DNA of 64,000 nt from Selaginella moellendorffii (lineage: Eukaryota > Plantae > Lycopodiophyta), in assembly GCF_000143415.4 (NCBI RefSeq), contig NW_003314354.1, positions 652,705 to 716,704 of the forward strand, in the 5' to 3' direction. Below the pieces are notes generated by a model. That model ran no database searches, was not told where the DNA came from, and saw only the letters and a program-made list of their open reading frames with translations. A program made the translations under genes and the position numbers. Positions 1 through 64,000 of this stretch are shown piece after piece; position 1 is the stretch's first letter, and each line of letters begins with the position of its first letter.

Positions 1-3000
1 GGCTGATAATGTGGTCGGCAATAGGTTCAATGTACTTAGTTTAGACCTCCAAAACACTCTTGCAAGTTAAGCAAGAACCCAAGTTTGTCGTACGAAGATT
101 GTGCCAAGGACTGAGCAGCAAAGATGTGGTCAGCTTCTCAATGAATTCCACAAGACAATGTGGGAATCATCAAGCTTGTATAGGTCCATGCTGTTTTTAC
201 GTTGAAGATCCACTGAAACCCATGTTTGCTTGAGGTTCTTTCTCTTGTTGTCTCACATCTTGTACGAAATATTGTGATACAGTGCCTGGTCCAAGACACG
301 CACTTAGCAAAGATGTGAGCTCCACTTTGTTGCACACAGGGGAGAAGATTTGGCGATGCTGGAGAAGAGATCAGATCAGTGCTTTATTCATTATACGCAT
401 TTTTTTGCCCAGCTTTTCCTGCATTTTGAATCAAGTTGAGTGACTGATGAACTTGAAAAGCAGATGAAGATACCAAAAGGCACCTTACATAAAAGCCCAG
501 CCTTCGCTCAGTCTTTTACTTGTCTGATTCACTCGGAGATCAGTAGCAGCCACCTAAGCTCCCCTTGCAAACCTTTTTAAATGAACCTGTACCCAAAGCC
601 GAATAGTAATAAACCTAAAAATAAAGCATAAAAACTAATAATAAAAGCATTAAAATAACTTACCAAATCCATAGTTTCCCTGTCAGCACTCTAAGTTCAC
701 AGCAGTGCTTTTGAGGAATTCATATGTATAAAATTTTTCAAAATTCTTTTCTGTAACTACAGGTATTTTCAATACACTGCCAAGACCATCAGCTTTGAAA
801 GGAGAAAGGTAGTGTGGCTGATATGCTGCTATGGATGGTTTAGCAGACATTCTTATATGCAATCTTCCAGTATGGTAGCTAGGAGCAGCACGTTTGCAGG
901 CAGGAGGGCCAGGATTTCCATGGATCAGCTGTGCTGCTGCCGCCCCCCACAGTGGCCTTTGCCGTGGAATCTCTCCAGCACGTGACAAGGGAGGAGGGAT
1001 TGGGGCTCTACAAGGATATGATCCCTAGGCAGATGTATTATAGGAGCAAGATGTTTGTATTTTTCTAGCAAACCTCAATCTTGTGTAAGATATTTTGTAA
1101 CTCATAATATATAAGATAACTATTATGAAAACTAAATGATGAAGATGCAAAATCCTTGTGAAAGAAAAACATAGAATAAGGAGAAGGAAAGCTCATAGAA
1201 ATACAAGATTAAAATACTAAAAAGACTGGTTTCTATGAACTTCTCAATAAAATTCATTTAGGGTAAATTGTAGTAGAACAGCTCCCAACTAAATATCCAG
1301 ATTGATAGAAATAATGGTGAAAATAATAAACCATGCTTCATTAAGATTATAATTAGGTGATATCATGCTAGTAAGCTATATATGGAAGGTATGATTTCAA
1401 AAGCCTTACTAAATTTTGAAATTTTCTACAAGATTGTCTCTAGCCAAAAGATTCAAAATCATATATTGCTAAACATCTAGAAAAGTTAAAAAAAAAATAG
1501 TAATAAACTATTCAATACTACTTATTATTCAGAAATTATATAAGGAGAACATGACTATAAACATACTTAGATTTAACACATTAATATGTTCATAATAATA
1601 TTATTCTAATTTTTATATGATACTTTATTTAATGTTACATAATAACTTATCAAGACTTAATAAAACATAAGATTATTTTCTTTTTTTATTTACATTGTTG
1701 TATCAAGATTATCATTTGTGAATAACATGTTATTATTGTATTTTATCCTTTCTACCTCTTCATTCTCTTGTATTATAAATTAGATTGTTTTAAATATTTA
1801 TAAAATTAGATCTAGCATATTACAATATTCATGAATATATTTTATATATGTTTTTGACATTAAATTTTATAACAGTATCCAAACTATAAAAAATAAAAAG
1901 AAAACTATAAAAAAGAACACCTGTAGAAACATGGGAGTTTATATGGGACCTATAAAAAACAGAGATATAAGAGCCATCCTAAAAAGTATTTTCCTCCTAA
2001 AAGTTTTTGAATGTAAAATTGAAATGGTTCAAAAGATTCAAAATACATAAGAAAACATTTTGAATCTGTATATATCTCACATCACAATATGCTCTCATTG
2101 TTGTGATATAGAAAACTTATATATAGCTTGTAATCAACATTTTCTGAATAATAAATATTTGACATAGCTTATTTCTGAGTTATACTGCTGCTCTGAGTAT
2201 TGATTGATTGATTCTTATAGTTTGGAGTATAGTGTGCTCAACTGATACACTATTACTTTTTATTTTAATTTAATAGCTATATATTTTTTGTTTAGGATTA
2301 TCTATGCTAAATGTTTGTAGTCTTTTTATACAAGGGTCATGGTGTCTTCAAGGTACCTTAGATTATCAACATCAAAAAACATTTGTGCTTGCTTCAGCCA
2401 CCAAAAGAATGCAGTTTTGAGTGTCTAAAAGAAGCTCTAGTGGGATAATCACAGTATGCTTTCATTCATTTCCAATATCTACAATTGCATGGGGAGCTCA
2501 AATTCTTACAGTCCATATTGTGTTATGTCATTTAATAATGTGGCAAAGTATAACTGGGTCATCTTCCTCTGTTTTGAATTTAAATCTCTAGTCATACATT
2601 TGTCTATAATTATACTTATATTTATTCTAATTAATTATGAACTACCATTTAAATTTGCAAGTTTTATTCACTATAAAATATATAATAGAATATGCATTCA
2701 AATATCAGATAATATGATTTGATAATAATGATATATATTTTATCCAATGGTAACATGTAAAAATGCCATATCCCATACATGTCCATATTTGTCTTTATAC
2801 AACTGTAGCAAAATTATGTTCAGTACCTTGAGATAGGTGAGATACCTTCAATAATTACAATAGATGCAAATCAAAATAATTTTTTCTTACCATAATTCCT
2901 TTCATTCACTTAATTTGAGCATACTGGATTAGATATGGCAATTTATCATCACATATGAGTCTTTAATTGTCTGTGTTGAAATTTAAAAATGTTTAAAGTC

Positions 3001-3489
3001 GTAATAATGTTTAAAAACAACTCTCAAACACAACCTAAATAATAAGTTAAGCTTACTCTTATTAAAAGCTTGACTTTAGCAACTCATTGCTATATAGCCA
3101 AATATATCAATTTATTTGATTGGAAATGAATGGAATGAAATTACTTGCATAGAAAGATATGTGAATTTATGGTTCATGAGAATTATGCAGCATAAAACTC
3201 AAGGATCAATCTAGCCAAGTAGCACTATAGTTTTATGTTTGCAAGTTATAACTTTCTTGCCAGGTCTGGAGCTTTGCTTGGAGCTTGCAAGATTTACAGT
3301 GACTTTAGTATTGGTAAATGACGTGAAGCATTTTTTTAGCTGTTTTAGCAAAGATTTGGCAAAAACACGATTAAATTGTAGCAAGTCCCAACAGATTTGA
3401 TTTTTTATTTGAATTTTGAGCTCTTTCATAAGATTCCTGAAAAGCATCAAAAGATCATGGAATACCGTTGAAATAAACCAGCTTACTTT

Positions 3490-4583
3490 CCTATCCAAAC
3501 TCTAGGAATTTGTAAAACCGTCACCATCAAACCAGTAGCGAATCACAATATTTCCAAAGTGGAATCTGGAAGAGAAAAGCATTGGCGATGCTAAGATTTC
3601 CTTACCAAAGCTCCAGTTGCCCCAGCATTCTCAAAGCGCTTGCAGGAGATGTTGCAAGCCTCAAGCTACCCCACTTCACACTCTCAAGTTGCGACATGAC
3701 CACCTATCGATGTTGGACTCGTTTGTGGACACCACCTAACAAGAAAAGAACAAGTGAAAGCAACGAGAAAGCACTTCACAGTTTAAACCCTCTTCGTGGC
3801 AGGCCTGTAGCTTTTGCATCATAGAAGTGTAAAGTAGGGACCATGTATTAGCACCCACTCTGCAAAAGAGAGTCGATTAGGAAGAATTCTAGCAGTGTAT
3901 CACCTTTTCATGTCAGTGTTCACAAGGCAGCTGTCAAAGTTGAAAGCTGCAACCTCGTCTGACAACGTTCCACTATTATCTTGAGTAAAGGTACCGTGAT
4001 CCTGTGCATTATCGTAAGAGAAGCTTACATTGTTCACGAGTAAAATGACTCCCAACGGGCAGAGATGCATCCTATGCGTCTTGAAAGATGAATACAATCA
4101 AAAGCGTTAAATGCAAAACGCAAACCTTGTAGCAGTAGAGAACTGAGATGGCTCAAAACTGGACAACTTCACATGCCAAAGCTGTCGAGTTTCCCTCGGC
4201 ACGACAGCTTTCCCCTCAGAGACAAATCTTTTTACAGCTCACTTCTCCCTGTAGCATATCCTTCATAATAGTTTGATCCGAAGCCTGTACAAATCAGAAA
4301 GCTCTCTTGTCTCATCGCATTCTGCAAAAAAAAAAAAAAAAAGTACTTTCAATGCAGCGAACGCCCACAACAGGAGAGCTTGGATCTCCAAAATGCATTT
4401 GGAGTGATGCCTTCCACAAGAAGAAGAAAAGAAAAAAATTGCTAGAAAAGAATGAAAATCTTTACCAGTCATGTCAATTCCAACACCCTTGCTCACAATG
4501 CCGATCGCCCTTGCCAATTTTGAGCTTGCAAAGCTTGCACAGCAACCTACCAATTTCACATACTCAACAACGAAGCCCGCCAT
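3490..4583 (-). pseudogene. Unidentified degenerate multi-exon coding remnant
   Basis: Short GT-AG introns on the minus strand separate coding-like segments (e.g. MAGFVVEYVKLVG...KGVGIDMTG). Frames contain stops, and I could not recognise the family. Confidence 0.3.
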
Positions 4584-4644
4584 CCAAGCATTACATTACA
4601 TTATAGGCTATTTATAAAGGTCATGAGGGCCTACATAGGGCATC

Positions 4645-5530
4645 CAATCTGTAATTTGTGTAGGAGTGTCTTCACTTGAGCAGGTTGAGTGTCCGGTTGA
4701 GTTTCTATTACCTCTATCGAGAGTCCTTTTGCTTCATTCGGTTATTTGGACGTTTTGAGTGCTTTCTTTGAGCCTATGTTGGTAATCAGTTACAGATTGA
4801 GAAAGCTCCACGTTTCTCTTGAGTATTGAGCTCCTTGTAAACGCTGTAATTTGCAATTTCTATGACAGCAACACACAAATATCACCGACTTTCAGACTCT
4901 TGCGTCATCAACGCCAGCTTTTCCTTTGCAAATGTTGCATCTACCTCATCTTGAGCGCATTCAACACGAGCTGATGTAAGATTATGCCTGTGGAAAACAA
5001 ATGAGAATGACACTAGTCACCTGTCAACTCCCCCCTTCAACTGTTTTCATCTGCTCCAGGGCAGCATTGAGCTGCTTACGACATTCATCTTCAAAGAGAA
5101 GGAGAGCTCATAAATTAACAAACCATTTGAAAGAAAACATCAAATTATATGTGATGTTTCCATTAGGCTCCTTACATCTCTCCAGGTGCTACTACAAATG
5201 TAGAACGAATTCCTCACTCCTCTTCATAGAGTCTTTTATAACCTTGATACAAAATATGTATAGACTTCTCGAGACAAAAAGAAACTTACAGTTCCCTAAA
5301 GGAATACAATAATTTGAGCCTGCTCCTAGCCCTTTTCAGCACCATGGCTAGATGCTTCATCTTTTACCTTTTAAGCAAGACTTAAATTCTTCCTAAAACA
5401 AAACCATTAGCAAGGCACATTTTGAGATTTACTCATTTACTCTCAGTTCTTGCTCTTTTTTCATTTTGTTTCTGCCAGAACATGTGCAAGGGCATGAAGA
5501 GCCATGGATATCCTTGAACGTCAACTGTAG
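4645..5530 (-). pseudogene. NUA: Nuclear pore anchor (NUA/TPR) internal fragment, pseudogenised, introns retained
   Basis: Successive minus-strand exons translate to LTFKDIHG, KDEASS..MVLKRA, YKRLYEEE*, ATFAKEKLALMTQESE and ILKRNVELSQSVTDYQHRLKES. These are collinear with plant NUA as I recall it (FKDINGL, DEASAKVATVLKRA, MYKRLYEEE, NFAREKL, LARNIEFSQLIIDHQRKLRES). In-frame stops and frameshifts are present. Confidence 0.75.
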
Positions 5531-5840
5531 GAAAAGATTATCATACGATGCAATAAATTGGACTAAAATAAATGAAACTTTCGTCCATAAAATTAAAGTG
5601 TCACTACACCAGATATTCTGATAATGGCTGCAGAAACATCATCATATCTGAAAATAGAAAAAATACAATATGGGGTTTCTTGAATTCTCATTCAGAGCTA
5701 ATCTATATGCAATTGCAAGATCTCAACGCCTGCAGGGAAGAGAAAAATTTGAGGGGACAGAGAGAGATGTCAGTACTTTATGGATCTGCATGGTTGACTA
5801 GTTCCACAGCAACATTGCTCTACAATGAAGACCTCATCAA

Positions 5841-5875
5841 ACACACACACACACACAGAGGCACATAGAGAGAGG

Positions 5876-5913
<38 letters not shown>

Positions 5914-6136
5914 AGCTCACAATCTATCTAATCACCCTAAAAACTTTCACTTGATTTGGAGTGTCATTAAATAAAATTGAAGCATTGCCACCCTTTTGGC
6001 ATGTGATCTATGCCATTTATTTGAAGTTTTTGAATTTCAATTGTTAGACTATAAGTATATTTACAAATAATATTATTAAAATGGAATAAAAGATGCCAGA
6101 TGCCATATGCAAATAGCACTTTTGAATAAGGGAGTA
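5841..6136 (+). repeat. (AC)n/(AG)n microsatellite plus ~230-bp dispersed repeat unit
   Basis: ctcacaatc..tttcacttgatttggag..attgccacccttttggca..aaaatggaataaaagatgcca..aatagcac is homologous to 41171-41281 plus 44616-44925, and to the inverted copy at 44930-45115. Confidence 0.85.
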
Positions 6137-8790
6137 CTAGCAAAAGTCCCAGCTAGGCTGGGAGCATCATGTTTATTTCTGATGTTTTAGTAATTTTAAA
6201 GAGTCATAATCATAACTGTAATTTTTAACATAATCATAATGATAACATACATAGTTAAACATAATATAATCTTCATATTAAAAATCCCTTCTACAATTGA
6301 CTCTATCACCAACACATATGATAACATAATAAATATAACTCATAACATTATATCACATTTAAACTGTCATTGTTGAGTGAAGTCTTGGATTTTCTATAAA
6401 TGGAATTGCTCCCATGGCCAGATGAGTCATTTAGAGATTGAGGTTTGATAACTAATTTTTTCTTTTATTTAAAATCTATATAATTGATTAAAAAAAATTT
6501 GTTACTTGATGATTCATCCAATTCTACAATTTTTCCTCTTAACAAACTAATTTTTACTTAAGTACATTCAAATATAATGATGTTATATAATATAGATTTA
6601 AAACTCACTCAAGCTACATACATCTTATAAATTTAAAAGTTTTTCACCTTTTCAGACTGAAAGTTTTCGAATTGTATGACACTAAGTGAAAGATATTAAT
6701 TTTATGTGTTATTTTTAGTTAATTTTCATATTTTAGGTATTTGTCTTGATATTCCCTTTTTTTTAATAATTATTTTCGTGTGTTTTAAAAACAATATTTA
6801 AAATTAAATGTATTCTAGTATATATAATGAATCTTCTTTGTGTATATGTTTTTATATAGAGAGCATGGTAATCTGAAATAATATTATTATCTTTTAATAT
6901 TTATTTATTATATTTAATATTAAGACTTTATAACAATGTTATGAAACATAAAAATTTATAATGATAAATGAATGGTAAGGTTTTACTCTATGCTTGGGTG
7001 GAGTAGGGTTTGATGATATATAATCTTTTTCTTTATGCTAGAACTATAATATATCAGAAAATTCACAAATGGTATATACATAGGTATAATATAATTAAAT
7101 TTCATTTGATGATGAATCAAATTTCTTTATATGGTCCATGTACGAATCTTTTCTTAATCATATTTATACCTTATTTTGTTTTTCATGTATAAATGCAATG
7201 TAAGGAAAAGTGATAGAAACTTTATGATATTAAATGAATCTTAGAATATATCTTAGCATGACATCTCAATGTGTTTAATATCAATTATGTATTAAAAAGT
7301 ACCATAAGATTACTACTAAAAAATATTTTACACAAGAAATACCTAGAAATATTAAGTCCCCTATTTCAAGTTAGAATTTATCATATTTTTAAAGACACTA
7401 TTTTCTTTATATTCTACTTTAAAATATTTTCACTTTTTAAATATATTTAATATTTCTCAATTTTATTTAAAATAAATTATTTATATGTATATAGTATTTT
7501 TTATTTTATAGTTTATAATTTTTATATATTTGTATTCTAAATCCTCTCGCTTAATAATATTTAAATTTATACTTTTGAGAGTACTAATTATAATTTAAAG
7601 GACTATATTATATATAATTAAAATTCTTTATGTATATGTCTTTATATAGAGAGAATAATAATAAAATCTTATTTGATGATGAATCACATTTTTTTGGATG
7701 GTAGCCTTTTGTATTGTGTCTAATGTTTTCTCAATCATATTTTTACCTTTGCACCATTATATTTATTTATATATTTTTCATGGCATAAATTATTACTCTT
7801 AAAAACAGTATGATAACTTTATAATATAACACAAATCTTAGACTATATTTGAGCTAACCAATAACTCAATGTGATTAGATTCATTGTTGAATGTGTAATA
7901 ATTATCAAGGTTTATTTAAAAATTAAAAATAATGTACAAGTTAAAATAGCTATAGCTATTCAACTCTTCTATTTCAAGTTATGAAATATATCATTTTCTA
8001 TAGTCATTACTTATTTAATTTTAACATTATAATATATTTTCTATTGTGTCTACTATATACCATCTTTGTACAAAACAGTTATGTTTAATTTTAATAATGT
8101 AGTGTCGAATCAATCAAATACTCTTTGTTCTATAAAGGTTTTGTTCTAGAGAAAAGGTATTTGATTGATTTGATACTAAATTATTAAAATGAAATATAAT
8201 ATTATTGTACAAAGATTGGTATATAGTAGACATAATAAAACATATTCACCATCTTTGTACAACAAATTTATGTTTTTTTTATGGTTTAGGGTTTAAAATC
8301 ATTTGAACCTGGTGCACTGTATCTTCTTGGATTAGTTGTCTAATCACTTTTTATATGTATTACAATATCACTTATACCTATTTGTTAAATTTAACATTTC
8401 ATTCTCTATTTTCTACAACATTGTGAATGCCTTTGCATCGGGATTTATCTCTTTTAATGATTTATCAAGATCAAATTAGTTGCTCATTGCATTTAGAATT
8501 GTGTTTGTTGTCCAGTATTATGTTAAATTTATCCAGATATCTTAAAATAATTAGGGCTACCTACTGCAATCTTTTCAATGTTTGCACCCATTGATGCTGC
8601 ACTACTATAATTTTGTATTAAATCTTTACAATTAATAGTCTTTTGATAAAGCATGGAAAAGGATGTGATTTTTCAATTGCTATTCTCCCATCACAACAAT
8701 AATCGAAAACAATTTCCTTCATAAAAAAAGGACCTTACAATGTATGCATTGTTTTTTCATCTTACCAAGAATGTTGCTCACATTTACCAT
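6137..8790 (-). mobile_element. Decayed Helitron (3' terminus plus Rep N-terminal relic); 5' end not located
   Basis: Minus-strand 3' end: hairpin TCCCAGC-TAG-GCTGGGA (6147-6163), then CTAG (6137-6140) followed by T. About 8290-8780 translates to LGKM..CIHCK..E...CCDGRI, IQNYSSAASMGA...FKISG and NPRRYSAP, typical of the Helitron Rep N-terminus. The interior is AT-rich. Confidence 0.7.
8041..8240. repeat. ~200-bp imperfect foldback (inverted repeat)
   Basis: tgtctactatatacc-atctttgtacaa...gaatcaatcaaatac pairs with gtatttgattgattt...ttgtacaaagattggtatatagtagaca. Confidence 0.85.
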
Positions 8791-9349
8791 TTTCATTCTC
8801 TGACATTATTAAACACATGTTTTTTTTTTTTTTTTTGTCCCCTACTAATAGTAGTTACAAGACCACAAGAAATCATATGACAGGAATTGCCAGTAGTAGA
8901 CAGACTATCACCAATTTCACATATTCTATGGTCATTCTGTTTGCTCACGTTAGTTTTCAAACAAATCTCCACAGTAGTGCTAGAAGGTATTTATTCTTCT
9001 TCATTACAAGTAACATCTTCTACAATCACATCATCCACATTTTTTGACTTTCTCTTGCGATCCATTCCCAGTATTCCAGATTTATATTTCCATTGTTCAT
9101 AAGCTAGTGCAAGTTCTCTAGATTTCAGTAAAGTGGAATAGCATAGATAGGTGATAGATCTGTTGTAGATCGTTATGGCAAGAAGATGTATCTTATCAGT
9201 AAGAGGTTTTTCTTGATGCAAAATCCACAATGAATGTTCTAGTTTTCTTAGGTTTGTGAAGTGGAATGACATGCAGACATTTTTTCGTATAAATGTACAG
9301 TTTAATCTGTTCCTTTGATAACAGTTACATGATGGGTTTACCTTCCCGG

Positions 9350-9431
9350 GTGTGACGGCCACCAGGATTACACATTTCGGACCCGGCAGTCTTGCCAAGA
9401 CATTGTCCATGATATTACCCATACTGGACAT
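9350..9431 (-). pseudogene. Possible truncated F-box motif fragment
   Basis: MGNIMDNVLARLPGPKCVILVAV resembles the F-box core (I..VLARLP....l..V). No downstream domain was recognised. Confidence 0.3.
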
Positions 9432-11119
9432 AAGCCAAAAGCAAGCAATTCACGCACACGTCCCAGTCGAGCATCATCATTTCCACAAGATTATGAGAAC
9501 TTTATTTTGTACAAAAAAGAACTTGCTGTGGACAGGTTGCTGGCTGATGATAGTGTGAATCCATTCAAGCTCACTGCTTTCTTGCCGTAATTCAGGTGGG
9601 AGCAATGATCAAATGCCAAGTTGAGCATCATCTTTCTCACTGGTCCTCTAAATCTTCAACAAGCTGTTTAGAGCTGTGAATTACAGTGAAAGAACTTTCT
9701 GCAGAGGCTTTTCCATTGTCCCGAAAATGAAATAGAGAGAAGACAAGCTCGAGGAAAACCGCATGGGAAAGAATGATGGATCAAATGCATTGGAGTATAC
9801 TGCATACAAGAGATCACTTGGAATCAGAAAAAAATGAACCAATATCCTCTTACCCTCGAGAAAAAAAAACCGCAAAGCTCAGGAGCTCGATACCACCACT
9901 CGAGAAACACCACACACAAAAGAAGCCTCGAAACTTGATTGCATGCTTTTCTGGAGAAAGCTCTGCCAGGATTCATCATCCAGGCTTTTTTTTTTTTTTA
10001 ACATAACAAGTATAGCATTTTTCTTCCTTCCCAAGAAGTTGCCAATCTGTTGAAAATGAGATAGATAGTTTGCATGTGGTTTCTTACAACAAAAGCAAGC
10101 TTTCCTTGTGTTGCTTATATTTTTCTCTAGTTGGGGTCAGTTTGCAGCCTTTGATGTTCCGCTGTAGATCATACATATCAGCCACATATTTTATTGGTGA
10201 TATAGCAGAATTCTTCTACCTGGGGCGCACATATCTCCTTGTACTTGATGAAAAATAATGTTTATTTGGCTGGATAATACTTAAAATGAAATAAGCATGC
10301 AAGAGACTCCAAGCAACTGTAACTGTTGCCAACTAATGACGTTTGCAGAAAGGAAGCAATCGATGTAGAACACAGTAAGGTATAGCATGTCTGGAACCAA
10401 TTTATACTCTTCAGAAACTTGTGAAAGCACTCAAATTAATCAATAAATCAGAACAAGGGACTTTAACAAGTATCCCACGCATACCGGGGTTGATATCTTG
10501 TTGTATGAATTCTTTGAAGTCCTCCTCTTGAGCTACAAAGCTGAAGGTTTACTACAAACTATCAACCAGAACTATTTCATACCTCAGCCATTCAAAGATG
10601 TTGGTATAATATAACCCATACATATGTGGATCCTTGATCCCAGCATTGATGTCCTTAAGAGACAAATCAATGGAGTTGCTACTTGCGACTCCCTGCTGCA
10701 ATTCTACGCTTGAAAAGCATGGTCAAGAAACAACTTATATAGCACTTGAAATCCTGGCAAACAAAGGCCACTGCTTTGCTCTCAAGGGCTTTTCTCTGTG
10801 CCATGCCAGGAGCATCATATTCTTGGCTTGCCAAAACTCTATGGGGTTTGATTTGCTCTAGATCTATTTGGCTAATCTGTATCACCGGACAAAACAAATA
10901 TCATCACAAAGCCAAATGAAAGATGGAAATCTCACAGTCAAATCTGAGTCAAGGAAGATATGACTTGGAAGGAATGGGCAGTAGATCATAGGCACGGCAC
11001 ATCAGAGGCACTGCCATAGACAATTCTTTCACCTTGCCTTCGAAAACAACCTGTGTGCAAGAAGCGAGCAATAAAGAACAGAAGGGGTGAGCAGAAGCAG
11101 GGGCGAGCTGAAGCAAACT

Positions 11120-11220
11120 GAGAGCTCCATGGCTGAGAGCTCCAGTGCCAAGGGCTCCATGGCCGAGAGCTCATGGCCGTGAGAGCTCCACCATGGCCAA
11201 GAGCTCCATGGCTGAGGGCT
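11120..11220. repeat. ~15-bp minisatellite (gagagctccatggc[t/c])
   Basis: About 6 degenerate copies built from the palindromes GAGCTC and CCATGG. Confidence 0.8.
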
Positions 11221-11789
11221 GAATAAAGATCAAACCTAGTGCTCTAGTGCCTCATGTCGAGATCCAGTGCCCTAGCTCAATTCTCACCCTAATTCTACTC
11301 AATTTCATTTCAACACTAGAATTTGCAATTCTACTTTTCCTTTGTCATAGTTAATTCCACAAAAGCAATTGAAGTTCCTTGCACATCATGTGTTCCTTGC
11401 AACATCATTGCAACTCTCCTATTTGCACCCACAATCAAAGCTTAGTGTTGTCAATCATTAGTTACCTCCATTTTCTCCATCATTTGTATGTTGCTATCTC
11501 AAAGTTCTTGCATTATTGCTTTCCTTTACTCGTCACTTCACTCGAGGAGACCATCAAATCCCTCTGGAGTGCATTTGCATTTTTTCCCTCTAGAATTGTA
11601 ATTTTCTTCCTGCCAACTTGTACTTTTGCTGGAATGTCTTTGTTAACATCTCTAGGATCTTGTGTCTCAAATATAACATCTAGATCTGGATCTATATCTG
11701 TGTTTACCTCTGGAAAGGGGATAAATAAAAGTTAAAAAAATTCCAAATGAACTTACCTAGTGACTCACTTGTAATTGTAGAACCTATAG

Positions 11790-12175
11790 ATGTATCAACT
11801 CAGTGGCTACTTGGAACATTAGCTCTTGACCGTGTCATCCACAATAACATCTCATTATAGAGGCCTTCATTGAATGCACGAGGAAGCTTTACATCCTTCT
11901 TAATCCCTATAATAAATTCGTTACTAAAGTATGATGGTTTCCCCAATAGAATGTTGCTCTTATAATTGCTAATCTGCCTCCACTACTTCCTAAGCTCATC
12001 CCATTGTAACTCACATTGCTTTGGTATGCAACAAAATCCTTATAAATGTAATATGCCAGAAATGCATTGCCACTTCTCCGGTCCTTTCATCAACTTTCTA
12101 CAGCCACTACTGTCTTGATCCTTTTCCATCCTCTTTACATACTGAAGAGCTATGTTCTCATCAGTAGACCATTTT
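11790..12175 (-). pseudogene. Trihelix (Myb/SANT-like) DNA-binding domain remnant; host trihelix TF or PIF/Harbinger ORF1 type
   Basis: KWSTDENIALQYVKRME...EKWQCISGILHL*GF..PKQCELQWDELRK*WRQISNY...PSYF...KLPRAFNEGLYNEM shows the W..W..QC..W trihelix pattern, with two in-frame stops. Confidence 0.7.
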
Positions 12176-12910
12176 TCTTTTCATCTTTCAAAGTTGGTTT
12201 ATTTTCAGAAAACAAGTTTTGAAATCAGAAAACAAACATAAATAATATTTCCTATACCTCTAGAAAACTTCCTGCTCCATCAAAAGAGCCAGTTTCTAGA
12301 GGAGGTAGTGATAATAGAGTTATCAAAGAGAAATTTCCAATTCCCCCACCATGAAATCTTTGCTATTGTAAAAATGTATTCAAAATGAAGTAGAAAAACA
12401 ATTGAAAAAAAATACCTAGCTTAAGGAATTGAAGCTAGCTTGCATTACAAGAATATTTGGAACACATCCAATCATTAGATTGAGTGTAGGAATGCCAAGC
12501 TAAAAGCCATTGTAAAATTTTGCTAAACAAAAGAGAAAAACTAAAGAGAAAATAAAAATACCTTGATCATGGTTGCATTTGACATAAATCCTATGCTAGC
12601 ACTAAAAGAAGAGTTTTGGACATTAAGAAGCATAAGCAAAACTCTAGAACTACAAAATTCCATACCAACATGAGTTTGAATTATTTGTGAATTAAAATAT
12701 GCATGATCGACCATGGATGAGGTGAAGGTGAGCAATTCTCCATTTTTGCAAACTTCCTTCCCAAATCAATGTAAAAATTCCCCCTAAAGCCCTCCAAGAA
12801 CACATACACTCACATAGTAGTAAAATTAGGGCATGTAAAATTTTTAAGTAATATGGCAATTTAGCCATATGGCATTATTTTATTTATTTATTACTAGGTT
12901 CCAGGTTCCA

Positions 12911-15029
12911 GGCTTTCGAATCTACGTGGATGATTTTGCAATGGGAAGCAGTTGGGATGAACATATTGCTCAACTCAGGCAAAATTTCCAATGCTGCAAA
13001 CTTTTCAATGTCCAGTTGAACCCTCGTAACTACCAGTTCTTTGTCTAAGAAGAGAAGTTGCTAGGCCACCTTGTGAGCAATAAGGTATTGAAGTATAGAG
13101 GCCAAAAGTTGAACAGCTGTATCACACTACCATACCTTCTACTATTCATCAGTTGCAGCATTTTCTTGGTGGCATTGGGTTTTTCTAGTGGTTTATTTGT
13201 GGTTATGTAGCTGGTACAAAACCACTTTATGATATGCTTTGGACTTCAATAGACTTTTCTTGGACTACACAATGTCAACAAACATATGAACCACTGTTGC
13301 AAGCTTGCTTTTCAAGCCCAGCATTGCAACCACCAAGCTATTATCATCTGTTTCACCTGTTTGTGGCAATCCACCATGATACCATTAATGTGGCACTCTA
13401 CCAACATCTCTCTTCACCATCAGCATTTTCTGCAATTTATTTCACTAGGCATAATTTGGAGCGAACAGAACTTTCAAAATCTCAAATGGATCAGTACTGT
13501 GAAGCAATTATATTTGCCTTTCAGAAACTTTGGCATTATTTGGGAGACTCAATAGCTGAATATCCTTCAATGATTGTTCATACATCAATCAATCCTCTCT
13601 CTTATTTGCTCAACTGATGAGTCTTACAGGGCAACATGCTCATTGGGTTCTTCAACTCCAGGTATTCAACTTCCTTATTCAAACTGAGCAGAAATGTATA
13701 TTAGATCCAGCATCCTTGGCATCACTTTTTATGGATGTGACTCTCTCACCGGCAGTGATACACACTGAAGTGTCATCTTATGTGGCAGTGGACCATCCTT
13801 GGTATTTAAACATTATTGCTCTTCTCCAAGGAGACTCTTGCTCTCATGTCACACAGCGTGAACACCGGCAACCCATCCAAAGAGCAGCTAAGTTTATTCT
13901 AGTGGATGACACACACTTTCAGAGACATGAAGATGGTATTCTGCTCTAGTGTGTGGATGGCAAAGAGGCCACTGAGATACTAGCAACTACACATGTTTGC
14001 AGTGGCCATTTTGCAGCGATGGCAACAAGCAAGAAAGTTCTGTGAGTGGGATATTACTGGCCAACCTTATACACAGATAGTGTTAAGTTTGTGCAACATT
14101 GTATACCTTGCCAACAATTTCATCCAGTCTGTCACAAGGATAAAATTGTGATGCACCTGATTGCACTAGGAGCACCATTGAAAGGGTGGAGTTTGGATTA
14201 CTCTGGTCCATTCTCATTGGCTACCAATTGGCATGCATATATCATAGCAGCCACCGATAGTGTCACAAAGTGGGCAGAAGCTATGTCCAGCTCAACTGCA
14301 GATCAACAGACAACTATTGATTTCATCTATACACATCTGTATTGTCAATTTGGTTGAATTCTTCTTTCAGATCGTGGTTCTCATTTTTTAGGAGCAGTGG
14401 TGGCTGATCTGATGCAGAAACTGGGGGTTTCACACTTGAAGTCCAGATCTTATTAGCCATAGGGAAATGGACAAGCAAAGGTCATGAATAATTCTTTAAA
14501 GTGCATCCTTTAGAAGTTGGTGCAGGATAATCCTAGATCATGGCCTACTTATCTCCCACATGCTCTGTGGGCTTATAGGACAAGAGAGAAGCTTCCCACT
14601 GGTATCACACCATTCAAACTGGTTTACGAGCTTGAAGCAATGCTCCCCATTCAGCTGAAATTACCAGCATACTGGGTATCTGTAGAAGGAGTCAATCCTT
14701 TGTCCAGTGACGCTTCAACTTCCACTCAGCATTGAGCGGATCAACTAATTTTTCTGGATGAAGACCAGAATCTAGCTATGCTGCATATTCAAATTCATCA
14801 ACTTAGTACAATACTGGCACATACTAAGCAGTGAGGAGAGACTTTCATTCTGGGGGACTTGGTCTGGAGGCTGGATGCTGCAATTGCTCATCTGGTGAAA
14901 TTTCAACCACCATGGATTGGTCCATATCAAGTACTTGGTGTGGCAGGTACCAACTCGTACCATCTCGTGGAGATCTCAGGTCGTAAGTTGCCAAATCCAA
15001 TCAATCATCTGAAGAGGTATTTTCTCTAA
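12911..15029 (+). mobile_element. Decayed Ty3/Gypsy pol (RT C-terminal part, RNase H, integrase), non-chromovirus type
   Basis: IYVDDF, KLLGHLVS, GYYWPTLYTD..CIPCQ, WSLDYSGPF, SDRGSHF, GNGQA, WPTYLPHALWAYRT, WIGPYQV and HLKRYF, with many stops and frameshifts. Confidence 0.9.
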
Positions 15030-16269
15030 CTTTTTTTTCCAGGTTTCTTAAATGTATATTTCATTTTGTTCCCATTTCTATTACAACTAATGCTAGCCTT
15101 TGCTAGAAATGTTTTTCATTTACAGGCCCAGACCTGAGTCGGGGCAAGATTGTGCTTGCTGTGGTAGTATCCCTGGAAAGCCTTGTCTCATTTGCATATT
15201 CTGGAAGGTAAATTCCTGCACAGGTTAGTGTCACCTGGTGAGGTAAAGTCTTCATTTTCCATGTAGCTAGTGTCCAAGCTGAGGATTAAGATCTATGTTA
15301 GTACATTTTCAAATCACTTATGATGTGCTTTGCATTGCCTATGTTGATTGTGTGGTCTCATTTTGTTTTGTTTATTTGTTTTCTTGCACTGTGGCTTGGG
15401 TGGGTTCAAGCAACCAGTCCTCGAAATTACCTTTATTGACAGTAGGCTATAAATGATGGTCCATTTGGTGTTCGGGATGTCTGAGTAGTGCTGGATTCCT
15501 ACTGAATATCTGCTGAAGCACTTAGTTCTTTTAGTATTGGGATCTAGCACTTTTGATAGTGACACCTAGATTTCAACCTAACTCATGGTGATTTGCATTT
15601 CTTTTTGTGAGTAGTGATGTATGTTCTTTTTTCTTTGCATTGTTGTTTTGGAGCTTGAGACATACAAACTTCTATATTTAATCCTCAGTTAGATATACAC
15701 TTTTGGAAAATGGAATTTTCTTCATCATTGAGACTTTCATTTGTGGGTGACACCCTCTTTTCTGCACACAGGATGTGTGTGCCCCAACTGGTACAGTATA
15801 AATGTACAGATGGGTGTATAGTGATATAAAGTAGGGTCACTACCTTTGTACCCATTTTTGAAGCAAGAAATGAAATAGCTTCCCATCATCTCTCTAGGCT
15901 CCTTAACTCTTTATGTGATGACAGTGCCATGGTGAAGAGAGAAGTAAGCAACAGCCCTGGGATGAGATCACCAATGCAATCTGTGACTACATGCTTGCTG
16001 ATGACCAGAAAAACATGGGGCAAGAGGAGTATCACTGCAAAACGAGCGTGGATGCTACCATCCTCGAGGACCTGGTCCGTTTTCAGGCCTTCATCCAGAA
16101 CGAAGCTGATTTTTTTGAATGTGTTATCAATCTGTGTCAATCCATGATTTCTTCAGTTTTGGATTGCTGTAGTGATTTCAAGGAGAAAATGGGAGGAGAT
16201 TTATCGATAGGAAGAACAACCTAGGGTTTAATTTCTCCCCCCTAGAAAATTTTCCCCCAGAGTGGAGCA

Positions 16270-17229
16270 TGGAACCCTGCCCTTATAGGAGGCCAAATGG
16301 CTCATTCAACATTTAAGCTATTAGTCCCAATCATAGAAACACCTCGGGACCTGCAAGAGAATTCAGCAACTGCCAAGGTTATAAGGAGAGCTGAACTTCT
16401 AATATGGGACGAGATAAGCATGGTACGCATTCACACTTTTAAAGCTGTCAAGAGGGTCTTGTGTGACATAAAAAACTGTGATACAGATTTTGGGGGCATC
16501 ACATTACACACAAACATGAGGGTGAACTTTGAAGAAAAGGAGGTTCAGAAATGGTAACCTACCTAGCCTCTAAGGTTCAACTAGGGAGTTATAAAATTAT
16601 CTCTANNNNNNNNNNNNNNNNNNNNNNNNNNNNNNNNNNNNNNNNNNNNNNNNNNNNNNNNNNNNNNNNNNNNNNNNNNNNNNNNNNNNNNNNNNNNNNN
16701 NNNNNTTGCACAAGCTACATATAAAAACTAGATATATAGTAATATTGTACACAACATCAACACTAAAAAGGCCTTTGTAATGGCACTAAACTAATTATAA
16801 CAAAGGCACTACCAAATGTTCTAAAAGCTGAAATTCTACTTAATGGTAAGCATGGAGAAAAAGTCCTTCTACCAAGAATCTCTTTCAAACTGACTGATAG
16901 AGACATGCTATTTATCCTCAAACAACAGCAATTCCTAATAAGGCTTGCATTCTCCATAACAATTTGCAAACCTTAGATACAAAGATTACAGAATGTGGAT
17001 ATCTACTTGCAAGATCAATTTTTGGCCACAATCAACTTTATGTTGTGCTTTCAAGGGGAACATCAAAGAAATGAATCACAATGTCCATCAAACAATGCAA
17101 GGGATAAGGTGTGCTCCAAAACCATAATGTCTATATAGAAAACATTGTGTATAAAGAAATTATCTAGGATTCATGTCACCAATGTAGCAAATTTCCTATC
17201 TATTCCAATGGAGCTGGATTCCTTACTAG
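16270..17229 (+). mobile_element. Helitron Pif1 helicase relic with 3' terminus (spans an N gap)
   Basis: AHSTFKL, LLIWDEISM, DFGG, GLCNGTKL, LPRISF, RLAFSITI, QLYVVLSR and NIVYKEI. Ends with a degenerate hairpin (tccaatggagctgga) and CTAG at 17226-17229 followed by T. Confidence 0.85.
16606..16705. other. Assembly gap (100 N)
   Basis: Run of N. Confidence 0.99.
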
Positions 17230-17569
17230 TGCCTTATAACAATTGTAAGAGGTTAAGCCTCACCTAAAAAATTTAATCTACACTTTTGATGTAACTTCAC
17301 CACCAAAATACCCCACTAGGACTGATTATCACTAATCTTAACCATATATCTTATTAGTTAATTTAGCATCTGACTATTCTTCCTTAACAAATTACTTATC
17401 TCAAGGTTGAGTGGCATTAGTGATTACTATTTGACTAGCAGCTATAAGCTATAGACTACTTTCCAAGTCCAACACTTCATCTTAGTGGACTTCATAGTAG
17501 ACATAGTCAGGTATGTTAAGATAAGTTTTAGATGTAAGAAGTTTTAAATGTATGTTGAAAATGTGAACA

Positions 17570-18330
17570 GGTTTGTTGTGCCATACAACAAATACCTCTT
17601 ATGTAAATACAGAGCACACATAAATGTCAAGGTGTGTTCCATTGTAAAAAGTGTTCAAATACATATACAATTCTGTGGAGGTACACCTTTGAAGTGATGA
17701 GAACTCAACACCCAAACAAGTACTAGATTGGGATGAAATAGAGGCATTCAAAAACTACATCTCTGCATCAGAAGGAATATAGAGGATCTATAGATATGAC
17801 TTACACAAGAGTCACATTTTGGGAAACCGTCAAAGTATTTATTTGAATCAGAGTAAGGAAAAGATCACATTACCAAGAGGCTATAAAACCAAACTGACAA
17901 AATGGTTTGAACTAAACAAGATCAATAAATTTGCAAGGACACTCTTGTACCATGAGATTTCTTAGTGGTATACATGGAATTCAAGAAATAGAATATGATC
18001 ACTGTCCCAATATGCAGGTGGTTAGTAAAATGTATAATGTATCACCACATAACTCTGAACATTTCTACCTATGTATGCTTTTGCTCTACAAAAAAGGTGT
18101 TACAAGTTTTAGCAACTTAAAGGTATTAAGCTGAATATGACATAAACCATTCTACTGCACAAGAACTGGGACTTCTACAAGATGATTGTGCGTAAGAGAA
18201 ATGCTTAGAAGAATTTTTGACATTTCTGATACTGGTAAAAGTAAGGTATCTATTTAGTGTTATGTGTTTGTTTTGCAAACTCACTAATCCCAAAACACTA
18301 CGGGATAAATTCAAGGAAGGCATGAAATTC
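17570..18330 (+). mobile_element. Helitron Rep (HUH C-terminal/linker) relic
   Basis: VVPYNKYLLCKYRAHINVKVC, YISASEG, KLTKWFELN, MYNVSPHNSEHFYLCMLL..KGVTSF, ELGLLQDD and RYLF...NPKTL. Many lesions. Confidence 0.85.
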
Positions 18331-18399
18331 TAATACCATGCAAGGCATTGCAATGATTTGCTAACTAGGGTAAATATATTTAGTTTATCAACAAATGGT

Positions 18400-20120
18400 T
18401 GCAATGGCAAGTGCTGATGATGACTCTAAAGTTTATACGACAGTCGAAGAAATTTTCAAGAAGATCAAGAAACAGCTTTAAAAATTCTCGAAGACTGAAT
18501 CCTCAAGAAATGAAGATTCATCTGATGATGAAGAAGAATATAACCTTGAATACAAGAAAAAGAACAAAAGGCAAGATCTCACCAAGATACTAAAAAAAGT
18601 CACAATCAAGAATGAACTCAAAGAAAGAATATAGTGTACAAAATGCAAGAATGAAAAACACATCACAATAGAATGTAAGTTATAAATTTCTAAATGCCAG
18701 ATTTGCAAAAGAGAAAGACATACTACAAAGATTTATTGATATCGAGGAGTTGTAGAAGTCACACGAGTTGAGAATTATCTTGAACTTCTTGACCGAATCG
18801 AAGACAATACAATCATTCTCAACAAAATCAACAATGGCAATTCAACTATCCAAATCAAGATATCAGAGAAGTTATAACTACAATTACCAAAACAACCAAA
18901 GACCACTAGCTTACCAACATGCTTATCAACAATCGTATCAAAAAAATAAACAGTAGAGACCACCTCCACAATAGAACAACTACCAGCAGTAGTACCAAAA
19001 TAATCGATAATCCCTCTCAATAATCAAATTATTAACAGCAACCACAACAATACGAACAACAACCTCGAGCATATCCTCAAAACAACTATCAACAACAATC
19101 TCAAACTCCAGATTTTCGACCTCAATATCAACAACAATAAAATCAAGGAAATCTACCAACTCAGAACAATCAACAAAACTGAAGACCTCCACCAACAGTA
19201 AAGAATGTCAACATAGAACTAGTCAAAAAGGAACAATATGAAGATGAACTAGAAATCCGAGTTCTCACATAAAGTCAAAAGAAGCATATAAATCATCAAA
19301 AAGAAGATCTTAATGACAAAACTAAAGAATAGGAAACTCAAGACCAAAAACAAGAAATTTTGAGAGAAGAATGGCAACATTATTGAACATTGAATAATTA
19401 GCATGCAAAGAGATGAGACTTGGACCAAGTCAACCGGAACCCTTCAACATCAAGATGGTTGACAATAGAAGTGTACAACCATTTGGAATCATCCGCAACT
19501 TCCCAATCAAGATCAAAGATCAAGAGTTCAAAATCACTTTTATCAAACTCAAGATAACTAAAGAACACTATTCCTATGAAGTACTTCCACAAGTGCAATG
19601 AAGAAAAATCCAAAGAAATTTTGACCAACTATTATCGAACACTACAACTGGAATGAAGGCCTCAATGACTATGAAGAAGCATAAATCTTAAACATGTACC
19701 TAGAATTGAAGTCAAAGTGGATCTCAATCGAGTTAAAGCCCAACTCAATTTGCTCAAAGAAGCTTGAAACTCAAGAAACTTTATTCAAGGAAAAACTCTT
19801 GACTTGAGAAGATTCAACACTCAAGACTACACCAGCAGAGATCAAGAAACAGCATGATTGATCAGGAATCAAACATGAGCAACTACAACCAATTCAATAA
19901 CAAATTGACCTCAAGGAAGAATTAGCTCATAGACAAGAAAGATTTTAACTCAAGTTAATTCTCAACCTTGAAGAACCAATTGACGAAATCAACTTAGGAA
20001 CCAAAGGTGAACCACAAAAGCTTCATATCACTAAAGATCTAGATCACGCCTTCAAAGACAAAGCAATTGACATTCTAGACAGTTATAAAGATGTTTTCAC
20101 TTGGTCTTACACAGATTTGT
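18400..20120 (+). mobile_element. Decayed Ty3/Gypsy gag-protease region (Tat/Athila-like)
   Basis: Two degenerate CCHC knuckles (CTKCKNEKH...C, CQICKRERH), an N/Q-rich linker, the protease C-terminal half PFNIKMVDNRSVQPFGII, and pre-RT EINLG...YKDVFTWSY. Confidence 0.7.
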
Positions 20121-21196
20121 GAGGAAACCCTCCCGAGATCTGAATGTATTAAATCGAACTTCTTCCTCAGACTGTACCACGGAAACAATCAGCATACTGA
20201 AAGAACCCCAACATGCAACTAAAAGTCCTAGGTGGCACAGGCCGCTTCAATGCTTTGGCAGAACCAGGAGACCGGAACCAACATGTGTGGTGCGCCACAG
20301 CTTGGGCTAGCTGATTGGTTTGGAGCTAGAACCATCTGAGGTGTCAGATTGGTCCACATGACAAAGGGTATAGGGTTCTTGGAGTGGATGGTAGGAGCAG
20401 GCACTAGGAACGAGAGACAAAGGTCAGGGTGTGGCTGGAGGGCAGCACAGTTGGTTGGCGTGTTGTTTTGGACTTGGCTTTGATCTTGGTGTGTTGATCC
20501 TTGTTTCGATCCATAAGCTTGGCCAGAGGCATACTAGTAAACTACTACAAGTCACGCTTCCGGCTAACAGAAATCGGCCACATAGCCTACTTCAAATCCA
20601 TCTATGGATTGATGGGGCCGCTACAACGGACGGTGAAAAAAGTTGTCGAGGGTCTTGCTTATGAGCGGCATGGTGACGTGATGAAGCTGGAGTCCCACAG
20701 CACAAAGCACACATAAAGGCTATGATCTCATGCAAAACGTGAGCACACCGGTGTATATACAGTGAAGGAGGAGATCGACTTCCTATAGGCTTACACACGA
20801 TGGAGGCTCAGTTCTAGAGCATTGTCACGAACCTGATGTGGTTGTGCTTACTCTTTTGCCAGCTCATCTGAAGTATCCAATTCGTAAAAACCAGTTGTAG
20901 CTATGAAAAGTAAAAATGTTCTGTTCTTCAAGTTAAGTCAAGAAAATTGTGGTTGGTCAACTACATAATGCCCTGCTATCACCAGCCTCGGTATCCCCAA
21001 AGAGAAATCACAAAATAGTTCGAACAGCACCTTGGTCTCAATGTAGTGCAGCTCGAATGCAGACTCCATAAAAAGGAGCGTCACATTCATGACAGGCGCA
21101 GCTCGAGAATCGCTGCTGCCGAGGTAGCAGTTAGGTTTAAAATCGTAGAAATCTCGGGGTCTGATTCAAGTTAAAATGCTGTGATCCCTGCAAACT

Positions 21197-23747
21197 ATGA
21201 CGAATTCCACGGAAAAAAGGGCAAATCCTCCAGTAGCTTGGTCCAGTAGGCGAGGCAGAAGTGTCGGATCTTCGCGTGGATCGAGTCCAAGCATAAGAAA
21301 CCCATCGGAGCGTGAGAAAGAGCACGCTACCATCCAGGATATTATTCGCTTGTCCAAAGAGAGGCATTACACAACGGGAAAAAAAGTTCCTTTGTTCTTC
21401 GAGCATTTGGCTTGTTTCCAAGTGAGAGCAGCAGCTGTTCAATTTCCACAAAGGTATAGTCCATGGACCCTTAGTCGCTGACCTGTAAAACAAAGAACGC
21501 AGATTCAAACTAGGATTGTCTATGGAAGATGGAAAGGATTATATGGACCTCCTGGAGCATTGTATACACAATTGCACGCAAGAAAACTGTCCAGCTCTAG
21601 AAACCATTCGGCTACAGGTACGAAACTTTCTTCTCGCTCCAAACAAGGGCACCCTTCTGCAGATAACAGCTCAAGCAACAGCCTTTCTGGAGTTGAAAGC
21701 TTGCGCTGAAGAAAGAGTGAATGAAGCAAAGGTGCTGCAAACAATTCTCGCCGATATTCCTCAAATAAAGGTTTGCTATAATTTCTGATCCAGCATACCC
21801 TCCCTTCAGTGTACTACAGGTCATTGACATGAGAGAAACTTTCAAGACAGTGGAGTTGCTTCAAGGCCGCATTCTCGATTATATGATGGAATGTGGGAGG
21901 CAAATGGCGGACAACGTGGATGTAACCGAAGAGATGGAAGCCGAAATAACTACAACTTTTAAAAGCATTTTCCCTCAAGAAAGCTGCTTGTTTTGGATGG
22001 ATCTTCCTTCAGCAGAAAAGGAACGCCAAGTTGTAGATATAGCAGCCGTTATACAAGGTGTTCGCATTTACAACAAGTAAGGCTTGAGTTTCCAAGTCAT
22101 TTGTTATTATTCAGTTTTCTTAGGCATCTGTCAAAAGGCGGAAAAACTCTTAGCCTCCCATTTGACCTCTACAAGCACGAGAAAAAAATGTTAACCGAAA
22201 AAGTGCTCCAGCTTCTTCAAATTTTGAGCGAGAGAACTCACGTCTCCGCTAGTGCCATTACACTTCACATTCACTCTCTTGGAATACAACACGTACTTAT
22301 TCAAAGACTACGAGACGAGCTTAATTACCACCTCCAAGCTTTTGCCATTCTTGAAGATTTCCAATCCTTTTTGGACGAAAGATTTGCTTTCGTAACAGAT
22401 CTTATGGACCAGTTCTCACGGAAACTAAACGTCCTTTGCGACATTATCAGCGACCGACCCTGTGTAGCAACTGAACTAGTATGATACCTAATGAATCTTA
22501 TATGTATTGACAATTTGAATCCAGGTTTTCCCGCAATTTAAAGCATTGGGAAACCTGCACAAGTCGATGCTTGAAGAGCTTCGGCTGCTTCGAGCACATC
22601 AAAGGGCTTGCAGTCCTTTTTTATCATTGGCTGCTGAGCCTCAGTTTGATTGTACTCCAACAGGGTTTGCAAACCTTTGGAAGAAAACGGGATGGACGAT
22701 AAACTATCATACGGATTGGAAAAATTCCCCTCTTGGTCTTGCAAAGCTCAAGGTTCTGATTATGTACACAACATTTTTACAAAAGGATTTGTACAATGTG
22801 ACCTGGGACGAAAACGAGGCCCTGTAAGTTCCTGAAGCTGGTAATCTGTGTTCCTATAACAAGATTTATTTTCTATTTGTCAAGCATCAAGGCGGGATCT
22901 TCCGACGAAGGGGAGGGAAGAGTGCTCACAAGTTGCGAGATTGACGCGGCATTTGAAAGTGAAAGAGAAATCCACCTTGGCGGATATTGCCCTGTCACAT
23001 TAGCAAAGTACCGTGGCCTTCTTCTTCACGGTGATCCAGACGTTGGACTGGTTGAGTTCGAAGAAAAGCTTTTTGCATTTTCGACTGAAGAGGATCTAAG
23101 GGAGTAAGTTAAAGGAAAATCGATCACATTTTGATATATTTGATACCTAGGTTTGCAAGAAGTCCTTCACTGTTTCTTAGGACGGTAGAAAACGTGGTAC
23201 ATAAAATGCCGCAGCTTGTTCACCTCTTGCGGCTTCAGCAATGCCCAAAACTTTTATCCCTTGCAATCTCTGAGGTATGTCTTCTTTGTGAAAGAAAACA
23301 ATATTTCACTATATTGCTGTAGATCATTGATCCCTCGAGTGAGCCATTTTCCTGTGAATTCTCGACTCAAACGGCCATTCACATTGGCCAGCCTCATCGC
23401 TGGACGGATGAGGCGTTTTACGAAAGGTAAAATTCTTGTGATAGTATTTGTAGCAACTTCTTTCTTTGTGAATAAATCAGGGCCTTGGAACTACAGAACA
23501 AACTCACAGACAGCACCCAAACAGAGACTTCATATTTCAAGCGAACGAGCTCCACTCAGGTTGGTTATGAATTATATGCTTTTCTGTAAGAGGCTTTTCT
23601 TTTTAGGTGTGGCTACCCAAAGAAAAATGGACTCAAACTCGGTTCAATAAAGGAACCAAAATGACACGTCATGTCAGACATCTGCATGGCCTTGTTGGTC
23701 CTCCCACCGTACAGTTTAAAATGCTTCGTACAAAATATGATGTCTAA
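21197..23747 (+). CDS. CFAP206: Cilia- and flagella-associated protein 206 (multi-exon, short introns; e.g. intron 1 21454-21502)
   Basis: Spliced motifs are collinear with CFAP206/FAP206 as I recall it: PALETIRLQV, FKSIFPQ..EKERQVVDIAAVIQGVRIYNK, ELVFPQF, GGYCPVTL..GLLLHGDPDVG....KLFAF, FARSP...PQLVHLLRL, STQT.H and STQTETSYFKRTSSTQVWLPKEKWTQT. Stop TAA at 23745-23747. Some internal splice sites are uncertain. Confidence 0.88.
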
Positions 23748-24754
23748 GTATGGAAAAGTCTCTTTCTAAGCTCCCGCTGACATCAGAAGTTAAGACATTG
23801 TCTAATACTAGATGCTTAGCTTATCTTGTACGTCCTGGCAAAGGACTTCTTCCTTATAACAATAGGCTTTCCGGCAATATCATGATCATCACCAGGGGAC
23901 TTCAAAAATTCTTGTGGTCATGTACAATGAATTCCTCAGGCTTAGTAGTGTTCCTTCGACTAACTAATGCGAACAACGTTAACAGGTATCTTTTATTGAA
24001 GTTATGATAGATTTGAAGTGCATAGTTACCTAATTTTTGCTCTCGAATTTATTTTAATTTTTTTTTAAAAAAATACAATTGATTAACTGGCATGACCCAT
24101 GAATTTCCCAGTCAAATATTTACCTGTCCAAATCGATTGCAAGCTCTCTGTTTCATCATTTGCAACAACTCGTAGGCCTGCACTTCAAAGTCTGAATGTG
24201 GCACTCTAAAGTTTCAGAGATGTTTTTAGTTGTCACATAAAACTCCACCAGGAGTGCATAGACTTCCTCCTGCGCACAGCAGCTTCCTAGAATCATATTC
24301 AATATTTGTATGATTTGAAGTGCCATTCTACCTCCATGTTGATGAGATCTGTGCTAGGGTCTTTCTTCCAGTAAGGTCTTTCTTTAGCATCATTTGAAGC
24401 TGAAAATACTTTCCTTTCGCACATGTGGTTGTCAGGGTATTCGATGTAGCTGCGCTTTTTCTAAGAGGCGGCTATAGCAACAGCAAGAAAACGCAATTGG
24501 TCCACGTAATGCTTATGTCCTCGTTTTCTTCCCTCTTCTACCATGTTTTCATTAAGTCAAGCGTGTTTCACTAATAAACCTCCTGTAAACGATGGAAACC
24601 CACACTACTGTTACATATTGAATGTTTGCAGCAAAGAGCAACTTTTCAGGTAGCAATTCTTTTACCGCAGTTGGCGGTTCAATTAGCGGAGCTCGATCCT
24701 TGCTAATATCAGCCACCCTTCGCTTAAAAGCAGTTAGAGCAGTTCACTAGCGAC

Positions 24755-26278
24755 ATGGATGCCATGCCGTTCGTCAAAATCTTTCTGAATTTGAAGCTTT
24801 TAAAGGTTGTTCTTGTGGTCTTATTGTTCACATCCCTGCTGGTCCCCACCTTGGTTATTCGAAATCTTTCCTTTGCCCATAAGAGCAGCAAAGACTGTCT
24901 ACGCTTGGGCAAGAGAGCACAATTCGTCATCAATCCTCCAATCTCAAATTCCCCTAACGCAAGAACTTGCTTGAGCAGGGAATTCCAGCAAAATTTATGG
25001 AAGGAAGTACATACCATTCCAGCTCCACTATCCAAAGCATTGAGAGAGTATGAGAAGATGCACGAGAGATGTTATCTGGGACGAAACTTAACGCAAGCTA
25101 TTTTGCATCCAGATCCCCGCGATCACTGCAGATATCTCGTTCATGCGGAAGCTGATGGCCTTGGGAACCGTCTCCTAACGTTAGCCACGGCGTTCATGTA
25201 CTCGCTGCTCACAAACCGGGTTTTCCTTGTCGATAGAAGAGGCCATCTGTCTAAGCTTCTCTGTGAGCCATTTAATCACTCGTGGCTTTTACCAGAGGAT
25301 TTCCCGTATCATCTTATTGATAAAGCGCCAAAGCTGGGAACCATAAACAACTCAGAGCTTGGTAATATTGTCCGCCTTTTCCTGGTGAACGCGGAGACAG
25401 GAGACCAGCGATTCTTTTGTCCTGAAACAAGATCCGATCTTGAGGATGTACCATGGATAATATGGGCCAGCAACTTGTACTACGTACCTCGGCTTTTTAC
25501 GTTTCCCGAGTTCTGGATGCGACTCACCATCTGGTTCCCAGACGTCTCCTTAACTTTCACACAACTAAGTAAATATTTGTTGTTACCCCAGAACCATGTT
25601 TGGCACAAGATTACTCGTCTACGTTCGTCATACTTATCTACACCTGGAAAGCAGCTTGGTATGCAGGTGCGGTTGCATCACAGAGGCGATCCAGCAGTTT
25701 TTCATCGTCCTTCACTCGAACGAATCTTGCAATGCCTTACCGAGAACAAACTATTGTCATCAGTTGTCAATGCAGACTTCGCCAAGAATAATTCCATTAG
25801 ATATGAAGAGCCAAAGAAACCGATCAAAGTAATGGTTACTTCCTTGCAAGTCAAGTACTATGAAGAGTTGAAAAACAATTTTATGAACTATCCTACTGCA
25901 GATGGAAGGCTAATAGAGGTGCACACCTTCTCTAGTGACGGAGTTCAAACCGACAGCTTAGAACAAGCTGTCAATGCCATGGTAGAAATTTGGCTTCTAA
26001 GTACGAGTGACGTGTTCGTTAGCAGTAGCTGCTCCACATTCGGATACGTGGCTCAAGCGCTGGCTGGATTGCGTCCTTACATTCTTAACATTCAAGGCGA
26101 TGACCTTGAAAACTGCGAGCTAACAGCATGCTCTGTTGGACAATCATCCGATCCCTGCAATCACTATCCTTTTTTCAGAGACTGTGAGGACTTGGAAAAG
26201 ACGAAAGCTCATTTTGAATGGGAAAAGATACACATCAAAGGCTGTCAAGACGAATGGGAAGGCATTCAGCTGGCATGA
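24755..26278 (+). CDS. FUT: Xyloglucan galactoside 2-alpha-L-fucosyltransferase family (GT37), intronless, 507 aa, N-terminal type II membrane anchor
   Basis: GLGNRLLTLATAFMYSLLTNRVFLVD, LLCEPF..SWLLPEDFP, LGMQVR, EIWLLSTSD and STFGYVAQALAGLRPYIL. Hydrophobic segment near the N-terminus. Confidence 0.95.
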   Translation: MDAMPFVKIFLNLKLLKVVLVVLLFTSLLVPTLVIRNLSFAHKSSKDCLRLGKRAQFVINPPISNSPNARTCLSREFQQNLWKEVHTIPAPLSKALREYEKMHERCYLGRNLTQAILHPDPRDHCRYLVHAEADGLGNRLLTLATAFMYSLLTNRVFLVDRRGHLSKLLCEPFNHSWLLPEDFPYHLIDKAPKLGTINNSELGNIVRLFLVNAETGDQRFFCPETRSDLEDVPWIIWASNLYYVPRLFTFPEFWMRLTIWFPDVSLTFTQLSKYLLLPQNHVWHKITRLRSSYLSTPGKQLGMQVRLHHRGDPAVFHRPSLERILQCLTENKLLSSVVNADFAKNNSIRYEEPKKPIKVMVTSLQVKYYEELKNNFMNYPTADGRLIEVHTFSSDGVQTDSLEQAVNAMVEIWLLSTSDVFVSSSCSTFGYVAQALAGLRPYILNIQGDDLENCELTACSVGQSSDPCNHYPFFRDCEDLEKTKAHFEWEKIHIKGCQDEWEGIQLA

Positions 26279-26814
26279 AAGATGTGGCCATAAAATATGA
26301 AACTGCCGAGGAGTTGTCTCTTGGCTCAAAGTTAGCGGCAGGTTCACCTGTATAATGATAGGTTAAAGTTTATGACATATCCTCCAGTTTTAATATGTTA
26401 TATGATGATGATAAACATATTATCTTGCACACTCAAGAAAGGATTATCAAATACATATCATTCAAATAAAATATAGTTACAATCCTAAAGGCGAATTATT
26501 GAAAATGTTTGTGATGAAGCATTTTTTATAAATACTCTTAACACAAATGTAAAGAAAATATTATGCACGTGGTTTTGTAGCATCATGGTATACATTTATA
26601 GATTTATTTTTTGCGAGTAGCATGCAATTAATCATAGCAGCGTGTAATCCTAGTAGCGCTAACCTCTTAAAAAACACCCAGGAAAAACGTGCTAGTCTGT
26701 AAGCATTAAGCTTATGTAGCCCCTTTTCTGCATATCACCTAGTTTTTTCATTTCCGAAGTTATTTAACTTATTATCTTGGAGGTGGTAAGTAAAGTAAGT
26801 GTTTGGTGTAAGTG

Positions 26815-26846
<32 letters not shown>
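26815..26846. repeat. (GT)n microsatellite
   Basis: Direct observation. Confidence 0.95.
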
Positions 26847-26848
<2 letters not shown>

Positions 26849-26974
26849 CTCGAATTCAAGGCTTTTCATTCCTCTAATGAGGCTGTAACCTTTATGAAGG
26901 GGAAAACCAATTGAATTCGGCCTTCATGAAGCAATCCTCATGTTGAGTTTGTCCCGGGCATTGTGCTCTTTATG

Positions 26975-27074
26975 NNNNNNNNNNNNNNNNNNNNNNNNNN
27001 NNNNNNNNNNNNNNNNNNNNNNNNNNNNNNNNNNNNNNNNNNNNNNNNNNNNNNNNNNNNNNNNNNNNNNNNNN
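26975..27074. other. Assembly gap (100 N)
   Basis: Run of N. Confidence 0.99.
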
Positions 27075-27550
27075 TGGCAGCTTGTTGGAGTGCTTACTGT
27101 AAAGAAGAAGGGCCACATGATGCATATGTGCATTGACTATTATGCATTGAACAAGAAGATGGTAAAAAATAGATTTCTTATGCCACAAACTTGATGATAA
27201 TTTTTATTGCCTTGCAGGGGCTAGAAAATTCACTCATATAAGCTTTAGGAGGGGATACAACCAGATCGTAGTACACAAGGGTGGAAGATGTTCCCAAGAG
27301 TGAATTCTGTGGTAGACATGGTCACTTTGAGTATTTAGTGCTGTCATTTGGGTTAAGTAATGCTCCTCCATCTTTCATGCGTTTAATGAGCTTAATTTTT
27401 ATGTGTTACATCGCTAAGTTTGTGCAAGTGTTTCTTGCTGACATCTGGTTTGTAGTGCAATATTTGTAGAACACGTTCACCATTTGTAGTTGATTCTTGA
27501 TGTGTTTTGCAAGAAAACTTTTTGCCAAGATGTAATATCTTGGACATATT
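27075..27550 (+). mobile_element. Decayed Ty3/Gypsy (chromovirus-type) reverse transcriptase fragment
   Basis: VKKK..MCIDYYALNK, GYNQI, EDVPKS.F..GHFEYLVLSFGLSNAP. The catalytic motif has degenerated to FLADI. Confidence 0.9.
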
Positions 27551-28500
27551 TGTAAGTACCTGGCTGGCCCATAGCACACTGTAGCAGAGCTTCCTATGTT
27601 AGGTGCAAGCTTTGACCATGTGGTCAACGTGGATCACAGTTCAGCTCAAGGGTATTTTAACATGGATTTAGAATAGGGACTTAACAATTCACAGTGGCAA
27701 TGGCATTGCAGTGAGCTGTTGAGGTAGCTCAGGGTTGATTGGGTGGTGAGAAACCTCAAGACGAGGCATAACATAATTTAGGGAAGGCTAGGCATTTTAT
27801 AACATTGGTATTAAAGGAGCTGGTTGTGATGGCTGACCAAGATGAACATTCGTACCTTAAGACTTCTAGCAGAGACACATCCTTCTCATCATCCATGTTG
27901 GTGTGACAAATGCCACTCAAACACTCATGACACTGTTCATTGTTGGCATCATCACCTAGAGCTGTGTCCTCCTTGATAGCAGCTCATCTAGAGGCAACCT
28001 TTCACAGACCACGGTGCCTTGGAACCATCCACTTGTAGCAGATACGAGCAAATGGTCCAGCAACAAGCCATCAAAGCAGCACTATCGACATCTAGCAATC
28101 ATGGCAAAGCTCCAGCTTATAATCAACGTGATTAGGACTCTTGAGGAAGCAAGCCAGGCACAAAAGTAGCAGATTGCAGCAGCAACATGGGCTCAGAAGA
28201 AGCCCACAGCTCCCCAAGAGTTAGACAGCAAGGCAGATCAAAATGCCACCAACTCAACACTCATGGCATGCAAGTTGCCATCCAATTTTTCCATTTGATC
28301 CAGCACCATAGAATGTCTTTCAAGTCCAGATACTTTCACCAAGAGACACAACAGAAAACTCCATCCAGCACTTGCTCGACACATAAGTCTCCCTCTTGCT
28401 CAGTGATGTTTCGCAAGTAGCTCTTGCAAAAGCCTTGGGGCATGACACTCCTCCAATACAAGCTGTTGAAGCATGCATCTTGCTCATGAAGATGCTCTAG
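27551..28500 (+). mobile_element. Possible decayed LTR, PBS and gag-like leader
   Basis: tgtaag...ttataaca followed by ttggtattaaag (resembles the iMet PBS) near 27804, then degenerate coding-like sequence with internal repeats. Confidence 0.4.
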
Positions 28501-29814
28501 ACCATTTTGAAATGTGCCCCATCCTCAATGGAACCTTGACTGTCTGATTTTGGTTCTATTGGCTATTTATAAAAAGTTTCTAGATCTACTAGTGAGGCAC
28601 ATTTACAGAATGTAGGCATTATTTTGAACATGATGGTGTTATTCCTGCATCCAGATTCACCATTCTATAATTAGTAAGTTTTTGAGATTGCCTTAGAGTG
28701 TAACTCTTGGGACTGGCCTAGCTAAATGCAAAATAAGAAAAAATACTCCTTACCTCACTTCCTTTTTCACTGGTGAAAGCCCAAAGTGTGTTTTCATATG
28801 GGGGACTTGTGGGGGTTCTAAGCTTCATACCATACTAGTCGGTGGCAAACTTATATCCTTGCATTAGGCTGTTGGTATGCTAAAATAGTGTTAGACTTTA
28901 TTTGGCTTTGTTCTATATGTTGATCTTAGCATTGGGATGTTGGATGTTCTAAGATTGTTCTAGTGTTGCTCCATGTGTTGTGGAGATAGTTAGATGCCAA
29001 TAATATTCTGATCCTTGGAATATTCCCTCATTGCACATGAGTATAAGAGAAATAAGATAGACATTTACATGAACACACGAATGCGAGAGTGAGAGAGGGT
29101 TGAAGCAAGAGCCTCAACAAGTGGTTATGAAGTTTCAAAACCTGTACCCTATTAACTTCTTAACTAGTCCCTATAAGTTTCCAAAGAGTAGTGGTTGCTA
29201 TGAATGCAACAAAGATATTTGCAGATGTAAGGAAAGATTATGATGGATTGGCTAGAAGGAAGTGGCCGAGTAAATGGTGACAAATGGTCGTGATAGTGAT
29301 GACATATGATGACTGCCTTAATTCGAGTTTGTAACTTTGGTTGATGGCTTTTTTGTTGGAAGTATCACTTGTTGGTGATGGCATTTAGTAACTAACTGCA
29401 AGATGATATCGGCTTCTAGAATGCATCTTATGGTTGTTTGGTTGCACTTTGTTAGCTAGGAGTCTTTGGCTGATAATGAGTCCACTCCATGGATTCTATG
29501 GAAGGAAGTCTTGATTGGAACCTTTGATCCACTTATCCAATTTTATGATTTCTACTGCTATTGATATCTTAGGATGGCCTTGATGAAGTGATGTAAAGAG
29601 ATATGATGAAAGATGATGGTATGTGAAGAAAAAATAGAATGATTTTAGTGCAAGTATTTGAATTGCAGTATGGGTATTGGAGTAAGATGTGATTGACAGA
29701 TGAGTTTGTGACTATGATTGAATGGGAATGGAGTAGAGTGGGTGTGGATTGAAGAGAATGAAAAGAACCTAGAAATCAATGGAGGTAGAGCTGGGAAAAT
29801 GCAATAAGCTCCCA

Positions 29815-31440
29815 CATGATTGGGATTGATGCTATCTCATGACCAACTCGTAAGGCTTAATTCAGGAATAGGACTTATGGAGGTTGTGAATGAGACTTTT
29901 CCAAGTGGTTTAAGATGCAATTAAGCGACTAAAGTAAAATGGAAAATTTAGTTGCTTACAATTTAGTATTAAAGCTGTTCTTTAGTCTGACCCTATTAGT
30001 GGTCAAGTATATCATCATTTGACATTGACATTTAAAGGTCCCATGAGTGGGGCTATACTTGACAAGTAGTATCCCAAGAGGACATAGCTCTCCACTTTAG
30101 TTCATGCGTGAATTGGTAGGTAATATAGTGGATAGAAAAGGGGCTAATATGGGATTGATTTTGGGATCTTGGGAACAATAGAAAGTTTTACTCAAAGATT
30201 TGAGGATGTGATCTTTATAAGTGTTTGACTTAGCAGATTAGCTAATGTGGTTGTAGTAAACAACTATAGTTGGGATCACAAGAAGATAGAGACTTTGAGA
30301 TAATAAAGGAGTCGCATGATTATCCTCATATAATTGACTAGAGTTAATGACATGGGAGGTCAAATACAAATGAGGACATATATCCTAGAAATGGTATTAG
30401 GGCTATTTTTAATAGAGGCCAGAACAACCCAAGGAGTTGGGGTGTGTACTCAAAGGATGAGTTAGTGTTCTCATTATATGGAAGGATAGTTCTAAAGGGC
30501 AAAATTAGCCCATATAGAACAAACATAATCAAGTGTCAGAGTAACCCTTGTAAAGATGGTCCTTGTGAATAGAATGTGAATACAACAAGTTGTATTCAGA
30601 TGTGATGGCACCTCAAAAGTAGCTAGGAGGCTAGGAGAATACAAGGAGTCCAAGATGGAGTTTGAGGAGTACGAGATGAAGTTTGAGACTGAAATTGAAA
30701 CCGAGATTGAAATCGAGACAATTTCAAGTGTGAGTCCAAGGTCAAGTCCAAATTCTAATATAGGTCAAAGGGTGAAAGGCCAAAGTGATCGTCCCCTTTG
30801 GGGCGGGGAGGTGTAGGGGGTTCCAAAAGTATAGTAAGGAGAGTGTGGGGGTTGGACTCCAGTGGAACCAGTTTGGCAAAGAAAGGCTAGTATGACTCAA
30901 AAAGGCTACACCGATGTGGTGGTGATGATATAACCACTAAAGAGTCCAAGGTTAAAGTGAACACAGATGGAAAAGTAGGGTAACTTGGTGAAGTGTTCAA
31001 GAGCTAGTTCTAACTCCCCCGAGAGATCAAATAATCTATGCTTCTATTCCAAGTGTGAATGGCACTACCTACTTGAATACTTAGCATGGCTCATCAAAAC
31101 CTTACTCTAGCCATATAGCTAGGGCACCCAGAGGCAAAAGGTGGGGGGAGTAACCACAAGGCTTGCATTGGGTTGTGGTGTTCTGAAACGTCATCCTAGA
31201 GTCCTGGATTGTGGAAAGGAAGAGCAATCCTTTTGTGTAGTGACCAAGGATACGGTCACATGGGGAGGAAGTCCCAAAAGTCAATAGGACTTAGTGGTTG
31301 GGCATTTAGGCCCTCACTCAGTGGTGGTGTTGGTGAGCACAGCATTGGATGGAGAGGGACTTGGTGGGGATCAAAGAAGAGACATTGGGGAAGGGTGTTC
31401 TCCATATTCTCGGGCATCCTAAGGATGCTAAGGTGTGGTC
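29815..31440 (+). mobile_element. Diverged pieces of the same LTR family as the solo LTR at 48094-49944
   Basis: 29870-29960 matches the LTR 3' end (ggacttatggaggttgtgaatgagact...aatggaaaatttagttgcttaca) followed by a PBS-like tagtattaaagc. 30640-31440 matches the LTR middle (ccaaaagtatagtaagg, cttggtgaagtgttcaagag, gggcatcctaaggatgctaagg). Confidence 0.8.
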
Positions 31441-32069
31441 TTAGACCTTAACCCTTTTGAGTAAACAAACCAAACCTATTGGTAAGGTTTATATAGACTA
31501 TTGTAAACATATAATTAGCTTTTAAACAAAAACAAAAATATTTAGAGAGAGGAAAGTTATGTGATTAGTGTATAATAGCTACCTAATGATTAGAAATTTC
31601 ACAATCCACATGAAGTGCCGAAGCCAATCTGTCTATACTAGCCCAAATGCAAGATCAATATGATGGACAATATCAAAATCATAGTCAAAGATGTCTTAGA
31701 GCCAACAAATTATCAATGAATAAGTCTTAGATTAAAACACAAAAGTATTCTAATTAAGTTATCATCTAATAAACTAGGAGTATAGGAACCACCAAGATCA
31801 TTATAATTTGAAAGTATAGGATTAACGATCCAAAAAATTTCAATAGTACATATATCATCAATAAAACTCAATGATAAAACATAATTACCAAATATTATAG
31901 ATAGCATGCTAAACAACTTACAAAAGACAACTTAAAGAACAGAAAATATCATCAACTAAATAAGTAAAATGCTTGTGAATGTAAATAAGTGCATGCCTAC
32001 TGACTTGATTTTCTGCCAAATCAAAAGGATGGTGCATAGAATAATGACATAGTTGTTTGTACACTGCGG

Positions 32070-32460
32070 CCAAGAAGATGTGGCAGTCCATGCAGCATTC
32101 CAGTTGTATATCGACAGTCTTCCTGCCAGAAGAACAAAGAAACTATGGTTGTAAATTCAAGAAAAAAGCACTAGATATACCATCAGCATCCACAATATCA
32201 AAGCACAGTGAGACCAGACCAGATGATAAGCTTGATCATTCAGTTGCCACGATACCAAAAGTCCCTGTGATTGCTTTGGTACTTAACTCCAAACATAAGC
32301 AGTGCCAAACTCCCAAAGCTCGTGCATAGAACAGATTGTGTGCCAAACCAATCCTTGCCAGGTGATCCCTGCCACAAGCCAAAAAACGATAAGGTGTTGT
32401 TGCACATCACAAGAACTTACACAGGATTTTCTCACATGAGGTCACGCAGCATCCATGCAA
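32070..32460 (-). pseudogene. Degenerate receptor-like protein kinase domain fragment
   Basis: RDLM*ENP (HRDLKPENI-like), FFGL, ITGTFGIVATE (GTFGYxAPE-like) and GRKTVD, in the expected order. Confidence 0.45.
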
Positions 32461-32639
32461 GCAGCAAGGAGAGCGCGAAGAGGCTGCAATACGTGATTCT
32501 TGCCGATCAGCAAGAGATGCTGCTTGCTAATCCCTCATAAGCCTGGCAAGCGCAAGCCGTGCAGCCGGACAAGATGTTGCCCACATTGCTGGGTGCTCTC
32601 TAGATCAAGAAGCGAAACCTTGGAATTTGATTACATTGT

Positions 32640-33240
32640 CCCTCGCTTTAGTTTTTATAAGTGTCTTCTCACTTCTGGCACTCAAGGCATATGTCAGCAG
32701 GCGGATCTCCAGCGAGGAAGGATCATCCATGGCAATGTGACCCAATTCAATGTGGCAGCATGGCCAGGTCTTCAATGCCATGCCCAGCCAGAATCTCATC
32801 TCCTGGAGCACTCTCATGCTGAGATACGTGCAAAACGGGGAATCTGAGCTCGTGCTGGGACTGTTCCAGCAGCCCCAGCACTGCACCAGTTTGCTGGATT
32901 GATCGACTATCCTCGTGGCGCTTACTGCCTGCTGGAATCTGGCTGCCAAGGGCCAGGATTGCAAGAGCTTGAGAAAGAGCTGTTTAGAGAAGGGGGCAGA
33001 AATCCATTGCCTGGATGTGAAGAATGGATTGGAAGAAGATATCTTCGTGGTGAGTAGCTTAGTAGATATGTATGTCAAGTGTGGGAGCTTGGTGAATGCT
33101 TGTCGAGTCCTTGATGGGATTCCATGTAACAATGTGGTGTCTATGGCAATCATCCTAGGAGACGGCCAGGTTGGGAAACCAATGGTAGCTTTGGAACTCT
33201 TTGCGTTGATGCAGCAAGAAGGTTGTCCAAGAACTTTTGG
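32640..33240 (+). pseudogene. PLS-class pentatricopeptide repeat (PPR) gene remnant
   Basis: DLQRGRIIH, WSTLMLRYVQNGESELVLGLF, ALTAC..LA, CLEKGAEIH, DIFVVSSLVDMYVKCGSLVNACRVLD and ALELFALMQQEG, with frameshifts and truncation. Confidence 0.85.
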
Positions 33241-35952
33241 AGACTATAGGCAAGTTAGGAGAGGACTAAGCTGATAGGATGTCCATACATAATATATTTT
33301 GTGTCTCATATAATTTATGGGTTCCAAGATAATTATTGTCCATCCTAGATCTCCTTGCACCTGAGATAAATTGCCGAGGGCTCTAAAACTGGTGTCATTG
33401 CATATATCACAAACACTGTTTTTTTGACAAATTGCAATGGTAATGGCCATAACATTTCAAACTTTTTTTTTTTTTTTTTTCTGTTTTTAGTCAAGGATCA
33501 GAGCATATTTCTGCAAGTGCTGAACTAATAATAGTGTTATCCTCTCTTTATCCATAGCATTGACCTTAAACAATATGAACAATTTTTCTCTTCATCATTT
33601 AATTTTCATAGTAATCTTAGAGTTGCAAAATGTATTACACACTTTTGATCTAATGCTAAAGCATGTTCTGGTTGGAAAAGTTTTTGAGGTGTATTAATAT
33701 TCAATATTTTTTTAAAAATTATTCTTTATCTTTTCCAGTGGAGTTGTATCATTCTTGCAAATATGACACATAATTGTGCTCTATTTGGAAACATTTAGCT
33801 TCTATATTTCATTTAAAATTAATTTACCTTTTTGAACTAACTGGATATTTTAGTCATGCTTAGGTAACAACTCTTAGGGATTGACATAATACAATTGCAG
33901 AAAAAATCTAGAGCAATAAAAAAATATTTATATAAACTATGTGTTAGTATTTAAACTAAAGATAAAACCTATGTAAAGATGCTCACAGATTTAATATAAT
34001 TATGAGCAAGAAGACTAATAGAAAATATATATGAGGTAGATATTTTTTGAGGTATTACTGAGAAATGGATTTCATATTTGTATGTATATGAGATAGTTTA
34101 TACTTATTAGATACCAAGAACCATTGTCTATTTCCGTGAGGTTTAATATAAATATGGTAAAAATTTGTATGAACTTACTTAGTCAGTTTAATAATAATGC
34201 AGAACTCAAGTAGTGAATTTGAATATTAAAATATAAGAATTTAATATTAGGCTTGTAGAAGGTTATTAGTTCAAAACCAGATAATGGATTTGGTATTTCA
34301 AACAAGAAATAAAATATAAAGATGTTCCTACTCTTTTTGAATACATAATAGTATTAATTATGAAAGAAACTTACTTATTACTAGAGAAATATTTTGTGAT
34401 ATACACATCTGAAACAAGAAATTCTTGAGGATCAAATATTAGTAATTTTTAGTAAGAATAATTTTACTAATTATTTATAGTCTTCAAGATTAGTTTTTTC
34501 TACAGCATCCATCTTAAAATTAATATAACTATTAGCGGTAAATATGTGAATTATATGTTTTTTTTTAATTTCCTTACTGAAATAGATTTTATATTCGGAT
34601 TATATGTTAAAATGTATTATATTTTATTGTAGTATGTTAGAAATAATTTTTATAATTTCTATTTTTATGATTTCTATTTTTAAGATTTCTAAAATCTAAG
34701 TGTTTCATGATACAAAAAAAAGGAGATGAAAGATAATATTAGTTTAATAAGATCTATAAAGTTGCTCTTATGTGAGATTTTCTTAAAATATTTTTTATAT
34801 CTCCAGGTGGATGGTAAAACTAGAACTTTGATATTTTACTTTATCTTTCCTCATCTTCCATGATTTTTCATTGCATAGTATTATTTCTACATTGGCACAA
34901 TTAGCCTTTAAGATTATTTATCTATTATATAAGATTAAAAACCTGTCAATACACTAGGAAAAGGGTATAAAAGAAGCACCAGCAGCTTTTTAGATCCTTC
35001 ATACATACCGAAATAAAAAAAAACTTTAGGCACAAGTAATAGCCAATAAAGGACAGTTTTTCTTTCATGTATATAAAATGTAACGATAACGGTTTTACAG
35101 AAGGAAATAGAGCACGAGAATTTTTTTCTACGTAGCCCCATGCAAAGCTAGAAGCGTGTCTCTTCATGTCAAGTTTCATCAGGTCACTTACAGGCAGATG
35201 ACAATATCGTCAAAGCGATGGAGCTGGCAGCTTCTTTACAACTCAAAAATTCACTGGAATGAGAAATCAAGAATGTCTTTATACTTTTCTTTTTCCTTTT
35301 TCTGCTGCTCCAGCAACAAAACATGCAGAAGAATCTGGATGACGATGTTCCAGAACCAATACATGCACCAGTTCTTCCTTTAGGGAGCGCAATCAAAGAG
35401 CAGAGGCTTTAGAGCAAGAGGCTGTTCAAGAGTAGAAGCGCCTGGACCACCACTACCAGTCCTTTCCTGTAGCTCAGCATCCAACACCTGTAAATTCGGA
35501 AGGAGCCGCCTCATCAAAGCAACTCTTTCCAATCAACCTGTGCAGGTTTTGCAGCCAATCTCTGTTCAACTCAAAGCATTTGATTGTTGATGCCTGTGGA
35601 GCCTCCACATCAAAGTCGTTGGTGCTGTCTCAAACCAATCTGGAAGACAGATACTTATTGAAGTTTGGGAGCTCATGTACATTACATCCAGCTTATAATG
35701 ATCTACTGCATATTTTAGTTTTAGATATGTTGTCAATTTCTACAAAGTTGTGATACATATGCTTAACAATGCATATGCTTGTTATTTTTGTCGGATGATG
35801 TCTACAATTTAAGATATTTTATATTTTTCCCAGCTAGTCAGGTAAAAGGCTCCATATAGTAAACCATATGGTAGTTGGGACGGTTTGGACTTAGCGGTTA
35901 GATTGCTAGACACATAATTATTGAGTTGGCTGCCTGAATCCTACTGGCGGTA

Positions 35953-37754
35953 ATGCTTCCCCGAAGAGACCCTCTGAATGGCTTTGAGAAATATGCAGGT
36001 GGTTTCAACATTGGCGACAAGCATTATTGGGCAGTTAAGTATATCTTTGCTGATTTTACTCTCATTTAAATACTCTGATTTTACTCTCATTTTCTACATG
36101 CAGTCTGCATTTTATTTAGGTGTATGGGGCTATTGTCTGGCAGTGGTATGTCTGCTGTTTGGGATCCTTGCATTGGCTTGGCGTTTCTTCCAATGCATCC
36201 GTAGCAGGAGAAGGAAGTCTGGACAGTACATTAAGTCCGACAAACTTAGGCAATGTGAACTTATAGTTTCTTTACAAATCACCGTCATTGCACTGTAAGG
36301 ATTGCGACCATTTTTTATTGTTGAAATGGCTTACTTCACCCATAATTGATTTCAGTATAAGCACTGCACTTGTCTTTTGGGGAAACGACAGTGTTGGCAA
36401 AGAACTCGGACAGACTTCACGGATGCTTGTCACAACCTCCAATGACGTCCTGCATCAAGTTGAAGGAGCTCTTGTTGCCCTGGAAGCTTCGATATTTCCA
36501 ATGGAAGACCCTGACATTGTCTTTCAAATTCAGTCAGGCTGTGAGCGTCTAAATTCGTCTGCAAAGAGCTTTACTAAGAAGCTAGAGATTGCCGAGAAAA
36601 AAGTACACTTTGCCTTGAGAATCTTGTACGCATCTACAAACTGTACTTTATGTTTCTGATATATCCCGTCTTCTCCAGAAACTTGACTATGAAGCTCGCA
36701 GGCTCCATGATCACATCAGTCGTACTCATTGGACTTGGTATGTGTATCAAATTAATTAATTTGTCTTATACATGTGAAATTATAGTCTGCGCAATGGGTA
36801 ACCATAGAGGGTTATTGATACTGTAAGTAAGTTTACGTAATTAACGTGATAAGTGCAGGGAGTTTTACTTATACTACACAGGTTGTTTTCAATAATGACT
36901 GTTCTTTTAACTGCTTCGTGGTCATTTTCTGGCCTGAGCTTTGTCCTCTACAGGTAGTACGTTCTATTTTAAAAATTAAATGGTGTTCATTCTTTGTCGC
37001 AGTCTTACAAATGATGCTTGTCAAGCCATGAAAGAATACGATACTAATAAAAAGGACTCGACTTTCTCGAATGTATTGCCTTGCTTAAGTTCTGGTGAAG
37101 CAAAAACGGAGCTGAATGCTGCAAAAGACACAATCAAGACTCTACTTGGCCAAGCAAACAGAATAATAAATCTTGTCAATGTACAGGAAGCTGTCATTCT
37201 TCTTAATCGAAACACAAGCGCTGATTCTATTCCAGTCATGCCATTTATATGTGACCCTTATGGACAAGCACCAGATTATCTGCAAAACACATGTTCCCCA
37301 GAAACTTGTCCAGTTCAAAATTTTTCTTCAGTAAGTGAATGCAATACTAGTGTGTGGACCTAATTATGCTTCCCAGATCTTTGCACCGTTTCATTGTAAG
37401 AGTGACGATCTTACGTACTGCTTTGAAAACAAAACACCTATACCCCATCAACTATTTGGAACCGTATCCCAATCAATGAATGCCACTGGGGACATCATTA
37501 TTGTCCTTCCAAAGTTACACAGCATTATGACCTGTGATTTTGTCAGTACAGCATTCAAAAAACTCACTATGGAGCATTGTGATCCCCTCAAGGCGGCTAT
37601 CAGTGCACTCTGGATTGGGTTTGCAGTTTCCTCGATAGCTATGCTTTCATTACAAAATCTATGGCTGCTAATGTGCAGAAATATAACTGTGGAGACAGCT
37701 ACAATTGCAGGGAAATTTTCCATTTCGAAGGGCCCATATTTCGTAACAATATAG
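35953..37754 (+). CDS. Plant multi-pass transmembrane protein of the uncharacterised 'DPLxxFxxYxGGxN' family (Tweety/prominin-like), multi-exon; true start uncertain
   Basis: RRDPLNGFEKYAGGFNIGDKHYWA|SAFY, TM segments, DACQAM...STFSNVLPC, PFICDPY, CDFVSTAF...HCDPL..LWIG. Short GT-AG introns; stop at 37752-37754. Confidence 0.8.
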
Positions 37755-38989
37755 GAAATGGCCCGTTATGGTCGTCTCTGAAGGTGGCTAGATTATAGGC
37801 ATGTAACATGGTCCTTATTTATGCAAAATTAAAGACCACCTGGCCCTTGTTTCATTTAATCGTATGGTATCATTGGCAATATCGAGGCGATAGCAAGAAA
37901 AGGCAGATAGGGCAGACCCTTTCATCATGCTTATGTCATCATCTTCCACAAGTTGAACTTCAAGTTTCATCAACTTCAGCTGCAAAATGGCTGCGAAAAA
38001 TCATGATTCTCAATTATGATTTAAAGTAGGCAAAGAAGCAGGACAAAACAAGGCTGTCATTTTTGGAAAGTAAGTTGTTTTGCAGACCTGGCCAATGATC
38101 CAGACATGCCATCCCACACGAAACAAAAAGACCTAGTGTTATAAAAATAAGATCTTTTCCCTGGCCCATCTAGAACCTCTGCAGGGCAGGCATGCAGCCA
38201 GTCAAATCCAGTACATTTTTATTGTTGGCAGGGACTCATTGTGGTTGAAGGTCATAAAAAATTTCAGGCTCTTCTAGGCAATTACAGTTGATCTGATTTC
38301 AAAATCCAGCTTCTCAACAAGAGAAATAAATGATCAAGGAAGTCAACTCCATTCTCCATTCCAGAGTTCACATATGTATACACCAGTCCCAACGTACATC
38401 TTCAATGCAAACGACTCAGGATAAAGATCCAGTGCTTTCAGAAAGCCATGGCTGTGCACGGTGAAGCTGCCAAGAGTGGAGCTTTGGGCATGGAATATTC
38501 CTCTACCAGAGTTGATGCCAACTTTGTTTCAAAGTTCCAAGCTCTTCACAAAGTTATCCAAATCTCTCAGCTTGCGAAATGACTCTTCTTGTCTTCACCA
38601 CCTTTCCACCAATTTTCCTGCATTTCCAGCATGTGAATTCAACGCAAGAAACCTCCTGGAAGCAAAAAAAAACAAGGTAATACCGTGTTTTAAAGCCCTC
38701 ATGGAGCCTCAGGACCACGCTCCTGCAGGACAGAACAACATTGAAGAGAATGGTAAAGTTGTCAATGTGAAGGTCTGGATAGAAAATGCAAATTCTCCCT
38801 CTCGTTGATGTAAAGCTGATGCTATTATCTTTCTCAAGTTGGACCAATTCTAGCTACAAGATGACATGGATTTTCAACACACTTCAACAATGCAAGACAA
38901 TAATGGCGCCTAGATTGATCTAGCAGCACCTAGAGCATTTTAACACCGGGGAAATTATCCCCTGAATATATGTTATAAGGGGAAGGAAG

Positions 38990-39712
38990 TGCCACAAACT
39001 CACTGAACTTTCCATGGGGTACTCAAGTGAACAAGTGACACCATGTGAGCCTGAGCTTCCACACCAGATCTTAAGCTCAGCATTTCTCCAGTTTGTGGAT
39101 GAAATGCAGCGTCTCCAGCCAATGCCACAGATGCCAATACAACCAGATTTTGCAAGGCTTTTCCACGATGAGCAGATGAGTGTTTTCATGCAAGACAGAG
39201 TTTAGGCTATGATCAATGCCATTTTCTACCAGCCCCTTGATGCAAAGCTCACGAAGATCCAGAGCGACATTCTCCAGCTTAAGAGGAGCATTCAAGGTAT
39301 GGCTTTCCAGGGATCTGTATGTGCAGAGACTCAGCACATGAACGAGGAACTCTCCAAGGAGAATGCAGAGCTTCACAACAAGATCTGACAGCTTAAAGCA
39401 AAGCAGCCACCCATTGTCATGGATGATGACAATGAGAGTCATCACGACGACGATGACAACGAGTTCCGATAGAAACTCGACAAGTTCAAGAATGAGCTCT
39501 CTGGAGTCGCAACTGCAATGAAACAGCCCGATGCAATGGAGCAGTGACAGCTTCGAGACAAAACTCAACTCAGTTGTGGGAGAAAAGTGGAGCACAGGAA
39601 ATCAACCTTGGATTTAGAAGCATCATCCTAAGTCTCGAGACTCAAACCTGGAGACTCAGGAATAGGAAGAAGTGGTAGTTGCCACCATGTGAGACTGTTT
39701 TAAAGGGGTGAG
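38990..39712 (+). mobile_element. Decayed coiled-coil ORF followed by a PPT-like tract; probable retroelement 3' accessory region
   Basis: A single frame broken by stops (DAKLTKIQSDILQLKRSI..ELSKENAELHNKI*QLK) followed by aaaggggtggag. Confidence 0.35.
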
Positions 39713-41281
39713 TTAGCACTTAAACCTTATCCTTATCTCTTTTGTACTCTAGCCTTCCATCATCAATGCATGTCCACATACTCAAGATCCAGAGTACTCA
39801 AGCGATGCCAAGCCTATCCTTACTCATGACCATACACATGAGCCTTCTTGGGGATCAAAGGTCTCAGATTAGTTCCTAATTTAATTGTGTGTCTGGAGAG
39901 TGAGAATTTGCAGCAGCAGCAAGTACATGCAATGATATCAACAAAGCCCTCTATTTTTCCTGTAATGATAGCAGTAACATCTCCAACAAATTCTCTCTTC
40001 TGCCTGCACAGACGTTCAGCAGCAACAATCCTTACCTAGTTTTTAGGTCTAGAGCATCTTCAGCAGGATGCACGCTTCAATGGCTTACATTGGTCATGCC
40101 TTGAGGTAGGTGAAGCTAATCATGATGTGGCTTCAGAGAAGCCAGTCAAATGGAAAAAAGCTTAGTATCTTGGCAGTCAAGAGGAGGAGTGCCCTAGGAG
40201 GAGTCTCATGTTCCCTAAAGCATAGCAGATGGCTCTAGCTTCCCAGAGGAGTCACTTGTTAGGTAGAGGGACCATGAGCAGCATTGGGACTTCCGTACTC
40301 AAGAGAGTTTCACTTGAGTTTTGCTTTGTACTTTTTGAGTCTCTAAGGGATATGGGGAATATATACAAATATTTACCAAACTCAACCTCTGTATATGCAT
40401 CTATAGATGACATGATCTAGGATAGGATGCCTGGTGTGTCTTCTCATGCACTATCTCTTCATACCAGTGCACCAATTTATATTCAACATACGCTATGGAT
40501 CACAGCTTAGGAACCTAGTTCCTTAGAACTTCTAAGTCCTCTCACTTAACAAGTTAGTTGACCAGTTTATGATCATGTATTGACTCCATGTTTTGCCCTA
40601 AAGGCCATCCCTCTTAAAATCAAGATCTTCAACTAGGGTCCTTATTCCTCCAACTTTCCAATCTCACTTAGTATGTCACTCACCCAGCATAATATGGTTT
40701 TATACATAAGCATAAAAGTCCTTAAATATCAATTTTCTTTCAAAGCTAACCCTTTGAACATGTGGGAACTACTTCTCTAACCTTGATAGCCTCACCTTCT
40801 AGCAAGCTTCAAGACCAAACTTCTACTATGCCACTCTGATTTTGCATATTTCTATAAACCATTTGCACTCGTCTTTCTAAGTAGCAACTTATCTAGAATT
40901 ATCCACCTTCTATTGCAACCTCAAGCTCGATCATAGTGTCACGAAGAGCAACAGCAGAATTGTACTACCTTAGCCCAAACAAGGTTCGTCAAAGCTTCTC
41001 CAAGCGCCAGCCTAGCCATAGCTGCAGGATTCAGCAGTCCCTGCAAATTGTCTTCAGAAAAAAGTAAAGAATTTTCAATCTACCTTGATCGGTTGTTCAC
41101 CAATAGCACAAGCAGCATGTTGCCCTTAGCAAGCTTGGACACATCCTTGACATGTCCTTGACACATCCTTGACACACACACACACAGAGCGCTTACAATC
41201 TGCCTGAATGCCCTAAGAAATTTCACTTGATTTGGAGCGTCATTAAAATCAAAATTAAAGCGTTGCCACCCTTCTGGCACC

Positions 41282-41393
41282 TGACACGAACCACGGGAAT
41301 ATTCCGAGAATATTCCATGGCCTGTGGGATTTAAGGCCGTAACGCCTTAAGGGTTGGGAGGTTGGCCTAGGGTTCGCTCTCTTGTTCGTTTCA
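41282..41393 (+). repeat. 5' LTR (112 bp)
   Basis: tgacacgaac...gttcgtttca; identical to 44504-44615 by eye. Confidence 0.97.
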
Positions 41394-41394
41394 T

Positions 41395-41406
41395 TGGTAT
41401 CGGAGC
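41395..41406 (+). promoter_or_regulatory. Primer-binding site (tRNA-iMet type)
   Basis: TGGTATCGGAGC, 1 nt after the LTR; one mismatch to TGGTATCAGAGC. Confidence 0.9.
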
Positions 41407-41423
41407 AGCACGTTCTTTTGGGG

Positions 41424-42419
41424 ATGGCGGGTGAGCAAGATATTGATCCTGATGAGGAGTATGGCGTTAGTGAGGATAGCCATGACGATGCGGAAGAGAC
41501 TCTTGATGATGTCGTTCTGCGGCAAGGACGCCAGATTTCTGCAGTTCAAAGCGACATAAAGGAGGTTAAGGATTTTGTCAATCTCATCAAGGATTTCTTG
41601 CTTCGCATGAACCCTCAAGGGTTGAATCAATCTCATGTCCGTGATTACCATTGGTACGTCAAACATGCCAAGGATTATGGTATCGTGGAATGGAAATCAT
41701 CACCGGATGTTTGTGATAGTCAAGAGGTTGCTTCTTGGTTGGAATTGTGGGAAAGTTGTTGGTCTCACAATCCTTGTGAGGATAAGGTGAAGATAGATTT
41801 CTTTGTGACGAAGCTTACGGGCCATGCTTCTTCGTGGTGGAAGAACTACATTAAAGCTAATCCGATGCCAACTTCTTGGACTGATTTGATAAAGGTTTTC
41901 TGCGCTTCGTTTGTCAAGAAGTTTGAAGAGGTTGATCTCGTGAATCAGTTGTTAGAGATCCGGCAGGGGACTTTGTCTTTGGATGCGTATGCCCGCAAGT
42001 TCCGTGATCTTTGCCTTAGTCTCACGGGCACCTATAATGAGCTGCTAAAGGTGCAATGTTTTATCAAAGGATTGAGCTCGGTGGATGTGCAGCAGAAGGT
42101 CAAGAAGGATTTTCCAGCAACATTGACTGATGCTATCACTAAGGCTCAGATCTTTTCGCCCGAACCGTCAGTCAACTCGGTCAACTCTGGTCAACGAGAT
42201 AGTCCACGGAGTAGTCAACGTGATGACCAGCTTGCTAATTCTTCATATTCGGGGAAGAAACGGTTGTTATTCCGTTGTGGCTCGAAGCATGAAGATGGCA
42301 GTGAAGCTAAGAAACTTCGTTTGGACCAGCGAGAGAAAGACAAGGCGGAGGGCAATTGTTTTCGTTGCCATAGAGCTGGACATCAGAGCAAGGATTGTTC
42401 TGAAGGGGTCAATGAATGA
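41424..42419 (+). CDS. gag: Retrotransposon Gag (capsid plus CCHC zinc knuckle), 331 aa, intact
   Basis: ATG at 41424; LTGHASSWW, IRQGTLSLDAYARKF, FIKGL and CFRCHRAGHQSKDC. Confidence 0.93.
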   Translation: MAGEQDIDPDEEYGVSEDSHDDAEETLDDVVLRQGRQISAVQSDIKEVKDFVNLIKDFLLRMNPQGLNQSHVRDYHWYVKHAKDYGIVEWKSSPDVCDSQEVASWLELWESCWSHNPCEDKVKIDFFVTKLTGHASSWWKNYIKANPMPTSWTDLIKVFCASFVKKFEEVDLVNQLLEIRQGTLSLDAYARKFRDLCLSLTGTYNELLKVQCFIKGLSSVDVQQKVKKDFPATLTDAITKAQIFSPEPSVNSVNSGQRDSPRSSQRDDQLANSSYSGKKRLLFRCGSKHEDGSEAKKLRLDQREKDKAEGNCFRCHRAGHQSKDCSEGVNE

Positions 42420-42665
42420 TAAGGTGACTGTGGTGGAAATTATAGGCAATGATGTGAGTGATAGTGCTTTTGAGGCCGTATTGCTTCAAGTTAGGCATTC
42501 TCTCGCCTTCATGAGCCACAAGTTTGATGTCACACAGCAGAATTGACCTACTCAAAAATGGCGACATTATCTATATGGATCGGACTTCCATATAGTTTTA
42601 GATCATCAGTCTCTCCAGATGTGGATCTTCGAGGCCGCCTTGCTCGTTGGCAAGAGTTCCTGTAG
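42412..42665 (+). pseudogene. Broken RNase H relic directly after gag (protease and RT absent)
   Basis: NDVSDSAFEAVLLQ..LAFMSHKF..QQN*PT, then deletion of the ELLA motif, KWRHYLYG..DHQSL, a frameshift, and RGRLARWQEFL*. Confidence 0.85.
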
Positions 42666-42668
42666 GAA

Positions 42669-44255
42669 ATGTTTGTTAAGATCCGGTACAAGCATGGAGG
42701 TGACAATAAGGTGGCTGATGTGTTATCCAGGATGGTAAATTCTATCTCGTTCGTGAAGCTATCCAGCGATCTCTTGGATGAGCTTAAGGAGTTTGCTGAC
42801 TTTGACTCCTTTATCACTAATATTCGCGCGAAAGTTTTGTTGAGGGACGCCTCTATGGATTTGAAGGGTGACAAGTTTGCGTCATTCGAAATACGAGATG
42901 GAATCCTGGTGAAGAAGGGACGTGTAGTGGTTCCTCGTGTTGACAAACTCATCAAACGGATTTTGGTTGAGTGTCATGATGTGCCAAGTGCTGGGCATCC
43001 GGGGGTATTGAGAACGTATATGTTGGTGAAGAGGCATTTCTTTTGGCCTGGGATGAAGTCAGATGTTGAGAAGTACGTACGTGGTTGCTTGACCTGCCAG
43101 GCGGTCAAAGTTGATCATCAGAAGCTCGCTGGCCTCTATCATCCTTTACGTGTACCCGAGAATAAGTGGGATAGCATCTCGATGGACTTTATCACTGGTT
43201 TGCCCAAAACCTTTCGAGGAAATGATGCTATTTGGGTTGTTGTGGATCGTTTGACGAAGATGGCTCACTGCTTCTCTGTGAAGACAACGATAAAAGCTTC
43301 TGAACTTGCTCAGTTGTTTGTAGACCGGTTATTCAGTCTCTATGGTTTGCCGGGTGACATTGTGAGTGATCGGGATCCTAAGTTCACGTCCAAATTTTGG
43401 CAAACGGTCTTTGAAAAACTAGAGACGAAACTGAGCATGAGTAGTGGTGAGCATCCACAATCTGATGGGCAGACAGAGCGCATGAATCAGCTATTAGAAG
43501 ATATGCTACGGTCTTTTGTGGGAAACTTGACTCGACAGGGAGTATGGGAAAAATACTTGCCTTTGCTTCAGTTTGCTCACAATAGCGCATATCAATCGGC
43601 TATTGGCATGTCTCCTTTTATGGCGATGTATGGTTATGAGCCTAGGTCTCCTGTGAGTTTGAATTTGGCTTTGGTTCGGGTTCCTCATGCTTGTGATTTC
43701 CTGGAGGATATGCAAGACAAGCTTGAGTTGGCAAAATTGAACATGAGGCAAGCTCAAGAACGAGACAAAAGATTGGCTGATGAGCATCGTCGTCATCAAG
43801 AGTACAAAGTTGGTGACAAGGTTTTCCTTAAGCTGTCGGATGCACAACGGTCTCTAAAAGGAGGTGGCAGTGCTAAGTTGTCTCCACGGTATTGTGGACC
43901 TTGGACAATTTTACAGCGTGTAGGGGATCTTGCATACACTTTGGACTTGCCAGTTAGTTCGAAGATTCATCCAACGTTCCATGTGAGCAAGCTTAAAGCG
44001 TGTTTGCACTCTGGTGATATCGTGGATCAGTCCATCATCCAGGTTCCAGAGATTGATGCAGAGAAGGCTGGTCCGGCCAATATTCTTGCTCAAAGATTGG
44101 TGAAAACACGCCGAAAGACAACTAGGGAGTTGTTAGTTCAGTGGAATGGTTATTCCATGGACGAAGCTACATGGGAAACGGAGGATGACATGAAGAGAGT
44201 GTTTCCGAGTTTTGGTTATGACTTGGATGACATTCCTGAGGAAGGGGAGAATTGA
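42669..44255 (+). CDS. Integrase (HHCC, DDE, GPY/F) plus chromodomain, 528 aa, intact, with its own ATG
   Basis: HDVPSAGH..CLTC; SMDFITGL, VSDRDPKF and DGQTERMN; RYCGPW..IHPTFHVSKLK; ELLVQWNGYSMDEATWE. Confidence 0.95.
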   Translation: MFVKIRYKHGGDNKVADVLSRMVNSISFVKLSSDLLDELKEFADFDSFITNIRAKVLLRDASMDLKGDKFASFEIRDGILVKKGRVVVPRVDKLIKRILVECHDVPSAGHPGVLRTYMLVKRHFFWPGMKSDVEKYVRGCLTCQAVKVDHQKLAGLYHPLRVPENKWDSISMDFITGLPKTFRGNDAIWVVVDRLTKMAHCFSVKTTIKASELAQLFVDRLFSLYGLPGDIVSDRDPKFTSKFWQTVFEKLETKLSMSSGEHPQSDGQTERMNQLLEDMLRSFVGNLTRQGVWEKYLPLLQFAHNSAYQSAIGMSPFMAMYGYEPRSPVSLNLALVRVPHACDFLEDMQDKLELAKLNMRQAQERDKRLADEHRRHQEYKVGDKVFLKLSDAQRSLKGGGSAKLSPRYCGPWTILQRVGDLAYTLDLPVSSKIHPTFHVSKLKACLHSGDIVDQSIIQVPEIDAEKAGPANILAQRLVKTRRKTTRELLVQWNGYSMDEATWETEDDMKRVFPSFGYDLDDIPEEGEN

Positions 44256-44259
44256 GTTC

Positions 44260-44482
44260 TATAGCCGTATTGCTATATGATTTGAGCCGTTTGTTCTATT
44301 CTCATTCTCTTGTTTTCCATGACCGTATTGTCATGTGAGAAAGCCGTATTGCTTTCTTTCTTTCGTGACCGTTTGTTGCGACGTTGGTGTTGCCGTTTGC
44401 ACATCTTTTCTCCATGGCCGTATTGCCTTGGACTCCCTTCATTTGAGGCTCATTTAGCTTCTCGAGGCTACCGTATGTGGCT
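44260..44482 (+). other. Array of 8 stem-loops with conserved loop CGT(A)T(T) in the element's 3' UTR
   Basis: Examples: TATAGC-cgtatt-GCTATA, CATGAC-cgtatt-GTCATG, AGAAAGC-cgtatt-GCTTTCT and TCGTGAC-cgttt-GTTGCGA. Confidence 0.85.
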
Positions 44483-44489
44483 GGGTCAT

Positions 44490-44503
44490 GAGGGAGGGGA
44501 GAA
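44490..44503 (+). promoter_or_regulatory. Polypurine tract
   Basis: GAGGGAGGGGAGAA abuts the 3' LTR. Confidence 0.92.
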
Positions 44504-44615
44504 TGACACGAACCACGGGAATATTCCGAGAATATTCCATGGCCTGTGGGATTTAAGGCCGTAACGCCTTAAGGGTTGGGAGGTTGGCCTAGGGTTCGCT
44601 CTCTTGTTCGTTTCA
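44504..44615 (+). repeat. 3' LTR (112 bp)
   Basis: Identical to the 5' LTR; followed by TSD GCACC. Confidence 0.97.
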
Positions 44616-45072
44616 GCACCTGATCTTTGCCATCTATTTGAAGGCTTTGAATTTCAACCGTTAGATTATAAACATATTCATAAATAATATTCTAAAAATG
44701 GAATAAAAGATGCTATATGCCAATAGCACGTTTAAATAAAGAGTTTGATTTGGAGCGTCATTAAAATCAAAATTGAAGCATTGCCACCCTTTTGGCACCT
44801 GATCTTTGCCATCTATTTGAAGGCTTTGAATTTCAACCGTTAGATTATAAGCATATTCATAAATAATATTCTAAAAATGGAATAAAAGATGCCATATGCC
44901 AATAGCACGTTTAAATAAAGAGTTTGATGATATGCTTATAATCTAACGGTTCAAATTGAAAAACTTCAAATAGATGGCATAGATCAAGTGCCAAAGGAGT
45001 GGCAACTCTTCAATTTTTTAATGACGATCCAAATCAAGAGAAAAAAATTAGGGCAATTGGGCAGATTGTGAG

Positions 45073-45108
<36 letters not shown>

Positions 45109-45479
45109 CTGTGTGCTGAAATTTTCTATTTGCTGCGTTTGATCGGACTGGCTGGGGACTGACGAGCCGGCCGTGCAAAAAAAGTGGCCATTTCTGTGTG
45201 GTTTTTTTCTTGCCAGGTTTAGAAGGATAAAACATTGGAGAAAGCTGGTTTTAATGCCATTGCATTAACAAGAACCTCTTTAAAGAACTAAAATTAACAT
45301 ATGTTTTTGTTTTTATTTAATGTGTATTATGTCCTTAATTGTGTTAATACTTGCTTATCTCCTTATATTATGACCAGTCTGGATTTATATTTTCAGAAAT
45401 GTATAATTAAAATATATATGAGAAAAAGAGAATTTATATCAGGGTTCTTTTGTGAAACATGCACCTTGGACATAGAAGA

Positions 45480-46461
45480 AAATTCTATATCCGCTGAACA
45501 TATTTGAAGAGCTAAATTACTCATATGGGACAAAATAAACATGGTAACCACTCATGCTTTGTGTGACATCAAGAATTGTGACACAAATTTTAGTGGTATC
45601 ACATTTGGTGACAGGGGGAGACTTTAGGCAAACCTTACCTGTTCTTCAAAGAGCTTGCCACACACAAATCATTCAAATTAGTGTTAAATCCTCACCAATA
45701 TGGTCTAAACTCCTAAAGTTCTCATTTCATATAACCTCCTAGGACATTCAGAGTACCATTAACATCCACTACTAGAGAACAATTGATAGATAATGTGTTT
45801 GAAAAACACATAGAGACAAGCAAGTAAAGCCTATTCTCACAATTTTAAATAACCTCTCTCTACAAGTAAATGACTAAGTTCTTTCAAGAATGAGCAACAA
45901 TAACATACAAGAGAATATGAGAGTAGAAACAGAATCAAATGAGAAGATGCTTGACTATCCTATGGAGTTCTTAAATTTGGTAACACTGTCTGGAATGCCT
46001 CCACATAAGCTAAACATAAAAATCAGCTGTATCATAATGCTCTTACATAATATTAACACAAATAAACTACCATAACCAAGGCTTTACCAAACGTCATTGA
46101 AGTTAAAATTTTACACAATGATATGCAGGTAAAAAAAAAAAGAATCTCTTTGAAACCAAAAAAATGGAGATATGCCATTCATTGTAAAATATTAGTAGTT
46201 CTCTCTAAGGCTTGCATTCTCTGTCACAATTTGCAAATAATAAAGACAAACACTGTAAAATATAAAGATATTCTTGCCAAGATAAGTTTTCAACCATGGT
46301 CAACTTTATGTTGCACTCTCAAGGGGAACATCAAAAGACACAAATATCTGTAGAACAATTGTGTACACAAAAACACATAGTCTATAAAAAATTCTTTAAA
46401 ATGATAATATTAAATAAAACATAATTACTATCTCTGCCAGCGGAGCTGGATTCGTTGCTAG
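45480..46461 (+). mobile_element. Helitron Pif1 helicase relic with intact 3' terminus
   Basis: GGDFRQTLPV, YPMEFLN...SGMPPHKL and GQLYVALSRG. Hairpin CCAGC-GGA-GCTGG (46437-46449), then CTAG at 46458-46461 followed by T. Similar to the copy at 16.3-17.2 kb. Confidence 0.88.
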
Positions 46462-47007
46462 TCATATATAAACCTGGTAAAGACAATATTTTTCTGAATG
46501 CATTGAATCATTAAGCTTAGTTCCAAGCAATATCGGCAATCAATTCGGACTGCTTGGAGGATGTTCGGGCTTCGTATAAAAGTGATCTATTAGTGAAGGC
46601 AATCTTGCACTGTGTGAAGTTGTCGAAGTAGAACCCTAGTAGTAAAGTGGCAAAATTTGTTAGTCGAACCAATGCGAAGCTTCACTACTCAAGATGGGCT
46701 TATATTCTATAAGCAAGAGAAATTGTATCTTCCCTCTAAGGATCTGCAACAATTGTTTCTGCGGGAACATCATGATATTCCAGCAGTGGGACATGGTGAA
46801 AAACACAAGACTCTTGCTTCATTAAAAAAGGTATTTTTCTGGTCTAATATGGAAGGTGATGTAGCGGACTATGTCTGTTCCTGCCCTATATGCCAGCAAT
46901 GTAAGCGCAGAACTAAAAAGTAGGCTAGAAAGTTGCAAGTGCATTCCAGCACCGACATGGCCATTTCAGAGTGTGACACTTGATTTCGTCACTTGTTTGC
47001 CAAAAGC

Positions 47008-47681
47008 TGTAGCGCATGTGATCATGGGATGAGATTTGGATATACTGTCACCGTGGATCCTTGGAACCTTAAGGGATAAATGGGGATAAAATAGCCACTA
47101 AGGGCTCTCTCATCAAGCAATTGCCCCTTTTCCAGTTGGCTTAAGGGGAGAGAGATAAGGTGCGCTACAATTGGTATCAGAGAAAATGGCACGGGTTTGA
47201 TTCCCATTGATTAGTGGCTACTTAAAAATATAATATACCCTTGAGCAAGGTATATTCCTACCCCTAAATTTGAAATCGTACGTATTGGACATCCATGCGT
47301 ACGTCCTTCCTCTTGTGTGGAGTATCCACGGACGAAGGTATCCACCGTGGGACTGCGGTACGGGTGGATGACTAGTTGCCTCACATGGAATAGCTGGTCT
47401 ACACAATGGAAGGATTGGTAGATTGAGTGCGGAAATGGAGGTGTTGGTTCCCCTTGGCTCAGTAGGGGTTGTTAGTCAATAGTTAATGAAGACATTGACA
47501 TCTCTGAAGGGGGGGCGAGTGTAGCGCATGTGATCATGGGATGAGATTTGGATATATTTTCACCGTGGATCCTTGGAACCTTGGGGGATAAATGGGGATA
47601 AAATAGCCACTAAGGGCTCTCTCATCAAGCAATTGCCCCTTTTCCAGTTGGATTAAGGGGAAAGAGATAAGGTGCGCTACA
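47008..47681 (+). mobile_element. TRIM (terminal-repeat retrotransposon in miniature), 674 bp
   Basis: 162-bp LTRs at 47008-47169 and 47520-47681 (6 mismatches by eye), with terminal inverted repeats TGTAGCGCA..TGCGCTACA. PBS TGGTATCAGAG, PPT gaagggggggcgag, TSD AAAGC and a 350-bp non-coding interior. Confidence 0.95.
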
Positions 47682-48093
47682 AAAGCTAAGGGTTATGATA
47701 CTTTGATGGTGGTTGTGGATTGGTTGTTGAAGATTGCACACTTTATTCCAACTGTGGGAATAGTGAATGCAAAATAAGCAGCAAAGCTCTTTTTCCATGA
47801 AGTAGTACGAGTTCATGGTCTTCCTATAGAGATGATCTCGGATAGAGATTCGAGGTTTATGGGGAAGTTTTGGGGCACACTGTTCCAACTGTTTGGTACC
47901 AAGTTGAAGTTTAGTATGGTTTATCATCCTCAAACTGATGGGCAGACCAAACGCGTGAATGCTCAAGTTGAGGATTATCTACAGTACTATGTCACAATGG
48001 ACCAATGCGATTAGGTTGAGCATTTGGACACAGCAGAAAACTATTATAACAACACATTCCACAGTGCTATAAGCTGTTCTTCATGGGAGATGC

Positions 48094-49944
48094 TGCAAGG
48101 GAATGCTCGTGGGGTGCTGTGAGACACAAAATCCCTAGGCCCCAAAGTGGAGCCGGAAGGGCGCCACATGGTAGTGGCCGAAGCGAGAGCCAAACGAGCG
48201 TAACACGTTTGGACCAAAAGCTCTGACTTGAAAAGTCAAAAGCGGGAGTGGAACTCCCAACGAAGTGCTCGAGGAACGAGCACGAAGCGAGCAAAAGGCG
48301 AGGCTCCAAAAAGGGACCTAAAAGGACCAACACATGACACATGGGAGTGTCCGAGATGGACTCGAGTTGGAGTCCGAAGTGGAGTCCGAGATGGACCCGA
48401 GTTGGAGTCTGAAGTGGAGTCCGAGATGGACCCGAGTTGGAGTCCGAAGTGGAGTCCGAGACGGACCCGAGATGGAGTCCGAGATGGAGTCCGAAGTGGA
48501 GTCCGAGGTGGACCCGAGATGGACCCGAGTTGGAGTCCGAAGTGGAGTCCGAGATGGACCCGAGATGGAGTCCGAGATGGAGTCCGAGATGGAGTCCGAG
48601 GTGGACCCGAGATGGACCCGAAATGGAGTCCGAGATGGAGTCCGAGATGGACCCGAGATGGAGTCCGAGATGGAGTCCGAGATGGAGTCCGAGGTGGACC
48701 CGAGATGGACCCGAAATGGAGTCCGAGATGGAGTCCGAGATGGACCCGAGATGGAGTCCGAGATGGAGTCCGAGATGGAGTCCGAAGTCGAGACCGAGAC
48801 CGGGACCGAGACCGAGACCGAGACCGAGATCGGGACCGAGACCGAGGCCGAGGCCGAGACCGAGCCCGAGCCCGAGTCCGAGTCCGAATCCGAGTCCGAG
48901 TCCGAGTCCGAGTCCGAGTCCGAGTCCGAGTCCGAGTCCGGAGCCTGAGAGGGTGAAAGCCCAAAGCGTTCGTCTCCCAGACCCTGGGGGGTTTGGTGAG
49001 CTCCAAAAGTATAGTAAGGGGGAGGACTGCAGTGGAGCCAGTTTGGCCAGGAAAGGCCAGTTTGGCCCAGGAAGGCCGGACCCAGTGTTGGGTGATGAGC
49101 TGCCCACTGGGAAGTCCAAGACTAGAGTGAACACAGACCGACAAGCGGGGTAGCTTGGTGAAGTGTTCAAGAGCCGGCTCTAGTTCCCCCGGGAGATCGA
49201 CTGGCCGATGCTCCCAGTCCAAGTGTGGGTGGCACTACCTACTTGGATACCTGTCGTGGCTCAACGGAACCCGCTCTAAGCCCATGGCTAGAGCACCCAA
49301 GGACAGAAGGCGAGGAGAGTACCCAGGTGGCTCGCGTAAGGCCACGGTGTTCCGAAATGTTGTCCTAAAGGCCCAGACTGTGGAAAGGAAGAGGAGCAGT
49401 CCTCTGGGGTAGTGACCAAGGACACAGTCGTGGGGTGAGGAAGTCCCAGAGGGCCGTGGGACTTAGTGGTCGGGCCCGTGGGTCTCGATCCAGTGGCAGT
49501 GTTGGCAAGCACGGCCAGGGGCAGGAAGGGACTTAGTGGGGACTGACAGAGGGACATTGGGGAAGGCTATTCCCCTTGTCGGTGGGCATCCTAAGGATGC
49601 TAAGGAGTGGATCTGAGATGACCACTCACGGATGGTTTGCCTAGTCTTGGAGAGCCAAGACGGTGATGCAAGTGGTATTGGACTACCAGTGTGGCAAAGG
49701 TGATTGGGCATGGCCTTAGCGTAACGGGCTGCTATGTCGGTGGTACCTTTGAGTGTCGGTCATGGGATCGGACACGTGGTGCACTTGGACCAAGTGCAAA
49801 TGTTGAGTGGCATGGATGCCATTCACGGGGCTAGCAAGTCCCAAGTCCTGGATTGGACTTATGGAGGTTGTGAATGAGACTCCTCCAAGTGGTCAGAGGT
49901 GTGGTTAAGTGACTAAAGTAGAATGGAAAATTTAGTCGCTTACA
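48094..49944 (+). mobile_element. Solo LTR (~1.85 kb)
   Basis: Ends tgcaaggga...tcgcttaca, near-TSD GATGC/GGTGC, interrupts the host integrase; homologous pieces lie at 29.8-31.4 kb. Confidence 0.8.
48345..48945. repeat. Hexamer-based satellite (gagatg/gagtcc/gagacc variants) inside the solo LTR
   Basis: About 600 bp of 6/12-bp periodicity with higher-order blocks, ending in pure (gagtcc)n. Confidence 0.95.
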
Positions 49945-52900
49945 GGTGCCTCAACAGATTGTTGTACCAAAACCAATGTTCGAAGTGTTGGTCCCAGCTG
50001 TTGAGACTTATGCGGAGTAGCTACGCCAAGGTTGGTCTAGAGCTACTAAGGTGATGGGCAAAGCTCAGAATAGGTATCGATGTGATAAGGATCAGCATTG
50101 TTAGAATGTGTGCTATCAAGTGGGAGATCAGGTGTGGCTATCTTCCCAAAACCTAAATGTTAAGGGATCTTTATCCTGGAAGTTGTTACCATGATATGTC
50201 GGGCCTTATCGGGTATTAGCATGAGTTGGTGATGTATCCTACAAGCTGGATCTTCTGGATGAGTTGTCCCATATACATGATGTATTTCATGTTAGTTTAC
50301 TAGCACCATATTGTGTTGATGTGGATCACTCTATAGACATTCATCCCCCTCCAGAAGTTGTGCATGGTGACCTTGAGTATGAGGTTGAGGCAATTCTCTT
50401 GTCCCGCAAAGCTCATGGTGGTCATTCCAAGGAATATCTAGTTAAGTGGAAAGGTTACCCGACTTGTGAATCAACTTGGGAACCTCTTCAAAATCTTTCA
50501 CATGCTTGTGAGCTTGTCACGGAGTATGAGAATAGTAATAAAGACTAGTTTTTGTAAACTTTGTAATAAATCTTACAAATCAATAAAGTAATATATTTCT
50601 ATAAATCAAAGTTTTGTGTCTCTCATTCGTTAGTATTTGGGTCAGTTTTGGCAGGCTGACTTTGGCACTTTGGTGCATGGGTCTAATCTATAAATATGGG
50701 GATAACTATTATTGACTGATCACAAGTCCCCGCCTCTCTCTTGATGACTCATTTTTGAAAAGGGGCGTGGTTGTGTAAACAATTTAATCTGCCAGTTTAT
50801 AATAGTTTTCTGAATCTTCCCGACGGGGTTGATTTCTTGCTCAGGGGAAGTTGGGCCTCTGGCCCTCTCCCTATGTCCATGCAAGCAGGGATGTATCATT
50901 CCTTTGTAAGCTAAGTGGTACTTGGAGCAACAAAGGGGCTAACTCTATTAGTCATTTCCTTGTCAGTGATGGCCGGAAGGTGTCTGAGTCTTAACGTCTT
51001 TGGACGTAAAGGAGAGGTCATTCCATAACTCATTTAAATTAGTGTGTTTCCCACATAGTGTGCTTTCCATTAACTTTCGGAGTTGTTTCCTTGACGGTTT
51101 GCTAGACTTGGGTATGCATCGACAAGGACGTTAATCTTCCCCAAAGGCGGGGAGAGTGTCGCAAATGTGACTTCGGGTATCAAAGGATACTTGTCGGCCA
51201 ATCCTTACGAACACTCTTTCCTTACTGCTATGACGGCAAGAGGTCGGTATAGTTGGTTCCCTTTATCGTTCCCACTTGGGCTATGGCTGTTTGTATCTAA
51301 GGGTTTCATGTTTGACTCTCTCTCGTGTCACTGTACAGAATTGGGAACGAAACAAGGAGAGTGAGCTCCTTGATTCTTCACTGTCGATAAGTTTCTTTCT
51401 CGCGTTTTTCACAGTTGTATCACCACTGTTCTGAGTCTCCAGAATATATACCTTTGGAATGGGTATGTGTATGATTTATGGTCTTTGCAATGTCGTTTGA
51501 ATGTGTTTGCATAAGAACAGGTCATGAGTACTGGGAAGATGAAGGCATTGAAGAAAAAAAGCCAGCATGTAGGCAAATGATGAACATATTTCACCCATAT
51601 GATCCTGTCACCTATAGGTATCAATATACTTCTGTGTGAGCAGTGTTTACATTTATCCTTTCGTCCTGATTATAGAGTGGAACCTCTGATATCTATTCTT
51701 TTTGGAGAAAGTCAGTGAATATCTTGGGATACAGGTAATCATAGTGCTTTGTAAGTTTTGCTGTCAAAGCTAGAGGAAATTCTTCAGTTGGGGTATGGCA
51801 ATTATTGTGACACACTAGGTAGGATCCAATCCAACATCACCAACTCGCAGAAAAAGAGAGAACTAAGAAAGACAAACAAAGAATAGTGACCATCGCCATA
51901 TCTACATGTCTGAGGACAAATTAAGTGAATTGGTGCCAGATTCAATTGTATTTGTGTTGTAATACTACATTATTTATAAAGTGTCTCCTGCCTTTGACTG
52001 TCTAGAAGTTCCAATGGTAAAGCCAATTTCATGCTACAGGTAAGTCGGAATCATAGCAGCAGCAGCAGCAGCAGCAGCGAGAAGATCTCAAGGTCGCACA
52101 AGAATTCTCCACCAGGGATTTCTCACATGTACATAGTGGCAAAGCCAGTGTCGGTGAGCAGGTTGGTGCGAGGGACAGGGATGAAGATCTCAGGAGGGAC
52201 AGGGAAAAAGATCTTGTAGGGTCCACCATTGCCCACAATCAGCGGAATATGTTTTTCAAGCTTCCCAGAGGAAGACTCAAGTCTAGAGAAAAACGGTAAA
52301 GAAGTTTTCTTTCATCATTCACTCTGCTAACTTTGATATATCTGCTAACTAGAGATGGAAGGATTGAAGAGGAAGCTCATGAGCATCCAATGGCAGCTTC
52401 AATCCAGCCTGAGATAGGTATGATGGAAATTCACGAAGATGTAAAGAACTTTGGTTTTGTTCGTTTCCATTTCTTCCAGTTTGAAGAGTTTGTGGCAATT
52501 TGGTAGAGACCAAACTTTGAGACGCTGCCATATCCTTACTGCCCTCCTCACATCACCAAACCAAAGGTATTGATCTTTTTTCTTCGTTACTCATAACTCT
52601 TTTGTATGATCTTCTCATTTCTTTTATTATTTCTTGTGTCAGGAGTGTAGGAAGTTCTGCAGGGGTCTCCTCCCTGAAAGACAATACTTTACTGTTTCAA
52701 AGAGTCTCAAACTGCTGCCAGTTCCATTGTTTGAGCTCTACGACAATGTATGTAAGAGAAGAAACGTTTAATATCTACACTCGCTTCTTTTTTTTTTCTT
52801 TTCTTGCTTTGAGAAAGTTTTTCTCCTCCTTTGCTGATGTGAGAATCGTTACTGCAGAGATATTCCCAGTGATCTCTGCCATCTTCTAGCAGCTTTCAAG

Positions 52901-54419
52901 GTTCACCTTCATTGCCATTAACGGTTGAACCCTGGAAATCTGTGTGAATTTTTTCTTCTTTTTCTCCATTTTGTAAAACTATTAACTTACTATGAGTGGC
53001 TCTCTTTGTTTTGTTTCAAAAATTTCTCTTATAAATGAAGATACACTCCCTCAGCTGGATAAAAGTGTGATGGAATCAAGAAAGAAATAAAAAATTACAC
53101 ACCTACCAGTGTACACTTATCAAAAGATTGGTAGAACAGCCTCAGTATATACCAAGAAGAGTTGAGTATTAGTAAACAACTGACCAAGATAAAGAGCTTT
53201 TAAATTTTTTTAATATCGTGACTCTTGTGCTCATTTTTAGATTGAACTTTTGTGATCATGTGAGTGCGTACATCCGCACATAGAGATTCTAAGTAGCTTT
53301 TAAGAGTTTTCGAAAAACCATCTAGTACTTGTGTCTGCAATGTCAAAACAAACTCTCCTGATAATCTTCAATTGAACTCTTTTGGCAATATAAGTAGAGA
53401 AAGGTCTGTGGTATAGAATCCAGCTTAGAGCTGCAGTCGAGAATGCAGATCGGGTGTGTTTACAATGACAAGAATATGTCAACCCACCTGAATATTGTTG
53501 GCCAGGACATGGAGGTGCTAATATTTTTTAATGTAGGAAGCAAATGAGTTATGTGAGCAGATGGAAAGCCTGCAGTTAGTGTTAATCAACAAGCTCTCTC
53601 GAAATAGCAAAATACAAAAGTGATGATAGTACAGCCAAGATGCAGTCGCTACAGCTTGAATTGAGAAGGAAAGAAGAAATCTGCTGCTAAGAGAAGACTG
53701 TGGGCTTTGATGAGACAGAAAAATCTAAGACCGAACAGGAGGTACTGAAGATTACGGAAGAACTTGAAGACACATGGGAGTTGAACAGGTTGTTCAGAAA
53801 ATACATAGCTGGCTATAGATTAAAAAAAATGGATGTCAGGTGTGCAAAAGTGGAAGTTGAGATGGCAGATGCAACTACTATAAAGAACTGAGGGTGGCCA
53901 AGAAACTCTGAAGATGATGTGACACTATGCTGCAGCAATGAAAATGGAACGGATTTTAGAGACTTCCTTGCCAGATTGTCCACCAGGCCATTTTGCTGTG
54001 GAGAAGCAATATTCAGGCTTTACAGTTAAAGCTACACTAAGCTTTTGAGTTTGTCAAAGATGCAGAGCACCTAATGCAACCTCAAATATGTCTAAAATGC
54101 AAGAGAGTGTTCAGAATTTCTGAATGATACAGGTATTGCTCAGAAGAAAAAACCAATGTGCTGCTTCTCCAGGTACTCTAACATTCAAGTGAATCCAAAG
54201 TGCCTTGCAATGTTTCTCCAGTCCAGTGAAGCTGATCAATGGCATCGTGATCAATACAACAGAATCCAGTGAGGACTAACATTGTGATGGTTCTTCAGGC
54301 ATGTGTTTGCATTCTAGCAAATCCAGGATGGCTGTTCATTGCAAGTCACACACACCTCACAGATGCACAGTAAGTTTTTCTGGCACACACTCGCTCTCTA
54401 ATGCACTAAGCACATAGAT

Positions 54420-55293
54420 TTGTCTGCTATCTGTAGTTTATCGAGAATCCCATTCGGGCTGTGCGCCTGGAAGGAGCTCCCATCACTCACTGAACAAGCC
54501 GCACTGCCCGATGCTCCCTGATGCTACACCAAACAAACCATGCCATTGTTGTCCCATGACGCCGTGAACATGGAATCCCACCCGTTTCCCATCACAGCCA
54601 TGTTACGATTCATCTCCTAAGAGAGCTGAAAGGACCGCAACTGCAGCGAGCCTCCAGCTCCCGGGCTGCTGACAGAAACAACAGCAGCAGGTCCACCGAG
54701 CGATGCCTAGACGAGAACTGTGAGTCCGGCACCCAATGAGTAGAAGCAATGCGTTTGGACACACCTCCAGAACTTGGTGTGTGTAGCTCACACCTTGGGA
54801 GACAAAGTCGAGGCTCTGGTTGGAATAGGTGGAGAGGCAAGAGCTCAAGCTTGTAAGTGACGTCCTTGGTAGCTCTCCAAACAGGATCCAATTGACACAC
54901 ATGTTTGTCTGGGTGGAGGTGCCCCAGAACACAACCACAAGGTGTTTGTTAGCGGAGGTGGTGTCTTCCTTGTACACTGGGCCCCAAGCTCTGGTGTCCG
55001 AGGAGGGCTCAAGTGTTGGAAGTTTGGGGATGGCTTCCAGCTGGGGACGGAGGCTGGCATCCATAGGTTTTGGTGGAGATTGTGGTGAGCTGGGAGATGA
55101 AGAGTGCCAGACACTTGGGATCATGCTGTGAGAGCTTGAAGAGTTTGTCCCACACTTCCAGAGCTTCTTCGCTTGGTGGGTTTTGTTTGGCTGAGCGGTG
55201 GTGGTGATAGCGGGCTAGAAAAACACTGGCAGTAACAATGGCAGGCACAACCAAAAGCAAGAGCAGGAGAGTGCATTTGTGATTTTTCTTCAT
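54420..55293 (-). pseudogene. Possible class-3 lipase-like secreted protein, frameshifted
   Basis: Hydrophobic signal or anchor (LLLLLLVVPAIVTASVFL), then VY......HLVVVFWGT (lipase-3 'VVxFRGT'-like). No intact GHSLG motif. Confidence 0.35.
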
Positions 55294-56833
55294 GGTTTGG
55301 AAGGAATCTTACCTCTGTTCTCCCTGCGGGCTTGAAAATTAAAGAGTCACCGGATCTCACGTATCTGTGTTGCCTTCGTCAAAGCTTTACAAGTCCAACT
55401 CTTTTTCACTTTATACGGTCTGGCTCTTTCTTGCTTTATAATAGTCTGGATTTCTTAACTCTCAAATTTTCAAGTATGCACAACAGGAAACTAAAATTCA
55501 CAGATCTCACTTATCAGCATTGCTTGGTCAAAAAATTATATTTTATGGCCTAACACTATTATGTCTTAGATTTTGCATTATTTTTCTCTTTTAGCAGTTT
55601 CTTAACATCAAATGCTTTGTGATCAAAAGAGAGCATGCAAGTTCCTCCACAAGAACCCCCAGGCTGCCTTTGATGTGTTCCAAAGGTGATGACTCTGAAC
55701 TCAATATCCATGTTGAGCAGAATAAAGCTGCTTGGGTCCTCAGTAAACTTCCACCACCTCTCTTCAATTTCTTCTTGCCACTTTACAGTAAGTCACTGAA
55801 AAAATCTAAGATTCTGTAGAACTTCACTGGTTAAAACTTGGACAGGAAATCTAGAAGAAAAAGCAAGCCTTTGAACACTTCTGTTTTTATCCTGGTCCTT
55901 TGACTTAAAACCAAGTGGGTTATGCTAGAACACCTGAAACCTCCCTCGATATCAAGCTTTCAAGTAGATGTTGTAACTTTTAATTATGGATTTCTTATGT
56001 TCCATCTCCAGGATGATGAATTTAGAATCTCTTGGAACTTTCTATGCAGGCATTTGCTTTCATTTCAAGCACAAGACTTGCAGAATAAAAGAAGCCAGCT
56101 TTGATTAATTACAAAACCTTGCTTTCTAGAGCTTACAGCTATAACTTTCAACTGATTATTTTAAAATTAATATTAAAATACTTACTCTTGATGCTAAAAT
56201 GCTTGAAAATTCAATGTGCCCAAAATGTTTTGTACTTCTCAGCTAGTCTTGTATAAAACCCCATGTGTTGTGAAAGGGCAAAGCATATAGAGATAGAGCA
56301 TTGAAAGAAGTGTTTAGATGCATTTGGGACGCACTACTCCTTGTTCTGTCCAAGTTGAAAACAGAAAAAGTTTAGGTTTTGATCCACATGGCATTAGGGC
56401 GGGAACTCAGGGCATCCTAGTTTGGAAGAGGACAAGATTGGAATCAGATTTGGAGCTCTGGCTGAGAGGCAGATAAAAAGAGACATTGGAGAGTTCATTT
56501 CTTTCCCTTTGTGTGTTTAAAAGTGATAAAATGTGTTCAATAGTGTTCTTGTAGGAGTTAGATTGGAGAGTGTCCTCTAGAGAGGATTCAAGGAGTTTGT
56601 GAGAGAATTCTGGAGAAGCAGAGAGTAGCTTACAACCTACTGGTAGTAATGTGGCCTTGAGCATATGATATCAGTAAAAGAGCGTGTTTTACCTCTCTCT
56701 TGCAAGAGTGTGTGATAGTGGGGCAATTGGGGGCAATTGCACCTTCCAGGCACTTGCTGTATGCCAGTGAAAACACAGTGGCCCCAAGTCATTCTCTCCC
56801 CCCTGATCTCATTCTCCCAATCTCTTTCGTGCA

Positions 56834-56923
56834 GGGATTCCTCCTGCACAACATAACACAGAATCAAGGCTCCCAGCTGGGATTCCTCTTGCACAACATA
56901 ACACTGAATCAGGGCTCCCAGCT
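56834..56923. repeat. 45-bp tandem duplication
   Basis: gggattcctc(c/t)tgcacaacataacac(a/t)gaatca(a/g)ggctcccagct occurs twice. Confidence 0.9.
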
Positions 56924-57743
56924 CAATCAGTTTGGGTAGCCTTGGATTTGCCCGGCCTCCCCTGCTTTAGCCACTTCCACATTTCCACATTTCTTTTGAG
57001 GAACTCACTGGACAGACCACGTGGCAGATTGGGGTGAGTTTGACATGTATTGGTATCACAGTTCTCATCCTGCATGTATGGATGTAGGGGATGAGTATAG
57101 AAGATCTTTCCTAATGTCTAGAGATTAGTGAGTCAGTTTTGAAAGATTCTTGGAGTTGAGCATCTACGAGAATGGCGTGAGAAATTTCGACTCTTGAGGC
57201 ACCAAAGGATGGTTCTAGGTGGAGAATAGAGCAGTGCATCTTAGCCGACATCAAGGCTGTATTTTCTGCTTTAAGATTTGTCAGATCTTTTCCAGACGTC
57301 CTGCTATTTCTTTCTTCACCTCGCTACTAAAAGAATGAAGATTTTTGTCAAAATCCTAATATCATATAGATTCAGAAAAAATCTGGACAAATCTTTCCAG
57401 GTAGCTTCTGCATAGTTTTTCAAGCAGCTTCAAGGTATCGGCTTCTCTCTCAGTTTACTTCATCTTCGACAGGACCTTAATCTTTTTTCTGGTGGGACAC
57501 CGAACAACCCTAAATCTCGCTCAAAGCAATGAATGTAGAAAAGGCAAGACCACTTGGCATCACCACATTGCATTGATGTTTCGCACGCTTTCTTACGCCC
57601 ATCCTTTTTAGTTTTCCTGGGAATTCTCATTGAGAACGACAGAGATTAGGAAAATTTCTTCACACAATACCCAAATTTGCAGTAGGTACATCGTTTTAAA
57701 TCCTAGTCGAATAAGGCAAAGCCAATGTGTAATACAATATTGT

Positions 57744-59390
57744 TCAACAATAATAAACAAATCTGTCTGTGTTTGGTTTCCATCTCACGTTGAGCACCAT
57801 CGCAGGAACCTTTTGTTGTTTTACTTCGGCAAGCGCTGATTCGAGTGCACCTAAAAGCCTTGTTTGATACTCTTTGTAATTTTTGTGTAGAGCGCAGCTG
57901 AAGTGGCACCTTTTGCTGTAGGATGGATCCAGGGGGTAAACTCCATGGTTACAGTCGCATAGAGGCGAAATAACCACTCCTTCTCGCTGCATTTTGTCGA
58001 TATGAACGAGTTGCAAAGCCTTTAAAAATCTGTAGAAATAAAATAAAAAAACACTTTTAATTAAAAACAAGTACCTCGATTGTTCGAGGCTTTGACACAG
58101 TTTCCAGATTTTTTCCCTTTTCTGAAACAGGTAAAACCTGTTAATGCAGTGGTTACTATGGAAGCCAATACAACCTCTGGGACTGCTACATCATCAAATA
58201 TCGTTTGAAACCCGTAAAGCATAGCCAGAACTCTTGCATCGAGTGTATTAGCCTGTAAAGTTAAATTATTGATGAAAAATATTTCTACCTGCGTTACCTT
58301 CTTGATTATCTCCTTCACAAATTCCATAAGTCTTCGTTGGTGTTTTTCACCATTATGATAGAGTGGGCAGCTTTTATCACAGTAGTCTGAATAGCAAGAA
58401 TTCCAAGGACTTACTGCGTGTCTACATGAACAAAGCCTAGGAATTCGAAGTCCTTGTTTGTGCAACCGCTCAAAACGTACCATAAGTAAAGCAAAGGTGA
58501 GGCTGCTAAAAGCTTATACATAAAGCTATATATAATGAAACAAAACTGCACTTACTCGCGGCCGTTTGCAGCCTCTAACAAGCTTGCGAGTCTGCTCCTC
58601 TGGAAAAAAAGAACAAGTTAAAGGTGTTCTGGACGTATGAAGACCGTACCTTTCTTGCAACTGCTGCTAGATGCTCAGCTATAGCATCATTTTGTCTACC
58701 CCAGGCCATTTTGAGCCGTACTGTACGTTCAGTAAGCTTATCCACGGTGGATTGGACACTATACCTCTGCCTTTGCAAAAAAGAAAAAAACTTAACAGTT
58801 TACCATCTTCCCCGCATGAGATAAAAGAGAATACCTCATCAGTTGTTCCTTACGGCGATCTTCCATAGCCCTGGACTGCCTTCGTTCCATTTCCATGGCA
58901 CACTTCCACACGTCATTAACATACTGGTTTGCCTGCATGGAGTGGTCGAATAAACGAGAAAAAGCATATACTCATACTTGGCCTCTTTCCTCATACTCGT
59001 CACGGTGTCTTAAAAGAAGAATACCCATTGACGTGATCTAAGACCGGATTTGAATGTATGAAAAGAAATAAGAAATTCCAAACCTCCATGGCCTCTGGAC
59101 GAGCGTGAGGAATTTTGTCCTTGGTAGCCTTTCTTTTTTCGTACTGCTTCCTTGCCACTCGATACTGCAAACTTTTGTGAAATCTTTCCTTGTGAGACAC
59201 CTGTGCTTCCTGCTGACGATATATATGTTGCATTGCCACCACTGCTGCTTCCTGAGCAAAGGGATCATAAAGACAACAGTTCTACTGTCTCACTTACTGC
59301 TGCATTGCTGCTAGAGTTTTGGGTGTACTCAGAAGGCCTGACAATTCGTGGGACCGGATAGCACTCCAATTCGCAGCAAATACGACCCAT
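57744..59390 (-). CDS. CCDC15-like centriolar coiled-coil protein, multi-exon, with two copies of the Cys-rich C-terminal motif; ends approximate
   Basis: N-terminal YPVPRIVRP...HKERFHKSLQYRV and two motifs of form PxLCxC...C...CxL(Y/H)xN...QxRL (IPRLCSC..YCDKSCPLYHNGEKHQRRL; ISPLCDC..RCHFSCALHKNYKEYQTRL). These resemble human CCDC15 as recalled from memory. Short GT-AG introns. Confidence 0.6.
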
Positions 59391-62239
59391 GTGCCTAATA
59401 TCAAGTATTGGAAAAACACAAGTTAGATACGGTAATAACAGTTAGAAAACTGCTTATCCTACGACAAGACCGGTTATATCCATCTTTTCAACTGTAACAG
59501 GAGAAACCTAAACCCTATTACAGAGGTCATCCGTGCTCCAGCAAAGCTTTTAGAAGATGCTTGGTTACTAGCATAGTGAAATCTTTCAGAGAAAAAGATC
59601 GAGAACATTGCACAACACTTGGAAACGCCGGTCACAATGAGTCTACAGTTAGTTCTCTGATTCTAAGGGTAACTTGGGAGTCATAGTAGGTGAGGACTGT
59701 AACGGACTACCATCTATGCTCTTTTAAGGCAGTGAGCACAAGCATATTTATAAGTATTGTGCACCAGAACTAGACAGATGCCTTCAACGGATCCCCCTCC
59801 CCTTTTTTCAACGCTAATCCAGATGCTTGCAAGTTCTTTCTTCTGTTCCTGGCAATGATTCCGAAAAAAACGATAAAGCTTTCGAGTTTTTTCTTTCTTT
59901 AATGAAAGCCAGTTTTTTACGAAAAAGCTCTGCGATCTTCCGAATTGGTAGAAAATGCAAAGTATGTCTTAGAAAAACTTCCTCGCACTGCCAGAGTTCT
60001 CTTCATTGCCACCAAGTGGAATTTGTTCATGAGATGCTCAAAGAAGTGGCTCAAGGACGGCACTGGTGGAAGTGTCAGACGGGGGTGGCAACAACGAAAA
60101 TGGCGATGTATATGACGCAAGCAAGGCCTTGAATCCCGAGTTTGATTGATCACAGGGAAGCAACAGAATTTACAGGGGGTGGGTAGAAAGCAAAGAGAAA
60201 AGAGCTGCATAGAAGTTTTTGTACGTCTTTGTTAGCCTTGTGAAGAGACTAACGATTGATAACACTGATGTGGATATATGGGTAGATCAGTGGTCTCAAA
60301 GGCATGCATAGTTAATCCTCCATGGAAATGGAAGGTTTTGGGGAAAAGTTCTTGAGGCCTGTCACTGGAAAAAGTCTGAATACGACTTTGAAGCTATTGT
60401 ATTGAAAGCTTAATCGAATAAAATGGAATGGTTCCACTTAGCCGCTTCTTATAAGGTTTAGCACGCTTCCAGGGTTTCGTAGCAAAGCCAGAGGTAAAGA
60501 GTGCCATCAATTATAGTTCTCTCCAGCTCCAGTGAATGGATAGATTGTTGGATAGTGGGAGCTATGGTTATATGTAGGAACAAATCGCGAATATATAGCT
60601 CATTCAATCTCTTCCTCTGCTGTGAAAGTTTTTGTTCTTGGGTGATTGATGGTGTTTTCAATGGCCATGACAGGAAAATTTTCTCCTTTTCCCAGCGGAG
60701 CTGGGTTTCAGCCAGTTATTCATTAATTTTGATTGTGTCAGCCACAATCACCCAAGAATTTCAAGCTCGATTTTTTTCCTTCAGATCCTCTTGGAACTTC
60801 CTAAAATCCCTGTTAGGACAACATAGAGAACATCCCAGTATCTCTGAACACATGCAGTGATGTGACGGCCGTGAGCCTTTTTACACAATCAGCTCTTGCT
60901 TTTCTTCACGTTACAATTCTCAATCTTGTTGGTGGAGGCAAACTGTGTGTTCCACAATAGTGGCAAGCTTTGTCGGAGCAGAAACATAGCATGTTGCACA
61001 ATGGTGGAAGCGTGACAGCTAAGCTCAGAATTTCATTGCGATGAGGAAGAAGCTTGCTCCAAGTTGTCTGCCATCATTCCAAAGTGCAGCCAACATCTTC
61101 TCTATGCCAAAATAACAAAAGGAAATTCTAAGAAATTACAAAAATTATAATCTAGGAAAACAAGAAAAGATGAAAATCATTAAGAATAAAACACGAGAGT
61201 TCGACAACTGTAAGAAAGAAAAAAGATTCAAAGAGATTACCATTCAAAGTGTGTGTGTGTGTGTGTTGAGAGGGAAAGGCAAGAGAATGACCACCCTCCG
61301 TGAACTCTAATTGCTTGAGGATATCTGCACTTGATGAGATCCTTGGTCATCTTGGAGTTGGGACGCGCTTCATGATCTTGTTGCTGTTGGCAATGGGTAA
61401 CTGCCTCTTTCCACCCTTGAAACCCCTACTGCTGACGTGTTTAAATGATGATATGGCGTTCGCAAATCATATGGCCATATTATGAATTCACCACAGCAAA
61501 GAAGGCATACACTTCTTTCTTCTGAAATTTGAAATGTGCCGTGTTATAATTCTTTCTTTTTGTTATGGCTTGTGTGGGGCGCACTAGAAAAATGTTGTAT
61601 CTCATCCTAACTTGGATGTAGTATTTGAAGCTTGAAGTTTTCTTCAAATGTATTTTAAGTGGTGGTTTGAATTTTTGTTAGATACATGTGTGACTGGATC
61701 TATCAATTTTCGAACATAAGATTTACCATTTGGTATGCAAGATTACAAGGGATGTAATATCTCTTCCTTGTGAGTGTTGTAGATTGGTTTTTATTTTTGG
61801 ATTATCTTTTGCTTCTGGAAATTTGGTGACGTAGCATTCACTTAAAAATCCCTAATTATATCACGATGTGCAATAATATTTTTTGTTATTTTATTTTTTC
61901 TGGTGTTGAATGATGAGTCTCTTGCTGCTCTATTTGGCTGCTTCCATCCTTGCAAAACTTCAAGGTGTAGGTAAGATGCACAACCAAATGACTCAAGCGT
62001 GAATTTGATGCCATTTTGTATGATCCAAACATCTGAGTGATCTCTAACTTTTTATGTCCTACATGATATTGTTATCAGGATCAGAAATACATGTATTGCA
62101 TTCTACCTTTAAGAGGATGTTCCCCATCTCTTATTGCAGTTCTGTACTTGTAACGTGGAGTGTTTAAATACTATCATGTATTTATGTATATCTAACACTC
62201 ACGCTCAATAAAAATCTGGAAGGTAAACTATTTCCTTCA

Positions 62240-64000
62240 GGCTGAGGAAGAAGATTTTTGTTTTGTATCACTTTGGTTTCAGGTTTTGTAAACTGCGCAA
62301 GCATGAGACAGGGTTTTGTCTCAAACTCCAGTCTGTGATGGAGTTTGTCAAGTTTCCCTCCCTTCCTGAAAACAAGGGTACAAAAAAAATGTCAACATCT
62401 ATGCAACCCATAAAGTTTCTCTTGTTTACATGCTCATCCAAAAGATTTGCCAAGATCAATCTACATTCTTGCCTCCCACGGGAATCTCCAGTCTGTGATG
62501 GAGTTTGTCAAGTTTCCTCCTTCCAAGGAAAACAAGAGTACAATCAAATTAAAATCTACATGGAAATATACATAGAGATACCTATAGCAGCTCTTTGCAA
62601 AGCAAGCTGGGCAGATTGCTGTGATGCACCTTTCTAATTGCGTGCAGTCTGCAAAAGAATGCCATGAAAGAGAGAGCAAATCCGCAAGTGAAATATTGAA
62701 GCACTCCTTGCCTACTGGGAGGCAAATGCTTGACAGCCTAAGAGCATGAGTTATAACTATCAATAGTCTTCAATAAACATCCTTTTGCAACCAAAAGAAC
62801 AAAGAGAGACTGCGAGAGGACAATAGCCTAAAGACAATATGTGATGTCAAGAGACTCCTAAGTCAAGTGGTTTGTGAATAAAAGTTTGTAGCTGCGCTCT
62901 TTTTATGAAATGTCCAAGCGGCGTCATCAAAGGCATCTGCTGCTCCGTCTTTGATAAGAAATGTTTACCTACTGGACGTGGAAGGCAGGAATGCAGATTG
63001 CTCTTGGCAAATCTTTTGACAAGAGAAACTTTATGAGTTTGGAGTGACGCGACATCTTTTTTTCATTCTACATTGTTGCATCCATCTAAAAGTTTAACTA
63101 TAGATGGGCTTCCCTTCATAGGGTCAGTGATAGAGATAGTTTTCCCAGACGATGACATCTTCCAATCTCCAATCAGCATATATACATCAAGGTACGAACA
63201 CTCAAGTTCGAGCTTCTCTCGTCCTTCAAATTATAGGTCACGCGACCAGAAAACTAATAAAACGTTTCAAGTTATGGTGCTCCATTCGGTCACCTGCTAC
63301 TCTGTCACGTGGGACCTGGATTGGATGTGTGGCCTTTGATGGTGCTGACATGGTGGAAAATTTATTCCAATTTAGGGTACAATGCTGCCTGGTTTCCCGT
63401 CACGAGAACTAACTGTTCAAGTTCAAGTGGAGCATGAGCCTGACATTCTTCTAGATGTACGTGATACATTGGACATAGGTTATCATGCCGACACTTTCAA
63501 TTACATGGCACCTCCATCGCCTGCATCGCCCTTTGAAACTCTTCACAGCTGTACACATCCTCGATCCCCAGTTCACGGAAGCGCAGAACCTGGAACTCCT
63601 GTCGAAAAGGTAAATTTCATCGTATAACTCGCTAATGAGTGGTTTTGCTACCTGAGGTAAGGTCAGAAACTTCGAGGAAAAGAACAAAGTGTCAGGGACA
63701 CAACACCAACATGTAAAGTATTGTACTGTTTGATAATTTTCTACGTCCTTTTAGCTTGTAGAACAAGCTCTGAAAGAAAGACAAAACTTTTATGCAAGAC
63801 GGAAGGCTAAAATAGAAAAAACTAAAGAAGACAACAGGAAAGTCCTCCTTTATACGAAAAGTCTCCAACTGCTTATACGCTGCAGGAGCAAAGAAAAGGG
63901 TCACATTGCTGCTTTTAAAATGTCAAGAAATGACTGGGAAGCTGTTGCATCAATTATCGACTTGACTAAACACTTCACAATGAAGGACAACAGGGGAAAC
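62240..64000 (+). CDS. Uncharacterised multi-exon gene or pseudogene running off the window end
   Basis: Coding-like segments with splice signals (DGLPFIGSVIEIVFPDD.., ELTVQVQVEHEPDILLD..PVEK|gt, LVEQALKERQNF.. open to the end). The 5' part has stops and a 160-bp-period duplication (62326, 62486). Confidence 0.35.

Follow-up and report, generated by a model that had tools for sequence, protein, structure and literature searches.

Hairpins with a shared loop and unrelated stems lie between integrase and PPT in a Selaginella chromovirus derivative

The window analyzed here, a stretch of 64,000 nucleotides of Selaginella moellendorffii DNA (NCBI RefSeq assembly GCF_000143415.4, contig NW_003314354.1, positions 652,705 to 716,704 of the forward strand), contains a 3334-bp chromovirus derivative with gag and an integrase-chromodomain gene. 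The derivative is non-autonomous and comprises the following parts:

41277-41281, + strand: 5' copy of the target-site duplication GCACC, read directly; the 3' copy is at 44616-44620
41282-41393, + strand: 5' LTR of 112 bp, TG...CA, 100% identical to 44504-44615
41395-41406, + strand: PBS TGGTATCGGAGC, starting one base after the 5' LTR
41424-42419, + strand: gag, 331 aa, with a C-terminal CCHC zinc knuckle (Pfam Retrotrans_gag, Ty3_capsid)
42420-42668, + strand: non-coding remnant, from alignment with two other genomic copies, L004 and L002, where the stretch encodes RNase H
42669-44255, + strand: integrase ORF, 528 aa, with C-terminal SH3 and chromodomain (Pfam Integrase_H2C2, rve, SH3_Tf2-1, Chromo)
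44490-44503, + strand: PPT GAGGGAGGGGAGAA, abutting the 3' LTR and invariant in all copies
44504-44615, + strand: 3' LTR of 112 bp, 100% identical to the 5' LTR

With its LTRs and target-site duplication, its Gag and its integrase-chromodomain, the element has the hallmarks of a Ty3/gypsy chromovirus except autonomy. Pfam finds neither a protease nor a reverse transcriptase in the window copy, and RNase H persists only as the remnant. At a deletion junction (about 42438-42457) the end of gag meets the middle of RNase H, with protease, reverse transcriptase and part of RNase H gone; the integrase ORF lies in the gag frame, separated from gag by many stops. Gag is 95% identical to the S. moellendorffii protein P0121. 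The 5' UTR measures only about 30 nt and is essentially the PBS, and TGGTATCGGAGC resembles what we take to be the initiator-tRNA-Met PBS of plant Ty3/gypsy elements; no tRNA gene is present in the window. The 3' LTR contains a palindrome resembling an HSE (GAATATTC-cga-GAATATTC, 44519-44537), a TATA-like ATTTAAGG and a hairpin that is described below; AATAAA is absent from its 112 bp. Because the LTRs are identical and the target duplication is intact, the insertion is recent.

The integrase-chromodomain stop and the PPT are separated by 234 nt (44256-44489). A first-pass annotation, made from the sequence alone, had placed an array of stem-loops here, in the 3' UTR of an LTR element, and the location between pol stop and PPT is borne out. 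On the + strand, positions 44260-44482 hold eight hairpins (H1 to H8), each with a closing C-G pair and a loop of CGUAUU, CGUUU or CGUAU. The array as annotated stands, and further members were found outside it, at 42469-42490 (Hint), 44552-44573 and 41330-41351 (HLTR, one per LTR):

44260-44277, + strand: H1, TATAGC-cgtatt-GCTATA (scripted motif scan)
44284-44296, + strand: H2, GAGC-cgttt-GTTC, 4 bp, the weakest unit
44318-44335, + strand: H3, CATGAC-cgtatt-GTCATG (scripted motif scan)
44337-44358, + strand: H4, GAGAAAGC-cgtatt-GCTTTCTT (scripted motif scan)
44363-44381, + strand: H5, TCGTGAC-cgttt-GTTGCGA, two G.U
44386-44405, + strand: H6, GGTG(T)TGC-cgttt-GCACATC, with a bulged T
44411-44432, + strand: H7, TCCATGGC-cgtatt-GCCTTGGA, one internal T.T
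44446-44462, + strand: possible ninth, degenerate unit, GAGGC-tcattta-GCTTC, paired by RNAfold, with arms as in Hint and a different loop
44466-44482, + strand: H8, GGCTAC-cgtat-GTGGCT, two G.U
42469-42490, + strand: Hint, an extra hairpin within the RNase H remnant, TTTGAGGC-cgtatt-GCTTCAAG, 8 bp with 2 G.U
44552-44573, + strand: HLTR, TTTAAGGC-cgtaac-GCCTTAAG, with its twin at 41330-41351 matched by the hairpin covariance model

We scanned for C-[CGTATT/CGTTT/CGTAT]-G and then extended the flanks as pairs outward from the closing pair. All eight hairpins of the first-pass annotation were recovered in place with their arms and loops, with the qualification that H6 requires the bulged T and H7 contains the T.T. 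Contiguous stems of the eight units range from 3 to 8 bp, and H6 and H7 reach 7-8 pairs if the bulge and the T.T are allowed. Inside the element the motif occurs nine times on the + strand (eight times in the array and once as Hint); the remaining ~60 kb of the window yield six occurrences on both strands, whose stems never exceed 3 bp. The octamer CCGTATTG is present eight times. Units are mostly spaced by 21-25 nt, with two longer gaps (full range 21-36 nt), the linkers between them are 70-100% pyrimidine, and H8 ends 7 nt before the PPT. The sequence that the units have in common is the 8-nt loop core only. TRF (43000-46000, minimum score 30) found no tandem repeat in the array, only microsatellites, so, as had been claimed, the array is not a simple tandem repeat, but a rough 21-25-nt period is present. 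Some residual sequence kinship is seen between H3 and H7 and between Hint and the degenerate unit.

Since folding energy is only modest and about equal on both strands, the weight of the case lies on the shared loop in combination with unrelated, complementary stems. Ten hairpins (the eight array units, Hint and HLTR) were aligned on their loops, and pairs were counted for an 8-bp helix. The stem cells are paired in 86.3%, against 61.1 +/- 4.2% when the 3' letters are shuffled, and the covariation score is 0.82, against 0.31 in shuffles; neither value was reached in 500 shuffles. Changes on both sides are seen for seven of the eight stem pairs, and sliding the partners by 1-3 columns reduces pairing to 34-48%. 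The non-Watson-Crick stem cells comprise 12 G.U and no A.C. As all 12 would be mismatches if the opposite strand were folded, the folding strand is the + strand, the one that carries gag and integrase in sense orientation. Two claims of the first-pass annotation, that the stems are unrelated but complementary around a common loop and that the exceptions to Watson-Crick pairing are mostly G-U on the plus strand, thus hold.

Thermodynamics alone gives only modest support for the array. The RNAfold z-score against shuffled controls is -2.4 on the + strand, but it is -2.3 on the - strand as well. Hairpins with a stem of at least 6 and a loop of 5-6 number six, against 2.2 +/- 1.5 in dinucleotide shuffles (43 of 2000 reach six). 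In a 517-nt context, H2, H3 and H8 have low ensemble probability owing to competing long-range pairs.

The covariation is among paralogous hairpins of one element, and it is in this sense that the stems covary as claimed; across copies the data are thin. Among five closely related copies, one double change and three wobble-mediated changes are shared by several of them with the pairs kept: in H5 an A-U became G.U and a G.U became G-C, in H8 an A-U became G.U, and a double change from C-G to U-A in H5 is common to L002 and L003b. As a covariation test, these four events in closely related copies are weak. Changes in the old copies (L002, L003b and L004 22600-25543) are mostly CpG decay, for which reason these copies were excluded as covariation evidence.

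The ten hairpins were made into a covariance model, which was run on both strands of the window and six further loci, 146 kb in total. It returned 40 matches at E <= 10, all on the + strand and all at homologous positions of family copies, with Hint as the top score; none fell in gag or integrase coding sequence or in other transposons of these 146 kb. Downstream of the integrase in other gypsy elements (window 46678-50482; L003 5036-6442), no hairpins with a shared loop were seen. Two kinds of pairing partner for the hairpins were considered and rejected. Kissing or cyclization finds no counterpart, as the loop is not self-complementary and its complement AATACG occurs once, in integrase coding sequence, away from the 5' end. 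The loop could in principle pair with a tRNA 3' end, or the LTR with a tRNA body, but with the tRNA sequence that we presume this was judged to be at chance level.

Further copies came from loci fetched via four annotated S. moellendorffii proteins, and the best protein matches are S. moellendorffii gene models. The copies, with their identity to the window element, are:

L003 6859-10184 (L003a): full second derivative copy, 96.7%
L001 4725-7535: truncated copy, 97.9%
L002 5734-7940: older copy, 88%
L003 145-894 (L003b): older 3' part, 90%
L004 7676-16040: autonomous-type copy, 89-91%

The autonomous-type copy has the order gag, protease, a 3525-N assembly gap at the position of reverse transcriptase, RNase H, integrase and chromodomain; its gene model, found by an exhaustive representative protein search, has 1039 aa. 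The same eight-unit 3'UTR is present in this copy as well as in L002 and L003b. Because the autonomous relative has it, the array is a family trait that was inherited and not invented by the defective form. The element in the window was rightly called non-autonomous, being without protease, reverse transcriptase and most of RNase H, but the array is not special to it.

Hint is different in this respect. In L004 and L002 its region is RNase H coding sequence (...AIRAVLLQ...) with ATTAGAGC as the 5' arm, which pairs over 4 bp, a mismatch and 2 bp, while the three derivative copies have TTTGAGGC and eight contiguous pairs. The step from ATTAGAGC to TTTGAGGC takes three substitutions in 8 nt, two of which create pairs (A.G to T.G; A.C to G-C), the third turning an A-T into G.T. 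It is suggestive, not proof, that these changes, in a region without a coding role, may reflect selection for one more unit.

How strongly the 3'UTR is constrained was estimated from one pair of young derivative copies, the window copy and L003a. The RNase H remnant is the most diverged segment of this pair (21/249 positions differ, 8.4%), followed by gag (35/996, 3.5%), integrase (46/1587, 2.9%) and the 3'UTR (4/248, 1.6%). Against L003, Nei-Gojobori estimates are dN 0.021, dS 0.099 and dN/dS 0.21 for gag, and dN 0.014, dS 0.069 and dN/dS 0.19 for integrase; values near 0.2 imply that the copies diverged largely in active lineages under selection. In the same comparison of window copy and L003a, change in the 3'UTR is 4-6 times slower than at synonymous sites or in the remnant (Fisher p = 0.0007, 3'UTR versus remnant), and none of the four 3'UTR differences falls within the 149 hairpin nucleotides (p about 0.025). 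The young copies have all 12 array CpGs intact, eight of them in loops; dead or old copies lose loops through C-to-T and G-to-A changes at CpG. For this one pair of copies, the pattern indicates purifying selection on the 3'UTR.

Outside Selaginella, the nearest integrases are 47-51% identical and stem from one ENA plant-containing assembly. Among relatives that are close by integrase, L005, L006 and L246 have the PPT directly after the pol stop and no 3'UTR, and in an Adiantum element (L248) pol stop and PPT are about 20 nt apart. The clade as a whole therefore does not require the array and can dispense with it. In an element of the fern Ceratopteris richardii (L247), whose integrase is 46% identical, the 3'UTR measures about 220 nt and contains four hairpins at 4025-4157:

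TCTACTT-tccagtttt-AAGTAGA
ATCATGTTCT-tcaagatct-AGAATATGAT
TTTACTT-tcaagttct-AAGTAAA
CATGTTCT-tcaagtttt-AGAACATG

They comprise two unrelated stem types, in two duplicated pairs, with a common 9-nt loop TCmAGwTyT; pairing is 100%, and in this single copy six of seven pairs are changed on both sides. Like its Selaginella counterpart, the row extends between pol stop and PPT and combines unrelated stems with a shared loop; unlike it, the 9-nt loop is unrelated to CGUAUU and there are only four units. We treat this apparent recurrence of the same design with another loop, seen in one copy of a second element, as a lead and not a result; it fits a family-specific loop code. A screen of metagenome and viral contigs for pairs of CCGTATTG within 6-30 nt gave, among the matches listed, chance matches and no array with differing stems; the only repeats among the matches listed were two simple tandem repeats (L102, L195).

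We regard it as solid that the array is a selected, structured, plus-strand part of the element's sense RNA that is made of repeated modules. The loop is the conserved and presumably recognized part of the module, while the stem would only have to pair. A conserved loop on a variable paired stem is what characterizes hairpins that bind protein, and its repetition implies multivalent binding. The array therefore appears to be a docking signal for protein, kept by selection in the element's RNA. Multivalent binding by Gag/NC, for packaging, is our leading guess as to the protein and the purpose. We hold it tentatively, with a host factor as a close rival. The readings offered in the first-pass annotation (Gag binding, co-packaging of a helper's reverse transcriptase, localization) are likewise candidates that the observations do not set apart from a host-factor role.

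On this packaging model, about eight short hairpins, spaced by 21-25 nt with pyrimidine-rich linkers, would each present C-G-U-(A)-U-(U), and every hairpin would probably be one docking site of the same RNA-binding protein, so that the row would allow multivalent and cooperative binding. The candidate reader is the element's own Gag, whose basic region and one CCHC knuckle would make the contact, and its binding would mark the RNA for encapsidation in virus-like particles. The array would have come from an autonomous chromovirus and been kept intact in a deletion derivative with only gag and integrase, which could by this means enter particles that also hold the helper's protease and reverse transcriptase. 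Three steps here, the binding of a protein to the hairpins, the identity of this protein as Gag, and packaging as the result, are each inferred from sequence and predicted structure.

Gag/NC is favored because it is the sole partner present in hundreds of copies per particle, because, the 3'UTR aside, the autonomous form has no sizeable non-coding RNA and its 5' leader offers no room, and because the loop differs between families, as expected of a co-evolving reader encoded by the element. Precedents also favor it: conserved-loop hairpins such as GACG tetraloops function in retroviral packaging (PMC516450), and many RNA viruses are packaged through multiple stem-loops with a common coat-protein recognition motif (PMC6281560). 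Counting against packaging, the loop sequence shows no tie to Gag over a host protein or reverse transcriptase, and L005, L006, L246 and the Adiantum element must package without a 3'UTR. The position of the array also speaks against this reading, since the packaging signals of retroviruses and Ty1 are 5'-proximal, not 3'.

The close rival has the hairpins and pyrimidine-rich linkers recruit a host RNA-binding protein, with whose help the full-length transcript would be exported from the nucleus, stabilized, translated or processed at its 3' end, either in the manner of the transport and post-transcriptional elements that simple retroviruses carry near the 3' end or as an upstream enhancer of poly(A) site use. 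The array is well placed for the latter, directly upstream of a short LTR without AATAAA and once per transcript, as would be needed to favor the poly(A) site of the 3' LTR. The pyrimidine content of the linkers suits such a factor, the evidence from structure and constraint serves it equally, and close relatives manage without the array, as expected of an accessory enhancer. The lack of any Rfam match, known transport elements included, weakens this explanation, and a loop that is family-specific and different in the fern suits a co-evolving, element-encoded partner better; we consider a host factor possible, if somewhat unlikely. A role in reverse transcription, in which the hairpins beside the PPT attract reverse transcriptase/RNase H or make it pause and so aid PPT primer definition or strand transfer, would account for the 7 nt between H8 and PPT and for the retention of the array in an element that relies on a helper's reverse transcriptase. 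It would be comparable to the 3' stem-loops recognized by LINE reverse transcriptases, and in stringent LINEs the enzyme does recognize a stem-loop in the 3'UTR (PMC5135761). However, eight to ten copies are far above the need of priming or pausing, extra copies are found ~2 kb upstream (Hint) and inside the LTR, and LTR elements are primed by a tRNA at their 5' PBS and not from the 3' end, all of which makes this role doubtful.

The array might also be a neutral by-product, a hairpin unit amplified by template switching and then left to drift, at what is a known hot spot of tandem duplication between pol and PPT in plant Ty3/gypsy elements. Its position matches that of the hypervariable 3'UTR repeats described for plant elements (PMC7004042; PMC6317226), and the rough period of the units, the kinship retained by H3/H7 and Hint/degenerate unit, and the sporadic presence or absence of arrays among relatives would all be consistent with such an origin. 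Yet drift would ruin pairing, and what is seen is seven of eight pairs changed on both sides, 86% of stem cells paired and G.U as the mismatches. Compared with synonymous sites and the neighboring remnant, the 3'UTR moreover evolves 4-6 times more slowly; active copies have kept every one of the hypermutable CpG loops, and TRF detects no repeat. A duplication hot spot thus probably explains the origin of the row, not the retention of pairing, loops and CpGs, and the view of the whole as a neutral by-product is already strained and, in our estimation, very doubtful. Finally, the signal could act as DNA, with CCGTATTG and CCGTTTG (complement CAAACGG) as transcription-factor sites or with the palindromes forming cruciforms. 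The eightfold octamer and the AACGG cores in the three CGTTT units, which we take to be Myb-like, are in line with this idea. A factor that reads the core would leave the variable palindromic flanks unexplained, though, and tolerance of G.T in the absence of A.C speaks for a fold of the single + strand and not for duplex DNA; a site upstream of the 3' LTR is also unable to drive the element's own transcription. We find a DNA-level role hardly credible.

We rate the array as a structured cis-acting RNA signal of a retroelement, and the first-pass annotation's statement that it knew of no described equivalent is upheld by the searches made. Rfam 15 gave no match to 44256-44503 at E <= 10 beyond a chance-level Xist_exon4 (14.5 bits versus a gathering score of 100, E = 7.4), and a scan of 41000-45000 placed nothing on the array. 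Weak matches to miRNA families in the latter scan fall on a flanking fold-back element. In the full-text literature we found no plant LTR retrotransposon described with such an array, subscription literature and Repbase lying outside the scope of the search; the 'plant' of the first-pass annotation is here a lycophyte.

Several known systems are nevertheless similar in part. The GACG-tetraloop hairpins of gamma- and alpharetroviral packaging/dimerization regions likewise combine several differing stems with a conserved loop and act in cis on genomic RNA (PMC516450). The Selaginella array differs from them in its loop, CGU(A)U(U), in its 8-10 copies as opposed to two, in its position in the 3'UTR by the PPT instead of the 5' leader, and in its host, a plant chromovirus; its loop, not being self-complementary, gives no evident kissing interaction. 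The non-autonomous VL30 also uses GACG hairpins and is a defective element that rides in the particles of a helper. The packaging signals of single-stranded RNA viruses and the like (MS2, STNV, parechovirus, HBV pgRNA) likewise consist of many stem-loops with varied stems and one loop motif, which the capsid protein binds cooperatively (PMC6281560). These signals are dispersed over the genome, whereas the Selaginella units form one 220-nt row, with one further member in the RNase H remnant, one in the LTR and none in coding regions.

The hypervariable repeats between pol and 3' LTR in Ogre, Tat and Retand elements are likewise family-specific and lie just upstream of the PPT (PMC7004042; PMC6317226); they are recognizable sequence repeats of non-chromoviruses for which no structure is reported. 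Both they and the Selaginella array probably arise by unit duplication, but in the lycophyte chromovirus the sequence identity of the units is lost while pairing and loop are kept. Simple retroviruses and IAPs have structured, sometimes duplicated cis elements (CTE, RTE, RSV direct repeats) downstream of the last ORF and ahead of the 3' LTR. These have long irregular stems with internal loops, unlike the rows of small hairpins, without Rfam match, in Selaginella. The LINE 3' stem-loop, in turn, consists of just one conserved hairpin, placed at the very 3' end, as opposed to eight units upstream of PPT and LTR.

In its most far-reaching form, the packaging model would make the hairpin rows between pol and PPT of lycophyte and fern chromoviruses an encapsidation code, with each Gag reading its own loop (CGUAUU in Selaginella, UCAAGUUUU in Ceratopteris) and a parasite with only gag and integrase keeping the code and even adding to it. 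We consider this version unlikely as a whole. If true, it would give plant Ty3/gypsy elements their first defined packaging signal, and at the same time a multivalent hairpin tag of natural origin.

LTR retrotransposons make up most of many plant genomes, and their cis-acting RNA signals are almost unknown beyond PBS and PPT. The array is a compact and testable candidate for such a signal, with a 22-nt module, an obvious loop mutant and a Gag encoded by the element itself. If the loop is a protein address, the array would be a natural counterpart of the engineered MS2/PP7 hairpin arrays. The combination of a young element with autonomous and gag-and-integrase-only forms of the family could show how defective LTR elements stay mobile.

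Outside the element, the window contains a gene-like open reading frame and several repeats:

24755-26278, + strand: intact 507-aa open reading frame matching xyloglucan fucosyltransferase (PF03254, E = 2e-77)
30848-31438 and 49018-49610: direct repeats of ~590 bp, 72-75% identical, separated by 18.17 kb
46678-48101 and 49985-50482: integrase fragments of a degraded Ty3/gypsy element
48293-48803: GC-rich array (57%) with 12/23-nt periodicity

The fucosyltransferase frame looks like a normal gene of the plant host. In the GC-rich array, a 185-nt reference recurs as 18 overlapping copies. The array sits within the degraded element marked by the integrase fragments, and the long open reading frames that run through it on both strands (48067-49222) have no match in Pfam. 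The ~590-bp direct repeats may derive from a large nested element, as its old LTRs, or represent a dispersed repeat present in two copies.

The insertion target of the non-autonomous element was a fold-back, MITE-like repeat (44616-45017 and 41230-41281), with the following internal structure:

44769-44856 and 44930-45017: inverted arms, 88 nt, 89% complementary
44611-44749 and 44790-44928: 179-bp direct duplication (97%)

This repeat gives weak, sub-threshold Rfam matches to plant MIR families, such as MIR7533, which scores 61 bits where the gathering score is 230. In the element itself, gag (41424-42419) and the integrase frame (42669-44255) share a common frame with at least nine in-frame stops between them; despite these stops, the integrase frame is open over 528 aa, with a dN/dS of about 0.19 between copies.

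The S. moellendorffii locus that carries the autonomous-type relative (L004) also holds, at 22600-25543, a copy with heavy CpG decay (~75% identical). Its parts are ordered 3'UTR end-PPT-LTR-PBS-gag, which may reflect a tandem or recombinant arrangement with one LTR in common with a truncated upstream copy.

A hairpin array also occurs in a chromovirus of Ceratopteris richardii (L247):

CM035411.1, 4025-4157: four hairpins, between the pol stop and the PPT

These combine two unrelated stems with a common 9-nt loop, TCmAGwTyT, and the loop 9-mer recurs without a stem at the end of the open reading frame (~3978-3986). The closest non-Selaginella integrases are contained in ENA assembly ERZ26858887, labelled as a 'metagenome'. 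In one of its contigs (L246, 1-972) a PPR-repeat gene adjoins the chromovirus element, and the contigs with these integrases are therefore plant nuclear DNA.

Both LTRs of the element contain promoter-like motifs:

41297-41315 and 44519-44537: palindrome GAATATTC-cga-GAATATTC, resembling a heat-shock element

The palindrome comprises two perfect nGAAnnTTCn units and is also able to fold as a 9-bp hairpin; a TATA-like ATTTAAGG lies ~13 nt 3' of it. Together, the heat-shock-element-like units and the TATA-like motif suggest that a stress-inducible promoter is possibly present within the 112-bp LTR.
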